64,000 bases of DNA from a virus. Lineage: Duplodnaviria > Caudoviricetes. A program made the translations under genes and the position numbers. The notes under the pieces were generated by a model. It had not been told where the DNA came from and searched no databases. It saw nothing but the letters and a program-made list of their open reading frames with translations. The stretch is taken from the IMG/VR virus record IMGVR_UViG_3300028887_000090, positions 1 to 64,000 of that record; one strand, 5' to 3'. Positions 1 through 64,000 of this stretch are shown one piece after another (the stretch's first letter is position 1; each line of letters starts with the position of its first letter).

Positions 1-331
1 GTCCGTCTGGCTGAAGGGTGCCTGGGGTGCCCGTGTGTGCCTCCATGTGTCCGGACGGGTGCCAGATGTGCCAGGGGTGCCAGTTCTGGACGTGTGCCCG
101 TCTGTATGCCTGAAGGGTGCCAGGGGTGCCCGTGTGTGCCTCCATGAGTCCGGACGGGTGCCAGATGTGCCAGGGGTGCCAGTTCTGGACGTGTGCCCGT
201 CTGACGGCCTGAAGGGTGCCAGGGGTGCCCGTGTGTGCCTCCATGTGTCCGGACGGGTGCCAGATGTGCCAGGGGTGCCAGTTCTGGACGTGTGCCCGTC
301 TGTATGCCTGAAGGGTGCCAGGGGTGCCCGT
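1..331. repeat. GC-rich 99-bp tandem repeat, about 3.3 copies, possibly continuing left of the window
   Basis: GAAGGGTGCC recurs at 13, 112, 211 and 310; units near-identical, with internal GGGTGCC sub-repeats. Confidence 0.95.
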
Positions 332-451
332 ACCTATATATATTATACTTTCGTTATAGAATCACTGAAAAATCAGGCTTTTTATAGTTTGTGCGTTTTT
401 TCACTGATTTTTGAGTTCAAAAGTACCTATTTTGTAAATTATTCCGAAAAC

Positions 452-516
452 TTTCGCTTTTTCTTGAAAATTTTTCTCTTTTTATTTGGTAGTTTAAAAT
501 AAAAGTTGTACCTTTG
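452..516 (+). promoter_or_regulatory. Bacteroidetes-type promoter with upstream 18-bp box (inverted copy)
   Basis: TTTG 485-488, 20 nt, TACCTTTG 509-516; box TTTCGCTTTTTCTTGAAA 452-469. Confidence 0.8.
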
Positions 517-569
517 CAACATCAAAAGTAATTAGTAACCGTGGCGAGGCCACACAAAAAAATTTAGTT

Positions 570-827
570 ATGGCAAAAAAGAAATTTTCCCTGGACTACA
601 TCCTAAACAAGTTAGAAGAATGTGAAAAGCGTCTTTATAGCGTCGATAATAATTTACGCTATATTAAGGCCCTACAGTGTTTTAAATTGTGGCTGGATCG
701 CCTGGACGCGCTTTATCAGTTATCGGCCTATCATATGGCCTATTTTACGACGGGTGCCGGTTACAGTACATACGAACGAGTATTAAATAGTATTCAGGCG
801 TATCGTTATGGCGAACGGCCCTTCTAA
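570..827 (+). CDS. hypothetical early protein
   Basis: ORF directly downstream of promoter with AT-rich leader. Confidence 0.75.
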   Translation: MAKKKFSLDYILNKLEECEKRLYSVDNNLRYIKALQCFKLWLDRLDALYQLSAYHMAYFTTGAGYSTYERVLNSIQAYRYGERPF

Positions 828-891
828 ATCACTTCTTTATAGTTAACGAAATTATTCACCAAGTTTATAGAACTTACAAAAATTTACAGTT

Positions 892-1584
892 ATGTCAGCA
901 CCTAATTTTAATTGTAGTCACAATTCGCGTCACCTTTATGCTTTTTGTTGTTTCAATAACGACTTCGACGCTTACAAAAAGGATCTGAAGGAAAACGATC
1001 CAGATTATTACGAAGAAAACGAGGACTATTTAGAAAATAGTTCCTGGGCTGAATCTGATTGGTACGACTCTGAAAAAGAATACTATCTGGACTGGCTTAA
1101 AGAAGCTCTGGAGGAAAAATTTGGCCGCCAGTGTGACTTTATAGATCTTCTGAAAAATCACGTTTATGATGGTACGGAAATTTGCACTATTTCGAAATCT
1201 ATCACTTTTGCCGGTATTGACTTTGATTTAGAAGTGTCGATCGACTTCGAGGCCGGTTATTATGAAGGTTTTAAACTGGACTGGAATATTAAAAATCTGG
1301 CCGGTTATGAATGTGACTCTGTGGACGATCTGGAGAATCAGGACTTAATAGATATTTTGACTGGCGACACATATTATGGCTGGAGTTATAGAGACGGCCT
1401 GAAATTAGGGCTTGCAAAGATGTTGGCACCTAAATTCCGTAAACGTCTGGAGAATGAATTAAAGGCCCTGACGGATGGAATAGACGACTGTCTGGAAAAG
1501 GTGGCCCCCTGTTGTGTCGAAGGTCACTGTCTGAGTAATGGCGAAGGTATTTACTGGCCTGTTGAAAAGGAAAAGGCCGCCTAA
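892..1584 (+). CDS. acidic hypothetical early protein
   Basis: 230-aa D/E-rich ORF. Confidence 0.8.
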   Translation: MSAPNFNCSHNSRHLYAFCCFNNDFDAYKKDLKENDPDYYEENEDYLENSSWAESDWYDSEKEYYLDWLKEALEEKFGRQCDFIDLLKNHVYDGTEICTISKSITFAGIDFDLEVSIDFEAGYYEGFKLDWNIKNLAGYECDSVDDLENQDLIDILTGDTYYGWSYRDGLKLGLAKMLAPKFRKRLENELKALTDGIDDCLEKVAPCCVEGHCLSNGEGIYWPVEKEKAA

Positions 1585-1638
1585 AACCGGCCTTTATAGA
1601 CTCCACAATTATTCACCAATTTTTAAAATCAAGAAATT

Positions 1639-1848
1639 ATGTTAGTTTTAGCTTTCGACTCAAATGTGTACGGCCTGGACGATCTGAAGGCCATGAGCCC
1701 TGAAGAACTTTTAGATCTGGCCCAAACAGACAAAAGTACTGGCGGTGATACGTGCGAAATTTCGACTCCTGAAGAATTTTCGAATCTCTTTAATACTGGC
1801 TATGTGTCGCCAGATTGCAGCTACATTTTCTTCGTTGATAAACATTAA
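1639..1848 (+). CDS. small acidic hypothetical protein
   Basis: 69-aa ORF in co-oriented cluster. Confidence 0.7.
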   Translation: MLVLAFDSNVYGLDDLKAMSPEELLDLAQTDKSTGGDTCEISTPEEFSNLFNTGYVSPDCSYIFFVDKH

Positions 1849-1860
1849 TTCTACCCTATT

Positions 1861-2022
1861 ATGAGTACTGTTGCATTTTACCGTTATCAGGTACGACTTG
1901 TTAACCGGCTGGCCAGTCTGTTAGAACGCTGGCCCCGTCTGACCTCCTGGCTCCTGTTGGCCTTCTCTATCTGGGCTGTTTACTATATCTTTATGAATTA
2001 CCGTTTTACGACGTACATGTAA
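1861..2022 (+). CDS. small membrane protein (53 aa, below ORF-track cutoff)
   Basis: MSTVAFYRYQ...WLLLAFSIWAVYYIFMNYRFTTYM*; fills the gap between genes. Confidence 0.55.
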   Translation: MSTVAFYRYQVRLVNRLASLLERWPRLTSWLLLAFSIWAVYYIFMNYRFTTYM

Positions 2023-2085
2023 TAGGCCCTTTATAGCATCTGCGATTATTCACCAATTTTATAAAATTACAAAAATTCATTTATT

Positions 2086-2496
2086 ATGTATTCAACAAAT
2101 TATTCCGTGGCCGTTAACTGGCTCCACAACGATTTTATTCTGTGTAATAACATTCCAGAGATTGATCCTTCAGTGTTCGATAATATGCGTTTCAGTCTGT
2201 ATCGTGACGACGACGATCAGGACGACGACGAAGATAACGACGACGACGAAAAAGATACACCGTCGTATGAGCTGCACCATCCGGACTGTGACCGCGAAAT
2301 TTTCCAGTGGTATCTGACAAATTGTAGCGACGAAGATGTGGCGTTTCTTGAAGAGCATTTCGGCCTCCTGTTCACTTATAGCGATACGCTGGAATTATAC
2401 GTTTTGTGTGTTGACCATTTCGGCACCTCCTGGAGTTATGTTCACTGTGACACTGATCTCGAAAACGCTATCCGTGAAGAAGGTCAGGAAAGATAG
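2086..2496 (+). CDS. highly acidic hypothetical protein
   Basis: 136 aa with poly-Asp run. Confidence 0.8.
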   Translation: MYSTNYSVAVNWLHNDFILCNNIPEIDPSVFDNMRFSLYRDDDDQDDDEDNDDDEKDTPSYELHHPDCDREIFQWYLTNCSDEDVAFLEEHFGLLFTYSDTLELYVLCVDHFGTSWSYVHCDTDLENAIREEGQER

Positions 2497-2586
2497 CCCC
2501 TAATCTATTTCCCTGGAGGCTCTTTATAGGGCCTCCAGAATTTCACCAAATTCATAAATTCATTAATTCATTTAAAAGTAAACATT

Positions 2587-3480
2587 ATGAAAACGAAAAA
2601 TAGCATTCAGAATTATAAGAACACTAACGACATGTACCATATCCATGAGGGCCAGTTAGTTGAATGGCGTGGGGCCATTGTTGAGATTAAAGGCTGTAGT
2701 GACGCTAACGATCGTGTTATATTGTGCCTGAAGGGTGGCGACCTTGTTCCTGCCCGTGCTGGCGAATTAAAGGCGACTGAGGCCAAGAAAAAGGCCCTGC
2801 CGGTATGGTGTAAGCGTGGCACCGTGATAGCACATCAGGACGGCCAGAAATACGTGATAGAGTCCGTTGGACGTACCCAGGTGTATTTCTGTTCAGGTGG
2901 CGCACATCAGTTGGCCGCTGTTATGCTCTATTATGCACCATTAGAGAATCAGCCATTGGCCCCGTCGTGGCTTGTTCCAGGCGCAAAAGTGAAGTGTCGT
3001 GGATATGGTGACAGTGAAGTGCTGGACGTTCAGGGAATGGCCGTTCGTTGCCGTTGTTATATTGGTAATGGTGAGTCGTTTGAACTGACATGCACGCCAG
3101 ATCATTGTGAACTGAAGGAAAAGCCTGTTTATAGCGAGGCTGCGAAATCACCGGTTCCAGAAGGTGAGACGGCTGTATGTGAGAAAAAGGCTTATTCTTG
3201 CAAAGGTGAGTCCATTCCCTATTGGGAAGTACGTCTGGGCCGCAAAAAGGTATGCGAAATAAACTATCCAAGTGAGATTTTGGGCTCCACATCTTTTAAG
3301 GTGAGCTTTCCACATATAGGCATGGCCATTACAGATGTTCAGACGCTTCAGGAGGCTCAGGAAAAGGCTCAAAAATATCTGTTCGAGTTCTTCCACATTA
3401 CGAAGATTACTGACCGTCTGGGCTACCCATTCGACTTGTGTGTGTTGTTTGAGGATCCATTACTTCAGGACGTTGCCTGA
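2587..3480 (+). CDS. hypothetical protein, possibly several small beta-rich domains
   Basis: 297-aa ORF. Confidence 0.7.
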   Translation: MKTKNSIQNYKNTNDMYHIHEGQLVEWRGAIVEIKGCSDANDRVILCLKGGDLVPARAGELKATEAKKKALPVWCKRGTVIAHQDGQKYVIESVGRTQVYFCSGGAHQLAAVMLYYAPLENQPLAPSWLVPGAKVKCRGYGDSEVLDVQGMAVRCRCYIGNGESFELTCTPDHCELKEKPVYSEAAKSPVPEGETAVCEKKAYSCKGESIPYWEVRLGRKKVCEINYPSEILGSTSFKVSFPHIGMAITDVQTLQEAQEKAQKYLFEFFHITKITDRLGYPFDLCVLFEDPLLQDVA

Positions 3481-3554
3481 AGTGATGGCCCTACCCTATT
3501 ATAGCGCATGAGATTTTTCACCAATTTAAGAAATTACAAAAAACGTATAGCATT

Positions 3555-3932
3555 ATGAAAAAGACTTTGACAGTACAGTTGATAGGATTCCAGATTGTAG
3601 GCATGACCGCTTTGGCCCTTTGGGGTGGTGGCGAGGGTACAATACCTATGGAGCCAGTCCGTTTAAATCAGGAGTCCTACCCTACCCCTGAACAGATCCG
3701 TGAGGCCATTAATGATAATGGCTTTGGTGTGGAATGTATGGAAGGTGCCCTGGTTCGTGTTGATGAGCTCTACGAATGTGGTGCCCGTGAATATGGTGAG
3801 ACACAGTTTATGAACATCAGCCATTATAGTGATAAGCACGTTCTGGACGTATTGAGCTGGGGCCATGAGCAGAGTCCTGTCAGCGTCTGGGAACTGGATG
3901 ATGAGATACTTCGCAGGAATGGCTTATTATAG
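3555..3932 (+). CDS. hypothetical protein
   Basis: 125-aa ORF. Confidence 0.7.
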   Translation: MKKTLTVQLIGFQIVGMTALALWGGGEGTIPMEPVRLNQESYPTPEQIREAINDNGFGVECMEGALVRVDELYECGAREYGETQFMNISHYSDKHVLDVLSWGHEQSPVSVWELDDEILRRNGLL

Positions 3933-3981
3933 GCCCTGCGAATTTTCACAGTTTTCATTAATTCATAAATTCATTAGCATT

Positions 3982-4587
3982 ATGAACACAACAGATATTA
4001 AGACTCGACTCTATACGTCGGCACATTATAATCCGTTCTTCATGGATGGACTGGAGATCGATCATATTATTTTCTATCGTGATGGCAAAGAGATTGCCAG
4101 CCTGAATTGGTTTGGTACAGATAATCACTATATCGTGATTTATTTCCCCTTCGAGGTAAAGAAGGCTGCAAAGTTGAATCTGAATCGCCAGGATGCCTTC
4201 TATATGCGTAGTAAGACCGATTGGAAGCGTTGTTATAACCTGTATATTCATGCCGATCTGACAGACCTGAAGAGTCTGGGCCGTGAGGACTATTTGAGTG
4301 ATTGGGATCGTGATGGTAGCCGCGAGAAGTTTACCATTACCATTCATGGTGAGCGTCGCGAGTGGTATCTGGATAAGGCAACCGGACAGCGTAAATGTAA
4401 TACTGAGAAGGGTGACTTTGTGGAAACGTTTGGAGCCAATTATCAGTCAGTACTTACAGCGGAATATCGCAAATGTGAGAAGATTGCTGAGAAGTGGAAG
4501 CAGCTGGCCTATATCAGTGTTTCGCCTTTTGACATTCATCGTCTTATGAAGGCTTACAATATCAGTGAGAAGCGTCAGAAGAAATGA
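3982..4587 (+). CDS. hypothetical protein
   Basis: ORF 3865..4587; likely start is ATG 3982 after the intergenic motif. Confidence 0.7.
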   Translation: MNTTDIKTRLYTSAHYNPFFMDGLEIDHIIFYRDGKEIASLNWFGTDNHYIVIYFPFEVKKAAKLNLNRQDAFYMRSKTDWKRCYNLYIHADLTDLKSLGREDYLSDWDRDGSREKFTITIHGERREWYLDKATGQRKCNTEKGDFVETFGANYQSVLTAEYRKCEKIAEKWKQLAYISVSPFDIHRLMKAYNISEKRQKK

Positions 4588-4646
4588 TCTCTTTATAGAC
4601 TGTCTGCGAAATCACAAAATTCATAAATTCATAAATTCATTAAGTT

Positions 4647-5063
4647 ATGGAATCTTTCTTTGATTATTGCAAAAATTACATCCTGGATAATCTTGAAAAT
4701 TACGAAGGGAATAACGTTTATATGTGTGATCTGAGTATCGAGCTGACTGAAGGGATGTGTGCTGATGGTACGTTTACTTATTCCACTGCGAAGGCCGAGC
4801 AGTACTTGATTGAATGGATCGGTGAAGCTGGTGAGTATTTCGATTACGAGAAGGCTAACTTTGGCCAGAACACTAATCCATTTTCGAATGTCGAGTTATT
4901 CCTGGTTCGTATGGTGTCTGAAGGTGTTAGGGCTATTCTTTCGCAGTGTCCGACTGTTACATCTGATGAGAACTGGAATAGTGAAATGGAGTTGACAGCT
5001 GAACTTATTCAGAAGATCAAAGATGAAGTCGAAGAAGTTGAAGAAGGCGAAGATCTCTTCTGA
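4647..5063 (+). CDS. acidic protein, candidate DNA mimic
   Basis: 138 aa, very D/E-rich, ends EVEEVEEGEDLF. Confidence 0.7.
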   Translation: MESFFDYCKNYILDNLENYEGNNVYMCDLSIELTEGMCADGTFTYSTAKAEQYLIEWIGEAGEYFDYEKANFGQNTNPFSNVELFLVRMVSEGVRAILSQCPTVTSDENWNSEMELTAELIQKIKDEVEEVEEGEDLF

Positions 5064-5167
5064 TATATAAATAACTTGTTTCTCTCCTACCCCACCCGCT
5101 CATGGCTGGCGGGGCTTTGTATTCATCAATTCATTAATTCACCAATTTTGTAAAAACTTTCGAAAAT

Positions 5168-5232
5168 TTTCAAGAAAAAGCGAAAATAATTAGGTTTTTA
5201 TTTGGTCAATTCAAAATTATTACCTATCTTTG
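5168..5232 (+). promoter_or_regulatory. Bacteroidetes-type promoter with upstream 18-bp box
   Basis: box TTTCAAGAAAAAGCGAAA 5168-5185; TTTG 5201-5204; TATCTTTG 5225-5232. Confidence 0.8.
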
Positions 5233-5295
5233 CAGCGTGAAATTTAATTTTTATTATTAACCGATGCTTTTGCATCACTAAAAAATTTAAGAGTT

Positions 5296-6189
5296 ATGGC
5301 AAATTCAATTAGCAATTTCGAGAGTTACGCAATCAGCAGCAACCTGTTCCCCTGTGTGTTTGTGGGTATGTATGAGACCGGTCTATCTTCTACGAAGTAT
5401 GAAGAGGACATGAGCAGCTGTTATTGTGACAGTGAGCATCCATTTAGTTATGTGACCGTCGATCAGGAACGTTGGGAGTTGGAAATCGTGGAGCGGGCTG
5501 GTAAGTTCATCAGTGAGCGTGTGGTGCCTATGATGCAGAAATATGGTCTGAAGGATATTCAGGTAGAGCAGATTCATTCGCCTAAGTATTATAACTTCGA
5601 GACTGACTGTTTGTATTTCACTGTGATCATGCAAAAGACATGGCGACGTAAGATGAAGAAATTTCTGAAGGAGTTCCGTAAGGATGAGAAGTTTGATAAT
5701 TATATCTGTGAGCACTACCATTCACGTTCTGGCTTCTGTTCATTCATGCCCCAGGATATTGATGAGATTGAGGCATTCGACGACGAAGAACGCTGCATTG
5801 GTGCCTATCTGACTCTGTGCCTTCTAAATGAGGGCCAGATAGATATGGCTGATGAGTTCTACGAGGATTGCAGCGAATGGCTGTGGGAAAACACTTGTGC
5901 TGATGAGACATACGACCTTCTGGAGGAGAATAGTCTGGACTTCGATTCATTCGACGTGGAAGAGCTGGTGGCTCTATATAATAATGATGAGAAGTGGAAT
6001 GAAATCTATTGGAACCTGGTGCAGAAGCTCAATGGTTTCCCCTGGTTGCATGATGAGAAAACGAAGTGTATCGAGGGTAAGGCCGATTGCTTCATGTCAC
6101 ATAATGCTGAGAATGATGGTATGCGCCTCCTGTTCTGGGCTGCCCAGCAGGGCCATAAGGCTAACGACTTAATCCGGATGGCTGCCTGA
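5296..6189 (+). CDS. acidic hypothetical phage protein
   Basis: 297-aa ORF after promoter. Confidence 0.8.
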   Translation: MANSISNFESYAISSNLFPCVFVGMYETGLSSTKYEEDMSSCYCDSEHPFSYVTVDQERWELEIVERAGKFISERVVPMMQKYGLKDIQVEQIHSPKYYNFETDCLYFTVIMQKTWRRKMKKFLKEFRKDEKFDNYICEHYHSRSGFCSFMPQDIDEIEAFDDEERCIGAYLTLCLLNEGQIDMADEFYEDCSEWLWENTCADETYDLLEENSLDFDSFDVEELVALYNNDEKWNEIYWNLVQKLNGFPWLHDEKTKCIEGKADCFMSHNAENDGMRLLFWAAQQGHKANDLIRMAA

Positions 6190-6251
6190 TAGGGTGGCCG
6201 TCCATTAGTTCATTAATTCATTGGTTCATTAATTCATAAATTTATAAGGAT

Positions 6252-6542
6252 ATGGCAAAGAAGAAGTATGTGATGACCGAGGAAGATAAACAGTATTTTC
6301 TTCGTCAGGGCTATAAGGTGAAGGATATGGCAAATATACAGAAGTGTATCAACACTGTGCGCCTGGTGATGACAAATGGTTATGGTGAACAGCAGATCAC
6401 ACCAAAGAACGCTATCAATGTGTTGGGCCGTGAAAAGTTCCTGAGTGGTGTTGACCGTGCTATGGGCCACATGACTTGTGCGCGTGCCAGTGACATTCAT
6501 CCTGGCTTGGGTGTGTGTTTCTCGTTGGCTCATCTATGGTAA
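6252..6542 (+). CDS. hypothetical protein
   Basis: 96-aa ORF. Confidence 0.7.
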   Translation: MAKKKYVMTEEDKQYFLRQGYKVKDMANIQKCINTVRLVMTNGYGEQQITPKNAINVLGREKFLSGVDRAMGHMTCARASDIHPGLGVCFSLAHLW

Positions 6543-6580
6543 AAGTTTGTTTTGAGTAAAATTGCAAAAAGTATTGAGTT

Positions 6581-7369
6581 ATGGCAAAGAAAGAAAAAAT
6601 CGCTGAGGTGCTTCAGCAGGAATTTGACAAAGGACATTACGAGGCAGTGACTCCCGCGTTTTCGCAGGTGCCGGAGGTGATTTGTATCAAGACGGAGCAG
6701 GGTGCTTATTCCTTCCCCAACGATAAGGATATGTGGAAAAGTATTGATAGCCGTCAGAAGGCTTTGGATCGCGTGATTAGCAACCGCCAGAACTATGGCG
6801 ATGACCGTGGACGCTGTGCAGTGTTTAAGGATAACAAAACCGCTCTCGACCTGGGACTGTTGAAGGGCCGTCCTGACTATCTTCGCTGTGCCTACCGCTC
6901 GTGGCTCATGGCCCAGAATGCGCCTGAGAAGTTGCGCCGGTATGTGTATCACAATCTGATAGTGATGTGCAACCGCTATCATGGCGATGCTGAGAAGTTC
7001 TATCTTCAGGACATCAGCGACTATACTTTCCAGGTGCTGCCACCGGCATGGCGCAAGTGTATGGATGAAGAATGCCCAGAGTTGAAGGATGTGATTTTAG
7101 GCGACGTGCTGGAGCAGTTGACTCCGAGCTTCAAGGAAGGGCAGACCATTGCCAGAAAAATGATTGGAGGCCGGTTCGTGAAGTGTAAGATAGTGGGTGT
7201 GGAATATAACTATCAATTCTCTATCCGGCGTGGCGAGCTGGGTAGTAATCCCTTCGTGATGGAGTATCGGGTGCAGAACGTGGATGATAACAGCCGCTAT
7301 CCGCATACATACAGTGTGCGCCGTGATAATGCCTATCCCGCGTTTCATGCAGAGAAGAAGGATAAATAA
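6581..7369 (+). CDS. hypothetical protein
   Basis: 262-aa ORF. Confidence 0.75.
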   Translation: MAKKEKIAEVLQQEFDKGHYEAVTPAFSQVPEVICIKTEQGAYSFPNDKDMWKSIDSRQKALDRVISNRQNYGDDRGRCAVFKDNKTALDLGLLKGRPDYLRCAYRSWLMAQNAPEKLRRYVYHNLIVMCNRYHGDAEKFYLQDISDYTFQVLPPAWRKCMDEECPELKDVILGDVLEQLTPSFKEGQTIARKMIGGRFVKCKIVGVEYNYQFSIRRGELGSNPFVMEYRVQNVDDNSRYPHTYSVRRDNAYPAFHAEKKDK

Positions 7370-7380
7370 TAATATAAGGT

Positions 7381-7731
7381 ATGGAGAAATTTCAATATAC
7401 ATTTAGTGTAAGTCAGGCAGTAGGGGAGCACGGGCATGAGTTCCCCGTTCTGACTGCGAACGAATATCCCTGGATGAACATCCAGATAGTGCCGACGGCC
7501 TCACATCAGCGCGATATGATTCTGAAACTGTTGCAAGGCCAAGGGCATACCATTGCCGAGGTGGAGGGCCGTCAGGACTTCGTGGCTATACAGGCCGGTG
7601 GTGGTACGCCAGAACATCCGACTATCGAGATTACAGCCCAGAACTACCGCCAAGTGTCGGTGATATTGCGTGAGTGCCTGAAAGCTGGTGCCGAGTGGTG
7701 GGCTAAGGAGCATGAATTGGTGAAACCATAA
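7381..7731 (+). CDS. hypothetical protein
   Basis: 116-aa ORF. Confidence 0.7.
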   Translation: MEKFQYTFSVSQAVGEHGHEFPVLTANEYPWMNIQIVPTASHQRDMILKLLQGQGHTIAEVEGRQDFVAIQAGGGTPEHPTIEITAQNYRQVSVILRECLKAGAEWWAKEHELVKP

Positions 7732-7793
7732 TTTCATCAATTCATGTAATTATAAGTCCATAAATTAATGAATTTGTAAAGAAACCCGAAAAC

Positions 7794-7858
7794 TTTCAAG
7801 AAAAAGCGAAAATAAATACTATTTTATTTTGTCAATTCGGAATAAATGACTATCTTTG
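7794..7858 (+). promoter_or_regulatory. Bacteroidetes-type promoter with upstream 18-bp box
   Basis: box 7794-7811; TTTG 7828-7831; TATCTTTG 7851-7858. Confidence 0.8.
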
Positions 7859-7918
7859 CACCAGATAAGTAAACAAGATGTATAACCGAGGGTGAAACCT
7901 CACAAAACAATTAGAGAC

Positions 7919-8335
7919 ATGTTAGTAACAATCAACAACGAGAACAAGCAGGTAAACGTCACCATTCAGGGTGGCACAATGACCGTAGAGTTAGAGCGTG
8001 GCAACTTCGTGCTGGAGGATGCAGTCAACACAGAGTATGACTTCGAGACCGAAGAGGATTATGCCCGCTTGTTGCATGATGCAGCCCTGAGTCTGGTGAC
8101 GCTGGGTAACGACATCAAGACTTTCGAGCAGTGGGAGGAACTGTTTAGCTCATGGGCTGACGTGGAGCCAAGTGCCGAAGCAGCCCCAGAGGATATCGAG
8201 GAATATAACGAGTGCTTGAAGAATGACCGTTCCGACTTCGAACGTGAGCAGAAAGCAGCTGCCGACTGGAAGGCTGTGACCGACTTGGACGGACACGCCA
8301 TTTGGGAATACCTCGAAAAGCGTTGGGAGATCTAA
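7919..8335 (+). CDS. acidic hypothetical protein
   Basis: ORF 7892..8335; first ATG at 7919. Confidence 0.75.
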   Translation: MLVTINNENKQVNVTIQGGTMTVELERGNFVLEDAVNTEYDFETEEDYARLLHDAALSLVTLGNDIKTFEQWEELFSSWADVEPSAEAAPEDIEEYNECLKNDRSDFEREQKAAADWKAVTDLDGHAIWEYLEKRWEI

Positions 8336-8375
8336 ACACGAATTATCATTAATTTAAAATATAGGAGATAAGGAT

Positions 8376-8714
8376 ATGGAAAAGGACGTTACAATGAATT
8401 TGGTTTGTGGCATCGTGGCCGACTTTATGAACCAGGTGAATGATGGTGAGCGTTTTGCTTTCGAGAAGGCCGTACATGCTTTCAAAGAGAATGTGGAGCT
8501 GACCGATGAGCAGGAGGCTATGGTAAGAAATTCGCTGTTGCATTTGGAGATTATCGCCAACAATATCGAGAATGAAGAGACAATAAAACATATCGTAGGT
8601 ATGGAGTGCAATATTCTCCTTTGGACGGTGGCCGCTGACTGGCATTGCCTGAACACCCGTACCCTGGGTGATACCGACGACTATCTACAAGAGATCAATA
8701 AGGATAAGAACTAA
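8376..8714 (+). CDS. hypothetical protein
   Basis: 112-aa ORF. Confidence 0.7.
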   Translation: MEKDVTMNLVCGIVADFMNQVNDGERFAFEKAVHAFKENVELTDEQEAMVRNSLLHLEIIANNIENEETIKHIVGMECNILLWTVAADWHCLNTRTLGDTDDYLQEINKDKN

Positions 8715-8771
8715 GTTATAGCATACGAGATTATTCACCAAGTTATACGACTTACAAAAATTCAGAGAATT

Positions 8772-10439
8772 ATGACACAGCAAGATTATCTTTGGAAGGT
8801 TGACAGAGCAAAGAGACTGAGCTTTGAGTATTACGTGTTGAATCGCCCATCAGTGAGCGACGAAGTGTTTGACGGCCTGGTGGCCCAGATTGAGCAGGCA
8901 GAGCAGGAACATCCGGAATGGACTGTTGCCGACTCTCCGACGCAGCAGGTGGGCTCAGATCTGAATGGCAATGGCCGTCGTACCATTCGCCATCGTACAC
9001 CGATGCTTTCCTGTCAGAAGGCCCAGACGGACAATAAGAGCACCAACCGCGAGAAGTTGGAGAAATGGCTGAAGGCTACCGAGAAGGCTATTGGCCATAA
9101 GGATTTTAACTACTGCCTGGAATGGAAGTTTGACGGGATCTCGTGCTCCCTGGTGTACCTGAATGGCGACCTGATCTCAGCAGCTACTCGTGGCGACCAT
9201 TTCAAAGGTCAGGATATTACGGAGCATGTGATGCAGATGATATCGGTACCTCATGTGCTGAAGCGTGGTACCACCTATCACGACCGCGTGGAGGTTCGTG
9301 GCGAGGTGGTGTGTTTCAAATCGACGTTGCCGGTACTGAGCGACCAGGACGGTAAGATGTATAAGGATTGCCGCTCGGCTGCCGCTGGACTGACTAACCA
9401 GGCTATCGTTGACCCTCAGTGTGCATGCCTGAAGTTCATACCTTGGGAACTGGATGCGCCTTTGTTCTCGTGCAATAACAGTCACAGCGAGTCGCTGAAG
9501 TTGGCCGACTTCCATAACTTCACCTATGGCATCAATGCTCAGGTGGTGCCTGCCGCTGACCATTCGCAGCTGTTTGACATGATTGAGAAGATGGAGGCAT
9601 GCCGCGACAACCAGCCATTCCCCGTTGATGGTATCGTGATTAAGGTGGATGATAAGCAGCTCTCTGCATCGCTCGGAGCCACTGAGCACCATCCGAAGGG
9701 TTCTATCGCGTATAAGTTTGCAGCAGCTAAGACGGTGAGCCGCGTGACCAGAATTGAGGTGACTGTTGGTAAGACCGGACGCAGAACACCAGTGGTACAC
9801 TTTGAGCCGGTGATGATTCTGGGCCGTGAGGTGAAGAAGGCCAGCCTGGGTAGTGAGCGTATGTTGCAGGAAATGGGTGTGAAGCGTGGTGACATGGTGG
9901 AGGTAGGACTGGCGAACGATGTGCGCCCGACGATCTACCGCGTTATAGAGTCGAACACGGATTGCACGGATATGGCCGACCCATTGGAGGGTATCGACTT
10001 CGAGGGTGAGGAGAGCGAGACAAAGGATTGGTTTACGTCTGAGGAAGAAGCGAACACAGATTGCACGGATGAAACGGATGACGTAGAAGAAGAAACCACG
10101 AATTTCACGAATGACACGAATGTAGTGCCAGAAGTTACGGCAGCCGACTTAGAGGCCGCTGTGAAGGCTTGTGAGGATCGTCGTGGTGCGATGGAGCAGG
10201 AGGCCAGAGAAAAGACCGTCACGGGGCTGGAATTGAACCAAACGGGGAATAAAGTGACTACGGATAATGTTATTCCCGCAGAAAGCGCAGAAAAAGCAGA
10301 AAGTTCGAATAAGCAGAGTAAGGCCCTAAAGATTGGTGCCGCCATTGTGGGTGTGCTCGTTATAGCAGTGTGCGGAATCACAGCTTTGGCAGCCTCGGTG
10401 TTCCTGGCTCCGGTTTTAGTGGGTGCATTCAAAGGATAA
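8772..10439 (+). CDS. ligA: NAD-dependent DNA ligase-like protein (adenylation and OB domains only) with acidic linker and C-terminal hydrophobic helix
   Basis: YY..P.VSD..FD, SPTQQVG, EWKFDGIS (KxDG), TRGD, EVRGE, DGIVIK, AYKF, VGKTGR.TPV; no Zn finger, HhH or BRCT. Confidence 0.85.
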   Translation: MTQQDYLWKVDRAKRLSFEYYVLNRPSVSDEVFDGLVAQIEQAEQEHPEWTVADSPTQQVGSDLNGNGRRTIRHRTPMLSCQKAQTDNKSTNREKLEKWLKATEKAIGHKDFNYCLEWKFDGISCSLVYLNGDLISAATRGDHFKGQDITEHVMQMISVPHVLKRGTTYHDRVEVRGEVVCFKSTLPVLSDQDGKMYKDCRSAAAGLTNQAIVDPQCACLKFIPWELDAPLFSCNNSHSESLKLADFHNFTYGINAQVVPAADHSQLFDMIEKMEACRDNQPFPVDGIVIKVDDKQLSASLGATEHHPKGSIAYKFAAAKTVSRVTRIEVTVGKTGRRTPVVHFEPVMILGREVKKASLGSERMLQEMGVKRGDMVEVGLANDVRPTIYRVIESNTDCTDMADPLEGIDFEGEESETKDWFTSEEEANTDCTDETDDVEEETTNFTNDTNVVPEVTAADLEAAVKACEDRRGAMEQEAREKTVTGLELNQTGNKVTTDNVIPAESAEKAESSNKQSKALKIGAAIVGVLVIAVCGITALAASVFLAPVLVGAFKG

Positions 10440-10552
10440 TTCATTAAGTCATTAATTCATAAAATCATAAATTGACTAACGTCGATTTTTCTCACATTCG
10501 ACAATTAAAATAAATTTTATTGTACTCATTTAATCGAAAAATTCATAAATAT

Positions 10553-11383
10553 ATGGCAAAGGAAAGAAGAGAAAATCAGGTAGCACCGTTGGAGATTTGG
10601 GACGGTGGGCTATCGCAGTACTCGCAGCACTTTATGACGGGTATGCAGTTTCATGGGCCGTTTATCGTGACGAAGATTCAGGCACGCAACGACCTGGGCG
10701 ATTGTATCATCAGCACTCGTGCGCCCCATCTGGTATGTAAGGTGCATTCGTTTCGTACCAATTTGGGACGCGCCAAGGATAACGACCGTAATTGGGCCAT
10801 CGCCGAACGTGAAGAGACGGCTCGACTGGCATGGCTGGAGCAGCGCAACCAGGCATTCGAGAATGAGCGTGAGGCACAGCGTCAGGGCATTACTATCCAA
10901 GAGCTGATAGAAGGGCAGGGTAGGGTATATGACGAAGAGTTTGACCAGCCGCGAGTGATTGTGAAGGTGCCAGGACTGAATGCCTATCTGGAACTCTTGG
11001 GCTGTCTCGACGCGCTGGGACAGAACGAATGGGATGATATTGAGTGGACGGGTGAGCATGGTGTGTTGGAAACCCTCGACTCGATGGCTGAGTGGGCGCA
11101 GAACATCTGGAACTCGAAGGAGCGCCGCGAGCGTGCCACTCGTATGATCAATATGCAGCCGGTGGAAGAGTGGCAGGAGGAATACGACCCCGAACTGCGT
11201 CCCTGGATGCCGAAGAAGCGAGGATTGGGTCATACGACTATCGATCCGTCGCGCCGTCCGGAACTACTCTATTCGAAGGCCCCGCAGGGCTCTGCCGACT
11301 ATGGCATGATTAAGGAACTGAAACGCGCTCAGGCTGATAATGCCTCGCAGGGCATTGCGCCAGAGAACTATGGAAAGAAATAA
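10553..11383 (+). CDS. hypothetical protein
   Basis: ORF 10520..11383; ATG at 10553. Confidence 0.7.
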   Translation: MAKERRENQVAPLEIWDGGLSQYSQHFMTGMQFHGPFIVTKIQARNDLGDCIISTRAPHLVCKVHSFRTNLGRAKDNDRNWAIAEREETARLAWLEQRNQAFENEREAQRQGITIQELIEGQGRVYDEEFDQPRVIVKVPGLNAYLELLGCLDALGQNEWDDIEWTGEHGVLETLDSMAEWAQNIWNSKERRERATRMINMQPVEEWQEEYDPELRPWMPKKRGLGHTTIDPSRRPELLYSKAPQGSADYGMIKELKRAQADNASQGIAPENYGKK

Positions 11384-11410
11384 TTCATCAAATCATTAAA
11401 TCATAAGTTT

Positions 11411-12277
11411 ATGAAACTGAAAGAAATCATCGCTTTTGCGAATAACAAGGGTGGGGTGGCCAAGACCACTACCGTTCAGAACGTGGCAGCAGGATTGCTC
11501 CGTCGCGACCCGTCGCTACGCATCCTCTGCATCGACCTCGACCCGCAGGGTAATCTCTCATCGCTCTTAGGATGGCGTGATAAGATGAAGCAGTACCATG
11601 AGCAGAAGCATTCGACGCTGACCGTGGCCGACGCGCTACGTGATGGCGACAACAACCATCTGCCGGTGTACCGCAATCCGCAGGGACTCTTCTATGTGCC
11701 TGCATCGCCCCAACTGTCGGACATCGATCCCGACCTCCATCGTCAGATGCAGTCGAAGTTGGTGCTGGCATCGCTCTTTGGTAACGACATTCTGGATATG
11801 GATAACCTGTATATGGGTGCCGACGCTATTAGTCGTGAGGCAGAGGACTACGTGGAAGATCTGTTCGACTATGTGCTGATAGACTGTGCGCCCGCTCTGT
11901 CAGAACTCACGTTCAACGCTCTCGGAGCGGCTACGGGTGTCATTATTCCGGTGCAGTTGGGTTCGCTCAGTGTGGACGGTATAGGACGCATGATAGAGGC
12001 TTACCGAAATGTTAAGCGCAAACTAAACCACGACCTGACCATGCGTGGACTCCTGATAGTGATGGCTGATGAGCGCACGAAACTGGCCCGCGAGACCTCG
12101 GAGTTTTTGCGCGACACCTACGATGCCAACATGTTCCAGACGCGCATCCGTCAGTGTGTGAAGGTGGGTGAAAGCCAGTTCCAGCATCAGGACATCTTCG
12201 ACTATGCACCGGACTGCACAGCAGCTCAGGACTACGATGAATTTATCTCTGAACTTCTGACCACAGAAGAAAAGTAA
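11411..12277 (+). CDS. parA: ParA/Soj family partition ATPase
   Basis: NNKGGVAKTTT deviant Walker A, IDLDPQGNLS, DYVLIDCAP. Confidence 0.95.
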   Translation: MKLKEIIAFANNKGGVAKTTTVQNVAAGLLRRDPSLRILCIDLDPQGNLSSLLGWRDKMKQYHEQKHSTLTVADALRDGDNNHLPVYRNPQGLFYVPASPQLSDIDPDLHRQMQSKLVLASLFGNDILDMDNLYMGADAISREAEDYVEDLFDYVLIDCAPALSELTFNALGAATGVIIPVQLGSLSVDGIGRMIEAYRNVKRKLNHDLTMRGLLIVMADERTKLARETSEFLRDTYDANMFQTRIRQCVKVGESQFQHQDIFDYAPDCTAAQDYDEFISELLTTEEK

Positions 12278-12314
12278 CGACCACAGATTTTACGGATTTA
12301 ACGGATTATAGATT

Positions 12315-12653
12315 ATGCCAAACTCATTTAAGAAACCGAATAAGAAAAAGAGTATCGTGGCCGGTTCGCCTGCCATTCAGGAACACGAGGCCATGATGGA
12401 GAGTATGCAGAAGGAAACGGCTGAGTCTGTTGCTACCCAGCAGCCTGCCAACCTTCCAAAGGGCACCAAGCCTACGGGTGTTTTCAGTCAGTATTCACAG
12501 CAGGGCGTGAAGAATGTGCAGACGCGCATTCCCTTCACCATGTATGAGCAGCTGAACCGGATCAAGATGCAGAGTCAGCAGGAGGGCAACAGCCTCTCTA
12601 TTGGTGACATCGTGCTCCAGGCGATAGAAGAATACCTGAAGGTTCATAGTTAG
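12315..12653 (+). CDS. putative ParA partner with C-terminal ribbon-helix-helix-like region
   Basis: small gene after parA; low-complexity N-terminus then VQTRIPFTMYEQLNRIK...SIGDIVLQAIEEYL. Confidence 0.6.
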   Translation: MPNSFKKPNKKKSIVAGSPAIQEHEAMMESMQKETAESVATQQPANLPKGTKPTGVFSQYSQQGVKNVQTRIPFTMYEQLNRIKMQSQQEGNSLSIGDIVLQAIEEYLKVHS

Positions 12654-12662
12654 TAGTTCATG

Positions 12663-13058
12663 GTTACGGAGATTTACCCCTAAATATAAGGCTTGTGCGA
12701 AATCACAGAATTTTGGGAAATGGGCAATCCGTTACCAAGTTTTACCCCCTACGTTACGGAGTTTTACCCCTAAATGGTGCAAACCGTTACGGAGTTTTAC
12801 CCCCTAAACGGCTGAAATACTATAATTTTCTTATAATAAGATATATAGAAGTTCAATTATGACGTTTATAAAGTATATTTATATATTTATAGGGAACCTG
12901 AAACCACGATATACAAAGGGTTTCCAATAGGTTAAGGGGTCAAATTCGGTAACTTTCGGGGTAAAACTCCGTAACCGATTTGGCCCAAAGGGGATAAAAT
13001 AGGTAACTTTCGGGGTAAAATCCCGTAACGAAATGATTTAGGGGTAAAACTCCGTAAC
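12663..13058. repeat. iteron array and probable plasmid-type replication origin
   Basis: 18-bp GTTACGGAGTTTTACCCC-like units at 12663, 12731, 12753, 12786 and inverted at 12936, 12958, 12990, 13012, 13041, flanking an AT-rich core (about 12815-12890). Confidence 0.85.
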
Positions 13059-13071
13059 GAAAATAAATATT

Positions 13072-14556
13072 ATGGCTAAGAAACGAGTTAAAAAGACAAT
13101 GCCTCAGTTGATGAAGAGCGACAATGCTATCATCAAGGATCTGCGCGACCAACAGTGGTTGTATAACCCTCGTGTGTTTGCTCAGGTGTCGGGCGACTTC
13201 TCGACGATGCACCAAAGGGTATTGCTGGGTGTGCTCGACCACTTGCAGGATCGTATCATCAAGAGTGCCGACGCGCACAAACCTGGTGAGCAGCTTTGGC
13301 TCCCCTTGTTTGCCGAGGAGGAAATGAATACCAATCTGGAGTTTGAAATAGATGCCAAAGACTTGGGTGTAACGCCTGGCCACTATCCGGAATTGGTGAA
13401 CGCGCTGGAAGATTTGCTGACGTTACGCATGGGTTATCTCCGGAAGATTGAAACGAAGTCTGGTACCAAGACTGAGTACACCTTTGCCAACCTGTTCTCG
13501 CGTATCACCATGGTAACGAACGAGAGCACAGGACTGCGTACCGGCAAAATCCGTATCAAGATGGATAAGGAGAATGTGAATGATTTCCTGTCGATGGATA
13601 AGGGCTATACCGACCACGTAGCAAAGATTGGTCAGATGGCTAAGAAGCAGCGCACACCGCGTATCTATATCTACCTCTCTACCTTCCGTGAAAGTGGACG
13701 TAAGGAGGTGGACTATCCGCAGTTCTGCGAGTTTTTGGGTATTGATGACCAGTCGTATTTGCTGACGCATGACGGTGCCAAACCGCAGGATAACCCCTTC
13801 CATAAATATAGTAAGGTGAAGTCGTTGATACTGGAGCCCTCGCGATTGGAAATGGATCAACTATCGAAGGATAGTAAGATAGATTTTTCATTCACCTACG
13901 AGCCATTGCGTAAGGATGGCCGTCTGAAGGGTAATCCGTCGCACATTGAGTTTACCTTGGTGCCTGGGCCATTGGGCATCGAACGGGCATGGCGCAAGCA
14001 ACGGCACAACCAGGAGCAGAGTCTTATCATGTCGCTCACCACGAAGTACACCGACCTGAAGCCCTACGAAATGGTTGAGCTGCTGAAGGAGGTACAGGAC
14101 GAATGGTTTGAGGACTTCAAGGATTATGCCTACGATGGGGTGGAGCGTGCCGTAGAGAAGAAGCAGCCCGACCATGTGGCTGAATACATCGTAACGTTGC
14201 TATCGACGTGGATCAAGGATAAGCAGCTGGAAGATGAGCGCAAACGGATAGAGCAGGAGAAACAATACAACCTGTTTACCGAGCAGGAACTCCAGCCGGA
14301 GCCAGAGCCATTAGAGCCTGGTGTGAAGGCAGAGTTATGGCAACAGTTGGTAAATGAGCATCAGGGAGCCATAAAACCCGTCTTAGAGCGCACGGAATAC
14401 CTTGGGCTGTATAATGGAGCCTTTTACATTTTTCCGACGGTTGACGACCTTAAAACGCTCGATACGTCGCCCGACTATGAGGTGTTCAGTGAGAAATGTC
14501 GCGTGGCGCTTGGTCTGTCGAAGATACGACCGGCCATCATCCGTAAGCTGAAATAA
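13072..14556 (+). CDS. plasmid-type replication initiator (Rep_3-like)
   Basis: adjacent to iterons; RIYIYLSTFR, FCEFLGI, KYSKVKSLILEPSRLEM pattern typical of winged-helix initiators. Confidence 0.7.
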   Translation: MAKKRVKKTMPQLMKSDNAIIKDLRDQQWLYNPRVFAQVSGDFSTMHQRVLLGVLDHLQDRIIKSADAHKPGEQLWLPLFAEEEMNTNLEFEIDAKDLGVTPGHYPELVNALEDLLTLRMGYLRKIETKSGTKTEYTFANLFSRITMVTNESTGLRTGKIRIKMDKENVNDFLSMDKGYTDHVAKIGQMAKKQRTPRIYIYLSTFRESGRKEVDYPQFCEFLGIDDQSYLLTHDGAKPQDNPFHKYSKVKSLILEPSRLEMDQLSKDSKIDFSFTYEPLRKDGRLKGNPSHIEFTLVPGPLGIERAWRKQRHNQEQSLIMSLTTKYTDLKPYEMVELLKEVQDEWFEDFKDYAYDGVERAVEKKQPDHVAEYIVTLLSTWIKDKQLEDERKRIEQEKQYNLFTEQELQPEPEPLEPGVKAELWQQLVNEHQGAIKPVLERTEYLGLYNGAFYIFPTVDDLKTLDTSPDYEVFSEKCRVALGLSKIRPAIIRKLK

Positions 14557-14560
14557 AGGA

Positions 14561-14596
14561 TTTAGGGGTAAACCGTTACGGAGTTTTACCCCTAAA
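14561..14596. repeat. extra iteron copy within an inverted repeat after rep
   Basis: TTTAGGGGTAAA...TTTACCCCTAAA; exact iteron at 14575-14592. Confidence 0.75.
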
Positions 14597-14640
14597 TTTT
14601 TATCTATCCGTGTCATCCGTGCAATCCGTGTTCGTAAAAA

Positions 14641-14674
14641 GTCACGACCATCTGTGTTTCTTTCCGTAATTTTG
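14641..14674 (+). promoter_or_regulatory. putative late promoter
   Basis: GTCAC-N21-TAATTTTG. Confidence 0.55.
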
Positions 14675-14699
14675 TGCTGTAATCAAACATATTATAGCT

Positions 14700-15404
14700 A
14701 TGCAGAAAGAATCACCGATTTTAGAACAGCAGCGTCCTGACCGTCAGTATTACTCCCGTCAGAACCGTATTAAGCGCGAACTCGACCATGCCGTAACCTT
14801 GCTGAAGGCCGCGTTTGCCTCGTGGGTCATCCTTACCATCGTCTGTGCCTTCATCGGCTGTGCCGGTAAACAGGTGGTCGTCGATCAGACCGAGAGCCAC
14901 CATAGCAAGGCTGACTCTCTATCCGCGTCGTTACAGGTTGCCGTCAGTCAGCAGCAGACCCGTATCGACTCCCTTTTCCATCTGGTACTCCAACAGGAAC
15001 TAAGCCATCAGACGGCTAACGAACAGCAGACCGAGCAGATTCAGGAAACCGTCACGTCGTGGATCGACTCGCTGGGTCGTAAGGTGACGCAGGAGGCCCG
15101 TACCATCAACCGTAAGACCGACCGCCAGGAGGAACTTCGTCAGCAGCGTATCATTCAGGAACAGGAGCAGCGCATTCTGACATGCCAGGAGCGTATCGAT
15201 TCGCTCTATGCACTGTTGCTGGAAAAGACCGCCAAAGAGGAAAGCGACACCACCTCGTACCACAAAGAGGTAATCCGTCCGGCTCATACGCCATCGCTCT
15301 ACCAGAGCTTCCATGACTGGCTCACATCGCTCATCAATGTGGTAGTCCTCGCCGTCATCGTCGGCTTCGTTGTGCGCTGGAAGAAAAAGAAGTGGAACTT
15401 ATAG
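14700..15404 (+). CDS. putative lipoprotein with C-terminal TM helix (unimolecular spanin-like)
   Basis: hydrophobic stretch ending FIGC, coiled-coil middle, C-terminal TM followed by KKKK. Confidence 0.55.
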   Translation: MQKESPILEQQRPDRQYYSRQNRIKRELDHAVTLLKAAFASWVILTIVCAFIGCAGKQVVVDQTESHHSKADSLSASLQVAVSQQQTRIDSLFHLVLQQELSHQTANEQQTEQIQETVTSWIDSLGRKVTQEARTINRKTDRQEELRQQRIIQEQEQRILTCQERIDSLYALLLEKTAKEESDTTSYHKEVIRPAHTPSLYQSFHDWLTSLINVVVLAVIVGFVVRWKKKKWNL

Positions 15405-16397
15405 GCCGAAGTCCTGAAGGTACTGTCGGCATCTGAATCCCTTTCGTGGTTCAAACTCCTCAAACGAATGGGCGACGAAGTGCGCCTTTTTGTTCACCCA
15501 TCCCGCCAGATCTTTCTGCCATTGCGGAATGATGTGGCGGGGATTGTTTGGGTCACGGTAGGGCTGGGCATGTGGATAGACGTAACGGCCTTCGTGTGCA
15601 GCCCGTGTCTCTTGTGTACGGTGCCACCAGTGTACGATGCGCTCGTAGCATTCCCTGAAGTCTGAGGTGAGCATAGTATAAAGGAAATACTGACCCGTGA
15701 AACCGTATTTGTTTATCATTTCCATCGCCCGCTCACATTCTTCTATCTGGGCGTGGGTGTCACAACCGAAACGGATGCGGTTGTTATCGAGCCACTTCAC
15801 CTTGGCCAGCAGCTGTGCTATCTCATCCGTTACCAGTCGTGCATCGAGTGCCTGATTGAAGTCCACACGGTAGCCTCGTTCGATGATCTTGCGTAGCTGC
15901 TGCAAGCAGTAGTCGCCAGCAGCCAGGATATTGTTATCCATCAGCACCAGTTTACGACGGCCTTCAATGGCTATTTCGTCCACATCCATGTATGGGCGTA
16001 TCAGTCCCTCTTTCTTTGGTACCACACACCAACGGCATTTGTTGGGACAGCCGCGAGTCAGAAAACCGTAGGCCGTATCTTTCGGTACGTTTGGATAGAT
16101 GTCGTAGAGTGGTTGCAGCCGGTCTATCTCATCGGGTAGGGTAGAGTGTATGTCGTAGCCGGTGCCTCCCTTGATGATTTTGTCGGCCTGATAGATAAAG
16201 GTATCGTCGGGTGTAAAGTTGAACACCTTCGACATGTAGATAATATCATAGTGTTTCATGGGTGTGGCCCACTCGATTTGCCCCCCCCTATTATGCCAGT
16301 ATCTCGCAATCTTTCCGAGTGCGAGGTTAGGGTAAATCGTGGCTCCCCATTTCTTCTTTTTGGCGTGTCCGTCCACGTCCACAAGTCCTATTTGCAT
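15399..16397 (-). CDS. radical SAM protein with in-frame G8 tract
   Basis: TRGCPNKCRWC; C8 on + strand at 16281-16288. Confidence 0.9.
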   Translation of the reverse strand: MQIGLVDVDGHAKKKKWGATIYPNLALGKIARYWHNRGGQIEWATPMKHYDIIYMSKVFNFTPDDTFIYQADKIIKGGTGYDIHSTLPDEIDRLQPLYDIYPNVPKDTAYGFLTRGCPNKCRWCVVPKKEGLIRPYMDVDEIAIEGRRKLVLMDNNILAAGDYCLQQLRKIIERGYRVDFNQALDARLVTDEIAQLLAKVKWLDNNRIRFGCDTHAQIEECERAMEMINKYGFTGQYFLYTMLTSDFRECYERIVHWWHRTQETRAAHEGRYVYPHAQPYRDPNNPRHIIPQWQKDLAGWVNKKAHFVAHSFEEFEPRKGFRCRQYLQDFGL

Positions 16398-16433
16398 ATT
16401 AAGCAGTTTTGAATCGTCTTAATCTGTAAGTGG

Positions 16434-16676
16434 TTAGTTTCCACCTTTGGCTCTTGATGCCATGGCCATGAGTTTGCGCTCTTCATCGGTGGTGGTATCG
16501 AGGGTGATCTGTTTGAAGTCTGGGAATTGTTTCCAAATCATATCGGCTGCATCCAGTGCCTTCGATACTGTGTCCTTTATCAAGTCCTGAAGTCCGTCCA
16601 GATTTTTAATCTCGCTGGCTTCCGGCTCTATGCGGAATTTTCTATCGTCTATTCCTTGAATCAATACTACTTTCAT
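16434..16676 (-). CDS. hypothetical protein
   Basis: 80-aa ORF in leftward operon. Confidence 0.65.
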   Translation of the reverse strand: MKVVLIQGIDDRKFRIEPEASEIKNLDGLQDLIKDTVSKALDAADMIWKQFPDFKQITLDTTTDEERKLMAMASRAKGGN

Positions 16677-16704
16677 CGTTTTATGAATTTATGAATTAAT
16701 GAAT

Positions 16705-17424
16705 TTAAATTCTGTTGTCTCGCGTCAGTTGGTAAATTTCGGCGAGGGGTTTGTAGTCAATGCCATCGACAATGAGTTTTACATCGCGTGGTGCCTTCTC
16801 GTAGTACCAGAAGCTACCATGAGACTTACGGACGCGCATCATGCGTTTGGCAGCCTTAGTGAAATTGGTGACGGGCTTTCCCGCTGTGATTTCAGTCAGC
16901 AACAGAGCGATGCAGTGTTTGACGCTGGCAAGGGCGCTATCCTGTCCCATGTGCAGGGTGTGGCATGAATAATAAGTAAGGTGTGGCATCAGTCTGTGCG
17001 TCATGTACTGTTTGATAGGCCCTAAGTCGTGATCGTTATGGTACATAAACATGAGATATGACTCTTCAGCAGCGCAGCATATCTTCTCGCCATATTGTGC
17101 CTCCAAATCTTTCTTCTGTTCCATCAGCAACCAATCAGCCTTATTGTCCCAAGGGCGAATGCGTCCGGAGCGCACAGCCTTCACCCATTCCTCTACGGCC
17201 ATGCGGTCGCGGTTCTTATAGCGAAACTTCACGTCGCCCACCTGGAACTCACCTACCCAGCGGTCGTGGAAGTATTTCTGTCCGTTCTTTCTGGTTCCAG
17301 TCGATGAACGGTCATGGCAGATGCTACCGGCATTGGCAAAGCGGGTGTCAACATATCCCCGCTCTTGCAAATCCCTTGCATGTTGCTCTATTTCGTTGAT
17401 GGTCTCTCGTTTCTTGCGCTCCAT
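16705..17424 (-). CDS. hypothetical protein
   Basis: 239-aa ORF. Confidence 0.7.
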   Translation of the reverse strand: MERKKRETINEIEQHARDLQERGYVDTRFANAGSICHDRSSTGTRKNGQKYFHDRWVGEFQVGDVKFRYKNRDRMAVEEWVKAVRSGRIRPWDNKADWLLMEQKKDLEAQYGEKICCAAEESYLMFMYHNDHDLGPIKQYMTHRLMPHLTYYSCHTLHMGQDSALASVKHCIALLLTEITAGKPVTNFTKAAKRMMRVRKSHGSFWYYEKAPRDVKLIVDGIDYKPLAEIYQLTRDNRI

Positions 17425-17433
17425 AATTCGTAA

Positions 17434-18031
17434 TCAGTTAAACCATTTAATAACTGTGTCCCCTTTGTAACCTTTTTCCCAGACAAACCAGGCGTAGGCG
17501 ACAGCGGAGCCTTTAACGTTGGCGAAGTCACCATTGGGAGCACAGAGCAGACGTGAGCTGCTGACCCATACTCGTGCCGGTGGCTGTGTCTGGAAGAGGT
17601 GTTTGCGGGCCTTACCTTCGAGGAAGGTGAGTTTGAGGAACATCGCCACCTTGTGACCAGTGGGGATAATGGCCAAGGCTTTCTCCACAAACGCCTGAGC
17701 AAAGGCGTAGGGTGGGTTTGTGATGATATCGCCCGACCATTCCACGTTGTCGATAGCCAGAAAGTCTGCCACTTCGCCATAGCCGCGATCGATGATATCC
17801 CTGGAAATGACGGAATACCCCCCCCCTCGTAAGTACTTCGGCAATATGCCCTTCACCACATGCCGGTTCGAGTATCGGCCCATCGAAGTGCTCCAGCTTC
17901 AGTAGCCACTCCGTAGCCTTCGGCTCTGTGGCATAGTAATCCTGTGCCACTCGATCACCATCGGCATGGTTGCTGGCACTGATGCCTTTGAATACGGAGG
18001 CGCTGCCTCCAGTCCAATCTTTATTCTTCAT
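17434..18031 (-). pseudogene. NPPY-type DNA amino-methyltransferase frameshifted at a G9 tract (intact with G8)
   Basis: DYYAT, ILEPACGEGH in one frame and DIITNPPY in another; junction is C9 at 17818-17826. Confidence 0.85.
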
Positions 18032-18286
18032 TTCTTCTACGTTTTTCCATTTGTTCGCCTAAGCGTCGTTGCATATCTCGCATGGCTATGAGGGCCTGAG
18101 CATGCTTTTCCGGATCGTGCAGCATGCGATTGATAGCCCTAACCTGTTGTGGGGTTACTTTATCTGTCATTTCTTCTTTCTTTTTTTACGGTCTTGATCC
18201 TGGTAGTAGGCATAGAGATACATCATCACCAGCCCGAAGATGGAAACACCCAGGAGTATGACCTGAATAATGAGTTGTTTCATACG

Positions 18287-18646
18287 CTATGCTTCTTTTA
18301 ACCATTTACACATGGCTACACAGTTGCCTTTGGTGTGTTCGCAGTTGTCGTTGTAGATGCTGAAACCGAGTCTGCGATACCAGTCAATGAGGAATGTCCC
18401 TTTGCGGGCATCGAGATAGATGCTACCCAAGTCCAACTTGCGGGCAAAGGCTTCCACCTCTTTCATCAGAGCGGTACCAATGCCCTGTTGTCTGTCGGTC
18501 TCGAACACCATGAGCGAATTGATATATCCGGCGCGAGGGTTTTCGTCATCGAGTGACAGTGTGACCATCGCCCTGCCGTCCGATGCGATGAAGGTATAGC
18601 TCTTTCCCCACCACCAAAGATTTTCGTGTAGTACTATTGCTTTCAT
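18287..18646 (-). CDS. GNAT family acetyltransferase
   Basis: LMV...RQQGIGTALM, WYRRLGF. Confidence 0.9.
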   Translation of the reverse strand: MKAIVLHENLWWWGKSYTFIASDGRAMVTLSLDDENPRAGYINSLMVFETDRQQGIGTALMKEVEAFARKLDLGSIYLDARKGTFLIDWYRRLGFSIYNDNCEHTKGNCVAMCKWLKEA

Positions 18647-18891
18647 TCGTCCGATTTGTGAGATTCGTGTTCAAGTTCTTTCTTGTGCCTGGCTTTAATT
18701 TCCTCGCGGGCTTCAAATTCGATGTCGGTGGTGTCATCGAGTTTGATGTTACCCAGTCCCTTTTGGCTGGCGAGGTTCATCAGTTTTGTAAAGCGTAGTA
18801 CATATTCGTCGGATAGAAATATTCCGATGCTTCTCAGGGCCACATCCCACAGGACTTCTTTGCCCTCCAAACTTCCTTTTGTATATTCCAT
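18643..18891 (-). CDS. hypothetical protein
   Basis: 82-aa ORF with 4-bp overlap to GNAT gene. Confidence 0.65.
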   Translation of the reverse strand: MEYTKGSLEGKEVLWDVALRSIGIFLSDEYVLRFTKLMNLASQKGLGNIKLDDTTDIEFEAREEIKARHKKELEHESHKSDE

Positions 18892-18902
18892 AAATTTATG
18901 AA

Positions 18903-19772
18903 TTAATGAGTTTTTATTGTTTGTTTGTCGCAGGTGACTGATAAACGGGAAATCCTCAGACGGTTATCACCATCAGAGAGATTGGCGTTAAGCCAGTCCT
19001 GAATATTTTCACTTACAAACTCGAAAGAGTCTTTTGCGTCGTAGGTGTCGCAATCTGGATAGGACAGCTCTACTTCAATCGTCATCTTCTTAAAACCAGG
19101 GTAAGCCAGCACCTGACGTTTCCATGCTTCCTGTTCCTCACTGGTAGGTGGTGAAGGAATAAAACGTTTGAGGGTTTCGGAAAGCCCTTCGCTGCTGAGT
19201 AGCTTTTTTATCTTTGGCATTTCCTTGGCCATCTTTCTGCCAAATTCTTCGCGGGATTTCTTGGATAATACTAATTCCCCGTTTGTTGGTTGTGGGTACG
19301 GTTCTACCTGGAAGAAAAGTTGATCGCGTATATCTTTTGGAGCCACGTAGCCTTCCGTCCAATTCCATGACTTTCCCCAAGGGTTTAGATAACCTTCAGC
19401 AATAAAGACATCTTCATAGCGGTGATCGTTGCTATATGTCAGCATACCGGCTGTTGGCATGAGACGGTAAGTGATATCCTGAAGGTCTTTACCTAATTGT
19501 TCTGGATGGGCTTCAAATTCTTTAAACCAGTCTTTTATATATAAGATGTCTTTTTCGATTTCCTCTTTTGTCAGGCCCTTCATTGTTGGCCACATCTTAG
19601 GAATCATCTTGAAGTCGTCGAGTTTCAAGGCTTCCACCTTTGGCTTCAGATGTTCATATTCGTTCTTTGTCAGACCGCGTATAGGCCCACACATTTTATC
19701 CAGACAAAACAGGCGATGCTTTACGCTATCGACCCAGAGGATATGACAGTAAACATATTCTTCGTTTGCCAT
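18903..19772 (-). CDS. hypothetical protein
   Basis: 289-aa ORF. Confidence 0.7.
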   Translation of the reverse strand: MANEEYVYCHILWVDSVKHRLFCLDKMCGPIRGLTKNEYEHLKPKVEALKLDDFKMIPKMWPTMKGLTKEEIEKDILYIKDWFKEFEAHPEQLGKDLQDITYRLMPTAGMLTYSNDHRYEDVFIAEGYLNPWGKSWNWTEGYVAPKDIRDQLFFQVEPYPQPTNGELVLSKKSREEFGRKMAKEMPKIKKLLSSEGLSETLKRFIPSPPTSEEQEAWKRQVLAYPGFKKMTIEVELSYPDCDTYDAKDSFEFVSENIQDWLNANLSDGDNRLRISRLSVTCDKQTIKTH

Positions 19773-19778
19773 AATGAA

Positions 19779-20003
19779 TTAATGATTTCTTGAATATTCA
19801 ATACCGGCTTTGATACCTGTGGATAGGAGTCGTTTCACGAAGGCTTTGAACTCCTCTTGCTCCATAAGACAAACGGTGTGGAAACCTTTATGTTGGTTCC
19901 CTCTCTTGATGCCTTTTGCCTCTATCATGTGCCACTCTCCGTTGGCTACATGCTCAATGTCCTCTTCCAGTTCCTTTGGTACGATGATTTCTTCTTTTGC
20001 CAT
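19779..20003 (-). CDS. hypothetical protein
   Basis: 74-aa ORF. Confidence 0.6.
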   Translation of the reverse strand: MAKEEIIVPKELEEDIEHVANGEWHMIEAKGIKRGNQHKGFHTVCLMEQEEFKAFVKRLLSTGIKAGIEYSRNH

Positions 20004-20105
20004 GTTTTTTTGCTTTATACTTGGTTTTACCTTTTAGATGTCTGTAGTACCTGTAATCAGCAGGTATATCAAACTCCTTTGAACGAAAATAGTCTATTGC
20101 AATCA

Positions 20106-20600
20106 TTATTCGTATAGTCTTGGGTCAACTTCTAATTTCTTCAGGAGAATTTTTGTAGTCTCTATCAGATCCTTATTATCGCCAAAGATACGCTCCCATG
20201 CAGGATTGGGTTTATAGCGTGGAATGCGCATTAGTTGTAATGGCTCCCATTCCGGAATGAAACGCAGTTGGCGAAGCATCGCTTTCAGGTGACGTGGACG
20301 GTCGATGATAAAGAGCTGTTCGTGCTGAAAGCCTCCCTTATAAACCACCGTGACGTGTAGAGCAATATCGTAGCCATGAGTGACGTACCAGAGCATCTTC
20401 TTACGCTCCTTGCACTGCTTCGCCTTCAGGCGTTTCGTCTCTTCGACTAATGCTGATATGTCGATGTTGCCATAGGCCGTGATGCAGACGCGCTGCACTT
20501 TCGGCTGTGGTTCCTCCGGTGGGATGTGCGTAGTCAGGCAGCCTTCGCATTCGCCTACCTTTGCTCCTGTCTCTTTATTATATATAGTAATGTGGCTCAT
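20106..20600 (-). CDS. hypothetical protein
   Basis: ORF 20106..20621; ATG at 20600. Confidence 0.65.
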   Translation of the reverse strand: MSHITIYNKETGAKVGECEGCLTTHIPPEEPQPKVQRVCITAYGNIDISALVEETKRLKAKQCKERKKMLWYVTHGYDIALHVTVVYKGGFQHEQLFIIDRPRHLKAMLRQLRFIPEWEPLQLMRIPRYKPNPAWERIFGDNKDLIETTKILLKKLEVDPRLYE

Positions 20601-20601
20601 A

Positions 20602-21389
20602 TTAATAAATATCGAAATCAAATGTCAGTTGTCGGCTTGCTTCTTTTATCCGGTTTTGGGCGTAGTCGAACCAATAAGGGTCGCGCTCTATACCGATGTA
20701 TTTGCGATGCTCGATGATAGCAGCTACGCAGGTGGTGCCTGATCCCATCGTATTGTCGAGAATTACCCCCCCATATTGCTATATGAGCGAATGAGATAGC
20801 GCATTAGATCCACGGGCTTTTGTGTGGGATGCTTCTGGCCCTCGCTGCAATGGATGGCTGGGATGGTGATAATGCTACGTGGGTGCTTCTTATCGGTATA
20901 GGTGGGATTGATGCGCTTCATGTTGCCATAACACTGGTTGGTCTCTACCTCGGTGGCATGACCTTGCGAGTGGTTTGGCTCGCGCCCATTCAATGCCTCC
21001 ATCTGAGGATGGTACACCGGCAGCTGCTTATAGAACACACAGATATCCTCGTGGTAGCGCAATGGCATGCGGTTGGCATTCAGGAATCCCGTAGCACGGC
21101 ATTTGTCCCATACCAGGTTATAGCGCCATAGCTTCTGATTGCTCATCATCAGTTGGGCCGTAAACATACCAGAGGCAAAGAGTACGATGGCACCGTGTGG
21201 TTTGATGATACGCTCGTAATGCGTCCACAGCGGAGCAAAGGGAATTACCACGTCCCATTGAGCGTGTTTATTTCCTTTGTTCAATACGCCGTAAGGCAGA
21301 TCGCAGATAATGGCATCGATGCTCTTATCAGCTATCCCGTCCATCACCTCCAGACAGTCGCCCTGGTATATGTTGTTTGGCTCAATCAT
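20602..21389 (-). pseudogene. beta-class N4/N6 DNA methyltransferase frameshifted at a G7 tract (intact with G8)
   Basis: GDCLE, DLPY, HPTQKP, then stop; adding one G at C7 20766-20772 continues VILDNTMGSGTTCVAA...YIGIERD to stop at 20602. Confidence 0.9.
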
Positions 21390-21393
21390 TGAT

Positions 21394-21957
21394 TTATGAT
21401 TTAATGATTTCATCAATGGGTTTGTCGCTCTTTACGCCGACGATGATCTCAGCAATACATCGCCTTTTGCCTTCATCGTCTGTAATATGTTTGGTGGATA
21501 TGATTTCGGTGTCGATGATATCCATTAACAAATTATACTTAGCGGTATGTTCGATGTCTTTATATCTTCGTGACCGTTCCTCGTTACTACACTCTATTAC
21601 AAAGTCTCTCTCGTATTTGATAAAACCAGTAATTGTTTCCATTCTAACGGAGGCTGTGCGTATTTTTAATTCTCTGTTATCTCTGAATGGATCGTTGATG
21701 TCGGCCAACTGTTCCGTCAGTTTTGCATTCTGTTCTACCAGCACTTTGCCACCCTCCAGGAGAGATTCGTTTTCGCGCTTCATCTTATTATAGAGGTGAC
21801 GGAAAACGACGTTGCTCACGATGATAAGAAGGTAGAGCAAATCGATAATGGCATGAAACATATCGCCACGAATGAAAAACGCTACCGTAAAGAATGCGAG
21901 TCCACCAAACAGCAGTATGTTGATGGCCCAACTAAGTATATTGCTAAGTTTCTTCAT
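21394..21957 (-). CDS. membrane protein
   Basis: two N-terminal hydrophobic helices. Confidence 0.7.
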   Translation of the reverse strand: MKKLSNILSWAINILLFGGLAFFTVAFFIRGDMFHAIIDLLYLLIIVSNVVFRHLYNKMKRENESLLEGGKVLVEQNAKLTEQLADINDPFRDNRELKIRTASVRMETITGFIKYERDFVIECSNEERSRRYKDIEHTAKYNLLMDIIDTEIISTKHITDDEGKRRCIAEIIVGVKSDKPIDEIIKS

Positions 21958-21961
21958 AACT

Positions 21962-22411
21962 TCAATCTTTTATTCCTAATGCTTCTCTGATGACTTTAAT
22001 CATGGAGTCAACGGACTCTTTTTCTTTGATAAAACCACCATTGATAGGTTTGTCAGCACGACTGGCATAGTCTATCATGTTATTGGCCTGAGCGTAGTCA
22101 CTCATCAGCTTTTCACGAATCATTTGTTCTGCTTCAGGAGTCCACACTTTTTTGATGTGTAGGCTGTCCTGTTTGGCTGTGATTTCCTTCAATACGGCCC
22201 AATAGGTGTTTTGTTCCCATTTGTTAGCAGGGCGTGCGCGTCCATCAGCACGGGTCACAGGCTTGCGCTCTACGATATCCATGCCGTTGAAGGAAAATAT
22301 CTGTCTGTTGTTTTTCGGATTGAGACCGAGCGACATAAACACACAGTTGCTTCCCTGTATTCTCATCAGAGTGCCAGGGCGAAAGATTCTCTTATAGTTT
22401 CGTTTCTTCAT
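21962..22411 (-). CDS. hypothetical protein
   Basis: ORF in operon; ATG at 22411. Confidence 0.65.
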   Translation of the reverse strand: MKKRNYKRIFRPGTLMRIQGSNCVFMSLGLNPKNNRQIFSFNGMDIVERKPVTRADGRARPANKWEQNTYWAVLKEITAKQDSLHIKKVWTPEAEQMIREKLMSDYAQANNMIDYASRADKPINGGFIKEKESVDSMIKVIREALGIKD

Positions 22412-22576
22412 AATTATTTCATTAACCAACTAAAATACCATTTATCGAAGAGGATGCGCCCGAAGATGATAGCAGCTATAAAGCCGATAATCAGCAACAC
22501 CTTCAGAATGTCCCACAGTCCGTTATAGAACCGCTCTACCCAGCGGGGTACTCCATCGTCGTTATACTCCATAGCG

Positions 22577-23152
22577 TTATGGTTGACGGGTGCCGTCGTA
22601 GTTGTATTCTGAATCTTTACCCTCTACTTCGTCCCAATGCTTTTTGCAGAGCTCGAAGATTTTCTCACAGAGTTCGCCGCTATCGCGGAAAAGGTTCTCG
22701 AATGATTCCATCAGGTCGCCATCGCATTCTACCATGCTAAAGTCCACCTCATGTTTCTGTAGTCTGATGATAGAGATATAGGCTGACACCTCTACGCCAT
22801 AGTAGCGGAAACTCAGTTCGTAGGTTATTGGACGCATCTGGTCTTTGTCGTCATAGTCCCAATTATTCAGCTCTACGTGGGTGCAATAAAGGTTCTCTTT
22901 CAGTTCTACTGTATCGGGGCCATAGATTTCCTTGATGTCGTAGGGTTTTCCGCAGAAGGGACAGTATTTAGGCCAGAGGGCTACCTCTTCCCACTTCTGC
23001 TGATACTCACCTGGCTTACCCTTATACTTTGGTTTGTGGTAAATGCCGTTTACAATCACACGTCCGGACAGTACCTCGCTATTTACGGTGGCTGTCTCGT
23101 TAAATTTCTCCTTCAAAAGTTTATTGAAGTTGCTGATACAATCACATGCCAT
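22577..23152 (-). CDS. hypothetical protein with CxC/CPFCG motif
   Basis: MACDC...YCPFCGK. Confidence 0.7.
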   Translation of the reverse strand: MACDCISNFNKLLKEKFNETATVNSEVLSGRVIVNGIYHKPKYKGKPGEYQQKWEEVALWPKYCPFCGKPYDIKEIYGPDTVELKENLYCTHVELNNWDYDDKDQMRPITYELSFRYYGVEVSAYISIIRLQKHEVDFSMVECDGDLMESFENLFRDSGELCEKIFELCKKHWDEVEGKDSEYNYDGTRQP

Positions 23153-23164
23153 AATTAAATAGTT

Positions 23165-23596
23165 TTATCGTTTCCAATTAACATTCTCAGCCCTCTTTAC
23201 GACATTCACTTTGGGCCAGCGTACACAGGTGATGCCATCTTCGAAATATACCAATCCGCAGGAGTATGATATATTTCTGATGACATGCGTATTGTGTTCT
23301 TTAAAGTCGCGTGCCATGCTGCTGACCTCTTGAACTTCCAACACCTGAACTTCATCACCTTTGCCATAACCGTATTTCTCGCGGTATTCGTCATCCTCCT
23401 GTTGGTGGTAGTAGTTGACATCAACCTGGAAACTCTTAAAGTTCAACTCTTTGCCGTCGATAATTACCCAATAGAGGTCTTGTATCTCGCCGTTAATTTT
23501 CTTTCCGTGCAGGATGTCGTAGTAGCAAAGATGACCTTCGCCCTCCTTACCGTAATAAGGGCTGTTTTCATCTATAATTCTGATTTTTCTATTCAT
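23165..23596 (-). CDS. hypothetical protein
   Basis: ORF 23165..23683; ATG at 23596 overlaps upstream stop region. Confidence 0.65.
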   Translation of the reverse strand: MNRKIRIIDENSPYYGKEGEGHLCYYDILHGKKINGEIQDLYWVIIDGKELNFKSFQVDVNYYHQQEDDEYREKYGYGKGDEVQVLEVQEVSSMARDFKEHNTHVIRNISYSCGLVYFEDGITCVRWPKVNVVKRAENVNWKR

Positions 23597-23867
23597 AAGT
23601 ATATGAGTTAATGATTTCTTGATAATGTTCTTTTGATAGTCCGTGCCACCAGCCTTCGGTGTCCTGGCAGAGCATTTGCCCACTCTTTACGAAAGCGCCC
23701 TTGCAACTTCTACGTTCGCCGTTGGGGTATAGCTGCTTTTCACGTAGTTCATAGAGAACTTCGCCGTTTTTGAGTTTATGGCATGCTTCCACGACATCCA
23801 GATTGAATATCGTTGGACTTATCGTGTCGGGTATCTCGATCGCCTGAATGAAATGTATCTTTGCCAT
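23589..23867 (-). CDS. hypothetical protein
   Basis: 92-aa ORF. Confidence 0.65.
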   Translation of the reverse strand: MAKIHFIQAIEIPDTISPTIFNLDVVEACHKLKNGEVLYELREKQLYPNGERRSCKGAFVKSGQMLCQDTEGWWHGLSKEHYQEIINSYTYE

Positions 23868-23870
23868 AAC

Positions 23871-24038
23871 CTACTTCTTTAATAGTTCGTGGGCATCGTA
23901 GCCGCACCAGGTGCAGATGCCTTTGGCGACGTTCGGTGCATAGTTTTCTTTGCCACATTTGGGACAGCGGATCAGCAGCAGCGTGTCCGTGTCCTCGTAG
24001 TACTCTACTCCTCGTGCTAAAACTTTGGGTTTACTCAT
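23871..24038 (-). CDS. small zinc-ribbon protein (55 aa)
   Basis: RCPKCGKENY...ICTWCGYD; fills the gap between genes. Confidence 0.7.
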   Translation of the reverse strand: MSKPKVLARGVEYYEDTDTLLLIRCPKCGKENYAPNVAKGICTWCGYDAHELLKK

Positions 24039-24041
24039 AAT

Positions 24042-24407
24042 TCAATCTTCAATTCCTAATACATCGTGGTAGAAGTCGAGGGCCTTGCGGGTAGCGATGG
24101 ATGCCTTATGCTGATCCTCGCGTCGCTGTCGCTCAATCTCAAAGAGGCGTTTACGCTCGCGCTTTTCCTTGATGCCCTCCCGTCGGGCTTGCTCCTGCAT
24201 ATAGATGGTGTTACGCAGTTCGTTGTTGTCGAGTGCTTCGGCTATCATGCGGGTATTCGTCTGCATCAGTGGGCGTACAATCTCATCGATGACCCAGCCA
24301 GGCTTTTCGAGCAATGCCGCTTTCAGATCTTCGGCTGGGAAACGGATGACGTGCTTACCATCGTCATCCATTCCCACCACGTCGTTAATCTTCAGATGTA
24401 GTTCCAT
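24042..24407 (-). CDS. hypothetical protein
   Basis: ORF 24042..24434; ATG at 24407. Confidence 0.65.
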   Translation of the reverse strand: MELHLKINDVVGMDDDGKHVIRFPAEDLKAALLEKPGWVIDEIVRPLMQTNTRMIAEALDNNELRNTIYMQEQARREGIKEKRERKRLFEIERQRREDQHKASIATRKALDFYHDVLGIED

Positions 24408-24906
24408 TGGGGTTATCGGCTGTGCGAACGACACTCTGATTGGGTAGTCCTAAGCTCAGGAAACCATTTTTATCGCGTATGGCTTTGCAGACGGCAATCT
24501 CTGCATTCTCATATTCGAGTTGAGCCTGAGCACGCTTGCGCATACGTTCTGTTGCACTCTGAGCCAGTTTAGCCTCGTAGTCCTCACGCTTGCACGAAAA
24601 CTGATATTTCAGTTCGGTCATCTTTGTGCGGATGTCGGCCATTTCTATTCTGGCTGCCGGTTCACCCTGTTTGGGTTTCAGTTCATCAAACTGTCGGCGA
24701 AGTTCGTCGAGCTGCATATCAAAATGGTGGCGCTCGATGTGGTACTCTCTACGGAGTTTCGCCTGGGTGTTGTCTGATTCTTCATTCGTGCGGTGGAAAA
24801 TGTTGTCGCGCACCTCACGGCACTTTTGACGGAGAGCAAATAGCTCATCTACCGTCATACCCTCCAAGTCATTTAGGGGGGGGTAATTTACGTTTTCTTG
24901 TTTCAT
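24385..24906 (-). CDS. coiled-coil protein with C8 tract near its 5' end
   Basis: 173-aa ORF; G8 on + strand at 24876-24883. Confidence 0.7.
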   Translation of the reverse strand: MKQENVNYPPLNDLEGMTVDELFALRQKCREVRDNIFHRTNEESDNTQAKLRREYHIERHHFDMQLDELRRQFDELKPKQGEPAARIEMADIRTKMTELKYQFSCKREDYEAKLAQSATERMRKRAQAQLEYENAEIAVCKAIRDKNGFLSLGLPNQSVVRTADNPNGTTSED

Positions 24907-24967
24907 AATTGTTTTGTTTTAAGAAATTAATATAATTCGTATAATTCGCGAAATTCGTGGTCGAAAA

Positions 24968-25102
24968 TCAATCCCGTGTGATGTAGCACTCGCGGGTTTC
25001 GGGGTCGCAGTGATCCATCGCGTTTTCGTCGGTGCTGTTCCAGTCGAAGAGTTGGCAGGAGCCTTTGAGTAGGCATCCGTTGCCTTTGCATTTGGTAGCC
25101 AT
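24968..25102 (-). CDS. small Cys-rich protein
   Basis: MATKCKGNGCLLKGSC...HCDPETREC. Confidence 0.55.
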   Translation of the reverse strand: MATKCKGNGCLLKGSCQLFDWNSTDENAMDHCDPETRECYITRD

Positions 25103-25113
25103 AATAAAATATG

Positions 25114-26130
25114 TTATAGGTAAACGTCGATAGTAAGGTGAATATGTCCGTGCCAGCCACGATATTTCAGTTCGTCGATGAGTGCTTTGTCGGTACATTC
25201 AGAGAGTGCAGGGTTTTGTTCCGGTACATTCCCAATGTGTACGCCGTCGGATGGCGCTTCCTCTTTCTTTGGTTTGGTAGGAGGAGCGACAAACTCCACA
25301 TCTTTGCTGATGGTGACGGGTTTGTGACAGATGACGGGCTTCTTGCGTGACTCTGAGGGTTCGAAGGTGTCGATGTCGCTGAAGTCGCACCAATAGTAAC
25401 CACCTGACGGGCGACGGTTGGCGATAGCTCTCCAGAGTGACGTCACGCGCAGCGCACGTTCTGGTTCGCTGAGTGTGGGCCATACCTTAATGACCTCCAT
25501 CGTGCTCGGATCAATCTGAGCAATCTGCCTACGCTCCCTCGAAGGGTTATATCGTTTGCCATCCTTCGTCAGGCGAATGTTCCCTTTTTGTTCCTTCTTA
25601 GGTTCAACTTTTGACTTTTTCGCAGTCTTTTTGACCACTTTTTGACCACTCTTTTTGACCACCTGCTTTTTAGGTTTGGGCAATTTTTCTACGCTTTTTG
25701 GCAATTCTGGAACGTTTTCGGTCAATTTTGGATCGTTTTTTGGCAATTTTGATACGCTTTCGGTCAATTTTGGTACACTCTCGCGAAATTTTCTACCCGC
25801 TTTAACAGTCTCGAACATTCCGGTCGTGATATCGGAATATTCGAATGAGGGTAGGGGACAGTCCGCAGGATCTTGTGTGTGGGCATAGCGGAGTACATGC
25901 ACCATGACGGATGCAGCCTTAATCTTATCGGCTGGCAATCCTGGTGCCTGATTACATGCCTCATGGAGTTTGGCCAAGGTCACATCGTTGCAAGGCATGT
26001 TCATATCCAGATGCTTCCAGGTATTCTTGAATACGTTGCGCGTCTTAATGGCGAACTCCTTACTGCCGTCCTGTTGGCTCCATTCGTCGTATGCCTCTTG
26101 TATGGTTATCTTTGATGTACGGTTACTCAT
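25114..26130 (-). CDS. putative DNA-binding protein with heptapeptide repeats and NUMOD1-like motif
   Basis: IAQID...VIKVWPTLSEPERAL...SGGYYW; five 21-bp repeats at about 25678-25782. Confidence 0.65.
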   Translation of the reverse strand: MSNRTSKITIQEAYDEWSQQDGSKEFAIKTRNVFKNTWKHLDMNMPCNDVTLAKLHEACNQAPGLPADKIKAASVMVHVLRYAHTQDPADCPLPSFEYSDITTGMFETVKAGRKFRESVPKLTESVSKLPKNDPKLTENVPELPKSVEKLPKPKKQVVKKSGQKVVKKTAKKSKVEPKKEQKGNIRLTKDGKRYNPSRERRQIAQIDPSTMEVIKVWPTLSEPERALRVTSLWRAIANRRPSGGYYWCDFSDIDTFEPSESRKKPVICHKPVTISKDVEFVAPPTKPKKEEAPSDGVHIGNVPEQNPALSECTDKALIDELKYRGWHGHIHLTIDVYL

Positions 26131-26618
26131 CCTCGACGGTATTTTGGGTTACTCATTAGTTCTATTTCAAATCGCATTTGGTTCTCGCCATGTAGCACCT
26201 TTATCACCTGTTCGAAGTCGCGACGGCTTGGTATCACGTTGTACTTGGTGGTGACGTTGATCACTCGGCACATCGAAATGTCGTAGGCTGTGGTGCAGTA
26301 CTCCGTTTTTTCCATCGTAGGAACATCGTCGTAGTTGTAGGGGATAATCGGGCGTGTCATCAGCTTATCGTCGTGCTCGTAGTCGCGATAGATGGCTTTG
26401 ACGGGTTTCAGGCGCTCTGCTGGGAACTCGAATGTCAGGCATACATCAGTATCGACGCATCCACTCAGATAGTGAATGGCTTTGTCGGGGTCATCCTGAG
26501 TGAAGCAGAAGCCAACCGCTTTGGTACGGTTGCCTTCGTGCTTACTGTGATTCACCAACTGCTGACCCGTCATCAGTTTGATGTATTCCTCGCGAGACAT
26601 AAAACGATGTACGATCAT
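26127..26618 (-). CDS. hypothetical protein
   Basis: 163-aa ORF with 4-bp overlaps. Confidence 0.7.
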   Translation of the reverse strand: MIVHRFMSREEYIKLMTGQQLVNHSKHEGNRTKAVGFCFTQDDPDKAIHYLSGCVDTDVCLTFEFPAERLKPVKAIYRDYEHDDKLMTRPIIPYNYDDVPTMEKTEYCTTAYDISMCRVINVTTKYNVIPSRRDFEQVIKVLHGENQMRFEIELMSNPKYRRG

Positions 26619-27103
26619 TCCTCTGTCGTTGGTTCGGCCATACGTGACTCAATCAATTCAATGGCTTTGCGGTAAGTTTTTGACTCGCCTTTGAGTTGAG
26701 CGATGGCATAGTTGCCCAGGATCTCGTTGATGTTCTCAATGTCGCCGGTCATTCCCTCTACTGCTAACAGCAGCTGGTCGCCGATGGCTTCCGCAAGGTC
26801 AATGGCACGTTGTTTGTCGGCATTCCAATCCCAAGAGACATTGATAAACTGACCGTTTTCGTCGTTGTGGTTCACCATTACAAAGAAACCCTTCTGACGG
26901 AAGAAGAAGCAAAGTTTGGTGATGTTGTTGTCATCCTTCAGGGCCTCGTGGTCTTTTACGAAGATGACACCGTTCATTACTCCCTTGCTGGCAGCCTTTG
27001 TCATGTTGCCCAGGATAGGCTTAATCCAGTCCTCTTTCACAATAGCCTCGCATGTTGCTTGCTGAAGTTCCTGTGCGCAGAAATTCAAAAAATTTTCTTC
27101 CAT
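26615..27103 (-). CDS. hypothetical protein
   Basis: 162-aa ORF. Confidence 0.7.
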   Translation of the reverse strand: MEENFLNFCAQELQQATCEAIVKEDWIKPILGNMTKAASKGVMNGVIFVKDHEALKDDNNITKLCFFFRQKGFFVMVNHNDENGQFINVSWDWNADKQRAIDLAEAIGDQLLLAVEGMTGDIENINEILGNYAIAQLKGESKTYRKAIELIESRMAEPTTEE

Positions 27104-27153
27104 AATCGTATAATATTAGTAAAATCTGTGTTGTCTGTGAGATCTGTGTGACC

Positions 27154-27498
27154 TTAGAGTATATCCAGTTTGAGCATTTCTGACTCGGTGGCGCGTTCGG
27201 TGGCGAGGATGACGGGCTCGTTCATCGTAGAGACCTTCATAAAGAAGCCTTCGCCTTCGAGCAGGGAGAGATAGATGGTCAGCGGGTCGCCCAGGGTACA
27301 GGGGTATGCCTTGAAGAAGGTACGCAGGCGCGTTTCGTCGAAACGCTGAGTGGCTAACGACTCACGATCTACCGGCTGGTAGGCAGCCACAAACGCATCG
27401 ACCTTCTGGGTAATCACGAAATCGTAGAGTGATGCACCGGCCTCTTTCGCTGCTTTCGCATCTTCGAGGATGTCTTGGTTCTTTTTTTTCCTGGTCAT
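27154..27498 (-). CDS. hypothetical protein, first gene of leftward operon
   Basis: 114-aa ORF below a minus-strand promoter. Confidence 0.7.
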   Translation of the reverse strand: MTRKKKNQDILEDAKAAKEAGASLYDFVITQKVDAFVAAYQPVDRESLATQRFDETRLRTFFKAYPCTLGDPLTIYLSLLEGEGFFMKVSTMNEPVILATERATESEMLKLDIL

Positions 27499-27544
27499 CT
27501 TATATGATATTTGAATTTGTCGGCAAAGATAAACATAATATTTG
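27499..27544 (-). promoter_or_regulatory. leftward promoter flanked by two 15-bp operator-like sites
   Basis: TATCTTTG on minus strand at 27524-27531; sites at 27499-27513 and 27530-27544. Confidence 0.7.
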
Positions 27545-27676
27545 AATTGACGAAATAAAATTGTTATTATTTTCTAATATGATGTAAAATTTAACATATA
27601 TAATATCGGGGAAAATGACTCGATATTGAAAAATAATTTGTATCTTTGCGCCCAAATAATATAATCTTTCCCCGAT

Positions 27677-28516
27677 ATGGCTGAAAAACTGGTTATTGAC
27701 AAATGCAAACACTTCTATTGGTGTGATGTAGAGAGCAAGGCTGGCAAGCGACTGAAGAAGTTGATGCAGCGCCAGATCCGTGTGTGTGAGCGTGCCGACG
27801 ACTACGCAAAGAAGTACGGTGCCACAGAGTATGAGCCACCCGTGCAGTTCTATGACGGTGGTATCGACTATCTGTTGTTTGGTGACGTTACGCCCGATCC
27901 CCGTGTGTGGCGCAAGCGTCTGGATGATGCAGAGGGTAACGGCATCTATGAGCCCAACTGTATGGTTCGCTCCGATATTCTGGTATTGCCTGATGACCGT
28001 TTCCATCCCTCTGACACCTGGAATAAGACTTACGGCAAAGACCATCTGACATGGCCGATGGTGAAGGGTCAGAAGTCGTTGGCTCAGTGGGCTGCCATTA
28101 TCGGCTACCGACTGACTGATGATAAGGAGCAGGATGCAGCAGCCGTAGAACTGACCCTGCACAACAAGACCTTCGTGGCTTTCTTGGAGTACTACGGTTC
28201 CGAGCCGTGCAAGTCGAAGTCCGATGCCCCTCAGTGGTTGCGCAAGGCGATTAAGGCCGAGAAGGATAGGGTAGCCCTGCCGGTGATTACGGTGGAAGAG
28301 GTGTTTGCGCTGTTGGAGTGTGACGTGCCGAAGGAAGATCCTGAGCGTAGCGCCTTCCTATACAATATGGTTACGCCCATCTTCTTTGTGCATCGCGATA
28401 AGTTCTATATTGGCAGTCAGTGTCCGTGCCTGGTAGAGGGATTGCACGACTCGAACAAAGAGAAATTCATCTATAACTATAACGTATCAAACCGCGAGTA
28501 CGACATATCGAACTAA
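27677..28516 (+). CDS. hypothetical protein
   Basis: 279-aa ORF with upstream TATCTTTG at 27641-27648. Confidence 0.75.
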   Translation: MAEKLVIDKCKHFYWCDVESKAGKRLKKLMQRQIRVCERADDYAKKYGATEYEPPVQFYDGGIDYLLFGDVTPDPRVWRKRLDDAEGNGIYEPNCMVRSDILVLPDDRFHPSDTWNKTYGKDHLTWPMVKGQKSLAQWAAIIGYRLTDDKEQDAAAVELTLHNKTFVAFLEYYGSEPCKSKSDAPQWLRKAIKAEKDRVALPVITVEEVFALLECDVPKEDPERSAFLYNMVTPIFFVHRDKFYIGSQCPCLVEGLHDSNKEKFIYNYNVSNREYDISN

Positions 28517-28583
28517 ATTTCTTTTCTTTCCGATTCGTAGGGAAACCTTCGTTTTGTAGTAGTTTTGTTTTAGGAATTAAACT

Positions 28584-28618
28584 GTAATCCCCGCTCGTGT
28601 TTGCCAGGCGGGGATTAC
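28584..28618. terminator. hairpin between convergent genes
   Basis: GTAATCCCCGC...GCGGGGATTAC. Confidence 0.65.
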
Positions 28619-28653
28619 TATTTGTGCGCGTATATATAATAATAAGGTGGCGG

Positions 28654-29376
28654 TTACTTCACGCCCTCTTTGCCCTCGTTATAGAGTTTGGCCAGTTCCG
28701 CGTTCTGGCGTTCGATGATATCCATGAGCCGGTTGCGCTCTGCATCGAACTGTGCCTGACAGTCGCGACGGATGCGATCTTCGCGCTCGTGGCTGTCGCG
28801 CTCTAACTGACGGAGCTCGTTGGCGTGTTCGAGTTTGAGACGGAGGATAGCTTCTGACTCAGGCATTGGCTCTGAGGAGCCAGGGACACATTGGGGACAG
28901 TCCCTCTGTAATCCGCTATCGCTACTCACAGCAGGGACAGTCCCCATTGTGTCCCCATGATTCACCGCTGCGCCACCCACGTAGTAACGATCCTTTTCTA
29001 AGAGGCCCTTTGTGACCATGCGCTCCTGGGATTGGGAGGAAATGAGGCGTGTGGTGATGTGGGTCTCGATGATCGATTTGCCCGCCGTGTTGTTGATGCC
29101 GTAGTCGTCGGTGGGTGTGGTCTGGCTGTCTGCGTCCGGTGGTAGGATGTGCAGGGTGCTCTCGCCGTCGGCATCGAAGAAGAAACGGCTCATGGGAATG
29201 TTGTAGTAGTTGCACAAACGTAGCATGGCCGTGAGGTGGATGGGAGTCTTACCATCCAGCCAGCGGTTGATGCCTGTGTAGTCTGAACTGCCTAATGCCT
29301 CCAGGAGGTCACGCTTCGACAGTTTGTTTTCCTCGCGAAACTCGCTGAGAAACCTGTAATTGTACGAGTAATCCAT
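28654..29376 (-). CDS. XRE/CI-like HTH repressor
   Basis: N-terminal HTH (LSKRDLLEALG...INRWLDGK...MLRLCNYYNI), divergent from replication operon. Confidence 0.75.
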   Translation of the reverse strand: MDYSYNYRFLSEFREENKLSKRDLLEALGSSDYTGINRWLDGKTPIHLTAMLRLCNYYNIPMSRFFFDADGESTLHILPPDADSQTTPTDDYGINNTAGKSIIETHITTRLISSQSQERMVTKGLLEKDRYYVGGAAVNHGDTMGTVPAVSSDSGLQRDCPQCVPGSSEPMPESEAILRLKLEHANELRQLERDSHEREDRIRRDCQAQFDAERNRLMDIIERQNAELAKLYNEGKEGVK

Positions 29377-29468
29377 AATCTTTTTCGTTTTAATGTTATT
29401 TAACTAAACCTATCTGTAACAATTCGTCGAAATGCCTACTTATATATTATATGATATGTACTGAATCT

Positions 29469-29553
29469 CAAATATGATATTTGTCGCTAAATGTTAAATT
29501 TGAAAGAAAACTTAGATAATATTTGGTTTGACAAAATAAAATGTTTACCTTTG
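29469..29553 (+). promoter_or_regulatory. perfect palindromic operator and rightward promoter
   Basis: CAAATATGATATTTG 29469-29483; second site 29511-29525 overlapping TTTG 29522-29525; TACCTTTG 29546-29553. Confidence 0.75.
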
Positions 29554-29587
29554 CGCAAAATTAAATAAAAAAATTCAAATATACAAT

Positions 29588-30097
29588 ATGATTATTGAAA
29601 AAATAACAGAGCCGAAAACTCACTTGGAGTGTAACGACCTTACACCATCTCAGAAGAAGGTGCTCTTTGCGGTGATGGCTAAGTATGGCGCTTTGCAGTA
29701 CTTTGCCTACGACCGTTTCTTCAAGGAGGGCTTTCACGAGTGGGAACTGAAGGGTATCAATCAGATCAAGCGCGACTTCATCGATGCCCACCGTGCCGAG
29801 ATCTTCCCTGACGGGGTAGATACCCACCTGTTGCCCACCATCGACGAAATGGTGAACGGCAAGGGTGTGTTCTATCGAGTGCTGGGTATGTCGTTTGGTC
29901 TGAAGAAGGTGTTCACGGAACACATGAACCAGATGGGCATGGGCTCGAACTCCGTGCTGAATAAGTTCTCGACCGACGACTGGAGCGACTACGAGCGCAT
30001 CGGTGTGAAGGCATGTATCGAAGAGTTTGAGCGTGAGATAGAGAAGGGAGGCTCTGGTGAAGAAACTATGCCGCAGGGGAAGGCCGCAGAAGGATAG
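29588..30097 (+). CDS. hypothetical protein (Cro position)
   Basis: 169-aa ORF divergent from repressor. Confidence 0.7.
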   Translation: MIIEKITEPKTHLECNDLTPSQKKVLFAVMAKYGALQYFAYDRFFKEGFHEWELKGINQIKRDFIDAHRAEIFPDGVDTHLLPTIDEMVNGKGVFYRVLGMSFGLKKVFTEHMNQMGMGSNSVLNKFSTDDWSDYERIGVKACIEEFEREIEKGGSGEETMPQGKAAEG

Positions 30098-30440
30098 TTA
30101 CCGACCGCTGCATGTCGTGGCAGTGGTCGATGACAGAGACGCACAGGACGGTGAGGTGTGCTTCCAGTTTCGCGGAGCCAATCGTCAGTTGCTCACGCGC
30201 ACTTTCGACTATCTGATAGGATGTGGTCACGGCATTGCCCAGCGCGTCACCGTCCGCGAGACCCACGATGTCATCAGGCGCATTGGTAAGAACCTTCAGC
30301 GAATAGAGGTCACGCTGCACGAGCCCAATTTCCGCTTCGCCTCGCTGTCTGACATGAAGCTGCTGATAGAAGCTACCCTGAAACGTCTGCATCCCTGCCA
30401 CTTCCAATGGTTGAACCTGACGAAATTCTTTAATTTCTAA
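30057..30440 (+). CDS. hypothetical protein
   Basis: 127-aa ORF. Confidence 0.6.
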   Translation: MKKLCRRGRPQKDSYRPLHVVAVVDDRDAQDGEVCFQFRGANRQLLTRTFDYLIGCGHGIAQRVTVRETHDVIRRIGKNLQRIEVTLHEPNFRFASLSDMKLLIEATLKRLHPCHFQWLNLTKFFNF

Positions 30441-30456
30441 TTGAAAATTGACAATT

Positions 30457-31101
30457 ATGACGAAGATCGTTGACATTACCTTTGATTTCGAAACATTATC
30501 CCTGGCGAGCAATGCCGCTGTGTTGCAGTTGGCCGCCGTAGTATTTAACCGCTATGCCGTCGATGCCCAAGAGCTGTTCCCCAAGGCTATTGCTCCCTTC
30601 GAGGCGAAGGTGGATATCCGTTCGTGTGTGGCCGACGGCTTCGATTTCAATCCGTCCACAGTCAAATGGTGGAGTGAGAAACCCGAAGAGGTGAAACGTG
30701 AGGTGCTGACCGGCAACTGCTATCCCCTGAGCGAGGTGATGACGAATTTCATCGACTGGCTGTGTGAGGTTAAGAACTTTACAGAGGCCGACGTGCTTAT
30801 TCTCTGGGCGCAAGGCTCCGACTTTGACGTGAGCATCCTGCGCACCATCCTGCGTCGCTACGATATGGAGAAAGTTTTCCCCGTCCACTTCCACGACTGT
30901 CGTGATGCCCGTACCTTCATTGCCGAGATTGGCGACCGCTATTGTCTGTTGCATCACGACGGTCTGGCAGACCATAAGAAAGTATATGATGCCATGCCTC
31001 CCTATCCGGAGGAAGGCAATGTGCATAGTGCCACCTACGACTGTCGCCGTACCTCATGGGCCTTATGGCAGTGTTTCTCGATGTTACCTGACGTGGATTA
31101 A
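30457..31101 (+). CDS. DEDD-family 3'-5' exonuclease
   Basis: DFETL, WAQGSDFD, RDART, HSATYDC. Confidence 0.85.
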   Translation: MTKIVDITFDFETLSLASNAAVLQLAAVVFNRYAVDAQELFPKAIAPFEAKVDIRSCVADGFDFNPSTVKWWSEKPEEVKREVLTGNCYPLSEVMTNFIDWLCEVKNFTEADVLILWAQGSDFDVSILRTILRRYDMEKVFPVHFHDCRDARTFIAEIGDRYCLLHHDGLADHKKVYDAMPPYPEEGNVHSATYDCRRTSWALWQCFSMLPDVD

Positions 31102-31106
31102 GGCGT

Positions 31107-34100
31107 ATGATCTACGACCCACTGATTGATGAATTGGCAGCGCTGCCTTTGCAGATGCTTGTGACACCCGCCGACCAACAGACCGAGGAAGGTCAGTTGG
31201 CCTGTTGGTGTCCGTTCTGTAAGACGGCCCCAGGTAGTCAGTCGTCTGGTCAGCAGCAGAAGTCCACACCCCACTTCATTATCTACCAGCGCAAGCGTGG
31301 CGGTCTCTATGGCAAGCCCGTAGAACACTGGTTCTGTACCAAGACCAAGCGTGGTGGCTATGGTGCCATCGAACTCTATGCCGCCATGAAGGGTTATGGC
31401 TATTGGTGGCAGAAGGATTCCCACTCGCCTCAGACGTTTATCTGTGTGGGTGAGGATCTGCGACACACCTGTATGGAACTCGCCGAGCATGCGGGCCATA
31501 CCCGTGAGGAACTGGAGGAGAAATGGCCCTCGCTCTGTTATAGGGACTTCCGACAGGTGGCCGTCCGTCCGCAGGAGGTTCTTACCTTTGAACCTAAGAC
31601 TGACTTCACGCCACAAGACCTGGCAGCCCTCGGTTGTACGACCTGGCTCAGTCGCGACGGCATCGAACAGTATGGTTTCGACACCCAGAATAAAGAATCA
31701 GCCTGGCATTTCCATCCGTCGGACATTCAGAAGGACTTCAAGGTGTGGGCCGTCGGTAAGGTGACGCTTCCTGCCGTTTCGCGTCAGGGTGAACCGCAAT
31801 CGGAGGTACTGATTAGTACCCCATGGAACCCTATCTTTATCGCCCTGTGTGATGACGAAAAGGAGGATTGCGGTAGCATCTTCCGACCCGCCATCGAAGA
31901 GCAGCCGCCGATGGTATTCAGTACCACCGAGGAACATACGCCCGCGAAGGTCAGCCGTTGGTTGGCTGGCGATAAGGTTTTCCTTCGTGCCGTAGAACTC
32001 CGCAATAGTGACCGTACCGGTGTGGCTGCCGCTATCAAGGAACTGGAAGAGGAAGAGCTCGAAGATGGCAATATCAGTAAGACCACGAAGGAATGGCAGC
32101 CCACCGTGAACAGCAAGGGTAATACCGTACTGGAACAGGTGGATGTGCCTATCGAGACCAAAGACATGAAGGCCCGTGCCGTCATCTATTGCACCACCGC
32201 TCAGGATGCTATTGCCACCTATTACCATCTGAAGGCTTTGCGCTGCACCTATCCGAAGGCATTCGGCAATCGTTGGTACCATGTGTGTTTCCCCTACGGA
32301 AACGTCCCCTTCAGCAGCGTACACTATAATAAGATGCACCGCTTTGCCGAGAGCATCTACACCCTCTACCCGTCGGCCACCAAGACCACCCTGAAGGCCC
32401 GCGACATCAGCTGTCGCTATCGTGACATCCTGCGTGCCGAACTGCCGGAGGGTATCGGCGACCGCATCCATCTGTATTTTCCCCGATTGTTCTGTCATCC
32501 CGTACAGACGGTGAGAGATTTCTTCCTGGCATACCGTATGTTGCCGCGAGAAGCCTTCCAGAACGATGAGGATATCAACCGCCTCTTCAGCAGCTGTATC
32601 ACGTCGGCATTATCCAGCGACCCCTTCGAGCGAAAAGAGAAAAGGGATAAGAACGGCATGGTGAAAGAGGTGTACTATACCATCAATCCCGCGACGCTCT
32701 GGGAGTTTATGGCATCGGCTGGCTATGCCCGTGACGTGCGCCCCGACGAAGCGGATAAGATAGGCCGCTTTGTTCATATTGACGGGCCGTTTGCCGACGA
32801 ACTGGAACCATCCTCTATGGTGCAGGCCACCATCGAACAGTTGAAGGCGTATGCCCGACAGTTGAACGATGCCCGTCCTGGCATGCCCGACGAATACGAG
32901 TTGATGGTGCAGGCCGTGCTCCGTGCCAATAAGGAGATCAACGAAAAAACCATTGCATCCCTGCCCAGCGTGAAGTTGAACTATAACGAAGGCTACGGGC
33001 GACACATTGAGCATTTCTTCTATGAGAATGGTGCCCTGCGTATTACCGACAATGAGATTACGCTGTTGCCCTATGACCAGATAGACTTCAATGTGGAGCG
33101 TGCCGAGAAGTTGCATTGGAACATCCAGCCATTGAAGGAACTGCCCTTCTCTATCTCTGAGAATCCGGAGTACCAGGAGCGTTTGGCCGCCATCGCCCGT
33201 AAGCAGAACGAAAAGGATGACCTGGGCAAACCGCTTTATACGCTGGTGCAGTTGGAGCAGGAAAAGAACGAACTGGCATTGTGGGCGCAGAGCCACCGGT
33301 GGATTGTGGACTGGAAAGGTAAGCACGAAGATGAAATGTGGCCCACCTTGCGCGTCATCCGTGGTTTTGCCAACGAGGAATGGGAACAGGAACAGCAGCT
33401 GCTTCACGATGGTAAGCAATTCAGCAGCGAGGAACAGATGGAACTCGACTGTCGCTTTGCCAACCTGATTTTTTGTCTCGGTCGTATGCTCTGGCGATAT
33501 AGGGATAGCAAATCGAACTGCATCAGTTATCTCATCGAGAATGTGGTATCAGCAGCAAACCGTGCAGAAGGTGGCTCAGGAAAGAGTACCTTCGTGCGTA
33601 TCTTTGCCGGTTGTGCGGCCCACATCCTGAACATCAACGGACGCGACCTGATTTCGAATAAGGAGTTTTCGGCCAACCTCGCCGAGTACCAGCACCATAA
33701 GCACCGCGTGGTGCATTGGGAGGATGTGGATGCCTCGCTCGATTTCGGTAAGCTCTACAACCTGACTACAGGTGATTTTAGCGTGCGCTATATGTATAAG
33801 GATCGTATCACCATCCCACTGAGCGAAGGCCCTGGGCATGTGGTTACTTCCAACTATCCGCTACACGACCTCGACGACTCTACCATGCGCCGTGTCTGTA
33901 TGGGAGGTTTTTCGCACCGTTTCTGTGGTCAGAACATTATGAAGAATAAGGCAGCCCGCTATATCAGCGATATCATGCCCGACTTCAACGCTGTTAGTCC
34001 TGATAAGCTGTCGGCCACCTCGCGTAATCAGATAGCAATGATCTGTGCGCTGGCCGTGCAGTTTGTGATGCGCTATGACGAAAAAGTGGATGCCCAGAAG

Positions 34101-34790
34101 AAATACATGGAGCAGCGTACCCTCACGCAGTCGTTGGGCGAAGCCTTCCTGCGTTTTGCCCGTGTGTTCTTTGCCCAGGAGCATGTCTATGGTGTCCCCG
34201 TGGATCTCGACTCGATGTTGGAGGAATACAAGAGCGACTTTGCCGAAGCCTCGAAAAACAAGACCGACTCATTCTCGCCGAAAGCCTTCAAGCGTCGTAT
34301 TCTGGACTACTGCGAGACAGCCGGTATTGTGATGAACCCGCCACAGCTCTTCAGACGTGCTGACGGTAAGGTGCTGAAGAAGGCCGAGCAGACCAACTAC
34401 TTCGCACACCAGGCATGGTGTACGCGCCGTTACTTTGAGGGCCGTGAGTGGGAGGATGACGCTACCATCGCACCCAAGCAGATCCGTGAACTTGTGCGTA
34501 CCGAGCATGCTGTGTATTTCTATCGTCAGGGCAAAGACAGCATCCCCGCCAACAATGACGAACTGATGAAGGTATATACCTCGTTTCTGAATGCCCCTGA
34601 CCCCGCACCTATCTGTGATGACAATGGCAATGAGGTGAGACTGACTGAGGAGGAGCAGAACCGTTGGCGCTCATACCTCGATGCCAAGCAGCGCAAGCGC
34701 ACCGCTACCAACCCCGCACCCCAAGCGACCGGAGGTGTTGAGTCTGCTGCTGTTCCACAGCAGCCACAGGAAGAAGATTTACCATTTTAA
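31107..34790 (+). CDS. primase-helicase-like replication protein
   Basis: N-terminal CPFC..H..C zinc motif, EGGSGKST P-loop, VHWED, VTSNY; 1227 aa. Confidence 0.75.
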   Translation: MIYDPLIDELAALPLQMLVTPADQQTEEGQLACWCPFCKTAPGSQSSGQQQKSTPHFIIYQRKRGGLYGKPVEHWFCTKTKRGGYGAIELYAAMKGYGYWWQKDSHSPQTFICVGEDLRHTCMELAEHAGHTREELEEKWPSLCYRDFRQVAVRPQEVLTFEPKTDFTPQDLAALGCTTWLSRDGIEQYGFDTQNKESAWHFHPSDIQKDFKVWAVGKVTLPAVSRQGEPQSEVLISTPWNPIFIALCDDEKEDCGSIFRPAIEEQPPMVFSTTEEHTPAKVSRWLAGDKVFLRAVELRNSDRTGVAAAIKELEEEELEDGNISKTTKEWQPTVNSKGNTVLEQVDVPIETKDMKARAVIYCTTAQDAIATYYHLKALRCTYPKAFGNRWYHVCFPYGNVPFSSVHYNKMHRFAESIYTLYPSATKTTLKARDISCRYRDILRAELPEGIGDRIHLYFPRLFCHPVQTVRDFFLAYRMLPREAFQNDEDINRLFSSCITSALSSDPFERKEKRDKNGMVKEVYYTINPATLWEFMASAGYARDVRPDEADKIGRFVHIDGPFADELEPSSMVQATIEQLKAYARQLNDARPGMPDEYELMVQAVLRANKEINEKTIASLPSVKLNYNEGYGRHIEHFFYENGALRITDNEITLLPYDQIDFNVERAEKLHWNIQPLKELPFSISENPEYQERLAAIARKQNEKDDLGKPLYTLVQLEQEKNELALWAQSHRWIVDWKGKHEDEMWPTLRVIRGFANEEWEQEQQLLHDGKQFSSEEQMELDCRFANLIFCLGRMLWRYRDSKSNCISYLIENVVSAANRAEGGSGKSTFVRIFAGCAAHILNINGRDLISNKEFSANLAEYQHHKHRVVHWEDVDASLDFGKLYNLTTGDFSVRYMYKDRITIPLSEGPGHVVTSNYPLHDLDDSTMRRVCMGGFSHRFCGQNIMKNKAARYISDIMPDFNAVSPDKLSATSRNQIAMICALAVQFVMRYDEKVDAQKKYMEQRTLTQSLGEAFLRFARVFFAQEHVYGVPVDLDSMLEEYKSDFAEASKNKTDSFSPKAFKRRILDYCETAGIVMNPPQLFRRADGKVLKKAEQTNYFAHQAWCTRRYFEGREWEDDATIAPKQIRELVRTEHAVYFYRQGKDSIPANNDELMKVYTSFLNAPDPAPICDDNGNEVRLTEEEQNRWRSYLDAKQRKRTATNPAPQATGGVESAAVPQQPQEEDLPF

Positions 34791-34803
34791 AAGATAAACA
34801 ATT

Positions 34804-35421
34804 ATGAGTAAGTACAGATTTTCTATTGACGCGGGCATTTTCACTGGAGCCCGTTACATTGAGCCGGAGTTTCCCACCGCCGACGGTAAAGGTAAGGTGA
34901 AGATTCCTGGTATTTTCATTCCCACTGGTATCAACGGCATCGACATCAAGGCCGACACCCGCGATGAGGGCAAGCGTAATCCGAGCGGTTTCCGTGCCTT
35001 CCTCACCTTCGTACATCGTGGACTGAGTGGTAAGTATATCCAGACCATCCGCGACCGTCTGACCCGTGAGGGCGAACAGATTACCGCCTATAACGTGCCT
35101 GCCTATTCGGTATGCTACACGTTGCCCGAAGAGAAGCGTGCCAAGATCCGTGCCGTCCTCGCCAAACGTGTGATTGCCGAGCATCCGGAATTGGCCAACC
35201 AGACCGACACGCAGGGCACCGACCTGGCAAAGGCTATCTCTACGCTGATGCCCTTCCAGATGGGTGACTCGTATCTCATCGAGGAACAGAACGCCCAGCA
35301 GCAGCCACGTAACAGCAGCGCACCCGTCGCTCAGGGTGTGACCGGCTACTCTACCCAGGCACCAACAGACTATGCAGACCCCTTCGGAGGCGAAGATGCA
35401 CCCGACGATCTGCCATTCTAA
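34804..35421 (+). CDS. SSB-like protein
   Basis: Q/P-rich linker and acidic DDLPF C-terminus; sits in replication module. Confidence 0.55.
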   Translation: MSKYRFSIDAGIFTGARYIEPEFPTADGKGKVKIPGIFIPTGINGIDIKADTRDEGKRNPSGFRAFLTFVHRGLSGKYIQTIRDRLTREGEQITAYNVPAYSVCYTLPEEKRAKIRAVLAKRVIAEHPELANQTDTQGTDLAKAISTLMPFQMGDSYLIEEQNAQQQPRNSSAPVAQGVTGYSTQAPTDYADPFGGEDAPDDLPF

Positions 35422-35441
35422 CGAATTAAACGAATTGAGTT

Positions 35442-36590
35442 ATGAGGTTTAATGTTTCCGCAAAAGAATTGCTCCGTGTGCTGAAGGCCACTGGAGCCGT
35501 GATGCAGAAGAAGTGTTCGCTGCCGATATTGCTCGACCACCTCTTTACCGAGCGTGATGGTAAATTCTTTATCACTGGTTCATCACAGGAAAACTCATTG
35601 TGCATGCCTATCAATCTGACGCTCGACAGCGAGACGGACTTTGAGAAGTTCTGCCTCCAGTGTAATGATATCATCGGACTGTTGGGCTCACTGCCTGAGC
35701 AGCCTGTGGAGATCGATGTGGATATGCAGGCATTGGTGGCGAAGTTCAAGTATGCCACTGGTATGGTGAGCGTCCCCGTAGAGCGTGCTGATGAATATCC
35801 CGCTGTGGCAAAGATGACCACCCCGACCACCAGTTTCGAGATAGAGACAAAAATTCTGTTCCCCGCGATGAAGGCTGCCACCTCGTGCTGTACGCCCGAC
35901 GATCCCTTGCGTCCCGTATTCAGTGCCGTATGTCTCGACGTGCAGGATGAGGGTGTTATCTTCGTGGCTACCAATGGTCATAAACTCTATAAGTATGCCT
36001 ACCAGCATGGCCTTCCGTTCCTGACGGGTGAGAAGCGTGTCATCCTGATACACAACTCGCTCATCGGTACCCTCTCCGCACCGTTCGCCGGTCTGGAAAC
36101 CGTTACTGTGACCCACGATGGTAAGCACATGTGTATCGAGTCTGGTGACATCGCCTTTACCATCCGCGATATCGAAGGTAAATATCCCAACTACAATTCA
36201 GTTATCCCGTCGGAATGCCCCTATCATGCTATCCTGCCCGTTTCGAACCTGATAGGTGCTGCCCGTCGTGTGTCGCTGATGGCCTCGGAGTCGTCGAATA
36301 TGGTACGACTGACTAAGGAAGGCATGTTCCTGAATCTCTCTGCCGAGGATAACGATTTTTCTAAGGCTGCCAACGAGAACCTGGTACTCGCCGAGGTGGA
36401 GGATGCCATGAATATCCCCGACGGCTTCAGTATCGGTTGTAAGTGTGCGCATATCATCGAATTGCTGGGTAACATCAGTACCGACAATGTGCGCCTGGAA
36501 CTCACTTCTAACTCGAAGCCCATCCTGTTCAAAGAGGATGCCGACAATTCCGTACTTACTGAGCTCACCATGCCCATGCAGTTGAATTAG
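35442..36590 (+). CDS. dnaN: DNA polymerase III beta sliding clamp
   Basis: LPIL, RPVFSAV, VATNGHKL, IEGKYPNYNSVIP, LTMPMQL. Confidence 0.93.
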   Translation: MRFNVSAKELLRVLKATGAVMQKKCSLPILLDHLFTERDGKFFITGSSQENSLCMPINLTLDSETDFEKFCLQCNDIIGLLGSLPEQPVEIDVDMQALVAKFKYATGMVSVPVERADEYPAVAKMTTPTTSFEIETKILFPAMKAATSCCTPDDPLRPVFSAVCLDVQDEGVIFVATNGHKLYKYAYQHGLPFLTGEKRVILIHNSLIGTLSAPFAGLETVTVTHDGKHMCIESGDIAFTIRDIEGKYPNYNSVIPSECPYHAILPVSNLIGAARRVSLMASESSNMVRLTKEGMFLNLSAEDNDFSKAANENLVLAEVEDAMNIPDGFSIGCKCAHIIELLGNISTDNVRLELTSNSKPILFKEDADNSVLTELTMPMQLN

Positions 36591-36591
36591 T

Positions 36592-36909
36592 ATGAGGAAA
36601 GAATACTATTGCTTCTACCAGATGGGGCATACCTTCTACTACATCTTTGACGATGGTACGGTACGCTCGACACGTAACGTACTGTCGCCCATCGATACGT
36701 GGAAGGTCATCGCCACCTATAACGGCAAGGGCTATCGTCGCATTCGCATTCAGGGTAAGACGTTCAAGGTGCATCGTCTCGTGGCCACGGCATTTATTCC
36801 AAACCCCGATAATCTGCCTTACGTCCTACATAAGGATGGCAACCGCGAGAACAATGATTTTAGAAATCTCGAATGGAGCGCCGTACAGTCAAATCACAAA
36901 GACCAGTAA
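36592..36909 (+). CDS. HNH endonuclease
   Basis: VHRLVATAFIPNP...VLHKDGNRENNDFRNLEW. Confidence 0.9.
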   Translation: MRKEYYCFYQMGHTFYYIFDDGTVRSTRNVLSPIDTWKVIATYNGKGYRRIRIQGKTFKVHRLVATAFIPNPDNLPYVLHKDGNRENNDFRNLEWSAVQSNHKDQ

Positions 36910-37039
36910 TATTGGGCCGTTATTCCGACTCGCAGAATGGCATTGTGGTATCTCCTGATGGTATCGCATTGTGTTTGGCAGGGGGGGTAATGGCCATGAT
37001 ACGGACAAACCAAAGGTATTGATAGAATATGAACTCTAA
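36873..37039 (+). pseudogene. TRD-like cassette A, out of frame (G7; G8 restores)
   Basis: MERR...SQNGIVVSPDGIALCLAG|GGNGHDTDKPKVLIEYEL*; tract 36981-36987. Confidence 0.8.
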
Positions 37040-37349
37040 TCGTATATTGCAGCGACACAACAGATGCGGAGGATTATGCCATAACTCTCCGCGTCTGCAT
37101 GCTGTGATAGTCCGTTGCTGTGTCTATCTGGGTGATTGTGGCGGTTGGTGGAACTCGATACATCCCTCCCGTCTGGGTATGATGATACTGAGGGTGATGA
37201 GCATCGATCCTTATGATATCTATAATAAGGTATATGATGGCTACACCACTCATAGCCGTTCGTATATCCGTGCTGATATCCGTTTCCGTTTGTCGTTGCT
37301 CCAGCAGCTGCTATTCCTTTTGTTGGTCATTCTCTTGCTATGCCTATGA
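37029..37349 (+). CDS. atypical ORF inside the cassette array (no G tract, no IEY tail)
   Basis: starts in the tail of cassette A; stop overlaps ATG of cassette B. Confidence 0.4.
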   Translation: MNSNRILQRHNRCGGLCHNSPRLHAVIVRCCVYLGDCGGWWNSIHPSRLGMMILRVMSIDPYDIYNKVYDGYTTHSRSYIRADIRFRLSLLQQLLFLLLVILLLCL

Positions 37350-37489
37350 AGGGTGAGGTGGTGATGGTGCTCGGATCGTTGCAGAACCATGCAGCGATAG
37401 TGGATGTACGAGGGGGGGGCAAAGCGTGTCCCTGCATCGGTACTACAGACTTTGGACTACCTAAAATAATCGTAGAATATGAATTGTAA
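37346..37489 (+). CDS. TRD-like cassette B, in frame (G8)
   Basis: MKGEVVMVLGSLQNHAAIVDVRGGGKACPCIGTTDFGLPKIIVEYEL*; tract 37412-37419. Confidence 0.8.
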   Translation: MKGEVVMVLGSLQNHAAIVDVRGGGKACPCIGTTDFGLPKIIVEYEL

Positions 37490-37630
37490 TGGTATAATAC
37501 GGGTAGGAAACCTATATTACGACTCGTTTCGTAATGGTTTCGATGGCAATGTTCAGGGCATTTCCGGCATTGCCCAGACCGTGTTAGCCGCAAATGGGGG
37601 GGGTATATCTTGATAGAGTATGAGATTTAA
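37479..37630 (+). pseudogene. TRD-like cassette C, out of frame (G8; G9 restores)
   Basis: MNCNGIIRVGNLYYDSFRNGFDGNVQGISGIAQTVLAANGGG|YILIEYEI*; tract 37596-37603. Confidence 0.8.
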
Positions 37631-37807
37631 GACGACTAATGTGGGCGTTACAAAGCCGATTAGGGGGGGCAAATCCGACCTGTCAATGTTACGCAAGATC
37701 TTTGCGCTGCCACTCTCACTACCCGCTACGATGCTGTTGGGCCTACTAATATTATCACTTTGGCCCATTACCCGATGACAGTTGTATTGATAGAGCATGA
37801 TTTGTAA
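37620..37807 (+). pseudogene. TRD-like cassette D, out of frame (G7; G8 restores)
   Basis: MRFK...IRGG|QIRPVNVTQDLCAATLTTRYDAVGPTNIITLAHYPMTVVLIEHDL*; tract 37663-37669. Confidence 0.8.
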
Positions 37808-37979
37808 GGCTATTGGTTGGACGCGAAGCGGTTCCGGACGTGGTGATGTCATCAGTTACCATCTGAAGGATATCTGCAACTGCATTACTTCCTTTGTAGG
37901 GGGGGGTATTGGCAAGGATTCAGTAACAGGCATGTATAACACAACTCCGTATATTTTGATTGAGTATGAACTATTATAA
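37797..37979 (+). CDS. TRD-like cassette E, in frame (G8)
   Basis: MICKAIGWTR...KDICNCITSFVGGG...NTTPYILIEYELL*; tract 37899-37906. Confidence 0.8.
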   Translation: MICKAIGWTRSGSGRGDVISYHLKDICNCITSFVGGGIGKDSVTGMYNTTPYILIEYELL

Positions 37980-38156
37980 TTCGCGTCTGTGCGAAATGAT
38001 TAGGGGGGGCAATGGCGACCACAATATCATGGCGAAATGCTTGACACCTATAACCAGAACGCCCATCGTAAGGTAGCGATAACCGTTTTGGCTGGCATCA
38101 GTTCGCGAAACCACTATTTTGTTTGTGAAGAAAGAACCAATAAATTCAGAAAGTAT
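37966..38156 (+). pseudogene. TRD-like cassette F, out of frame (G7); with G8 it reads in frame into the MTase
   Basis: MNYYNSRLCEMIRGG|QWRPQYHGEMLDTYNQNAHRKVAITVLAGISSRNHYFVCEE; tract 38003-38009. Confidence 0.75.
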
Positions 38157-39698
38157 ATGATCGCAAAGATTTATCCCGACGGACACCCTGATCTTCAGGG
38201 TAAAAAGGATCCGAAGCATCCCGTGCGATACTTCGACATCCGAAAACTTACCCCCCCCGAATGCTATACACTCATGGGGGTACCGCAGCAGCGCATAGCG
38301 CAGCTGATGGCAACCGAAAAACGCCCATATACGGCATTTATCGGTGTAGAGGAGGAACTAAGGCTCTTTGGTCTGGAAGAGTCAGCCTCGATGAAAGATG
38401 TGCTGGATGCCTACAAGGAGGCGATGCAGAGTTGTGATGAGTTTGACCAGGAAACACAGAAGAAAATCGATGAAGGTTTTCTCAGTCCTGACAGCAGACC
38501 CACAACCGATGAAGATGGTGAGGAAATCATCTATCCCTACGACGATGAAGAGAGCTACCAACGTTACCTGGAGCAGTTGAAGGAGGATTTGGAAGGTAAC
38601 AAACTGGTACGTCAGAATTACGATGAAAGATACGCAAAGATCCGTGCCGCACCTACTGAGGAACGTTTTGGCGATGTGCAGATAATCTCAAATAGTTCGC
38701 ACTATAAACTCGCAGGAAACTCGATTGTCTGCGATGTGCTGATGTATATCTATGAAGAATTTCTCTATCCCACCGGTCGCCGTATTCCTACCGAGCAGCA
38801 GGATTTATTCGCGCTGCCGCAATTCCGTTTAGAGCGCGACTGGAAGAAGAAACCATTGAAACTTGTTACGCTATGCTCTGGCTATGACTCGCAGGCCATT
38901 GCCTTCGACATGCTGAAAGAGCGTTATCCTGATTTTGATTACGAGCTGACGGCATGGGCTGAGTTTGACCCTGAGAGCAAGCGCCCATTGGAAGAGCAAC
39001 CCGCAGTGGTGGCCCATAATCTGCTATTCCCTCAGTGGGCCGACCGTAATCGTGGTGATATGACCAAGTGTGATTGGAGTGACCTGAAGGATGCAGAGGT
39101 GGATTTTCTTACTTACTCTACGCCGTGTCAGTCGATCTCACAGGCAGGTAAGCGTGAGGGCATTAAGAAGGGATCTGAAACCCGTTCGGCTGTGCTCTGG
39201 TACACCGAGGAAGCCGTGAAGGTGATGAAACCGAAGATCCTGATGCAGGAGAATGTGCGTGCGCTGATAAACAGCGTGAACATGCCCGACTTCAAGGAGT
39301 GGTGTCAGCTGCTGGAGAAATATGGTTACGTGAACTTCCTTGCGCCCTCATTCCCGACATTGTGGGGAGAGACCAAACGCGACAAAAAAACCATTCCTGG
39401 CATTCTCAATTCGAAGCACTATGGCGTGCCTCAGAACCGCGAGCGCGTCTATATGATTTCTATCCGTCAGGATGTGTTGGGTGATACGCAGTATGAGTTC
39501 CCGCGTCCTTTCCCCCTGGATAAGTGTATTGCCGACATTCTGGAGTCAGATGTCGATGAGCGTTTCTTCCTGAAGCCCGACTCAGTGATTAAGTTCCTGA
39601 CTGTGAATGAGAGTGACCAGAAGGCTCAGATCTTCTATGTAGTGACTGACCATAAGTTGACGGATGAAGAAATCGCCCAGGCTCGTAGTCGTAAGTAG
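38157..39698 (+). CDS. circularly permuted DNA (cytosine-5)-methyltransferase
   Basis: order IX (IRKLTPPECYTLMG), X (YKLAGNSIV), I (TLCSGYDS), IV (STPCQSISQAG), VI (MQENV), VIII (GVPQNRERVY); ORF open from 38037, probable ATG 38157. Confidence 0.92.
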   Translation: MIAKIYPDGHPDLQGKKDPKHPVRYFDIRKLTPPECYTLMGVPQQRIAQLMATEKRPYTAFIGVEEELRLFGLEESASMKDVLDAYKEAMQSCDEFDQETQKKIDEGFLSPDSRPTTDEDGEEIIYPYDDEESYQRYLEQLKEDLEGNKLVRQNYDERYAKIRAAPTEERFGDVQIISNSSHYKLAGNSIVCDVLMYIYEEFLYPTGRRIPTEQQDLFALPQFRLERDWKKKPLKLVTLCSGYDSQAIAFDMLKERYPDFDYELTAWAEFDPESKRPLEEQPAVVAHNLLFPQWADRNRGDMTKCDWSDLKDAEVDFLTYSTPCQSISQAGKREGIKKGSETRSAVLWYTEEAVKVMKPKILMQENVRALINSVNMPDFKEWCQLLEKYGYVNFLAPSFPTLWGETKRDKKTIPGILNSKHYGVPQNRERVYMISIRQDVLGDTQYEFPRPFPLDKCIADILESDVDERFFLKPDSVIKFLTVNESDQKAQIFYVVTDHKLTDEEIAQARSRK

Positions 39699-39880
39699 TG
39701 CCGTGTTGCGGGGTGTTCGTACTGAGCATGCCCGTGCCGTGCGCCGCATTTACGGAGATAGGGGGGGGGCATTGCCACTTCTCTGACCGTAATTTTCTTC
39801 CGGCTACTGATGGGTGTAGTAATACGATAACTGGAATATTGAAGGATAATTTGTTATTGATTGAGTATGATGATCATTAA
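39664..39880 (+). pseudogene. TRD-like cassette G, out of frame (G9; G8 restores)
   Basis: MKKSPR...VRTEHARAVRRIYGDRGG|HCHFSDRNFLPATDGCSNTITGILKDNLLLIEYDDH*; tract 39761-39769. Confidence 0.8.
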
Positions 39881-40049
39881 AGAGACTGAGCCAACTGCCG
39901 ATATGAAGCCTGTTCGAATATCGGCAAGCCGTGGTAGGGGGGGGCAAAACGCTACCCACCAAGTCATCGAATTAGGGTCATGGCAAGCAACGAACACAAT
40001 TACCTCAGTACAGAAGGATAATATTGTATGGATAGAGCGAGATTTATAA
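39867..40049 (+). CDS. TRD-like cassette H, in frame (G8)
   Basis: ...SASRGRGGQNATHQVIELG...TNTITSVQKDNIVWIERDL*; tract 39937-39944. Confidence 0.8.
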   Translation: MMIIKETEPTADMKPVRISASRGRGGQNATHQVIELGSWQATNTITSVQKDNIVWIERDL

Positions 40050-40177
40050 GGAATGTGGGGGGGGTATATTCGCAATGTACTCCCGACTTCAACCGAGGTT
40101 GGCTTTGGGGCCTCTCTCGATGTATCAAAGCCTCGATGAATGATGCCGCAATATTGATAGAGTATGACTATGAATAG
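40028..40177 (+). CDS. TRD-like cassette I, in frame (G8)
   Basis: MDRARFIRNVGGVYSQCTPDFNRGWLWGLSRCIKASMNDAAILIEYDYE*; tract 40057-40064. Confidence 0.8.
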   Translation: MDRARFIRNVGGVYSQCTPDFNRGWLWGLSRCIKASMNDAAILIEYDYE

Positions 40178-40327
40178 GAAATATAAGATAGGTGTTCATA
40201 TCGTAGGCCATCGTTTAGAGTGGCACGGCGAGGGGGGGCAGACTCGACTATGTGGAAAGATATCTGTCCTTGCATTCGCATGAATGATTATAAATGTCCG
40301 ATGAATATATTGATTGAGTATGAGTAA
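40164..40327 (+). pseudogene. TRD-like cassette J, out of frame (G7; G8 restores)
   Basis: MTMNRKYKIGVHIVGHRLEWHGEGG|ADSTMWKDICPCIRMNDYKCPMNILIEYE*; tract 40232-40238. Confidence 0.8.
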
Positions 40328-40574
40328 GGTACGCCATTTCAAACCTCGGTGTCCCTTCCTTCAGATTGCTACGAGGGGGGGGCAAATCGTGTTACAAGTT
40401 CGTCAGGCAACCGAGCAAGGCTATATCGAATGCGTCAGTGGTGGCGTGTTCGATATGGCTTACCCTACGTCTCAGCTTCGTCGCGCCCGTGTCAAAGACG
40501 ATGGCCGTGTGGCATCGGCATTGATGGCAGGAGAAACCTCACAATGTGTATTTCTGGAGTATGACCTCGATTAA
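40320..40574 (+). CDS. TRD-like cassette K, in frame (G8)
   Basis: ...TRGGQIVLQVRQATEQGYIECVSGGVFDMAYPTSQLRRARV...VFLEYDLD*; tract 40375-40382. Confidence 0.85.
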   Translation: MSKVRHFKPRCPFLQIATRGGQIVLQVRQATEQGYIECVSGGVFDMAYPTSQLRRARVKDDGRVASALMAGETSQCVFLEYDLD

Positions 40575-40761
40575 ACTATCCAAGACTACCTCCGCACCTC
40601 CAAGGGCTTATGGGGGGGGGTATTTGTTGCCTGTCAACACCGCAGCAGGAGGAATCTGTTGCACACTCAATACCAGATACGACGGCATGCAGTTGCCGGA
40701 GGACATCTTATCACTCGCACACTATCCTAAGACGGTTGTGCTCATCGAATACAATCTATAA
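40561..40761 (+). CDS. TRD-like cassette L, in frame (G9)
   Basis: ...YGGGYLLPVNTAAGGICCTLNTRYDG...LAHYPKTVVLIEYNL*; tract 40612-40620. Confidence 0.8.
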   Translation: MTSIKLSKTTSAPPRAYGGGYLLPVNTAAGGICCTLNTRYDGMQLPEDILSLAHYPKTVVLIEYNL

Positions 40762-40764
40762 TTT

Positions 40765-40798
40765 GTCACATGGTTACGTTGTTTTACCCCTAACTTTG
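40765..40798 (+). promoter_or_regulatory. putative late promoter
   Basis: GTCAC-N21-TAACTTTG. Confidence 0.6.
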
Positions 40799-40829
40799 TG
40801 GCGTATTAATATTTAAAAAGGTATATAGT

Positions 40830-41492
40830 ATGGAAACTTTCTCAATTATGGAACCGTGCTGCATAGGGCATCAACTGCCGCAGCTGCTGAAAAAGTACCC
40901 GCTTGCTACGTGGCAGTCGAATGGTGATGTGACCTTCGATAAACTGATGAAAGCCATCAGTTGTCTGGCAGGCAACTCTCTGACCGTGAAGATCGTCATC
41001 CCGACGATAGATATTCCGATGCTAAGATTGTTGCTCTGGTATCGCCAGCGCGAGTGGCTGAAAGAGGTGGCCATCCTGACCAAAGACGACCAGACGGCCT
41101 TGATGCGCTCACAGTTGGGCATGGACTTTCCGCTGACTGCGAGACACCATGACTCGGTGGTGGAGTCGCTGCTGGTGATAGAGGGCGAGAAAGCCACCGT
41201 CATCGTGCAGGGTGCCTTGCTGAGTGTGGTCACACCAGGACAGTATCATTATACCACCTATGTAGGCACCGACCAGGAGCGCATCGACATGCTGGTATCG
41301 TCGGCATGGTCGCTGTTCCGTCTGGCAGGTCGAAAAGGTGGAAAGAAGGGCAAGGAAGCCGCTGAGGAAACGGATGAGAAGCCGTCGGAGGCCGCTGCCG
41401 AACAGCCCGAAGATAATAACGAAAAACCCGTAGAGCATGAAGATACGACTGAAGAACCCGCTGAAAGCGTGGAGGGAACACAGGAAGCGTAA
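40830..41492 (+). CDS. hypothetical protein with acidic tail
   Basis: 220-aa ORF. Confidence 0.75.
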   Translation: METFSIMEPCCIGHQLPQLLKKYPLATWQSNGDVTFDKLMKAISCLAGNSLTVKIVIPTIDIPMLRLLLWYRQREWLKEVAILTKDDQTALMRSQLGMDFPLTARHHDSVVESLLVIEGEKATVIVQGALLSVVTPGQYHYTTYVGTDQERIDMLVSSAWSLFRLAGRKGGKKGKEAAEETDEKPSEAAAEQPEDNNEKPVEHEDTTEEPAESVEGTQEA

Positions 41493-42009
41493 GGCTGACC
41501 TGAAGGATCTGCATCAGACGGCATCGGTTTTCGGTTCACTGGAAACGCTGATGACGAAGGGCCTGTTGGCATGGAACCAGCAGGAGCGCCGTCTGTACGT
41601 GGCCGAGCCGTTGGCCATTGTCATGCTGGGACGTGGTGCCGACCACTGGCAACGCTTCCTGAATAACACCTACCTCTATTTGATGAATAAGCTGATGGCT
41701 GAAGCATGGGATAAACATGTGCGTGACGAACAGCGCAAGGCCGTGAACGAGCGTGTGGCGCAGGGCGTGAAGGTAAACCCTGGCGAACTGGATCGCATTC
41801 GTCGCGCCGTGCGTGAACAGATAGAGTCTGACGCTGTGCAGCCGCCGAAGATTGAACCCTTCGAGTTTTTCGTCATCAACGACCATGCCGAGGGTGACGC
41901 GAAGGCTGCCATTACCTACGTGGGTGAATATAATCCCGACACCGAAAACTTTGTCATGGCTGCCTGGGATGACGTGAAGCAAGCCATCGAGGACGTAAAA
42001 CTGAAATAA
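41437..42009 (+). CDS. hypothetical protein
   Basis: 190-aa ORF. Confidence 0.75.
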   Translation: MKIRLKNPLKAWREHRKRKADLKDLHQTASVFGSLETLMTKGLLAWNQQERRLYVAEPLAIVMLGRGADHWQRFLNNTYLYLMNKLMAEAWDKHVRDEQRKAVNERVAQGVKVNPGELDRIRRAVREQIESDAVQPPKIEPFEFFVINDHAEGDAKAAITYVGEYNPDTENFVMAAWDDVKQAIEDVKLK

Positions 42010-42050
42010 GGTCTTTTTCAAATATAATAAACAACTTCTGAATAAATCAT

Positions 42051-42089
42051 GTCCGGAGCCAGTCGCGACGACCCGCTCCGGACTTTTTT
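42051..42089 (+). terminator. intrinsic terminator
   Basis: GTCCGGAGC...GCTCCGGAC followed by T6. Confidence 0.75.
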
Positions 42090-42103
42090 CTGCATACCCC
42101 TTT

Positions 42104-42137
42104 GTCACATGGTCAGCCTTCGGATTTCGTAATTTTG
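42104..42137 (+). promoter_or_regulatory. putative late promoter
   Basis: GTCAC-N21-TAATTTTG. Confidence 0.6.
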
Positions 42138-42173
42138 TGGCAGTAATAATAGATAAGGTATAAGAAGTAAGCT

Positions 42174-45100
42174 ATGGCACTTTTCAATTCAAAAAAATCG
42201 GAAGTCGTGATCACGGTTAATTCTCAGCAGCCAAAAGCCGCTGTGAGGGCCATGAAGGTGGAGCTTGACAAACTTACACGGTCTTATGAACAGTTGAATA
42301 ACGCTGGTAAGGCCGGTACCCAGCGTGCAAAGAACATGCTCAAAGACATTAAAGACCTGAAGGCCGCCATTAAGAACTCCGAGGCTGATATGCAGAAGGT
42401 CGATAAGGTGGTTAAGAATTTAGGTAACGCCACCTTGCGTCAGTTGCGCCAGGCATTGAAGCAGGTCAATAAGGAGATAGAAAACACCTCCGCTAACAAT
42501 CCGAAATTGGTTCAACTAAAGGAGCAGTATCGGGCCATTGACCAGCAGATACGCATGATGACAAAGGACATCAATTCTGCTAATAGTGCCATCCGTGGAT
42601 CTGGTGGTGCTTTCGCCACTACGTTAAAGAACTTGACAGCTTACTTTGGCCTGTTTCAACTGTTTTCACAGATACAATCGAAGCTGACTTCTATCATCAA
42701 ACTTAATCTGCAATTCTCCGACCAGTTGGCCGACATCCGTAAGGTATCTGGATTGGCCATGAGTGACATTAACCACATGTCGGAGAATTTGGCAAAGATA
42801 GATACTCGTACCACCATTCAGGAACTCAATCAGATTGCTTATGCAGGCGCAAAGCTCGGCATCGGAAAGTGGGGAACTGAAGCCCTGGAGCAGTTCGTTC
42901 GTGCTTCTAACCAAGTGAACGTTGCCCTGAAAGAAGATCTTGGTGCCGATGCTTTGACCGCTCTCTCGAAGATTACTGAGGTAATGGGATTGATACCGAA
43001 GATGGGCGTAGAGAAATCGATGTTGGCCACCGGTTCTGCTATGTTCCAGTTGGCTGCTACCTCTACCGCTACCGCTGGCAATATCGTTGAGTTTTCGAAA
43101 CGACTCACCGGTATGGCCCGCACAGCAGGTATCACAACGGATCAGTTGCTGGCCCTCGGTTCTGCTGCCGATAGTATGTACCTGATGCCTGAAGTGGCTT
43201 CTACGGCATTCAATAAGTTCATCACCGCTTTGCAGAAGAATCACAACCTGATTGAGAAGCAACTCCAGATTGACCCTGGCACAATCAGTAACCTGTATTC
43301 GACGGGTCGTATTGTCGATGCCATGGTACTGGTGTTCGAGCGCATGAATAAGATGGGTAACATGAACGTGATGCAGGATTTGTTCAAGGATCTTGGTTCG
43401 GATGGTGCCCGTCTGGTAAACGTGATGGTTACGATGTCGAAGAATGTCGATATGCTGAAAGATCACCTCTATACTTCAAGTGAGGCATTCGAGGAAGCAA
43501 CCGCCGTAACCACTGAGTATAATATCCAGCAGGAAACCGCCAACGCCCTCATGGAGCGTGCATCGAATATCTGGGAGAAAGCCTTTGTCAACCCTACGGG
43601 TGTGGACTATGTGAAGTCGATGGCCCAGCAATGGTATGACCTCTCTAAGGCCCTGACTGAATCCAATGTTTACATGGGTCAGATTAAACTTACGCTCGGA
43701 TTGCTTTGGGCGCTGGTTAAACTTGGTCTGTACCTGTTGCCTGCCCTGATTCAGTTTATGATGTTCAAGGGCTCCTATACCGTCGTTGTCGGTATGTGGA
43801 AGGGTATGGTGGTAGTCTATCAGCAGCTGATGGCGAAGATTACGGGTGCCACTGTTGCCCAGCAGGGATTGAACACAGCCATGAAAGCCAATATCTTTGG
43901 CGTTATCATTTCGCTGTTGTCGATGGCTGCCGTCTATATGTTCAACTATGGCGAAAAAACGGAGGAAGCAGCCAACTCGCAGCGTAAGTTGAACAGTTAC
44001 CTGGAGGATGCTGCCAAAGCCTACGATGAAGAGCGTCGTAAGTTGGAATCGTATCGCAATGTGCTGGATGATGCAAACCTGGCTCAGGAACAGCGCGAGC
44101 GTATCATTAAGAAATTCAATCACGAATACCAGCCATACCTTACTAAACTTGGTCTTGAAGTAAAGAGCGTGGGCGACTTGAAGGGAGCCTATGAGGATCT
44201 GAATGCCGAGATTAAGAAAAAGATGTACTACCAGATGCGTGAGCGTGCCTACAGTGATAAGTTAGGCGAAGCGCAGGGTGGGGTAGAGAATGCCGTGATG
44301 GACTACAGCCGCTATGTCAATGGTAAGGCTGACTTCAAGGCATTTGATACCAAGTGGCTCCAGTCGAAAGTGGATGCCGGACTGACTGTTGATGAAATCT
44401 ATAAGTCTGTCATCGAGCAGACCTATGGTAAGGGTGGTGTTTGGTCTGGTTATAATGGCGATTACATTATTAATAATAAGTCGAAGCGTGACTCCGGCCT
44501 TCGCAGTCGTATTGCGAACTTCGTCAACGCCAATAAGAACTATACGACCACCAAGACTGAGATTGACGATGCTTTCAATCCTATCATTGGTGACTACGAC
44601 CCATTCAAGAATGACGACCTGGGCGAGTTGGAGCGTGATGCTGTTGATAAGCGTGAGCGTGCCAAGCAGAAGGCCGAGGAAGCGGCCCGTCGTAAGGCAC
44701 TCCGTGCGGAAATGAAAGCCGAGCAGGAGCAGGCAAAGGCTGTGATGGATAACGTCAAAAACTATTATGAGCGTCAGATTGCCGCCATTACCGATATGGC
44801 CACCAAGACGAACATGGATCCTGAGCTTCAGGCAAAGATGGTGGATGCGATGAAGAATCGCATGAATGACGCTTTGGCGAACGTCCGTAAGGCTATTGCC
44901 GGTGTTGAGAATGGTTGGAGTGACTTCCGCGAGACCATGATTAACGACCTCTACGAGCCGTTGAAGTCTGATGGTACCAACGAGTCAACGCAGTTGCTCG
45001 ACAATATCATTCAGAACGATGTCGATAAACTCCGTGAAATGATTAAGGATCTCTCGAAGGCCCTTGGTCAGAGTCAGGGCGTATTGCTCGACCAGATTTG

Positions 45101-47399
45101 GCGCAAGGCTACTGAAAACCAGTTGAAGAATGCCGTGCAGGAGAATAAGGCTTCCCAGGAGCGCCAGAAGATTATCATGGAGAGCAATTACACGGGTAAG
45201 GTGGATAAAGACTACGAGGGCCAGATGGAGAAACTGCAAATCGCAGAGTTTACTCCTGACCAGACCGCTTACCTGATGGGATTGCAGCAGAAGGGTGGTA
45301 AGGATGCTGTGCAGGCATTCCTCGATGAGCGCAGCAGCTTATGGCGCGAGGCATTCGTGAAGGCCCGCGAGAATATGATAGCACTTATCTCCAATGACCC
45401 GTCAACGGAAAAGGGACGCAAGGCTATTATGACCTTGCTCTATGGTGCCGACTACGAGAACCGCTTGCAGAACTCTCCGCTGAAGTCGTTGCTGACGATG
45501 GAGGCTGATAAGTGGCAGGTGTTCTACGAAAAGCTGATTGCCTATGGCGATGATTATACCGAGGCCCTGAAGAAGGTAGCCGACCGTGAAAAGAAACTGT
45601 TGGATTTCCGTCTGAAGGTTTACGAGGCATACCAGAAAGCCACCAGTGAGGCAACTCGTGCCGACTATAAGGATAAGAGCATCTATCAGTTTACAGATGA
45701 AGGTTATGCCCAGCGTGCGCAGCATGAGTTGGCAAAGAGTCAGCGCAAACGTAAGTTGGGTAATGTGAATGATGGAAACTCTCGTGCGCAGACTATGCGT
45801 GAGGGTCGTGAGCAAGAGGAACTTGTTACCGATCCAGGCAAAGTGGAGCGTACCGGTATGATGGGTGGCTCTACCTTCTTTAACTCATTCAAGGCTGACC
45901 CAGCCCTGGCACAGTTGAAGGCTGAAATGGAACTCCGCAAGCAGGCTATGGAATTGGCTATTGCCGAAGGCCAGTTAGAGGAGAATATTGCAGAGCGTAA
46001 GACAGAACTTTGGCAGGCTCAGGCAAAGTATTATGCCGAGCTTGGTACCAGACTGAAGGCGCAGATGGAGGAAATGTATGGTCTCGCCGCTCCTGTCGAA
46101 ACCTTTGGTACTAACATCGGTAAGGCTTTCGCCACGATGACCGAGGACGCAGAGGCAGGCCGTAAGGCTATCCGTGCTGCCATCGGTGACATGATTAACG
46201 GCTTCATGGAGCAGACCGTGAAGATGACTGAGGAATGGATTAAGCGTCGTCTGATGCAGACGATGTACGACAATCTGATGTCGAAGCAAATCGTTGCTTC
46301 TGCTGAAGAGCAAGTTGCTCTTGAAGAAAAGAAGCAGGATGATATCACTGATGCCCAGAAGGAAGGTGGCGAGGCGAAGCAGTCCATCTTTAAGAAGATA
46401 GGTAATGGCTTTATGTCCCTCTTCAAGAAACAGAAGAAGGATGAAGTCAAAATGGAGGAGGATAAGCAGGATGAAATCATCGAGACACAAGAGACCGGAG
46501 GCGAGGCCCAGGAGTTCTTGAATCAAGAGGTGAAGAGTAATATCTCGAAGGCTACAGCTGAGATTGGCAATGAGACCCTTCAGACTGAGCAGGCTCAGGT
46601 ACAACAGGAGGTGCAGACCGAATCCGCAAAGACGCAGGCTAACACCTCAATGGGTATTGCCAGTGGTGCCTCTAAGATCATTGGTACGTTAGGCTGGTGG
46701 GGTATTCCTCTGATTGCCGTCATCACTGCCTTGCTGAATGGCTTGCTCTCGTTTGCCATGTCGAAGGTGTCATCACTCTTTGGCGGTGGCAGCGAATCCG
46801 ATGATGGTGGCGGTCAGACGGCCAAACTTGTGACGGGTATGTTGACTTACGACTCTGGTAACGTGCAGGCTTATGCCGGTGTTCTCGATGGTAAGAGTTA
46901 TCCTGTCGTTGGTAGCGATGGTAACGTCTATGCCGCTACTGACGGTGGCGAACTGAGTACTGGCTTGGTGAAGGATCCTATCACTACCTTCGTCAATGGT
47001 CAACCGGCTTTGGTGGCTGAAAAAGGCCCAGAAATGGTGATTGGTCGTGAAACGACGGCTGCCATGATGATGGCTCGCCCAGACTTGATGGCAGAGATAG
47101 TGAAGTTCGATAAGAATCGTTCCGGCATGAATTACCGCGTCTTTGACGAAGGTAACGTAGGTGAGTTTGGGGCATTCGCTAACCCCGACGGCTCTCCCGC
47201 CGCTCCCTCGCTCTCCCAGGAGGATGTGCAGCAGTTGCGCGGAGCCATCACTGAGTTTACGGCTATGATGTTGCTGTTGCAGAAGAATGGCTTGCATGTG
47301 AATAAGTACGGACGTGGCGGTATTGCCGAGGAAGCCGAGGATGGTGCTCAGTTTATGGGCCGCTATTCCGGCTCCCGTCTGTGGAATAAGAAAAAGTAA
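42174..47399 (+). CDS. phage tail tape measure protein
   Basis: 1741 aa, helical, with typical core (FSDQLADIRKVSGL...IDTRT...IVEFSKRL), hydrophobic segments and LVAEKGPEMVI. Confidence 0.88.
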   Translation: MALFNSKKSEVVITVNSQQPKAAVRAMKVELDKLTRSYEQLNNAGKAGTQRAKNMLKDIKDLKAAIKNSEADMQKVDKVVKNLGNATLRQLRQALKQVNKEIENTSANNPKLVQLKEQYRAIDQQIRMMTKDINSANSAIRGSGGAFATTLKNLTAYFGLFQLFSQIQSKLTSIIKLNLQFSDQLADIRKVSGLAMSDINHMSENLAKIDTRTTIQELNQIAYAGAKLGIGKWGTEALEQFVRASNQVNVALKEDLGADALTALSKITEVMGLIPKMGVEKSMLATGSAMFQLAATSTATAGNIVEFSKRLTGMARTAGITTDQLLALGSAADSMYLMPEVASTAFNKFITALQKNHNLIEKQLQIDPGTISNLYSTGRIVDAMVLVFERMNKMGNMNVMQDLFKDLGSDGARLVNVMVTMSKNVDMLKDHLYTSSEAFEEATAVTTEYNIQQETANALMERASNIWEKAFVNPTGVDYVKSMAQQWYDLSKALTESNVYMGQIKLTLGLLWALVKLGLYLLPALIQFMMFKGSYTVVVGMWKGMVVVYQQLMAKITGATVAQQGLNTAMKANIFGVIISLLSMAAVYMFNYGEKTEEAANSQRKLNSYLEDAAKAYDEERRKLESYRNVLDDANLAQEQRERIIKKFNHEYQPYLTKLGLEVKSVGDLKGAYEDLNAEIKKKMYYQMRERAYSDKLGEAQGGVENAVMDYSRYVNGKADFKAFDTKWLQSKVDAGLTVDEIYKSVIEQTYGKGGVWSGYNGDYIINNKSKRDSGLRSRIANFVNANKNYTTTKTEIDDAFNPIIGDYDPFKNDDLGELERDAVDKRERAKQKAEEAARRKALRAEMKAEQEQAKAVMDNVKNYYERQIAAITDMATKTNMDPELQAKMVDAMKNRMNDALANVRKAIAGVENGWSDFRETMINDLYEPLKSDGTNESTQLLDNIIQNDVDKLREMIKDLSKALGQSQGVLLDQIWRKATENQLKNAVQENKASQERQKIIMESNYTGKVDKDYEGQMEKLQIAEFTPDQTAYLMGLQQKGGKDAVQAFLDERSSLWREAFVKARENMIALISNDPSTEKGRKAIMTLLYGADYENRLQNSPLKSLLTMEADKWQVFYEKLIAYGDDYTEALKKVADREKKLLDFRLKVYEAYQKATSEATRADYKDKSIYQFTDEGYAQRAQHELAKSQRKRKLGNVNDGNSRAQTMREGREQEELVTDPGKVERTGMMGGSTFFNSFKADPALAQLKAEMELRKQAMELAIAEGQLEENIAERKTELWQAQAKYYAELGTRLKAQMEEMYGLAAPVETFGTNIGKAFATMTEDAEAGRKAIRAAIGDMINGFMEQTVKMTEEWIKRRLMQTMYDNLMSKQIVASAEEQVALEEKKQDDITDAQKEGGEAKQSIFKKIGNGFMSLFKKQKKDEVKMEEDKQDEIIETQETGGEAQEFLNQEVKSNISKATAEIGNETLQTEQAQVQQEVQTESAKTQANTSMGIASGASKIIGTLGWWGIPLIAVITALLNGLLSFAMSKVSSLFGGGSESDDGGGQTAKLVTGMLTYDSGNVQAYAGVLDGKSYPVVGSDGNVYAATDGGELSTGLVKDPITTFVNGQPALVAEKGPEMVIGRETTAAMMMARPDLMAEIVKFDKNRSGMNYRVFDEGNVGEFGAFANPDGSPAAPSLSQEDVQQLRGAITEFTAMMLLLQKNGLHVNKYGRGGIAEEAEDGAQFMGRYSGSRLWNKKK

Positions 47400-47430
47400 T
47401 GAATTAATGTTTTAATGAATTGATGAATTT

Positions 47431-47694
47431 ATGGAAGAAAAACTTTTCCCTTACATTGTCGATCTGCTAATCAAACTATTCGACACGATGCCTCCCCAGG
47501 AGGAGATAACCCTTGATACGCGCTTGCAGGAGGATTTGAATCTCGATTCTCTCGACATTCTCGATTTCATCCTGGCTGTGGAAACGCAGTTTGGCGTGAA
47601 GCTCGACATGAACAATGCGAAGAATACCCGCACCCTGAGAGATCTGGTGCAGGCTGTTATCACCCTAAATCCTGACGCATGCAACAGAGAGTAG
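47431..47694 (+). CDS. acpP: acyl carrier protein
   Basis: EDLNLDSLD phosphopantetheine motif, VETQFGV. Confidence 0.88.
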   Translation: MEEKLFPYIVDLLIKLFDTMPPQEEITLDTRLQEDLNLDSLDILDFILAVETQFGVKLDMNNAKNTRTLRDLVQAVITLNPDACNRE

Positions 47695-48923
47695 TCATCA
47701 CCGGCATGGGCATCTGGAGCTGCATCGGCGAGAACATCCAAGCCGTTGAGCAGTCGCTTCGCCTGGGACGTTCTGGCATCGGTGCTGACCCACGACGCAC
47801 GGAGTACGGCTACCAGTCGCCATTGACGGGTATCGTGCCTGAGCCGGATCTGTCGCATGAAGGCTTGCGCCGTTCGCAGCGTATGTGCCTGTCGGAGGCG
47901 GGTCGTTATGCGTATATGGCCGTGAAGCAGGCCCTGGAGCAAGCGCCCATGACCGACCGCCATCGGGTAGGGCTGATAGTCAGCAACGACTCGACGGCTT
48001 GTGAACTGGCAGAGGTGGAGGACATCATGCGCTTGCATCACGACTCACGCCGTCTGGGTGCTGGCGCGGTGTTCCGTTCGCTGAACTCGACGGTATCGAT
48101 GACGCTGGCCTCTATCTTCGGCATCGGTGGTATCTCGCTGACGGTCTCTGCCGCTTGTGCTGGTGGTGGTCATGCCGTCGGACTGGCGCTGTCGCTCATC
48201 CGTAGCGGACAGGTGGATGCGTGTATTGTCGTGGGTGCTCAGGAGGTAGGACTGCATGCCTATACGTCGTTTGATGCACTGGGTATCTTCTCGCAGCGTG
48301 CCGATGATCCTGAGAAGGCAAGCCGTCCTTTCGATGCAGCCCGTGACGGTCTGGTGCCGAGCGGTGGTGCTGCCTGTGTTATCCTGGAGAGCGCCGAGCA
48401 TGCTGCTATGGGTAATCGTAAGCCCATGGCCACGGTTCGCGGTTATGGCTTCTGTACGTCGCCCGACATCGTTACGCCTTCAGCAGAGAGTATTTTCCGC
48501 TGTATGAGCAACGCCATTCAGGATGCCGACATCAATCCGGAGCAGCTATCGATGATTATGGCACATGCCACATCAACGCAGGATGGCGACCGTGCTGAAG
48601 CCGATGCGCTGCTGTCATTGTCGCTCTGGCTGCCGAAATATACATGTGGGGTAGGGAAACCTATCGGTAATCCCTTCGTGGTCTCTACGAAGTGTTTGAC
48701 AGGCCACGAGTGCTGGATGTCTGGTGTATCACAGGTGGTCTATGCACTTATCCAGATGCAGGGTGGTTTTGTGGCTCCGCATATCAATCTGGAACAGCCG
48801 GAACCAGCTGCCGCACGTCTGAATATTCCAACCAAGCCGACAGTCACTAATATCAATCATGTGTTGTGTAACGCCTTCGGCTTCGGTGGCACCAACAGTT
48901 CTATCATTATCTCGAAACCTTAA
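47679..48923 (+). CDS. beta-ketoacyl-ACP synthase (FabB/FabF family)
   Basis: RVVITGMG, SAACAGG (catalytic Cys), HATST, TGH, NAFGFGGTN. Confidence 0.93.
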   Translation: MQQRVVITGMGIWSCIGENIQAVEQSLRLGRSGIGADPRRTEYGYQSPLTGIVPEPDLSHEGLRRSQRMCLSEAGRYAYMAVKQALEQAPMTDRHRVGLIVSNDSTACELAEVEDIMRLHHDSRRLGAGAVFRSLNSTVSMTLASIFGIGGISLTVSAACAGGGHAVGLALSLIRSGQVDACIVVGAQEVGLHAYTSFDALGIFSQRADDPEKASRPFDAARDGLVPSGGAACVILESAEHAAMGNRKPMATVRGYGFCTSPDIVTPSAESIFRCMSNAIQDADINPEQLSMIMAHATSTQDGDRAEADALLSLSLWLPKYTCGVGKPIGNPFVVSTKCLTGHECWMSGVSQVVYALIQMQGGFVAPHINLEQPEPAAARLNIPTKPTVTNINHVLCNAFGFGGTNSSIIISKP

Positions 48924-49053
48924 TGCACCATCAGCGGATGGGCATTCTTCATTATGATATTTGAATTTTTAGTTAGTAGTTAGTAGATTAGTTTTAGGTT
49001 AAGTATTAGTAAAATCTTGTATTACATACATCTGTTTATGTATAGTAATCGTT

Positions 49054-49083
49054 CGAGGGCTGTGCTGTGAAGCACGGCCCTCG
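49054..49083. terminator. GC-rich hairpin
   Basis: CGAGGGCTGTGCT-GTGA-AGCACGGCCCTCG. Confidence 0.6.
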
Positions 49084-49098
49084 CTTGTCATATATCCC

Positions 49099-49189
49099 TC
49101 TCGCGGCTTTCCCGCCACCAAGGTAATCTAAATCTCGCGTTTTCCCGCACCTACGGTAGTAATCTTACTCCGCACCTACGGTAGTAATC
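49099..49189. repeat. short direct repeats in 1-kb non-coding region
   Basis: CCGCACCTACGGTAGTAATC at 49145 and 49170, plus a degenerate upstream copy. Confidence 0.75.
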
Positions 49190-49925
49190 AAAATGGTGGC
49201 ACCGCCACCTCTCTGACCTAATGTAATTAGGGCATAATACCCCAATTTAATACTGGGTACAAAGGTACGAAAAATCCCTGAAACTACTAAAAGATATTCA
49301 AGGAAATTTCGAGGATGAATTAATATTTTTCTCCTTTCCCTCTATTTAGGGCATTCCTGGGCATTTCCAGAGGGTCAAAAGGAGAAAATGATGGTTTTCC
49401 GCATACCTCATATATATTTTGAGAAAAAATTTCTCTCTGATAGAGATAGAAATCCCGTACCCTAAAAGGAATTGAGCAACAAAGCGAAAGTTCCACTTTC
49501 TCCTTTGATTATCAGATACTTGGGGGCGAGGGGAGGTGGCATAAAGCGAGCGGTTTTCATGGAATTTTTGTCATAAATTCTGTTTTCTATTTTTCTTCCC
49601 GTGTGTACTAAGTTTTTTAGAAAAAAGGTAAAAATAACTTTTTACCAATGTTTATGTCTGATTTTCAGCGAGTTAAAGCTATTTCGAAATCTCCTTTTGA
49701 AATCTTTTCATAACTTTCGATAACTTTTTTCCCCGTTTTTGACTTTACAGAAATTGGGGATTCGGGCTGCAAAAAGTAGTTTTGAGGTTCAAAAGGAGAA
49801 AATATCCCTGGTCAGGGAGAAAATTTCCTCGACCTCGAAAACGGATTATTTGGTGGCTCCGATTGTGTTCAAATGTTAAAACTTACACGATATAAGAAAT
49901 TAAATAGATTTTTATTTTGTCTATT

Positions 49926-49972
49926 CAAATATTATGTTTAACTTTGTCCGCGAATAACAAATATCATATAAG
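49926..49972 (+). promoter_or_regulatory. promoter with two 15-bp operator-like sites
   Basis: TAACTTTG 49939-49946; sites 49926-49940 and 49958-49972 are exact reverse complements of 27530-27544 and 27499-27513. Confidence 0.75.
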
Positions 49973-49983
49973 GTGAAACGCTT

Positions 49984-50376
49984 ATGAAAATCTATCTCGT
50001 TATCCTGAATTGGGTATTGTTGATGTCGCTGTTGACGGTGATCGCGCTGGGCATCCTCGGTGGTGGTTGGACGTTACCTGTCGGCATGTTCATTGGTTCG
50101 ATGGCTACCGCCGGTCTGATATCCTATCAGTACAGTAAGGATGAGTCGCCCGACAAAGACTGGAAATGGCGCAAGGGTTATTTCCATAAGGATTATCCAG
50201 TAGAGACATTGGTACACCTGTTTCTTGGTACCCTGTGTTTTGTTCTGTCGTATTGGTTCTGGCGTGGCTTCTGGCTGATGGGCCTCGGTTTCTGTCTGGC
50301 ATGGCTCATCAATATTCTGGTGGAATGGGCCTGGGCCAAGTGGCATAACTATTACAACTATTATAATAATAAATAG
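49984..50376 (+). CDS. membrane protein
   Basis: about four hydrophobic helices. Confidence 0.75.
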   Translation: MKIYLVILNWVLLMSLLTVIALGILGGGWTLPVGMFIGSMATAGLISYQYSKDESPDKDWKWRKGYFHKDYPVETLVHLFLGTLCFVLSYWFWRGFWLMGLGFCLAWLINILVEWAWAKWHNYYNYYNNK

Positions 50377-50379
50377 GTA

Positions 50380-51411
50380 ATGGACTCCATTTTCGACCGC
50401 ATGTGTTCTGTCTATACCGATGCGAAAGATAACGTCGGGCGCTTCGTAGATATGGAAACGGGTGAGATCATCCAGTCGATGACCATCCGCGAGTTCTGTA
50501 TGACGGATCGCTGGCAGCCTGTGGTTGAGAAGTTGCGTGGCATGGTAGAGACGATGGGCGAGAAGGCTGCAAAGGCATCTGACGAATACCGCGAGACCAA
50601 GCAGTTCCTTCCAGGCGCTACACTCTCCGGACTCTTTGAGCCGCGAGAGGTGGAGGTGGAAAAGACCAACCGCCGGACGGGTGAGAAGTTCATAGTGAAG
50701 GAAATGGTGTCGCGTCGTGGGTCGCATCTGGCACAGCATACGGGATTCCTCTGCATAGATATCGATCATCAGGATAACGAGAGCCTGGGCGATATGAAGA
50801 GCATCCTGCGTACCCTTCGCCACCGTCCTGAAGTGGCGCTGCTGATGAAGTCGTGCAGTGGTACCGGCTACTTCGCTCTCATTCCGTTGCTCTATCCGCA
50901 ATACCATAAGGAACAGTTCAAGGCCCTGTTGCGTGAGTACTCGGCGCTGGGCATCCAGATAGACCGTAAGTGTGGTGACGTGACTCGCATACGCTTTGCT
51001 TCGTATGACTCAGATCCCTATATCAATGAACATGCCCTGGCTTATGCCGGTGTGTGCTTAGAGACCAGCGAACAGGTGTTGGCTCCGAAGGCAGCGGTGT
51101 ATAGCAGCAGTGGCGAGAGTGACGACCAGTTGGTTGAGCGTGTGCGCCGGATGGTAGAGCTGCTGGAGCGTACCAATACCGACATTGTGAATGACTACGA
51201 TGTGTGGTTTCGTGTGGGCCTGTCGTTGGCCAACCTTCCGGCACCCTACGGCTTCGAGTTCTTTGACCGCGTGAGCCGTATCAATGTGTCGAAGTATAAT
51301 GCAAAGGATGTGGAAGAAAAGTTCAAGTACAATTCCAGTCCGGATAAGATCTCGATAGCGTATTTCTTTGCCCGCTGTAAGGATGCGGGAATAACCCTCA
51401 GAGGATATTAA
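50380..51411 (+). CDS. VirE N-terminal (BT4734-like) and PriCT-2 domain protein
   Basis: KQFLPGATLSG, HTGFLCIDID, SCSGTG, D..C.DVTR.RF.SYD, YDVWFRVGLSL. Confidence 0.75.
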   Translation: MDSIFDRMCSVYTDAKDNVGRFVDMETGEIIQSMTIREFCMTDRWQPVVEKLRGMVETMGEKAAKASDEYRETKQFLPGATLSGLFEPREVEVEKTNRRTGEKFIVKEMVSRRGSHLAQHTGFLCIDIDHQDNESLGDMKSILRTLRHRPEVALLMKSCSGTGYFALIPLLYPQYHKEQFKALLREYSALGIQIDRKCGDVTRIRFASYDSDPYINEHALAYAGVCLETSEQVLAPKAAVYSSSGESDDQLVERVRRMVELLERTNTDIVNDYDVWFRVGLSLANLPAPYGFEFFDRVSRINVSKYNAKDVEEKFKYNSSPDKISIAYFFARCKDAGITLRGY

Positions 51412-51427
51412 CTTTTCAACGATTGAT

Positions 51428-52321
51428 ATGCAATTAATAAAACCTACAGTTGAACTTTGGCCCTCTCCGGAGGTATGGCAGGAACAGGTGGCTCGTGCTG
51501 CCCGTCTGTGCTACGCCTCCGAGGGTGGCCAGAAAAGCGCAGAGGACTTCTGCGACATGTTGCTGAAGCGTAAGCACCTGTCGATGTTCCGACATGGCAG
51601 TGCCTATTTCGTCTTTGCTGTGAAGGGTGAACCCGACAACAGCGTGTTTCCCTTGTGGCTCATTACGGCCCTCAATAACACCCCTTATGTGTGCATCCGC
51701 TACCATAAGGATAAGAAGAAAAAGGAGCGTACCTTCTTTGTCTCTACAAACCGTCATTTCCTGATGGATGCAAAGGCCATCGCCAAGGAACTGAAACCCT
51801 ACGAGGTGACACTCCAGGACTTTGTGGCCAAGGCTAAGGAGTTGAATTTCCCGACGGCCTTCGCACTCATTCGTTATACCGTATGTGTGACTACACAGAT
51901 ATCTACTTCGAGAGAGCTGAACCGCACTTCACCTAACAATATCGCCGAGCAATCGACACGATATGTCAACTTTGGCAAACGTGGTGGCATCACCATCTGT
52001 CTGCCGCATTGGTATGAGTGTGCGCACTGGTCGAAGAAGCTGCTGGCGCGTGTTGGTTGGAAGATGTCGGAATGGTGCTATATGCTGGGCCTCCGTCTGG
52101 GACTGCCCGCACAGGATGCGCGTGGGTTCCTCTGTCTCGATGCTGCTACCCGTGTGGCTTACACTTACAATGTGTTTGAGTGGCGCAATATCATGCGTTT
52201 GCGTCTGACAGGTGAAACCGGTAAACCGCATCCCAATGCACATATCGCTGCACAGCAGATCCACGATGTCATTTTACCCCAGATGCGGGTCTATGGCGGT
52301 GAAAGCTCGACGTTACTATAA
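51428..52321 (+). CDS. thyX: FAD-dependent thymidylate synthase
   Basis: AARLCY, HLSMFRH, SRELNR, EQSTRY, QDARGFL, WRNIMRLR, HP. Confidence 0.85.
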   Translation: MQLIKPTVELWPSPEVWQEQVARAARLCYASEGGQKSAEDFCDMLLKRKHLSMFRHGSAYFVFAVKGEPDNSVFPLWLITALNNTPYVCIRYHKDKKKKERTFFVSTNRHFLMDAKAIAKELKPYEVTLQDFVAKAKELNFPTAFALIRYTVCVTTQISTSRELNRTSPNNIAEQSTRYVNFGKRGGITICLPHWYECAHWSKKLLARVGWKMSEWCYMLGLRLGLPAQDARGFLCLDAATRVAYTYNVFEWRNIMRLRLTGETGKPHPNAHIAAQQIHDVILPQMRVYGGESSTLL

Positions 52322-52342
52322 TAATAATTATGATAAATAGGT

Positions 52343-53119
52343 ATGAAACGACCTCTCGCCCATCGTGCCATTTATAAGCCGGAAGGCCCCGCAGCGGAGT
52401 ATGCCGTATGGGGTTGCAATCTGTATAAAGGTTGTCGTCATCAGTGTACTTATTGCTACTTGCGTCGTGGCCCGATGGGAAAGCAGCTCGGTGGTGCTGT
52501 GCCTGAGATTGAGAAGAAAGTGGGTGGTACTGAAGAGAAGGCTTACCGACGCTTCTGTAAAGAAGTGGATGCCTACCAGGAGCAGTTTAAGACTGACGGT
52601 GGCATTTTCTTCTCTTTCAGTACTGACCCATTGCTTCAGGAACAGTGGAACCTGACATATCGCTGTGCGCGTTATGCTCTGGAGCATGGTGTTCCTGTGT
52701 GGCTGCTGACCAAAACGACATGGTGGTACCGTAATGCCCAATTCCTTTGGGAGTATCGCGATTTGTTGCACATTGGTTTTACGTTGACGGGGCATAATGA
52801 ACTGGAGCCTTATGCGCCCAGCAATGCCGACCGCATCACCTTCATTCGTCGCCTGCATGATATGGGTTTCCATATCTGGGTATCGTTGGAGCCAGTGATT
52901 GATTTCGAGTCGTCGCTGACGTGTATTCTGAACACTACCGGACTGGTGGAGGAATACCGCATCGGCCTCCTGTCGCCTTACTCTAAGAACCGCTACGACT
53001 GGCAACAGTGTGACCGTTTCATGGATGCCGTTCACAAACTCCAGCGCGAGAACGGTTTCTTTAAGGTCGTTTGGAAGGATAGTATCAAGAAATTTTATAA
53101 TGAACAAAAACCAGAATAA
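52343..53119 (+). CDS. radical SAM protein
   Basis: YKGCRHQCTYCY, FSTDP, LLTK, WVSLEP. Confidence 0.85.
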   Translation: MKRPLAHRAIYKPEGPAAEYAVWGCNLYKGCRHQCTYCYLRRGPMGKQLGGAVPEIEKKVGGTEEKAYRRFCKEVDAYQEQFKTDGGIFFSFSTDPLLQEQWNLTYRCARYALEHGVPVWLLTKTTWWYRNAQFLWEYRDLLHIGFTLTGHNELEPYAPSNADRITFIRRLHDMGFHIWVSLEPVIDFESSLTCILNTTGLVEEYRIGLLSPYSKNRYDWQQCDRFMDAVHKLQRENGFFKVVWKDSIKKFYNEQKPE

Positions 53120-53121
53120 TT

Positions 53122-53610
53122 ATGGCAGAAAAGAAAGAAACTAAGCAGCGTCCATTGAAGAAGGGTGATTTTGTCCGCATTGCAATGGAAGTGATGATGA
53201 AACAGCATGAGCCTAAGACCAAAGAGGAACTTCAGGAGTTGAAGGCTCTGGAAAAAGAGGTAGAGGGTCTGGAAACACAACTGACCGCACTCGTTGGAGG
53301 TTATATCATTCAGAGCGACTTGCTCCAGAAGCATACCTCGATGGCCCTGCTGATGGCAGCCTGTATCAGTACGTGCGATATTCTATTTATGGTTGAGCAG
53401 TTGGGCGACATGAAGGGTATCACTCCACTCGATGCCTTCAACGAACTGTTGCCCGTGTATAAACCCATGCAGGATGCCGTGCTCGTGCAGCGTATGGCGA
53501 AAGCAGCTGAGGAAGCCAAGCATTCCCGTAAGAAAAAGAAGCCAGCAGTGAAGGCTACTGTGAACACGGCAAAGAAGGCTACGTTGAAGGTAGAGAAACC
53601 AAAAAAGTGA
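53122..53610 (+). CDS. hypothetical protein with basic tail
   Basis: 162-aa ORF. Confidence 0.7.
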   Translation: MAEKKETKQRPLKKGDFVRIAMEVMMKQHEPKTKEELQELKALEKEVEGLETQLTALVGGYIIQSDLLQKHTSMALLMAACISTCDILFMVEQLGDMKGITPLDAFNELLPVYKPMQDAVLVQRMAKAAEEAKHSRKKKKPAVKATVNTAKKATLKVEKPKK

Positions 53611-54224
53611 TGGATAAGTTGCCGATCATCCGCTTTACGCAGGGTCTTACTACGCTGGTTACAGAGGGTAAGAAGGATATGACCCGCCGGTTGACCACAG
53701 ACCGCCGACAGTATGAGGTGGGCGAACGGGTGGCTATCGCAGAAGGTTATGGCTTTATCTGGCGCAGTCTGCCCACTCCTGGCGATAAGATCAGGTTTAT
53801 CCATCGCTTGCAGCGTGAGTTGGGTGTGGAGCATCCTATGCAGTTGCCCGCGTGGGAAAACAAACTCTTTGTCCGTCCGGAGCTGATGCAGTACCAAATA
53901 GAGATTACCGAGAAACGTCGTGAGCACCTTCAGGATATCTCCGAGGCCGACATGTTGCGTGAGGGTATTTTCCATGGTCTTATGAGCGCGACGGACATCA
54001 AGACGAAGGAAACGGGTGACTTTACCTGGCTCGACATCAAGCGTAAGAAACTTCCTAACGGAAAGTATCATGTCAGCATTCGGCATAACATCCATAGCAA
54101 TTTGCGTGAGTGCTTTATCGACATGATCGACCATGTATGTGGCAAAGGCACCTGGGACTCCAATCCCGAAGTCTATGCCTACGCCTTCAAACTGATCGAC
54201 CTTTATCCCAAATTTTTAGAATAG
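53607..54224 (+). CDS. phage protein, ASCH-like
   Basis: GKKDMTRR, EHLQDISEAD..REG, WDSNPEVYAYAF. Confidence 0.65.
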   Translation: MMDKLPIIRFTQGLTTLVTEGKKDMTRRLTTDRRQYEVGERVAIAEGYGFIWRSLPTPGDKIRFIHRLQRELGVEHPMQLPAWENKLFVRPELMQYQIEITEKRREHLQDISEADMLREGIFHGLMSATDIKTKETGDFTWLDIKRKKLPNGKYHVSIRHNIHSNLRECFIDMIDHVCGKGTWDSNPEVYAYAFKLIDLYPKFLE

Positions 54225-54225
54225 T

Positions 54226-54957
54226 ATGGATAAGCTCATTGATGCCACAATCATATACGGTTACTTGGTGCCGGTAGTCATCTTGTTTATTGACTTCCTG
54301 GTGGTGACATGCCGTAATGCCTGGACTGGTAAACGCTATTGCAGTAGTGCTTTGAAGAAGCAGCTGATGATGTTTGTTCCAGCCTACAACTATTTCTGGG
54401 CGTTATTTGTGGTATTAGATTGGACTGACTGGTTAGGAAAACAGTTATCGAAATATTTATTTAAACACGGTATTATTATGACGAATTTAGACGAAATGGC
54501 CGAGAAATATCTTGGCGCAGTAGAGACTCAGAAAAAGACTGAAAACAAAGATTTTGATGGTAAGTTTACTCGTGGCGACATGGAAACATGTTATGTGACG
54601 GGTGCCTCGGAATCGCAGGTGTTACAGGTTGGTCAGAGTGGTAGCTTTGGCCAGGCTATCGGTTCGCTGAAGCATGGTTTTCTGGTGGCCCGTGAAGGTT
54701 GGAATGGTAAGGGCATGTTCCTTTTCATGCGTCCGTTTGACATGTTGAAGGATGACTTTATCATCGATACTGTGAAGTCGTTGCCCTACAACTTCAAGCA
54801 GTGGGTTAAGAACCATCCTAATGAGCGTAAGGAGCGTTTCTTCACTCAGTATATCTGTATGAAGGCTGCTGATGGTTCTATCGTGAATGGTTGGCTGGCA
54901 TCGCAGACCGATATGTTGGCCGACGATTGGGTTTTGGTTGATCCTGAGAAGGTATAA
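54226..54957 (+). CDS. DUF2829 (Tad2-like) domain protein with N-terminal extension; alternative start at 54478
   Basis: SFGQAI..LK.G..VAREGWNGKGMFLF...GWLASQTDMLADDW. Confidence 0.8.
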   Translation: MDKLIDATIIYGYLVPVVILFIDFLVVTCRNAWTGKRYCSSALKKQLMMFVPAYNYFWALFVVLDWTDWLGKQLSKYLFKHGIIMTNLDEMAEKYLGAVETQKKTENKDFDGKFTRGDMETCYVTGASESQVLQVGQSGSFGQAIGSLKHGFLVAREGWNGKGMFLFMRPFDMLKDDFIIDTVKSLPYNFKQWVKNHPNERKERFFTQYICMKAADGSIVNGWLASQTDMLADDWVLVDPEKV

Positions 54958-54959
54958 TC

Positions 54960-55451
54960 ATGGCAAATAGAATACAGCAGAATCCAGTAGTCAGTTCCGA
55001 TGAGTGGTACACCCCTCGTTGGGTGATTGATGAACTCGGCCCGTTTGACCTCGATCCGTGTGCGCCTATGCAACCTCCATACGAGATTGCGCCGTTGTCG
55101 TTCAATCAGGAGCAGGATGGATTGAGTCAGACGTGGCCCGATACTGCTGTTGTGTTTATGAATCCACCTTATAGCCGTCCTTTGCTTCGTCCGTTTGTGG
55201 AGAAACTGGCCAAGCATGGCAATGGTATTGCGCTGCTGAAGAATCAGGTGGATAATTTGCTGTTCCAGGAGGTCATCTTTACTAAGGCTGCCTCGATGCT
55301 CTTTATGCGTCATCGCATCAAATTCATTACGCCAGAAGGCTCTACTGGTTCGCCGTTCTTTGGCTCTGTACTCGTTGCCTTTGGCCATGAGTGTGACCGT
55401 CGCTTGCGCCAGTGTAAGATTGAAGGTAAATATGTGGTGTTGAATGTGTAA
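54960..55451 (+). CDS. phage Dam-like N6-adenine DNA methyltransferase
   Basis: DEWYTP, FDLDPCA, DGL, FMNPPYS. Confidence 0.88.
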   Translation: MANRIQQNPVVSSDEWYTPRWVIDELGPFDLDPCAPMQPPYEIAPLSFNQEQDGLSQTWPDTAVVFMNPPYSRPLLRPFVEKLAKHGNGIALLKNQVDNLLFQEVIFTKAASMLFMRHRIKFITPEGSTGSPFFGSVLVAFGHECDRRLRQCKIEGKYVVLNV

Positions 55452-55482
55452 TATATGAATATATTTTTAGAGAATTGAACGT

Positions 55483-55848
55483 ATGACAAAGAATGAAGTA
55501 AAAAAGCATGTTCCTGATGTGTGCGTACAGAAAATTACGCTCAGGAATTGTTCGGCTATAGCTACTAAAGCGAAGGTCGTAGCAGAAAGTATGGGCACCG
55601 GTTTGATTTGTTATGATTGGAATGGTGAGCGTGACCTACTCAGTATCTTTACCTCTTATGATTTTAAGGATTTCTTGGATTTCCTGAAGCCTGGCGTGAA
55701 AGTCACTAATAAGTATGGTGGTGAGTTTACTATTGAGAGTGAGCCGTATTTGGAAAACTGTAGAATGTGCGTTCGTGCCAATGGCGATGTCTGGTTTTGT
55801 GATGTGTTGTATAATCCGACGTTGAACTATAAAGGAATGTTACAATGA
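55483..55848 (+). CDS. hypothetical protein
   Basis: 121-aa ORF. Confidence 0.65.
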   Translation: MTKNEVKKHVPDVCVQKITLRNCSAIATKAKVVAESMGTGLICYDWNGERDLLSIFTSYDFKDFLDFLKPGVKVTNKYGGEFTIESEPYLENCRMCVRANGDVWFCDVLYNPTLNYKGMLQ

Positions 55849-56088
55849 ATAGGTCTAATGTTGGAGTGAAACAGGGGGGGGGTAAAATCGCCCTTCAGAG
55901 GAAACGGTCTGAGTCGTACCGCCATGTTGTTTAAGATAGCGACGCTGGCAGGTCATAAACTGACTATTCCAGAAATGAATAAGTTTAAAGAGGTGAATCC
56001 TCGTAGTCTTGAACAAGTATATAATGAAGTGGTTCGCGTAGGCGATGCCGGTAATGCCCGATTCGCTTTGCAACTGATATTAAAATAA
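55845..56088 (+). pseudogene. hypothetical gene of about 80 aa, frameshifted at G9 (intact with G8)
   Basis: ATG overlaps upstream stop; removing one G at 55874-55882 opens the frame to TAA at 56088, 4 nt before the next ATG. Confidence 0.7.
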
Positions 56089-56092
56089 GATT

Positions 56093-56422
56093 ATGGCTGA
56101 AGAAAAGAAAGAACAGTTGACTCCTGAACAGGAGTACATGAAAGAGAAATCGGCAATCCTGGCTGAAATGTCTGAGGTGTTTAAGAAGCATAATTGCGAT
56201 CCAAACCTCTCGATAGAAATTCTGGCAGAAATGCTGATGCAGATCTTTGTCGGTATGCAGTGGATGACTGATGAGAAGATGGAGCATTATGTATTCCCCT
56301 TCTTTAAGAAATTGAAAGAGCGTGCAAAGGAAGTGTTGTTTAAGACCCGTAATAGTCGTGCAGCACAACTTCGCAGACAGGAAAAGCTGGCGCAGAACGA
56401 AAACCCTCAGAATACAAATTAG
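56093..56422 (+). CDS. hypothetical protein
   Basis: 109-aa ORF. Confidence 0.7.
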   Translation: MAEEKKEQLTPEQEYMKEKSAILAEMSEVFKKHNCDPNLSIEILAEMLMQIFVGMQWMTDEKMEHYVFPFFKKLKERAKEVLFKTRNSRAAQLRRQEKLAQNENPQNTN

Positions 56423-56429
56423 TAGAGTT

Positions 56430-57245
56430 ATGAATAGTAATATATTTCGTGCAAAGGCCGTAGATGATGGCCGTTGGGTGGTAGGTGAGCCACATACTAT
56501 GTGCTCAACTCCGCATATTCATATTTCTCCGTTGGAATCTGTTAGAGTTAATCCTAACACCATTGGAAGGTTTACGGGTTGGTTTGATAAGAAGGGTAAG
56601 CCAATCTTTGAGGATGATATTCTTGCATTGACTATTCCTGATGGCACTACTCGACTTTTTATCGTAGAGTGGCAACGCCAGGTAAGGCATCTGGCAGCAT
56701 TGAAGGATTTTGTTCCTGATGGCAATCCGGTGGAGATTAGCGGATGGTGTTTTACTTGGGGAAAGAATTGTCTGTTACCATCGGTTATAGGTGAGGTGCC
56801 AGACTATAATCGTATGGAGATTGTCGGAAATGTTTATGACAATAGAGATTTACTTGAACCTGGTGCTGAAGAAAATTTCCATGGTCAGCGTGAACTTATT
56901 GGTAATACATGCTGTCTGTCAAATAAACCTGGTGTGCAGGTGTTCATGTATGACCTGAAAGATGAACGTGGTGAATGGTTGGCTCGTGTCATCCTGACTT
57001 CTGATGGGCTTTATATGGCCTATTCTGAATATGGCAATTTCTATCATGTTTTTAACGCTCCTGGTAAGGATGGCATTCGTAAGTTTATGGTAGGTATCTC
57101 GCCAGATTATTTTGGTGGTAAGCTCTGCGAAGTGGAGTGGTTTACGTCGGCCAAAAAGGTTGAAATGGCCGCACGTCGCCATGCTAAGTTCATCCTGCCG
57201 GTACTCCAGCAAGCTATTCGTGAACAGTTAGAGAAAGAAGATTAG
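56430..57245 (+). CDS. YopX family protein with C-terminal extension
   Basis: FRAK..W..G, TIGRFTG..DKKGKPIFEDDIL, EIVGNVYDN. Confidence 0.8.
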   Translation: MNSNIFRAKAVDDGRWVVGEPHTMCSTPHIHISPLESVRVNPNTIGRFTGWFDKKGKPIFEDDILALTIPDGTTRLFIVEWQRQVRHLAALKDFVPDGNPVEISGWCFTWGKNCLLPSVIGEVPDYNRMEIVGNVYDNRDLLEPGAEENFHGQRELIGNTCCLSNKPGVQVFMYDLKDERGEWLARVILTSDGLYMAYSEYGNFYHVFNAPGKDGIRKFMVGISPDYFGGKLCEVEWFTSAKKVEMAARRHAKFILPVLQQAIREQLEKED

Positions 57246-57246
57246 G

Positions 57247-57477
57247 ATGGAAGTGCATGTAAATCATCCAAAGCACTATAAGTGGAAACGGTTTCTGTGT
57301 AGCATCCTGGGACACCAACTGCATCTGGTAGTAATACATCAGGAGGGACGTAAGATGAAGGCTTGCTATGAATGCTTTCGATGCCGTCAACGCTTCAAAT
57401 ATGCTACAGTGGAAGATATTATGGTTGATCACATGATTAATAAGAATATTGAAAAGATATTGAAACATAAAAAATAA
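57247..57477 (+). CDS. small Cys/His protein
   Basis: LCSILGH...CFRC. Confidence 0.6.
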   Translation: MEVHVNHPKHYKWKRFLCSILGHQLHLVVIHQEGRKMKACYECFRCRQRFKYATVEDIMVDHMINKNIEKILKHKK

Positions 57478-57987
57478 ATGGCTGAAATAAAGAAATATCC
57501 AATATCATTGACTGTCGTGCTGGAGTGTTCGGACAGTGAGACAATCGACCGCGTGATGGTTGAGAAATTTCAAGCTGAGAATGTGCCTCTGCCAATCTTT
57601 ACGCGCTTTATGGGTGCCGTAAGTAGTGCTCAAAACAAACAGAAGCCGGATTCTGATCTCGATTGTGATGATTTCGAGAAAGGAACGCCAGAAGGTCGTT
57701 GTGACGGCATGGGACATTATCTGTGTGATGAATGCAAGTATCGTAGTCAGGAGTCTATTCGCCAGAAACATGAAGAGTTTCTGCATCGTAAGAACTACTA
57801 TAAAAAGGATAGGCCGATGATTCGTGCAAGGGTGATAGATTCTGGCGAAGAGGTGATGGTGGATGATTTTCCCATAGAGGATTTTGGTACATCGTATTAT
57901 AATATGTGGCATAACACGGAGAGTGGAATCACCTACCATGACGATGACTTGGAATTTATAGATGAACGTTTACAGAAGATAGACTGA
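57478..57987 (+). CDS. hypothetical protein
   Basis: 169-aa ORF. Confidence 0.7.
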   Translation: MAEIKKYPISLTVVLECSDSETIDRVMVEKFQAENVPLPIFTRFMGAVSSAQNKQKPDSDLDCDDFEKGTPEGRCDGMGHYLCDECKYRSQESIRQKHEEFLHRKNYYKKDRPMIRARVIDSGEEVMVDDFPIEDFGTSYYNMWHNTESGITYHDDDLEFIDERLQKID

Positions 57988-58220
57988 TGAAGGTAGAGAA
58001 TTTAGACACAGCAGCGCTATTTGCTGAGAAGCGTAAGAAGTTGGTAGCAATACAGGAACTGCTTTCTTCGTATGTGACGCAGGCAGAGGTGCATGTGGTT
58101 GTGAATATGGGTACCACTAAAAAGACCGCAAGCATCCATGAGGCAACTTTCAATGCCCTTATGTATAAGTTGGTGGAGTCTGAAATCGCAAATATTGATC
58201 ATTTTGTAGAGCAGTTGTAG
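57987..58220 (+). CDS. hypothetical protein
   Basis: 77-aa coupled ORF. Confidence 0.65.
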   Translation: MKVENLDTAALFAEKRKKLVAIQELLSSYVTQAEVHVVVNMGTTKKTASIHEATFNALMYKLVESEIANIDHFVEQL

Positions 58221-58221
58221 T

Positions 58222-58554
58222 ATGGCAAATATGAATGTTGACATAGCGAATTTGTTGAAGGATAAGCGTGGACTCCTGGAGTATCTGGTGAATATGATTA
58301 TGGCATCGGATAAGTTCATGCAGAACCTTCCACAGCTTCGCGAACGTGGTTGGACTGAGAAGGGTATGTTGGATAAGGTGATCGAGATTACGGCTATCCA
58401 GTCGAATCAGTTGAAGCACCTGGCATTGATTGCCCTCCTGATAGTGCAGAGTCGCGACTTCGATACGAACGTGGCACTGTTGATGAATAAGATGGGCCGA
58501 GGTGACGAAGCCCTTCAAATCCTGATGCGTAACAAAATGGAAGGAAAAGAATAG
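58222..58554 (+). CDS. hypothetical protein
   Basis: 110-aa ORF. Confidence 0.7.
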   Translation: MANMNVDIANLLKDKRGLLEYLVNMIMASDKFMQNLPQLRERGWTEKGMLDKVIEITAIQSNQLKHLALIALLIVQSRDFDTNVALLMNKMGRGDEALQILMRNKMEGKE

Positions 58555-58555
58555 T

Positions 58556-58843
58556 ATGGTAGAAGAATCGCTTTGGGGTGTGTCGCTCTCGATGGCAGCG
58601 AAAGAATTGCCGATGACGCAGAGCATTATCGCACAGACATTGAAGAATATGCAAGTGTGCCAGCAGAAGTATAAGGAAACTGAACCTGAGTACGAACGGC
58701 TGAATCACTTGATAACGATGGTTGGCTCTATCTCCTATCTGATGATGGGCGTAGAAGCCGCTCTGAATGCTATGGTGATTGATATGATGAAGGAATTTAA
58801 GAAGGCGAAAGAACAAATCGCCGAACAGGACTCAAACGGATAA
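58556..58843 (+). CDS. hypothetical protein
   Basis: 95-aa ORF. Confidence 0.65.
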   Translation: MVEESLWGVSLSMAAKELPMTQSIIAQTLKNMQVCQQKYKETEPEYERLNHLITMVGSISYLMMGVEAALNAMVIDMMKEFKKAKEQIAEQDSNG

Positions 58844-59235
58844 TGGTGTCGAAGGTGAATCTGTTAATGGACGGCTTCAAACGCTATGCTCAGGTAGCAG
58901 CCGAGCATGGGTTTACGAGGGAGCAAATCGTCTGGGTTTGTAATGAAGTCCGGAAAGATATACTGGAATATCAGAAACATTCGAGAAGATGGATATTATC
59001 AGATTTACTAAAGAGGAAATCGAAGGTGGTTATGGATATGAATAAGGCAGCCGAAATGGTTCGGCAGATGATGTCTGATGAGCCGTGTGTGTTGCAGATA
59101 GATTTGGAGCACAAAGTCTTGGTATGTAATGCCGGTGGTGGTCGTATTCGCCTGGTTGCCCTTTCTGACCTTATCGACCCATACGAAGTAGAACAAATGG
59201 AAGCAGAACAAAAATTAAAAGAATTGAATATATGA
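58843..59235 (+). CDS. hypothetical protein
   Basis: 130-aa ORF. Confidence 0.65.
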
Positions 59236-59666
59236 AGATTAAGATTGTAAACAAGTCGCACCATCCCCTACCCGCTTATGCCACTGAGCTGTCAGCCGGT
59301 ATGGATCTGCGTGCAAACATCGATGAGCCGATAGTGCTCAAACCTATGGAGCGTCGTTTGGTACCAACGGGATTGCATATCGCTTTGCCTGTCGGTTACG
59401 AGGCACAGGTACGTCCGCGTAGTGGCCTGGCCCTGAAGAAGGGTATAACAGTGCTGAATGCACCTGGCACTGTGGATGCCGATTATCGTGGTGACGTGGG
59501 CGTTATACTGATTAACCTCAGTGATGAGCCGTTTATCATTGAGGATGGTGAGCGTATTGCTCAGATGGTCATTGCCCGCCATGAGCATGCAGAGTTTATT
59601 CCCGTTGATGTCCTCGATGAGACAGAACGTGGTGAAGGTGGTTACGGACATACTGGTGTGAAGTAA
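59232..59666 (+). CDS. dut: trimeric dUTPase
   Basis: [35 protein letters not shown]. Confidence 0.97.
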
Positions 59667-59989
59667 TGACATCGAAGAAAGTGTATATCTCTGGGCCGAT
59701 AACCGGCTGTGATCCTGAATGGGTAGAATCGCAGTTTGCGAGGGCTGAGAAGAATCTGATAGGCTTGGGCCACCGTCCCGTTAATCCGTTGAAGATGTGG
59801 GGATGGTGGAACTGGCTCTTTCGTCGCCTGCCCTACCAACTCCAGATGCTTATTGATATCTGTAAGCTGCATGGTTGTGATGCTATCCTGAAACTCCCCA
59901 TGTGGGACTACTCTCGTGGTGCAAAGCTCGAAAGTGCCTTTGCTGAATTTTGGAAAATTGAAAACCTGAATAAAGACTATAGTAAGTAA
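59666..59989 (+). CDS. DUF4406-like protein
   Basis: VYISGPITG, VNP, CDAI..L..W..SRGAKLE. Confidence 0.75.
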   Translation: MTSKKVYISGPITGCDPEWVESQFARAEKNLIGLGHRPVNPLKMWGWWNWLFRRLPYQLQMLIDICKLHGCDAILKLPMWDYSRGAKLESAFAEFWKIENLNKDYSK

Positions 59990-59999
59990 GGAAATCACT

Positions 60000-60731
60000 A
60001 TGCCTAAGATCTATCTGCGTGTATCTAAGTATGTCGGTAGCTTTATGCGTGCCGATGGTAATGGAAACTCAATTTCAAAACAGACACCTATCCAACTGTC
60101 GCAATGTTCTGATGAATATGCTGTGATGGTGCATAGCCTTCGCATCGTGCCTGAGACACAACAGCGTCGTGCCTGTTGCTATTCTCAGTCTGCCTGGAAT
60201 AACATGTTGCGTGGTCGTCTGCCTGAAGGTGGCAAACCGATTATCCAGCGCGACCCGAAGGATTACCTGACCTACGCTGAGGTGTGTACGTTGGAGCGTC
60301 TGCCTAACAAGACCCGTCGCGAGGCTTACGAGTTTCTGTGCATCGCCCTGCCCAGGGAGATATATGTGGATGGTCGTATAGAACTGGTCAGCAGCTCGCA
60401 TACCCTCGATACATCGGCTGCCAACCAGCTTCGTAGAATTTTTAGACAGAGGTTCATCCGAGAATACCTTTACTTTGAAGAGCGACAGCGTGACTGGTGT
60501 CGTGAGCAGCGCATCGATCGCACGGATGTAGAGATCCTGGAGCGTTTCTTTATGAAGTGGGATATTCCAGTGTCGCATGATAACAAAGAGCGTGAACACC
60601 TGCGTCGTCAGATATTCCGCTGGCGCGAGGGAGGTAAGCGTATGGCGAATGAAGCCGACGTGATAGGTGACGCTGAGATTACGCGAGTTGACGAGTACGA
60701 ATTAAGGGGTGGATTACCGAAATACGATTAA
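60000..60731 (+). CDS. hypothetical protein
   Basis: 243-aa ORF. Confidence 0.7.
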   Translation: MPKIYLRVSKYVGSFMRADGNGNSISKQTPIQLSQCSDEYAVMVHSLRIVPETQQRRACCYSQSAWNNMLRGRLPEGGKPIIQRDPKDYLTYAEVCTLERLPNKTRREAYEFLCIALPREIYVDGRIELVSSSHTLDTSAANQLRRIFRQRFIREYLYFEERQRDWCREQRIDRTDVEILERFFMKWDIPVSHDNKEREHLRRQIFRWREGGKRMANEADVIGDAEITRVDEYELRGGLPKYD

Positions 60732-60856
60732 ATTGTAAAAAAGGTCAAAATCGACTACGAAAAGATGTTAAATAATGAGGTATTTTCTATGTTTTTTTGT
60801 CACACCCCTGTCACACCTCTAACGTTAGAGTAATAACCATCAAAAAAGATAAGATT

Positions 60857-61348
60857 ATGAACGAGAATTTATGTTTGGAACTTCGCCAGGATGACATCGT
60901 GCGCGTGGATGTCTATCTGGCCTCGCAGTGCAGCATGCCTGTTCCTGCCCAAGTGAACAGCGTGCAGTTTGTGAATAGCAATCTCTTTACGGGCGATCCG
61001 GTGCTGACGCTGACTTTGCCGCTGAGTGATGACACCCCGATGCAGGATGTGCCGACGCTGAAGGTACAGAATGCCCGCCAAGCCTCTGGAAACGTCTATA
61101 CACATGACTTGCAGGCCGCTGTGCAACTGGCTCGACAGCAGGTAGAATCGGCTATTGAAGCATTGAACGGAAAGGATTTTAATGTGGTCTATACCCGCAA
61201 TAATGGCGCTAAGGATTTGTCCTACGCCCTGCCTAATGCGTCGATGGCCACCATCGATGAGACGCAGAGTAATAACAGTGTGACCACTCTGAAAATCAAG
61301 TTGCAGTCCATGTCGGCCCTCATCCGTCTGGCATCACCAACCAATTAA
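60857..61348 (+). CDS. hypothetical protein, possibly virion-associated
   Basis: ORF 60797..61348; ATG at 60857. Confidence 0.65.
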   Translation: MNENLCLELRQDDIVRVDVYLASQCSMPVPAQVNSVQFVNSNLFTGDPVLTLTLPLSDDTPMQDVPTLKVQNARQASGNVYTHDLQAAVQLARQQVESAIEALNGKDFNVVYTRNNGAKDLSYALPNASMATIDETQSNNSVTTLKIKLQSMSALIRLASPTN

Positions 61349-61414
61349 ACCGGCCTCTATATATATAATAAGGTATATTGAATCTAACCACGTAAATAAC
61401 AGTAATTGTTCCAT

Positions 61415-61451
61415 CCCCGATGTCGTTGCGAAACGCTGTCGGGGCTTTTTT
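61415..61451 (+). terminator. intrinsic terminator
   Basis: CCCCGA...TCGGGG followed by C and T6. Confidence 0.7.
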
Positions 61452-61496
61452 ATGCCTTAAAACGTCCTAAAACCCTAATATATTAAGGAAAACCAC

Positions 61497-61530
61497 ATCA
61501 CGACCTCGCCCGCACGTTTCATTACTTTTG
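61497..61530 (+). promoter_or_regulatory. putative late promoter
   Basis: ATCAC-N21-TACTTTTG. Confidence 0.55.
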
Positions 61531-61562
61531 CGATAGAATTTTTAAACTAAAAGCGAAAAAGT

Positions 61563-63176
61563 ATGAACGGATTACTGGAAATATTGTCAACGAAGAAGTG
61601 GATGATCATGCCTGAGTATGTTCATGGTTCTCGCACGATGTGGGAACAAAATTTGAATGGTCATATCGGTTTGGAGTTTGACAAAAAGAAAAAGCCATAC
61701 GCCATGCAACTCATCAAGTCTGCCGAGGATGCCGCTCCTGAAATAAAGGAGTATCAGGTTACGGAGCAAGGCAAGGTAGAGTCGCGCTGGTGGATGGATG
61801 ATATGGATGCGCCTTTTGTCAATGTTATGCCGGTGGCTGGCCCTATCACTCGCGAAGGTGGTGCCTGTTCTTATGGCTCTATGGATCTGCGCGACTGGCT
61901 CATGGAGGCTGCTAATAACGAGTTCTGCAAGGCACATGTCTTTGTCATCAACTCCCCTGGTGGTTCCGCTTGGGCTATCAATGACTTTAAACAGGCTATC
62001 GAGTATGCGCATGAGCGTGGTCAGAAGGTGTATGCCTTCGTTGACGGCCTTTGTGCATCAGCAGCTATGTATCTCGCTTCTGTCTGTGATGAAGTGTACT
62101 ACATGCACCCCAAAGATTTGTTTGGCTCTATCGGTGTGATGGCTGTGTTCTACACCGAGAAGAATGGTACTACAAACAAGTACACCAATGAGACCTTCCA
62201 TGAGCTCTACGATCCTGAGTCCTATGACAAAAACAAATGGTATCGTGACCTCGCCGATGACCCGAAGAATGATAAGGTGCTCATCGAAGAGTTGAAGGAG
62301 GATGGCGTACAGTTCCGTAAGGATATTCAGGCTGCCTTTCCTGCTGCTAAGGAAGAGCACATCCATGGTAAGCTGTTCGAGGCTGATAAGGTGACTGGCA
62401 TCCTGTGTGACGGACAAATGACGCTGGGTGAGGTGATTACCCGTGCCTTTGAGGTGGCTAACGGTTCTGCCGAGCCTATCACTCGTGTAAAGCCGGTGGC
62501 TCCGGAGGATGACGTGCCAGAGGATGACCCCGCACCAGCCGCTAATGCTAATTCTTTAACCCCAAATAATAACAACAGTATGAAAGAGTACAAGAACATT
62601 GCCACCGCTTGCGGTGTAGAGGAACTGGTACAGACCGAGGAAGGCGCACATTTCGTACCCGAAATGCTCGACGCACTCGACCAGACTCTTGAACAGCATG
62701 CCACTGAAAAGGCTGCTGCTGAGGAAAAGATTCAGACCCTTCAGGGACAGGTTGACAACGCCCAGACTGAGCGTGAGGAAGCTGTCGCTAACCGTGAGAA
62801 GGAACTGAACGAAGCTCACGAGCAGGCCATTGCTAACCTCAATGAGGAGCACAACCAGGCCATCGAAAAGCTCAACACTGAGCACACTGAAGCTCTCCAG
62901 ACGGAGAAGGATGCACGCGAGAAAGCCGAGGGTGAAGCAAAAGACCTCCAGGCAAAGCTCGACGAAGCCAATCAGATTATCGCCGACCAGAAGGGTCAGA
63001 TCGAGGCTATGACTGCCGCTCCCGCTGCTGAGAAGGGTGGCTCTCCCGCCAACAATGGCCAGGGTGCAGAAGCTCCCGCTGCTGAGGAAGGTGGTATGCC
63101 TGCCTACGACCACTCTAAGTCTCCAAAGGAGAATAAGGAGATTCGTGAGGCATGGAAGAAGGCTCACCAAGTTTAA
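61563..63176 (+). CDS. S49 family prohead protease with scaffold-like coiled-coil C-terminus
   Basis: INSPGGS, CASAAMYLAS, GSIGV; acidic coiled-coil tail. Confidence 0.85.
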   Translation: MNGLLEILSTKKWMIMPEYVHGSRTMWEQNLNGHIGLEFDKKKKPYAMQLIKSAEDAAPEIKEYQVTEQGKVESRWWMDDMDAPFVNVMPVAGPITREGGACSYGSMDLRDWLMEAANNEFCKAHVFVINSPGGSAWAINDFKQAIEYAHERGQKVYAFVDGLCASAAMYLASVCDEVYYMHPKDLFGSIGVMAVFYTEKNGTTNKYTNETFHELYDPESYDKNKWYRDLADDPKNDKVLIEELKEDGVQFRKDIQAAFPAAKEEHIHGKLFEADKVTGILCDGQMTLGEVITRAFEVANGSAEPITRVKPVAPEDDVPEDDPAPAANANSLTPNNNNSMKEYKNIATACGVEELVQTEEGAHFVPEMLDALDQTLEQHATEKAAAEEKIQTLQGQVDNAQTEREEAVANREKELNEAHEQAIANLNEEHNQAIEKLNTEHTEALQTEKDAREKAEGEAKDLQAKLDEANQIIADQKGQIEAMTAAPAAEKGGSPANNGQGAEAPAAEEGGMPAYDHSKSPKENKEIREAWKKAHQV

Positions 63177-63214
63177 GTATTTCCAATTATTAACCCTTTA
63201 AAAACATTAGAATT

Positions 63215-64000
63215 ATGGCTGACAACAAAGCTCCAGAGTTCATCGGTCGTGAGGCGCTGACCCACGTAGCCGAGCAAGTTGGTAAGCAGATCATTATGGG
63301 CCCCGCTTACGAGGATCCTGAACTGCTCGACCGTCTTGGTATTAGTGTGATTTCAGGCGTACAGTTCAAAAAGACTGATCACCTGTTGGTTCGTAAGGGT
63401 GGTACCACTCGCCGTAAGAAGGTTGGTACACCCGTTGAAAACAAGATTGGCTTCCTGAAGGAGCGCACCCTGATTGCGAAGCTGACATGGAACCGTTACA
63501 AAGACAACATCGACAACTACGTTGAGACTGTCTTTGGTACAGACGGCAAGCCTGGTGGCGAATACCCCATGTCAACCGTAGCAGTAGAGGCAATCCTGAA
63601 GAGCTACGCAGAGGATTTGAAGAGCAACCTCTTCTTCGGTGACATGGAGAATGAGGACAGCCTCGATGAGGACAAGCAGAAGCTCTCTCTGTACGATGGT
63701 TTCCATACTGACATGGCCCATGATATTGCCGACGGCATTATCAGCGTACAGAATAAGAACCTGATTCCTTGCGACGCTATCTCTGCTCCTACCGATGCCC
63801 ACGACTCTACTCCGTTCGACACCGCTCTGGAGTGGTACACCAAGTGGGATGGTCGCCTCCGTCAGCAGAAGCTCGTGAAGTTGCATGTTGACATCCTGCG
63901 TGGTCTCTACATCGCTCAGGGTTATGCCAACAAGTATCACGGCAATGCTAAGGTGAACTACCTGCCTAATGGCAACTTCACTGTGCCTGAAATGCCTCGT
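63215..64000 (+). CDS. probable major capsid protein (runs off the window)
   Basis: open frame MADNKAPEFIG... directly after protease/scaffold; call is positional. Confidence 0.65.
   Translation, partial: MADNKAPEFIGREALTHVAEQVGKQIIMGPAYEDPELLDRLGISVISGVQFKKTDHLLVRKGGTTRRKKVGTPVENKIGFLKERTLIAKLTWNRYKDNIDNYVETVFGTDGKPGGEYPMSTVAVEAILKSYAEDLKSNLFFGDMENEDSLDEDKQKLSLYDGFHTDMAHDIADGIISVQNKNLIPCDAISAPTDAHDSTPFDTALEWYTKWDGRLRQQKLVKLHVDILRGLYIAQGYANKYHGNAKVNYLPNGNFTVPEMPR

Follow-up and report, generated by a model that had tools for sequence, protein, structure and literature searches.

A phage array of poly-G-containing TRD mini-genes around a permuted C5 methyltransferase, a probable modular and phase-variable specificity system

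Introduction

What might twelve very short genes, each carrying a single run of G, be doing on both sides of one cytosine DNA methyltransferase (MTase) gene in a phage? The question is raised by region 36873-40761 of IMG/VR virus record IMGVR_UViG_3300028887_000090 (Caudoviricetes), of which positions 1 to 64,000 were analysed and are referred to below as the window. Multispecific C5 MTases are known from Bacillus phages (M.SPRI, M.Phi3TI and M.Rho11sI). Phasevarions involve SSR-driven phase-variable MTases, including Type III mod and Type I hsdS/hsdM, and in the known phase-variable MTases either the whole MTase is switched or hsdS halves are swapped by recombination.

Layout of the array

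The region contains 12 mini-ORFs, six before and six after one circularly permuted C5 MTase gene (Table 1), with products of 49-84 aa after frame correction and exactly one G7-G9 run in each. The earlier note had described twelve cassettes with one run each, six in frame and six off by one base, and three-frame translation returned an exact match; translation followed by parsing also reproduced its ON lengths, G8 for ten cassettes and G9 for C and L. Its count of G/C runs of at least 7, of which 18 lie in the 64 kb window and 13 within the 3.9 kb array (12 G runs plus the C8 at 38251), was obtained again by a homopolymer scan, which places the G runs at the starts given in Table 1. At one end of the array, the start codon of cassette A lies inside the 3' end of an HNH gene. 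This HNH_3 gene is an optional neighbour, located before the A type in ~17 related loci and missing from others. On the downstream side, cassette G begins within the 3' end of the core gene.

Table 1. Features of the array region, with tract state as assembled and relatives of each cassette type (TRD matches are to PF00145 proteins).
Feature	Position	Strand	Tract	State	ON length (change required)	Remarks
HNH_3 endonuclease gene	36592..36909	+				PF13392; directly 5' of cassette A
Cassette A	36873..37039	+	G7, 36981-36987	OFF	G8 (+1)	Type matches a TRD of multi-TRD protein P0019; 20 orthologues, 4 ON
Junction example (conserved)	37016..37039	+				TTGATAGARTATGA...
Cassette B	37340..37489	+	G8, 37412-37419	ON	G8	10 orthologues, 3 ON; dN/dS 0.15
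Cassette C	37479..37630	+	G8, 37596-37603	OFF	G9 (+1)	Matches internal TRD positions in P0073, P0102, P0052
Cassette D	37620..37807	+	G7, 37663-37669	OFF	G8 (+1)	Paralogue of L
Cassette E	37797..37979	+	G8, 37899-37906	ON	G8
Cassette F	37966..38156	+	G7, 38003-38009	OFF	G8 (+1)	Without own stop
Permuted C5 MTase core	38157..39698	+				From Met 'MIAKIYP'; annotated ORF start 38037
C8 tract in core	38251..38258	+	C8	In frame		Within motif IX (LTPPE)
Cassette G	39664..39880	+	G9, 39761-39769	OFF	G8 (-1)	Matches TRD positions in P0014, P0019, P0023, P0073
Cassette H	39867..40049	+	G8, 39937-39944	ON	G8	Matches TRD positions in P0064, P0084, P0091
Cassette I	40028..40177	+	G8, 40057-40064	ON	G8	Matches TRD positions in P0055, P0065, P0073, P0100
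Cassette J	40164..40327	+	G7, 40232-40238	OFF	G8 (+1)	17 orthologues, 4 ON; ON in L012
Cassette K	40320..40574	+	G8, 40375-40382	ON	G8	Complete TRD, 'RQAT..GY...RRxRV' type
Cassette L	40561..40761	+	G9, 40612-40620	ON	G9	Final cassette of array

The methyltransferase core

The ORF at 38037-39698 matches PF00145 with 133.6 bits (cut-off 22; E 1.4e-38), profile positions 41-210 falling on residues 333-519, and matches M.MpeI and M.HhaI both among PDB sequences and by fold (Foldseek probability 1.00). Its motifs run in the order IX (RKLTPPE), X (GNSIV), I (LCSGYDS, a variant), IV (PCQ, with the nucleophilic Cys), VI (ENV) and VIII (QNRER); the catalytic motifs IV, VI, VIII, X and IX are all readable and are invariant in 17 relatives. 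By profile and catalytic motifs this is a C5 cytosine DNA MTase, of predicted activity. The earlier note had also called it permuted, which the PF00145 match and the motif order bear out: motifs IX and X stand ahead of I-VIII, and the termini lie in the variable region. The permutation thus puts both ends of the core in the TRD slot.

With a G8 tract, reading of cassette F continues into the MTase frame, and F then supplies the core with an N-terminal TRD. Only then is the enzyme a single chain with its own TRD, as in loci L012-L015; the window has G7. In a model of the fused F-MTase of L012, the core was modelled, but confidence was low for the TRD and N-terminus (pLDDT 25-46) and a placement of the TRD was not obtained. 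Intact cores without a fused TRD are found in four related loci (L018, L019, L021 and L023), where they begin exactly at the MIAKIYP Met, with a stop just 5', and start by an ATGA overlap with the previous cassette. The C8 tract of the core ranges from C7 to C10 in relatives, and 11 of 26 related cores, as read from consensus assemblies, are out of frame at this or a nearby poly-C tract; it is a candidate master switch.

Identity of the mini-gene peptides

A phmmer search with cassette K gave 379 matches, and the part of PF00145 proteins to which its residues 25-78 align is that between motifs VIII and IX, the variable region of canonical MTases (e.g. P0021). Tandem TRDs of types A, C, E, G, H, I and K are found in PF00145 proteins that are either single chains or beta subunits; tandem-TRD proteins with cassette homologues include P0019, P0073, P0065 and P0023, and the types occupy distinct positions in them. 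The L/D, E and F types, together with one further type, are fused before motif IX in related permuted cores. The D/L profile matches the N-terminal TRD ahead of motif IX in the permuted MTase P0152 (a word-index search of L against longer proteins had given nothing), loci L040-L051 carry the E type as an in-frame fusion to the core, and the F type is naturally fused in L012-L015 and stands alone, with its own tail, in L021. The tail strand of all cassettes corresponds to the strand preceding motif IX in the fused enzymes. Cassette K alone has a predicted fold with pLDDT 87, in which the tract-encoded R-G-G forms the turn between two strands. Together, these alignments and profile matches support the assignment of the mini-ORF peptides as true homologues of C5 MTase TRDs, the identity proposed for them in the earlier note.

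Some searches were negative. The B and J types yielded no homologue in fused or tandem form. A Pfam scan of six mini-ORFs recognised no family, the ESM Atlas returned no usable match for L or B, and a K-family profile run against the PDB gave spurious matches only. Foldseek with the K model gave no match, suggesting that no solved TRD of the K type exists. The contigs encoding P0001 were too short for locus context.

Relatives and selection

The same architecture recurs in 4 IMG/VR contigs, ~28 metagenome contigs and several MAGs, from several projects, and in the isolate assembly of Prevotella sp. MGM1 (contig NZ_BEWV01000204.1, locus L062). A blastn search of a phage database with the array region gave no match. 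Dulem virus 40, the best phage protein match, was considered and set aside, as it has an ordinary split MTase without G tracts.

In the tract-corrected frame, dN/dS is 0.07-0.19 for the 10 families in which it could be computed; A was left out because its synonymous sites are too saturated. At the level of sequence comparison, these ratios show that the mini-ORFs are under purifying selection and encode real proteins. In OFF cassettes, the downstream frame is still intact up to the conserved tail.

The homopolymer tracts

In the 3.9 kb of the array, 12 G runs of at least 7 are observed against ~0.23 expected (G = 26%; Poisson p ~1e-17). GGG is rare among Gly codons, at 6%, and of the 54 Gly-Gly pairs outside the tracts a single one is written GGGGGG. 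In the H cassette of L004, the tract has gone from its usual site and another is present elsewhere in the same cassette. These observations support retention of the G tracts against codon usage, through selection at the nucleotide level. A two-colour Illumina poly-G artefact was rejected as their source: such artefacts are long runs at read ends, whereas the array tracts are G7-G9, codon-positioned and conserved across projects.

Tract lengths were read from assembled consensus sequences of related, non-identical strains, and some may be assembly errors. On this basis, 9 of 12 tracts have different lengths in the window and in L012 despite a substitution divergence of 1.6%, and, tracts aside, the sole indel between the two arrays is one extra cassette; L002 and L003 show 8 tract differences. 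Among 238 cassettes parsed with a strict tail regex, G7 (n=118), G8 (n=76) and G9 (n=28) tracts were counted, 32% of the cassettes are in frame, and ON and OFF members occur in every family. A comparison of ON/OFF states in related phages had been suggested in the earlier note. The tracts are thus frame-setting intragenic homopolymers of at least 7, conserved yet length-polymorphic among close relatives, as is characteristic of contingency loci. What the consensus lengths document is fast evolution of length between strains, and not reversible switching within a population.

The tracts could instead work at the level of RNA or the ribosome, with a -1 ribosomal shift (or RNA polymerase slippage) allowing OFF cassettes to be made at a low and constitutive level, tuning dosage without a heritable switch. 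When the base after G7 is C or T, the site is slippery (G GGG GGN), and the tract flanks are conserved (aGGGGGGGcaa / tGGGGGGGGtat). Moreover, cassettes with a G7 tract that need one more G form the largest class (110 of 238), compared with 18 of 238 with G9 needing -1, a skew in the direction that a -1 frameshift would rescue. However, a designed frameshift site should have a fixed length, and at one orthologous position close relatives have G7, G8, G9 or longer tracts, with in-frame G8 common; also, no stimulatory structure was found downstream of the tracts, and Rfam gave no match over 36000-41500. We therefore consider this explanation unlikely, though it is the strongest of the competing ones. 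Frameshifting and slippage switching are not mutually exclusive.

Junctions and transcription

Successive cassettes are connected by a conserved junction, consisting of the tail L-I-E-Y-E/D, stops in three frames within ~20 nt, and the ATG of the next cassette, which was found at every internal cassette boundary. The Tyr codon of the tail is TAT in 192 of 210 cases, compared with 57% genome-wide. The tail of cassette L uses TAC, and as a result no ATG is created there. No Bacteroidetes -7 promoter motif was found on the + strand from 33606 to 40791, which would be compatible with a single long operon across the array.

These junctions invite a different interpretation, in which the cassettes form a silent library: only the core-fused TRD at the F position would be used, and recombination at the 14-nt junctions would swap cassettes in, as in pilS/pilE or hsdS shufflons. 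Conserved repeats do surround each cassette, cassette order varies (C and E are upstream of the core in the window and downstream in L002), and the fused position holds different TRD types in different phages. Against this, every cassette keeps its own ATG, frame, stop and tract, there is no recombinase beside the array, and cores without a fused TRD exist. With all cassettes in direct orientation, the outcome of recombination would be deletion and not shuffling, and the junction ATG is absent from the terminal cassette alone, which indicates translation and not recombination. A silent library is accordingly judged very unlikely.

Proposed action of the TRDs in trans

The stand-alone TRDs may dock on the core in trans and redirect its methylation. 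Docking in trans is favoured because TRD-less cores exist and because the same TRD type is fused in one phage and free in another, as with F, which is free in L021. A further observation counted toward it comes from the more distant clade L040-L051, in which stand-alone TRD ORFs are kept with almost no G tracts.

The predicted ability of K to fold alone would suit a decoy or shield, in which free TRD peptides bind DNA sequences or host restriction/MTase proteins without any role in methylation, and the core needs a fused TRD. Such a function would not account for the retention in all cassettes of the strand that precedes motif IX, nor for the constant clustering of cassettes around the open TRD slot, to either side of the core, and it would leave the TRD-less cores useless; we give it little credence. 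Least probable is that the array is functionless debris, left when homopolymer frameshifts or sequencing/assembly errors fragmented what was once a single-chain multispecific MTase: consensus assemblies do show half of the cassettes and the above 11 of 26 related cores out of frame, but this reading is already contradicted by the intact frames of OFF cassettes, by low dN/dS across saturated synonymous divergence, by tracts kept against codon bias, and by the recurrence of the architecture in >30 independent assemblies from several projects.

Comparison with known systems

The array is a variation on known multispecific, split and permuted MTases and on contingency loci. Like the Bacillus phage multispecific MTases, and like P0073, P0023 and P0064, which are uncharacterised multi-TRD single chains identified in this analysis, it combines one core with several TRD modules of ~40-60 aa. 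Such multispecific enzymes are also phage-borne and presumably anti-restriction, and seven array cassette types are homologous to the tandem TRDs of multi-TRD chains. In contrast to the SPR / phi3T type, the array TRDs are not tandem in one chain; they are split by three-frame stops, have their own ATGs and carry homopolymer switches, and the core is permuted and in some relatives TRD-free. As in phasevarions and phage contingency loci, intragenic homopolymer slippage would set ON and OFF, and bet-hedging is the hypothesis offered. A separate specificity subunit has a parallel in HsdS of Type I systems. The array differs from phasevarions in having twelve independent switches plus a master switch, acting on the specificity modules of one phage-borne C5 enzyme. 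Among phage contingency loci, PMC12633550 cites poly-G receptor-binding proteins of Fletchervirus and a poly-G tract of the BPP-1 methylase gene.

Natural circularly permuted C5 MTases covered in PMC5944983 are M.BssHII, M.Alw26I, M2.Eco31I, M.Esp3I and M2.BsaI. They share with the array core the placement of IX-X ahead of I-VIII and a permutation site in the variable region, and the F-ON form (TRD-IX-X-I...VIII) corresponds to 'Type H' as described there. By contrast, each consists of one chain with a single TRD, TRD genes do not flank them, and PMC5944983 reports no phase variation for these enzymes. The same source covers the naturally split M.AquI (alpha/beta) and the complementation of C5 MTase fragments produced by a cut in the variable region, with engineered examples in M.BspRI, M.SssI and M.HhaI (PMC5944983 and PMC3404938). 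In these, as proposed for the array, activity is rebuilt from separate polypeptides whose boundary lies in the variable region, which shows that polypeptides can assemble non-covalently around the TRD. The split enzymes nevertheless keep the TRD covalently on IX-X, whereas the free subunit of the array would consist of just the TRD, available in up to 12 versions; and in the M.AquI type, alpha carries I-VIII and beta the TRD, IX and X, whereas the array core has IX-X-I-VIII in one chain. An uncharacterised relative, L009, contains an M.AquI-like split multi-TRD pair, comprising a 271 aa protein with motifs I-VIII and P0019. Literature searches gave no published description of an array of this kind, in keeping with the statement of the earlier note that the layout was not known from any described system.

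Proposed mechanism and significance

The reading that we favour, and hold to be likely, is that the locus encodes a modular, phase-variable, multispecific C5 MTase of a phage probably infecting Prevotella/Bacteroidales (gut/rumen type), whose TRDs join the core non-covalently. In this proposed mechanism, 12 short genes, each encoding one TRD, would be read as a translationally coupled chain, each cassette ending in the shared beta-strand tail whose DNA doubles as stops and the next ATG. One-base slippage in a G tract would determine whether the TRD is made or not made, the core would be governed by its own poly-C switch, and cassette F would toggle the core between a covalently fused TRD and none. 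The ON TRDs would assemble non-covalently with the motif-IX small domain of the core, each conferring one recognition sequence, and, because each ON TRD would add one such sequence, the phage population would be a mixture of methylation patterns. With the core poly-C switch not counted, 2^12 patterns would be the upper bound. Such a mixture may hedge between classical restriction hosts, in which methylation protects, and methyl-dependent restriction hosts, in which it is harmful.

A broader proposition is held with less confidence, leaning only a little toward acceptance: that C5 MTases can use free TRD mini-proteins, 50-85 aa long, as exchangeable specificity subunits, and that separate hypermutable switches on ~12 TRDs, on the core and on at least 2 adenine/N4-type MTases constitute an 'epigenetic phasome', giving up to thousands of methylation states per population for bet-hedging against restriction and methyl-dependent restriction.

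Gene callers and Pfam overlook all of the cassette genes, and consensus assemblies fix an arbitrary ON/OFF state. If the TRDs act in trans, the array would represent the first case of a C5 MTase whose specificity subunits are separable, and would provide a natural toolkit of ~12 or more small modules retargeting one core, of use for programmable m5C writing. We know of no structure of a multispecific MTase with several TRDs sharing one active site, and the array, if interpreted correctly, would offer an entry to how this sharing is achieved. It would also be the densest viral contingency-locus cluster known to us, aimed at anti-restriction, and would make phage hedging between restriction enzymes and methyl-dependent nucleases directly testable.

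Array architecture and junctions

The source virus record is 101,851 bp long and judged 96% complete. A homopolymer scan of the 64-kb window returned 18 G/C runs of at least 7, of which 13 (12 G runs and one C8) lie within the array, the same counts as in the earlier note; about 0.23 G runs of this length are expected in the array by composition, against the 12 seen. Three-frame translation and a tract-centred parser exactly reproduced the frame table of that note for the cassettes preceding (A-F) and following (G-L) the methyltransferase core: B, E, H, I, K and L read in frame; one G is missing from A, C, D, F and J, and G has one too many. The in-frame (ON) length is G8 in all cassettes except C and L (G9), and the frame-corrected products span 49-84 aa. 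The proposed link of F to the methyltransferase also holds, as F lacks its own stop and at G8 reads on into the methyltransferase ORF.

At each internal cassette boundary stands TTGATAGARTATGA or a closely similar sequence. In the coding frame it encodes the shared tail L-I-E-Y-E/D followed by a stop 1-4 codons on, and in the other two frames a TGA or TAG comes no more than about 20 nt on. The Tyr and Glu/Asp codons of the tail together form the start codon of the next cassette; Tyr is encoded by TAT in 192 of 210 cassettes, compared with 57% TAT in the long ORFs of the phage, while terminal cassettes have TAC or CAC at this position, creating no ATG. Because of the all-frame stops and overlapping ATG, a ribosome in any frame would in most cassettes end beside the next start, and the junction is read here as a device for termination-reinitiation coupling. 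Bacteroidales lack Shine-Dalgarno-led initiation, and such coupling would suit a host of this kind. No Bacteroidetes-type -7 motif was found on the + strand of 33606-40791, which weakly supports a single long transcript. About 300 nt between A and B are without a TRD-like frame, and a small ORF there ends in a junction-like 'YAYEG*', giving B an ATG at 37346; in the related locus L002 the B leader is long instead and includes a 'C.VCCDTIAA' segment also present in other leaders.

The methyltransferase core and its recognition modules

The central ORF matches PF00145 (133.6 bits) and has PDB sequence matches to M.MpeI and M.HhaI with an agreeing fold, and by these matches is a true C5 methyltransferase. 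Its motif order is IX, X, I, IV, VI, VIII, a circular permutation that places both ends of the chain in the variable region, bearing out the permuted enzyme proposed for the array centre. Among 26 related cores, 11 are frame-shifted at a poly-C tract, located either at 'GVPPP' or within motif IX. An insert of ~130 aa (core residues about 85-215) separates motifs IX and X; it is highly acidic, poorly conserved, variable in length among relatives and missing in a distant clade (L040-L051), with long helices in the predicted structure.

The suggested resemblance of the cassette peptides to C5 methyltransferase variable regions was confirmed by homology searches, from which the cassettes are identified as genes for target-recognition modules (TRDs). 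A phmmer search of K against 1.8 billion representative proteins gave 379 matches, with K residues 25-78 aligning within longer proteins assigned to Pfam DNA_methylase. In the canonical 339-aa enzyme P0021 the match falls between motifs VIII and IX; in P0019, whose gene adjoins a separate one for motifs I-VIII, modules resembling A, G and K precede motifs IX and X; and the single-chain PF00145 enzyme P0073 has tandem C-, K-, G- and I-like modules. Tandem-TRD homologues exist for 7 of the 11 free cassette types (A, C, E, G, H, I and K). The D/L-family profile retrieved P0152, a 603-aa permuted PF00145 protein in which an L-type module, including the tail, directly precedes motif IX. TRD types fused to cores are E in L040-L051, F in L012-L015 and one further type in L022; for B and J these searches yielded no fused homologue.

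Sequence comparisons further indicate that the cassettes encode real proteins under purifying selection. Against orthologues in related contigs, pS is 0.59-0.75 (saturated) and non-synonymous differences are 0.13-0.30; in the tract-corrected frame, dN/dS is 0.07-0.19 in the ten families where it was computable (summed pairwise Nei-Gojobori counts, the pairs not being independent), synonymous sites in family A being too saturated for the calculation. Folded alone with an alignment of 22 relatives, K is modelled with confidence as a small beta domain (pLDDT 86.9, pTM 0.76). The tract-encoded R-G-G makes the turn from the leader strand into the first strand of the TRD, a position where a G tract is tolerable.

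Conservation and tract variability

The layout recurs in four IMG/VR contigs (cores 68-72% identical), in ~28 of 45 metagenome contigs, in MAG contigs with Prevotellaceae or Bacteroidales labels, and in an isolate assembly, Prevotella sp. MGM1, whose 90-kb contig NZ_BEWV01000204.1 (L062) has a core without a TRD and at least 8 cassettes with G tracts, among them a stand-alone F type. The HNH_3 endonuclease gene overlapping the start of cassette A has a counterpart at about 4100 in L062. In about 17 related loci such a gene lies ahead of the A-type cassette, and in others (L016, L018, L021 and L025) it is missing; it may represent a homing-type insertion and not a component of the system.

The 3.9-kb array differs from that of L012, the closest relative, by 61 substitutions (1.6%), and 9 of the 12 G tracts differ in length; the sole other indel is a 13th, tract-less cassette after L. 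This cassette (7626-7741) is an A-like TRD ('...LTHTAGHGNCPKV..') and would be constitutive, having no homopolymer; L005 has a similar one at about 6640-6811. Between L002 and L003, which are 3% diverged, 8 tracts differ in length, the core tract (C8 versus C9) among them. Orthologous tracts within one lineage range from G6 to G12. Parsing of 238 cassettes over 33 loci gave 10 with G6, 118 with G7, 76 with G8, 28 with G9, 5 with G10 and 1 with G12, read from consensus assemblies in which some lengths may be miscalled; 76 (32%) read in frame, 124 would be restored by +1 and 38 by -1. Both ON and OFF members occur in each cassette family, and the fused F position is also variable among loci. The tracts run counter to codon usage: GGG makes up 6% of Gly codons, and outside the tracts GGGGGG encodes just 1 of 54 Gly-Gly pairs. 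The H cassette of L004 has lost its usual tract and has another at a new position.

By these comparisons the tracts bear the marks of selected contingency loci, and lengths would switch within a population. Ribosomal or transcriptional slippage, with G7 as a -1 frameshift site giving low constitutive expression, would fit the surplus of G7, one base below the ON length, and is unlikely as the sole mechanism; from the length polymorphism, DNA-level switching would at the least be acting too.

Assembly in cis or in trans

L018, L019, L021 and L023 contain an intact core starting at the Met of 'MIAKIYP' with a stop just upstream (in L018 an ATGA overlap with the preceding cassette), and these cores are therefore without a covalent TRD; L021 has the F-type TRD as a separate cassette bearing its own tail. 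The L040-L051 clade (core 52-57% identical) has free TRD ORFs with the same junction and at most one G tract, so free-standing TRD genes predate the switches and are more widespread. PMC5944983 describes naturally permuted C5 methyltransferases, M.AquI as a naturally split enzyme, and efficient complementation between fragments divided within the variable region, which supports the feasibility of assembly in trans. In the predicted structure of the fused enzyme the TRD part is unreliable. On the evidence as a whole, the most parsimonious view is that free TRDs would assemble in trans with the small domain of the core.

A library of silent cassettes for recombination is improbable, given the direct orientation of the cassettes, the existence of TRD-less cores, and the ATG, stop and tract that each cassette has of its own. 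That free TRDs act as DNA shields or decoys is similarly improbable. Decay or artefact is very hard to credit beside the purifying selection on the cassettes, the conservation of the tracts and the recurrence of the array across projects.

Other tracts in the window

Other G/C tracts of the window likewise lie in DNA-modification genes, so the phage would seem to have a broader repertoire of switchable genes of this kind. The N6_N4 methylase looks phase-variable and presently OFF; its GGVILDNTMGSGTT motif goes on in another frame past the tract, and homologues in L018, L024 and L025 have the same kind of tract. The NPPY-motif gene, with EPACGEGH before the tract and NPPY after it, looks like a presently frame-shifted adenine methyltransferase; neither half has a Pfam match. 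The 'RGGQ' tract context of the Radical_SAM ORF is that of the TRD cassettes, and G tracts also occur in its homologues in L016 and L024. A further short ORF has an ATG and leader ('MNRSNVGVKQGGG...') resembling the D-cassette leader, with no LIEY tail after it.

Features of the array and other tract-bearing genes in the window
Feature	Positions	Strand	Tract
Weak Radical_SAM ORF (E 0.001, below cut-off)	15399-16397	minus	in-frame G8, 16281-16288, 'RGGQ' near N-terminus
NPPY-motif methyltransferase-like gene, two overlapping ORFs	17434-18031	minus	joined by coding-strand G9, 17818-17826
N6_N4 DNA methylase (PF01555, E 8e-14)	20106-21416	minus	split by coding-strand G7, 20766-20772
HNH_3 endonuclease gene	36592-36909		
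G/C runs of the array	36981-40620		12 G runs, one C8
Stretch between A and B	37040-37340		
Small ORF before B	37213-37356		
Core methyltransferase ORF	38037-39698	plus	C8, 38251-38258
Acidic insert of core	38290-38690		
Short ORF with D-like leader	55849-55920		G9 at 55874

Relation to known systems

Full-text literature searches found no description of the array layout, in agreement with the earlier note. Contingency loci are described in T-even and other phages in a 2025 preprint (PMC12633550), which cites cases of poly-G tracts in the receptor-binding proteins of Fletchervirus and in a BPP-1 methylase gene, so phage SSR switching as such is already known, and the array combines elements of known kinds. 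Prevotella sp. MGM1 is a cultured isolate and thus a possible laboratory model, leaving the array system open to testing in an available strain.

Follow-up and report, generated by a model that had tools for sequence, protein, structure and literature searches.

A recurrent 16-base joint between putative free-standing target-recognition genes flanking a circularly permuted C5 cytosine methyltransferase in a Prevotella-type phage

Introduction

The multispecific C5 cytosine methyltransferases of the temperate Bacillus phages SPR, phi3T, rho11s and H2 carry all of their target-recognition domains (TRDs) in one polypeptide, and in M.(phi)BssHII the TRDs occupy separated locations. Naturally circularly permuted C5 methyltransferases have been described as well, namely M.BssHII, M.Alw26I, M2.Eco31I, M.Esp3I and M2.BsaI (PMC5944983), as have the two-chain enzymes M.AquI and M.EcoHK31I and fragment complementation of M.BspRI, M.BsuRI, M.HhaI and M.SssI (PMC3404938). 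Among bacteria, simple repeats make DNA methyltransferases phase-variable in the Type III mod and Type I hsdS phasevarions (PMC5909438, PMC7383803). An example of coupling through overlapping stop and start codons comes from EcoKI, where hsdM and hsdS overlap by one nucleotide (PMC3510504).

Here we describe a locus of a Prevotella-type phage, contained in a window of 64,000 nucleotides (the whole stretch of DNA analyzed), in which a row of small cassette genes is separated by one recurrent 16-base joint. Neither free TRD mini-genes nor such a joint turned up in literature searches. Our preferred reading, to which we give a probability of roughly 0.75, is that the joint serves at once as an inherited TRD edge, as the start of the next mini-gene, as a frame-independent stop and as a module boundary between free TRD genes of a permuted methylase.

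Results

A shared tail marks the joint between neighbouring cassettes

A sequence-only reading of this DNA had reported that otherwise divergent cassettes end in a common peptide tail whose DNA also supplies the start codon of the next unit. All 11 tails and all nine ATGs were present where they had been placed (Table 1), and each of these nine ATGs begins at the second base of the Tyr or His codon of the tail. A tenth start, which had not been listed, lies in the VWIERDL tail within GTATGG, and the last tail, with its TAC AAT wording, has no ATG. In all six frames of the 101,851-bp genome the peptide-plus-stop pattern matched 11 times, always in this locus and on the + strand; likewise, the six occurrences of TTGAT[AT]GA[AG]TATGA in the genome all fell within the locus. 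Mean pairwise identity among the nine canonical joints was 0.6-1.0 from -12 to +3 of the ATG and about 0.25 outside this segment. The joint was present again in the related phage loci L001-L004 (50 internal joints). No Rfam family was found within 36500-41000, and promoter-like or terminator-like sites were no commoner than in shuffled sequence. The shared motif is a gene joint, and a free-standing signal is not favoured. One unit that opens at a joint, the 106-aa ORF, gave no Pfam or PHROG match; a similar ORF is placed upstream of cassette A in L001 and L002.

Table 1. Parts of the locus, with poly-G tract, tail and the start codon supplied to the following unit. Every tail listed is followed by a stop codon; the number in brackets is the position of its first base.
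Feature	Position	Strand	Tract and frame	Tail	Next ATG	Remarks
HNH endonuclease gene	36592..36909	+			36873	Pfam HNH_3, E=5.5e-7; 3' end holds the ATG of cassette A
Cassette A	36873..37039	+	G7, 36981-36987, one G short, OFF	VLIEYEL (37016)	37029	
106-aa ORF	37029..37349	+	no tract	no tail		Opens at joint ATG 37029; not TRD-like, not a cassette; hydrophobic C-terminus
Cassette B	37340..37489	+	G8, 37412-37419, in frame	IIVEYEL (37466)	37479	
Cassette C2	37479..37630	+	G8, 37596-37603, OFF	ILIEYEI (37607)	37620	
Cassette C3	37620..37807	+	G7, 37663-37669, OFF	VLIEHDL (37784)	37797	Joint wording CATGA
Cassette C4	37797..37979	+	G8, 37899-37906, in frame	ILIEYELL (37953)	37966	60 aa
Permuted C5-methyltransferase core	37966..39698	+				Pfam PF00145, E=1.4e-38
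Core N-terminal extension	from joint ATG 37966	+	G7, 38003-38009, OFF here			
Cassette C7	39664..39880	+	G9, 39761-39769, one G too many, OFF	LLIEYDDH (39854)	39867	
Cassette C8	39867..40049	+	G8, 39937-39944, in frame	VWIERDL (40026)	40028	ATG in GTATGG
Cassette C9	40028..40177	+	G8, 40057-40064, in frame	ILIEYDYE (40151)	40164	
Cassette C10	40164..40327	+	G7, 40232-40238, OFF	ILIEYE (40307)	40320	
Cassette C12	40320..40574	+	G8, 40375-40382, in frame	VFLEYDLD (40548)	40561	84 aa
Cassette C13	40561..40761	+	G9, 40612-40620, in frame	VLIEYNL (40738)	none	Last of the array

The cassettes resemble TRDs and surround a permuted core

The motif order of the core is IX-X followed by I-VIII and is thus circularly permuted: RKLTPPE (motif IX) and AGNSIV (motif X) precede LCSGYDS (motif I), PCQ, ENV and QNRER. 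In the PDB it matched M.MpeI and M.HhaI, and in these matches motif X came before motifs I-VIII. The cassettes sit before motif IX and after motif VIII, that is, topologically between VIII and IX, as do the TRDs of multispecific enzymes. The core's own cis TRD ends NHYFVCEE, shortly before the invariant MIAKIYPDG (Met at 38157), and its motif IX contains a C8 tract at 38251-38258. In many homologues the N-terminal form is in frame.

Several cassette types showed sequence homology to TRDs. A tract-free C7 orthologue in L034 aligned with TRD 1 of the canonical multispecific methyltransferase in L050 (42% identity, E=7e-8), the C13-type profile matched the fused multi-TRD protein P0187 (E=6.7e-5), and a C12-type mini-protein matched positions 61-110 of phrog_16427 (DNA methyltransferase), directly ahead of the positions matched by motif IX of the core; the match of an A-type cassette to TRDs was weak (E=0.013). 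Besides P0187 and L050, fused multi-TRD relatives were found in the Muribaculaceae prophages L055 and L058. Pfam searches with ten in-frame cassettes gave nothing meaningful except a weak PF00145 match of the segment comprising the cis TRD and motif IX, at profile positions 197-290. Neither tblastn with two cassettes against 50,697 phage records nor blastn of the locus against phage records returned a match, and the PDB search with a cassette profile and with P0187 returned none. By these comparisons, the cassettes are homologous to the TRDs of multispecific phage C5 cytosine methyltransferases but stand free, each ending in its own stop, unlike TRDs that share one chain with the catalytic motifs.

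The ATG of the joint is retained where a gene follows

The tail had also been proposed to act as a translational joint, and ATG retention, codon choice and synonymous resampling all support this part of the sequence-only reading. (T/C)ATG was present in 106 of 118 internal joints, whereas 10 of 15 terminal (last-in-array) tails were without an ATG and 5 of 15 still carried one, counts that come from related loci and are not independent. At terminal tails, positions 5-6 drift to YN, YF, YL or RD, or to YD written TAC GAT; the latter wording, with the YD peptide kept, was seen in L007, L052 and L006. Codon choice followed the same division. The terminal tail of cassette C13 (GTG CTC ATC GAA TAC AAT) uses the genome-preferred CTC, ATC and TAC; internal tails use TTG, ATA and TAT, called rare codons, at genome frequencies of 0.19 for TTG, 0.13 for ATA and 0.60 for TAT. 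Within the window, TTG was used in 7/7 internal tails with Leu at tail position 2, and ATC for none of the eight Ile codons of internal tails. When the tails were resampled synonymously, an ATG, an upstream in-frame stop and ATGA occurred together in 8/9 window joints compared to 3.1 expected (1 of 2000 simulations), and the outcome was similar for L001, L003 and L004. By this measure the ATG is under selection, and the Y(E/D) part of the tail appears to be mainly a footprint of the next gene's start, uAUGa. Conservation of the joint ATG suggests that it is used as a start. Among 54 genes of the phage, a Shine-Dalgarno-like core was found in 1 and a T at -1 in 40, and the joint resembles this ordinary start context in being A/T-rich, free of a Shine-Dalgarno sequence and preceded by T at -1. 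Independent initiation at the joint is thus possible.

Stops in three frames separate neighbouring cassettes

Stops in all three frames lay within -12 to +21 of the ATG in 45/50 joints; the other five have no nearby stop in the reading frame of the following ATG. The stop in the tail frame is located 7-21 nt past the A of the ATG, and the downstream start thus overlaps or abuts the end of the upstream gene. ATGA was present in 43/50 joints, and the stop within it is automatic because Asp or Glu follows TAT. For the stop in the frame of the next ATG, enrichment alone was modest (8 observed in the window compared to 5.1 expected; 68 of 2000 simulations), and the A/T-rich start context is a confounder, as codons rich in A and T create off-frame stops unaided. 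The out-of-frame stops may nonetheless have been selected rather than being by-products.

Readings in the wrong frame ended at or before the joint in 49 of 50 cases, and 19 of these ended inside it. This, together with the likeness of the joint to an ordinary start, gives no support to the earlier suggestion that an OFF cassette lowers translation of its neighbour. Fusion of cassettes by a +1 frameshift or hop was also rejected: no shift site is conserved, the position of the stop differs by 0-3 codons, the frame of the following ATG is closed by stops just upstream of it, and database homologues are small stand-alone proteins.

The conserved tail edge is shared with fused enzymes

An alternative is that the tail serves primarily as a protein adaptor, a beta-strand that docks the free TRD mini-protein onto the TRD-less core beside its N-terminal strand MIAKIY, with the ATG a by-product of Tyr-Glu/Asp. 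Conservation of the hydrophobic-Glu pattern throughout the cassette classes and in the cis TRD of the core is consistent with this, as are the precedents of fragment complementation and of the natural two-chain enzymes M.AquI and M.EcoHK31I (PMC3404938); however, fused multi-TRD enzymes have the same edge and no need for docking in trans. Because it is also found at TRD ends in these fused enzymes, the hydrophobic-x3-Glu part of the tail is, by sequence comparison, the inherited C-terminal edge of a TRD and not a special adaptor. Furthermore, an adaptor does not account for the drift of positions 5-6 once no gene follows, nor for a codon choice in the tail that is non-random beyond the requirement of the peptide. 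AlphaFold2 models of the core made with 22 and then with 35 homologues reached a mean pLDDT of 65 and then 56, and in both the N-terminal TRD and tail region stayed below 50. The mini-proteins may dock on the core through an edge strand, but we consider it doubtful that this is what the tail is chiefly for.

Cassettes are exchanged with edges at the joint

Comparison between loci supports the further suggestion that the motif marks the breakpoints of cassette gain and loss. Transposed cassettes lost homology within about 15 nt of joints, and a duplicated unit in the array of L003 matched over the span from GAGTATGA up to the following GATAGAGTATG, with no similarity outside it. Cassette order differed among all loci compared. 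An HNH gene adjoined the array in every locus, including L002-L004, and in L013 it begins at a joint ATG within the array. From these alignments, cassettes that are duplicated, moved or exchanged between related phages have their edge at the joint. The motif could on these grounds be mainly a recombination substrate, its 14-16-bp direct repeats mediating deletion, duplication and exchange, perhaps with help of the HNH protein, and its coding and start roles being secondary. Recombination may take place within the motif itself, but selection for whole functional modules would yield the same breakpoints; moreover, the repeat is short, neither a recombinase target nor an inverted repeat was found, and an ATG loss specific to terminal tails is unexpected for a pure recombination site. 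We therefore regard recombination as unlikely to be the main role of the motif.

Mini-ORFs are maintained as separate genes and differ in frame at poly-G tracts

A cassette-class profile searched against 1.84 billion proteins recovered 78 clusters, 77 of which comprised proteins of 43-111 aa, nearly all stopping at the tail; the sole fused multi-TRD match was one 436-aa protein. In relatives that lack the tracts (L014, L016-L018 and L034) the joints were kept and the mini-ORFs intact, with pN/pS of 0.13-0.37, and over all surveyed loci tract-free units were open in 30 and broken in 7 cases. Judged by these ratios, purifying selection acts on the mini-ORFs as read in the frame that the joint ATG sets.

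In the window, 6/12 tract-bearing units were out of frame. In-frame tracts were G8 (21 cases) or G9 (5), and out-of-frame tracts were mostly G7 or G9. Frame breaks were confined to the G tracts and took the form of one-base differences between near-identical phages: L001 and L002 share 96.8% identity, and 7 of the 15 indels that separate them were 1-2-base changes in G or C tracts. Thus, as in simple-repeat phase variation, homopolymers lie inside reading frames and their length, as read from consensus contigs, changes the frame between close relatives. Cassette C2 carries G9 and is ON in L002, C3 carries G8 and is ON in L002 and L004, and the orthologue of cassette A is in frame in L004. Each of the hand-checked classes A, B, C2, C3, C4, C12 and C13 was in frame in at least one of five loci, and only C10 was out of frame in all four loci that carry it. 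Uniform under-calling of homopolymers was rejected as the cause of the frame breaks, as both -1 (25) and +1 (12) states occurred and tract-free relatives have intact ORFs. Decay of an ancestral fused multi-TRD methyltransferase, with the cassettes as its remnants, the stops and frame breaks as damage and the tail merely inherited, is a very improbable explanation: fused relatives exist and half of the tract-bearing window units are out of frame, but the purifying selection, the 30/37 intact tract-free units, the 77 clusters of stand-alone mini-proteins, the restriction of breaks to G tracts and the in-frame state of every hand-checked class but C10 all argue against it.

Discussion

In the reading that we prefer, each cassette would be a separate gene of about 45-85 codons that encodes one TRD of a phage multispecific C5 cytosine methyltransferase, and circular permutation would leave both ends of the core opening into the TRD slot. 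The first four residues of the tail, three hydrophobic and then Glu, would be the conserved C-terminal edge of the TRD, derived from ancestors with head-to-tail fused TRDs. The next two, Tyr or His and then a residue with a G-initial codon, would be kept chiefly for the sake of the next mini-gene, whose AUG is spelled by TAT-G or CAT-G, and the usual wording TTGATAGAGTATGA adds a TGA or TAG in the frame of that ATG and a TGA in the third frame. A ribosome would consequently end at the joint in whichever frame the poly-G tract had left it, and the next mini-gene would start afresh in a fixed frame.

A bolder extension, which we put forward tentatively and at somewhat less than even odds, is that the joint acts as the frame-resetting insulator of a combinatorial epigenetic switchboard, in which mini-proteins dock by their edge strand on a TRD-less core and each is set by its own poly-G switch independently of its neighbours. 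If so, one phage population could display up to 2^12 methylation patterns, a hedge against restriction systems and methylation-dependent nucleases. Should the mini-proteins act in trans, a C5 cytosine methyltransferase would here for the first time take its specificity from exchangeable free subunits, in a Type I-like manner, and the joint would allow a dozen subunits to be encoded, switched and shuffled independently. For cytosine methylation, the modules could also be drawn on as a natural collection of DNA-recognition parts that are small and portable. For annotation, gene callers at present miss or mis-start such mini-genes, and a simple rule can be given: the start is the ATG in (T/C)ATGA of the previous tail, and the stop lies just past the next hydrophobic-Glu-Tyr tail.

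How the locus relates to known systems can be stated part by part. With the multispecific enzymes of Bacillus phages it shares the use of several short TRD modules for one catalytic core, the tail corresponding to the C-terminal edge of each TRD; in contrast to those enzymes, each TRD here has its own gene, three-frame stops and a restart at an ATG inside the previous tail, and in the present lineage its own poly-G tract. As in permuted enzymes of the M.BssHII type, motifs IX-X come before I-VIII and the variable (TRD) region holds the new termini, but those enzymes are complete single chains with one specificity, whereas here arrays of free TRD genes flank the core on both sides. The two-chain C5 enzymes set a precedent for non-covalent assembly of parts split in the variable region; they consist, however, of two fixed halves, whereas in the putative assembly considered here many small TRD pieces would compete for one core. 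Like ATGA-type operon overlaps, the joint places the downstream start inside or beside the end of the upstream gene, usually with ATGA itself, but here the same joint recurs about ten times in succession, is embedded in a conserved protein edge, and is combined with three-frame stops and a frameshift-prone tract ahead in each unit. Finally, the locus has in common with bacterial phasevarions the homopolymer tracts in reading frames and the one-base differences between close relatives, and differs from them in that its carrier is a phage and that each of its putative switches would control one specificity module of a C5 enzyme, not the enzyme as a whole.

Layout of the locus and its shared tails

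The window is a piece of one 101,851-bp phage contig. In a start-context survey of the phage's own genes, a Shine-Dalgarno-like core stood upstream of 1 of 54 genes; gene starts showed an A-rich stretch from -14 to -12, and 40 of the 54 had T at -1. This Shine-Dalgarno-free start context is consistent with a Bacteroidota host. One related locus, L052, has a core gene 72% identical to that of the window; its 104-kb contig falls in the bin of a rumen Prevotellaceae genome.

Features of the cassette locus in the window, in order, and frame state of its units at the poly-G tracts
Feature	Coordinates	Remarks
DNA polymerase III beta clamp gene		leftmost, before HNH gene
HNH endonuclease gene	36592-36909	after beta clamp gene
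Five short cassettes		between HNH gene and methyltransferase ORF
ORF of 106 aa, not TRD-like	37029-37349	between first two cassettes
C5 cytosine methyltransferase ORF (core), 553 codons	38037-39698	PF00145, E=1.4e-38
Six further cassettes	last ends 40761	right of methyltransferase ORF
In-frame units (six)	starts 37340, 37797, 39867, 40028, 40320, 40561
Out-of-frame units (six)		cassettes A, C2, C3, C7, C10 and the core's N-terminal extension

The sequence-only reading had proposed that divergent cassettes share a tail whose DNA supplies the next start codon. All eleven tails it listed are present and its nine ATGs lie where it placed them; it missed a start at 40028, supplied by the VWIERDL tail via GTATGG, and did not notice that the last tail carries no ATG. 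The ATG at 37029 does open the next ORF, but that 106-aa ORF is no recognition module. A genome-wide six-frame search for the peptide pattern with a stop no more than three codons after it gave 11 matches, each of them at this locus. At the nine canonical joints (tail DNA holding the next ATG), the conserved island is limited to -12 to +3 around the ATG, with both flanks at background identity; the motif is therefore no remnant of recent whole-cassette duplication.

The 106-aa ORF fills a cassette slot, starts at a joint ATG and is without a Pfam or PHROG match. In the related loci L001 (5201-5398) and L002 (3011-3229), small ORFs like it follow the HNH gene and precede cassette A; all three share the conserved stretch IDPYDI...SYIRxDIR and have a C-terminus that is very hydrophobic. 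The HNH gene stood immediately 5' of cassette A wherever this stretch was read (window, L002-L004, L013), the ATG of cassette A sitting within its final codons. In L013 the pair (HNH gene at 4009-4326) lies inside the array, a joint ATG being the start of the HNH gene, which may travel with cassettes or help move them.

Two layers of the tail

The first four tail residues (three hydrophobic plus Glu) also occur at the TRD (target-recognition domain) ends of fused enzymes and of the core's own cis TRD; this part of the tail is inherited protein structure. (T/C)ATG was present in 106 of 118 internal tails (19 loci), whereas 10 of 15 array-ending tails lacked it and four more had Arg at that position. 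Terminal tails of L007, L052 and L006 keep the peptide ILIEYDL, spelled with TAC GAT, and the window's terminal VLIEY is written GTG CTC ATC GAA TAC, the genome's preferred codons. Internal tails, in contrast, use TTG, ATA/ATT and TAT, minority or only moderately used codons (genome usage: TTG 0.19, ATA 0.13, TAT 0.60). We defined a full joint as an ATG with an in-frame stop just upstream and ATGA, and resampled tails synonymously by genome codon usage (2000 simulations). Full joints were found at 8 of 9 window joints versus 3.1 expected, a count attained in 1 of 2000 simulations, and L001, L003 and L004 gave a like outcome. Together, the internal/terminal contrast, the codon choice and the resampling excess argue that the ATG is selected as the start of the next gene, and that Y(E/D) is largely its footprint.

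Cassettes as separate genes related to TRDs

Five loci (L014, L016, L017, L018 and L034) keep the same joints with almost no G tracts; their mini-ORFs are open throughout, from joint ATG to tail stop, and comparison among them gave pN/pS of 0.13-0.37. Over all surveyed loci, 30 tract-free units were open versus 7 broken. These data indicate that cassettes are real, separate genes.

A search of 1.84 billion representative proteins with the profile of one class of cassettes (A1) matched 78 clusters. Proteins of 43-111 residues make up 77 of these, with the tail as the end in nearly all and the joint ATG as the start in many. The sole long match, P0187 (436 aa), chains about eight TRD-like units, each closing with a hydrophobic-acidic edge, ahead of motifs IX and X. 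Two canonical phage enzymes, L050 and L051, place in-frame tandem TRDs between motifs I-VIII and motifs IX-X; a tract-free stand-alone cassette of L034 is 42% identical (E=7e-8) to the first TRD of L050, and its tail aligns with the end of that TRD. Furthermore, in a PHROG DNA-methyltransferase profile, window cassette 40320-40571 aligns immediately ahead of the stretch to which the core's motif IX aligns. On the strength of P0187, L050/L051, the L034 alignment and the PHROG match, the cassettes are homologous to TRDs from multispecific phage C5 methyltransferases, and the tail is a TRD's C-terminal edge.

Some cassettes (L001 5541-5756 and 8109-8411; database protein P0176) open with a common Cys-rich stretch, CPVCCDTIAA or SVCCDTIAA, before unrelated recognition parts. 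The cultured Lepagella muris (L055) and Muribaculaceae Isolate-036 (L058) carry a canonical-order C5 methyltransferase gene with at least seven fused TRDs, broken by G11/G12 and C8 runs and adjoining two other methyltransferase genes, a layout that may be intermediate between fused and free modules.

Homopolymer runs and frame resetting at joints

In the window lineage each cassette bears a G7-G9 run. Across loci, in-frame runs were G8 (n=21) or G9 (n=5), and out-of-frame runs were one base shorter (n=25) or longer (n=12). Between L001 and L002 (96.8% identical), 7 of 15 indels were 1- or 2-base changes within G or C tracts.

At 45 of 50 joints from five loci, each frame has a stop in the -12 to +21 stretch around the ATG. 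The usual joint combines TGA and/or TAG in the next ATG's frame, a TGA overlapping the ATG (ATGA) and, soon after, the stop of the tail itself. Wrong-frame readings after the G tract terminated at or before the joint in 49 of 50 cases, 19 inside the joint itself. In functional terms, the joint resets the reading frame. The excess of off-frame stops over expectation was modest taken alone and is confounded with the phage-wide A/T-rich start context; we do not claim selection of these stops for frame resetting. The suggestion that an OFF (out-of-frame) cassette lowers its neighbour's translation drew no support from the sequence.

Similar runs occur elsewhere in the window. On the minus strand, an N6-adenine (NPPY) methyltransferase gene (17434-18031) is divided over two frames at a G9 run (17818-17826), its SAM-binding half (ILEPACGEG) meeting the NPPY half only after a run-length change; it looks like a second switchable methylase. 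A beta-class methyltransferase gene (20602-21416, minus strand; HPTQKP ... MGSGTT) has a stop right after a G7 run (20766-20772), motif I continuing in the next frame, and looks like a third. Three more G/C runs of 8-9 bases lie in frame close to the start of a gene with a CxxxCxxC-like motif (16281-16288), in frame close to the N-terminus of ORF 24385-24906 (24876-24883), and between ORFs (55874-55882).

Rearrangement at module boundaries

Orthologous cassette order differed between all loci; a C4-type unit, for example, precedes the core in the window and in L004 but follows it in L001-L003. Identity counted per 15 columns in five transposed pairs climbed to 10-15 from background shortly before the ATG of the unit and dropped back just past the next ATG. 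One cassette is present twice in L003; the match between its copies runs from GAGTATGA to the next GATAGAGTATG and stops there to the base. Recombination within the motif would produce such breakpoints; selection for whole modules would yield an identical pattern.

The methyltransferase core and known systems

In the core, motifs IX (RKLTPPE) and X (AGNSIV) precede motifs I-VIII, the circularly permuted order of M.BssHII and a few other enzymes (PMC5944983), whose termini lie within the variable region (PMC5944983). The core's cis TRD ends NHYFVCEE, with the invariant Met of MIAKIYPDG a short way after it. Because of this position, and because the matching gene call P0001 (513 aa, 100% identity) has the length expected from that Met, a core without a TRD is plausible. 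The core gene has a poly-C run of its own, but its place varies: in the window (38251-38258), L001 and L002 it falls within the LTPPE of motif IX, in L003 (6250-6259) within GVPPP, and the L004 core lacks one. The frame is broken by C9 in L002 and by C10 in L003.

The mini-proteins may bind the core, with the tail as a candidate docking strand; AlphaFold2 (two models) left the tail region unmodelled. The two-chain enzymes M.AquI and M.EcoHK31I, and fragment complementation, are precedents for split assembly (PMC3404938). Multispecific phage C5 methyltransferases, permuted C5 methyltransferases, ATGA-type gene overlaps and repeat-driven phase variation are each already known singly. TRDs as separate genes with one reused stop-and-restart joint in the TRD edge were not found in the literature searched, and as a combination appear to be new: in multispecific phage enzymes such as L050 and L051 the TRDs are fused in tandem, whereas in the window locus they are separate genes.

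Follow-up and report, generated by a model that had tools for sequence, protein, structure and literature searches.

Our analysis of the window (the whole stretch of 64,000 nucleotides of phage DNA that was examined) leads us to conclude, with reasonable though far from complete confidence, that the region from 37966 to 39698 is a poly-G-switched, permuted C5 methyltransferase gene and that small free cassettes on either side of it probably supply specificity to a catalytic core that has no TRD of its own. The phage carrying this locus is Prevotella-type, and the genes, cassettes and tracts described below lie on the plus strand. A single base at the tract of one cassette, cassette F, settles whether the product is a conventional fused enzyme or the TRD-less core.

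The open reading frame from 38157 to 39698 (513 aa) is confirmed as a C5 cytosine methyltransferase without its own TRD by Pfam, alignment to the PDB, an AlphaFold model and core-only relatives. An earlier note on this DNA had placed motifs IX and X before motifs I, IV, VI and VIII, and this order (IX-X-I-IV-VI-VIII in a single open reading frame) is borne out by PF00145, by the phmmer alignment and by the positions of the motifs themselves: IX at 38226-38285, X at 38694-38753, I at 38862-38906, IV (PCQ) at 39105-39152, VI (ENV) at 39237-39266 and VIII at 39423-39461. PF00145 matches the core frame with E=1.4e-38 (133.6 bits versus a cut-off of 22) and covers residues 333-519 only. The alignment to M.HhaI that the earlier note had proposed, made by phmmer against the PDB, pairs residues 334-517 of the longer 553-aa frame with M.HhaI residues 53-213 and residues 218-238 with residues 294-314, which are motif X. 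Motifs IV (Pro-Cys), VI (Glu-Asn-Val), VIII (Gln-x-Arg-x-Arg), I and X are all present in the core and nearly invariant in its relatives, and motif X lies ahead of motif I, as in Type H enzymes.

The AlphaFold model of the core (pLDDT 83.9) has the large-domain fold of M.HhaI (Z 18.4, rmsd 2.1, 190 aligned residues) and resembles M.MpeI to a similar degree (Z 18.0; VIA), and both enzymes were also matched by Foldseek. In agreement with the earlier claim that the core from ATG 38157 has no evident TRD, the model follows M.HhaI only as far as residues 196-207, where the superposition ends before the TRD, and the core chain has only about 75 residues after motif VIII and about 25 ahead of motif IX. 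A TRD elsewhere within 38157-39698 would have spoken against the proposal, and none was found in the superposed model. A variable insertion between motifs IX and X (38298 to 38672) is not a TRD; it is predicted to form a long helical hairpin (its helices span residues 119-145 and 171-204 in the model of 553 aa), has an identity to relatives of 0.22 and is missing from P0001, P0004, P0006, P0023 and L023. The N-terminal 25 residues of the core (38157 to 38231) are the best-conserved part of the protein, with an identity of 0.83 to 12 relatives versus 0.63-0.77 for the catalytic regions and a pN of 0.03-0.08, and they are a candidate common docking element for TRDs. A strand-plus-helix at the C terminus (39630 to 39695) is also conserved, and the ATG of the first downstream cassette (39664) is nested within it in the +1 frame.

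Cassette F stands directly upstream of the core and is divided by a G7 tract (38003 to 38009) at which relatives carry G7 or G8. Its pre-tract part (37966 to 38002) consists of 12 codons from ATG 37966 followed by the start of an Arg-Gly-Gly, and its post-tract part (38010 to 38156) is in the frame of the core, free of stops and without the tail-plus-stop that usually closes a free cassette, just as the earlier note had described. Because the post-tract frame is open from 38010 through to the core stop at 39696-39698, G8 (or G5, or G11) fuses F to the core and would place it directly before motif IX, in the M.BssHII-like Type H topology. That topology is available to the window only with G8; with the assembled G7, F is detached, out of frame and terminated at the TAG at 38074-38076. 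The core frame contains both ATG 38157 and ATG 38037 (38037 to 38039). The latter is the earliest ATG in the longest open frame (553 aa); it could start a partial F-core fusion, and its methionine is conserved in the close F clade only.

Comparison with relatives provides good support for F working as a switch between a cis-linked and an OFF state, as had been suggested. Its state is OFF in the window and in L005, L006 and L008, and ON in L007 (until a C10 break in that locus) and in the database proteins P0097 and P0023, while homologous N-terminal TRDs are fused permanently and tract-free in P0004, P0006 and L028; in all six of these ON or fused cases the order is TRD-IX-X-I...VIII, in L007 up to its C10 break. 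The post-tract part of F has homologues in the fused N-terminal regions of P0004, P0006, P0023, P0097 and L028 and shows a pN of 0.04-0.17 versus a pS of 0.53-0.95 (four loci), and the pre-tract peptide is kept in L005, L007 and L008 with a pN of 0.0-0.19 versus a pS of 0.46-1.0. A second tract, C8 at 38251 to 38258, lies within motif IX, where it would switch the whole enzyme; it is in frame here, C9 and out of frame in L006, C7 in L089 and absent from L008, and the C10 of L007 is at a nearby site.

The identity of F as a TRD is judged from its position, a Thr-Val/Leu motif and its fused homologues, and F is called a putative TRD here in that sense. No significant sequence or profile match identifying it as a TRD was found, and a tblastn search of the phage collection with F and motif IX together (38010-38300) gave no match. 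A resemblance by eye to the family of the fourth and twelfth cassettes had no statistical support in a profile-profile comparison (probability 0.1). AlphaFold models of the F part were of low confidence (pLDDT 32-55), as was that of a small F-like domain taken alone (L028, 4662-5111; mean pLDDT 63), for which a fold search (VIA) returned only generic curved sheets with Z 4.5 or less.

Three natural states are found among the relatives of the locus: a switchable F that is ON or OFF, a permanently fused TRD without a tract, and the core only. That a core with a free slot occurs naturally is confirmed by at least nine further lineages that begin at the conserved methionine of MIAKIY with a stop just upstream (L003/L004, L012, L014, L016, L018, L020, L025, L026, L089-L092 and L094). 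These core-only loci have 1-10 free-cassette tails on the coding strand versus 0-2 on the opposite strand; L093 is an exception, with no cassette tails and six G tracts. L028 is the sole locus without cassettes or tracts, and it carries a fused TRD. L023 and L024 have one fused TRD together with five intact, overlapping mini-ORFs (46-77 residues) and no homopolymers.

In the window, about 11 small separate genes of roughly 45-85 residues surround the core, arranged as an upstream array of five free TRD cassettes (36873 to 37979, with a G7-G8 tract in each) and a downstream array of six (39664 to 40761, with a G7-G9 tract in each), so that every cassette has its own ON/OFF tract. At the cassette junctions all three frames are closed by stops, and the ATG of the following cassette lies in the +1 frame inside the preceding tail. 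One cassette (40320-40574) is 44% identical over 57 residues to a canonical Staphylococcus phage C5 methyltransferase (tblastn against the phage collection, E 1e-5), and the residues that it matches, 246-300, lie between motif VIII and motif IX of that enzyme. Free cassettes end in a strand of three hydrophobic residues and a Glu, which in canonical enzymes precedes motif IX; the chain break, which the earlier note had located in the variable region, is exactly at the boundary between TRD and motif IX. As with F, both halves of other cassettes are under purifying selection, with pN far under pS. Searches of the phage collection with cassette 39867-40046 (tblastn) and with the whole locus (blastn) gave no match, and no inverted repeats were found around the unusual 5' portion of the second cassette (36900-37500). 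We also considered a polyprotein made by +1 frameshifts at the junctions and rejected it, as the junctions lack any slippery or stop-stimulated site and at least five such events would be needed.

It could be argued that the core is self-sufficient, a relaxed or short-motif methyltransferase that the cassettes merely modulate or to which they are unrelated. Certain eukaryotic C5 enzymes carry very small TRDs, and the conserved N-terminal 25 residues and C-terminal strand-helix might play such a part here. We regard this as quite improbable, given that a segment equivalent to a TRD is absent from the model, that the cassettes are true TRD homologues and that the one locus without cassettes has a fused TRD.

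Somewhat less improbable, though still unlikely in our estimate, is that only fused TRDs function and that the free cassettes are a recombination reservoir whose members come to lie beside the core when deletion or gene conversion acts on the junction or tract sequences that they share. Different lineages do fuse different cassettes (F in the window, type 5 in L019 and L021-L024), cassette order is not constant among relatives, and tract contexts are common to cassettes, such as those of the fourth cassette and F (87% over 23 nt). Against this, each cassette has its own ATG, three-frame stops and its own tract, arrays that lack tracts still hold every mini-ORF intact, and arrays are kept in many lineages without any fused TRD; a silent library is disfavored because it requires none of these features. 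Free TRD peptides that serve the core in trans are a putative arrangement, and the best reading of these sequences.

The G/C runs in the window are not due to chance. GGGGGGG has 35 overlapping matches versus 5.3 expected, and the runs are bimodal, being either of 5 or fewer or of 7-9, with none of 6. In the seven long ORFs of the phage, GGG is the rarest glycine codon (12 of 318), and no Gly-Gly pair is written GGGGGG. In metagenome consensus assemblies, from which the tract lengths were taken, length differs at 8 of the 14 tracts between L005 and L006 (96.6% identical) and at 6 of 7 between L004 and L089 (95% identical). With about 13 independent tracts, the locus has two of the properties of a simple-sequence-repeat contingency locus, in that homopolymers set the frame and vary in length among close relatives while their flanks are conserved. 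Sequencing errors in homopolymers, or decay of a degenerating multispecific methyltransferase gene, might be suspected since every sequence comes from a metagenome or MAG assembly and the frame is lost in many cassettes, but we consider such an origin very improbable: the window keeps its long ORFs intact, the pattern is not seen in A/T runs, the G/C runs are bimodal and built on the rarest glycine codon, both cassette halves are under purifying selection, and dozens of independent assemblies and one cultured Prevotella genome share the architecture.

The tracts might instead be attenuators of expression, at which slippage of RNA polymerase or the ribosome on G7-G8 yields a low level of the F-core fusion and of all cassettes regardless of tract length in the DNA. 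This explanation, to which we give about as little weight as to the reservoir, draws on the skew of the out-of-frame cassettes, 34 of 40 of which are exactly one G short (6 otherwise), and on type A cassettes, which are G7 and out of frame in 4 of the 6 loci carrying them and G6 and out of frame in L006. However, close relatives differ in whether a given tract is in frame, with lengths of 6-10, and such variation of frame among relatives is the pattern of a contingency locus acting at the DNA level; the excess of G7 also fits a tract-length distribution skewed to 7-8. Attenuation and heritable switching are not mutually exclusive.

Returning to the switched enzyme that we favor, G8 would lead to translation of F and the core as one chain in the order TRD-IX-X-I...VIII. 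With G7, F ends at 38074; core initiation must therefore be internal, most likely at the universally conserved Met 38157. The TRD-less core would then probably be given specificity by the TRD proteins of the flanking cassettes, whose C-terminal strand would occupy the site of the covalent link between TRD and motif IX of ordinary enzymes, and the C8 run in motif IX would act as a further switch. The likely purpose of such a system would be bet-hedging of phage DNA methylation, in which protection from classical restriction is balanced against exposure to methyl-dependent restriction by the host. In its fullest form, in which the core draws specificity from trans peptides of about 50 residues, F toggles between a covalent and a free slot, and eleven modules and the core are switched separately, we hold this model tentatively and at slightly below even confidence; if true, one phage lineage could produce thousands of methylation states. 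In the searchable literature, we came upon neither an account of TRD genes that are free or switched by poly-G nor a precedent for a TRD-only peptide acting in trans.

The permuted and two-polypeptide enzymes invoked as precedents by the earlier note do exist. Natural permuted C5 methyltransferases are all permuted in the variable region and are mostly of Type H (PMC5944983). The window enzyme is like Type H enzymes (M.BssHII, M.Alw26I, M2.Eco31I, M.Esp3I and M2.BsaI) in having IX and X before I-VIII, in its permutation point in the variable region and, with F in frame, in the order TRD-IX-X-I...VIII. It differs in that its TRD is joined via a slippery G tract and is at present detached, in that free TRD genes flank the core, and in that many of its relatives lack a fused TRD altogether.

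Bacillus phages have multispecific C5 methyltransferases, M.SPRI, M.Phi3TI and their relatives, from work of the Trautner laboratory (cited via PMC12707154). In these phage enzymes, too, one catalytic core is served by numerous short TRD units, each of about 40-60 residues, presumably for protection against many host restriction systems, but all of the TRDs belong to a single chain and lie between its motifs VIII and IX. In contrast, the window has no tandem TRDs in a single polypeptide, as each cassette ends in a stop; its TRDs are separate, translationally coupled ORFs with their own homopolymer switches, and its core is permuted.

Bacterial phase-variable methylation systems likewise turn methylation ON and OFF by homopolymer slippage, and in Type I systems specificity is on a separate subunit, as with the putative free TRDs here; those systems are N6-adenine with one or two switches, whereas this is a phage C5 system with its tracts gathered in one locus. 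If free TRD peptides do program the core, the enzyme would be the first C5 methyltransferase whose specificity subunits can be exchanged, a cytosine equivalent of the HsdS principle of Type I systems and a compact natural toolkit to retarget cytosine methylation, and phages as well as bacteria would diversify their epigenome by multi-locus homopolymer phase variation. A related locus, L092, in the cultured strain Prevotella sp. MGM1 makes experiments feasible.

M.AquI and M.EcoHK31I are two-polypeptide C5 methyltransferases (PMC3404938). Like the proposed system, they derive activity from separately translated chains with a split in or near the variable region, but their conserved motifs are shared out between two fixed chains, whereas the window keeps every motif in a single ORF and encodes only the specificity module separately, as a dozen alternative copies. 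A related split of this kind, in canonical order, was observed in L049.

The enzyme encoded at the locus belongs to the C5 methyltransferases and is a permuted core without a target-recognition domain (TRD), to which a single base can join an upstream cassette (F) and which has free TRD genes on both sides and a second switch, a C8 run, inside its motif IX. In the core ORF (38157-39698, 513 aa), motif analysis places motifs IX (38226-38285) and X (38694-38753) ahead of motifs I (38862-38906), IV (Pro-Cys-Gln, 39105-39152), VI (Glu-Asn-Val, 39237-39266), and VIII (39423-39461), the order proposed in the earlier note. This order is confirmed by phmmer alignment to PDB sequences: in the longer, 553-aa frame from ATG 38037, residues 334-517 match M.HhaI 53-213 and residues 218-238 match M.HhaI 294-314 (motif X), and the permutation is therefore real. 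The Pfam PF00145 match is confined to the I-VIII half of the core. The 553-aa frame was modeled with AlphaFold from a 29-sequence alignment (mean pLDDT 83.9). The model matches C5 methyltransferases in a fold search and superposes on M.HhaI residues 1 to 196-207 (Z ~18), covering the large domain as far as the hinge and nothing beyond. Outside the catalytic fold lie the first 25 residues, a ~125-residue insertion between motifs IX and X, and a C-terminal strand and helix of ~30 residues; none of these resembles a TRD. A TRD inside 38157-39698, which would have refuted the earlier note, is thus not seen. The IX-X insertion, which is predicted to form a long helical hairpin, shows the lowest conservation in the core (0.22 identity) and is missing from many homologues. 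The first 25 residues are the most conserved (0.83 identity versus 0.63-0.77 in the catalytic regions), which fits, but does not prove, a role as a candidate common docking surface for many partners.

Directly upstream, the frame of cassette F from ATG 37966 runs through 12 codons to an Arg-Gly-Gly encoded on a G7 tract (38003-38009) and ends at TAG 38074. Past the tract, the open frame runs stop-free into the core, so one extra G fuses F to the core, and in place of the tail plus stop found at the end of all other cassettes, F has a short linker to the core Met. Frame analysis thus bears out the earlier reading of F as a cassette that lacks the tail-stop, has no stop ahead of the core, and is fused to it by G8. 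Both F parts are conserved as protein in the related loci L005, L007, and L008 (pN 0.0-0.19 versus pS ~0.5-1.0) but are mutually out of frame in four of five loci, a combination that a phase-variable gene, and not a pseudogene, is expected to show. That F may toggle between a fused and a free-slot enzyme, as had been suggested, agrees with the presence of in-frame F among relatives as well, namely in two F-core fusion proteins from other assemblies (P0097 and P0023) and in L007, where the F tract is in frame but a C10 run interrupts the core. In L008 a one-base difference in context reverses the tract logic, G8 being OFF and G7 the length that would be ON. An N-terminal region homologous to F is fused, with no tract, in the L028 gene and in two further database proteins (P0004 and P0006). 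By the classification of PMC5944983, the fused F-core is a Type H enzyme, the same arrangement as in M.BssHII and other known natural permutants. Comparison of F with other TRDs gave no significant sequence or profile match, the partial F in the AlphaFold model is of low confidence (pLDDT 32-55), and an F-like small domain modeled alone was too poor in quality for a fold search; F is assigned as a putative TRD from its position, its fused homologues, its terminal strand, and a Thr-Val/Leu motif.

To judge from its relatives, the free-slot core is a natural state. Core-only loci with no fused TRD (L003/L004, L012, L014, L016, L018, L020, L025, L026, L089-L092, and L094) have a stop 2-18 codons ahead of the core Met, and several database proteins begin exactly at this Met. 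In L019 and L021-L024, a different TRD, belonging to the same family as cassette five of the window, is permanently fused to the core. Among the fused forms examined, both F-like and type-5, all but P0027 keep the internal core Met. Its retention is compatible with internal initiation, and the A-rich 30 nt upstream of Met 38157 may be a weak hint of initiation in a Bacteroidales host. The cassette just 5' of the core in L012 (4830-5003) and L016 (4800-5003) shares the core's frame, with one stop and four codons between them. In L008 (= L017; 5470-5605), the TAG that stops the core shares its G with the following cassette's G7 tract, of which it is the first base. As the remainder of that cassette continues in frame with the core, stop read-through would yield a C-terminal TRD fusion.

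Five cassettes lie upstream of F and six downstream of the core, every one with its own tract of G7-G9. The tail of most cassettes is a hydrophobic triplet and then Glu-Tyr-Asp/Glu, with variants in a few, and the ATG of the next cassette is embedded in the Tyr-Asp/Glu codons in the +1 frame; at a typical junction, stops in the other two frames stand beside the ATG and the cassette frame stops 1-3 codons on. Over 57 residues, the cassette at 40320-40574 shows 44% identity to a C5 methyltransferase of canonical motif order from a Staphylococcus phage. The matched segment of that enzyme (residues 246-300) lies between its motifs VIII and IX, and the cassette tail falls on the strand that ends its TRD unit. 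In loci L023 and L024, five mini-ORFs of 46-77 residues follow one another intact, overlapping in the same way but with no homopolymer at all; the stand-alone TRD gene is therefore a stable arrangement, and the G tracts come on top of it. In a comparison of 27 loci, coding-strand cassette tails occur in nearly every core-only locus (1-10 versus 0-2 on the opposite strand); L093 has no tails but six G tracts, and L028, the sole locus without both cassettes and tracts, carries a fused TRD. Of the indirect arguments for a dependence of the core on free cassettes, this co-occurrence is the strongest. The ATG of the first downstream cassette (39664) arises in the +1 frame from conserved Asp-Glu-Glu codons near the core C terminus, an overlap kept in L005, L007, and L008. 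The 5' part of the second cassette (37029-37340) is ~300 nt of frame-broken sequence, with an intact ORF only over the last 49 codons (37340-37489), while the L005 equivalent is a compact 68-aa cassette; no inverted repeats were found around the broken part (36900-37500).

Among 68 tracts at seven loci, classed by script with a few corrected by hand, 25 are in frame, 34 are one G short, 6 are one G long, and 3 are unassigned. The one-G-short excess may come from a length distribution centered on 7-8, or may reflect rescue by slippage in transcription or translation. Lengths differ at 8 of 14 tracts between L005 and L006 (96.6% identical) and at 6 of 7 between L004 and L089 (95% identical). G/C runs in the window are of length ≤5 or 7-9, with none of length 6, and in seven long ORFs GGG makes up 12 of 318 glycine codons and GGGGGG is used by 0 of 22 Gly-Gly pairs; the runs are therefore selected, and unstable over a short evolutionary scale. 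Almost every long G/C run in the window lies in or close to a DNA-modification gene. One such gene, for an N6_N4 DNA methylase (20106-21416, minus strand; PF01555, E 8e-14), is split by a G7 run on its coding strand (20766-20772), past which the conserved motifs resume in another frame, and appears phase-OFF in the assembly. In an amino-methyltransferase-like gene with an Asn-Pro-Pro-Tyr motif (17434-18031, minus strand), out of frame as assembled, a G9 run (17818-17826) separates the cofactor-binding from the catalytic part. A G8 (16281-16288) sits in frame close to the beginning of an ORF with weak similarity to radical-SAM proteins (15399-16397, minus strand), a C8 (24876-24883) is in frame in a small ORF (24385-24906, minus strand), and a G9 (55874-55882) lies in a region of short ORFs.

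We propose that in the ON state of F the product would be an ordinary Type H methyltransferase in one chain, its specificity set by F. In the OFF state, the core would be translated from 38157 (or 38037), and ON-state free TRD proteins would dock in its vacant position, the last strand of the TRD pairing with the first strands of the core at the normal site of the covalent link. A canonical-order split system in L049 (4989-8100) consists of a I-VIII gene ending in a G9 tract, several poly-G cassettes, and a last-TRD-IX-X gene, and the X-to-I linker of our core resembles the end of a IX-X chain joined to the start of a I-VIII chain. The permuted core may thus have arisen by head-to-tail fusion of neighboring methyltransferase halves, which would account both for the TRD arrays that flank it and for the joining of F, as the last of the upstream cassettes, to motif IX.

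Permuted and two-polypeptide C5 methyltransferases exist, as the earlier note had stated (PMC5944983 and PMC3404938, respectively). The locus shares permutation with M.BssHII-type enzymes and many short TRDs with SPR-type phage enzymes, but not the single polypeptide that holds all TRDs of the latter; PMC12707154 describes Bacillus phage enzymes with several TRDs arrayed in one chain. With M.AquI and M.EcoHK31I, which are natural two-chain enzymes (PMC3404938), it shares a proposed multi-chain assembly, but not the splitting of motifs over two chains. Homopolymer switching is shared with phasevarions, which are, in contrast, bacterial adenine systems. We found no description of a switchable free-TRD/permuted-core architecture in the searchable literature.

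The window covers the first 64 kb of an IMG/VR phage record that is 101.9 kb long. Around the locus are genes for a DUF5906-type replication protein, which we read as a primase/helicase, a sliding clamp, and an HNH endonuclease, with a tape-measure protein downstream. The host is probably a Prevotella-like member of the Bacteroidales, because relatives come from rumen and gut viral contigs, Prevotellaceae MAGs, and one contig of the cultured Prevotella sp. MGM1. The latter locus (L092; NZ_BEWV01000204.1, 51333-60460) encodes a core-only enzyme, 55% identical, with G6-G11 tract cassettes on its flanks, and is a possible experimental model. The HNH endonuclease gene adjoins or lies within the cassette array in the window (36592-36909), L018 (4003-4284), and L092 (3006-3236); it starts at a cassette-type junction in L018, and its end is overlapped by the ATG of the first cassette in the window.
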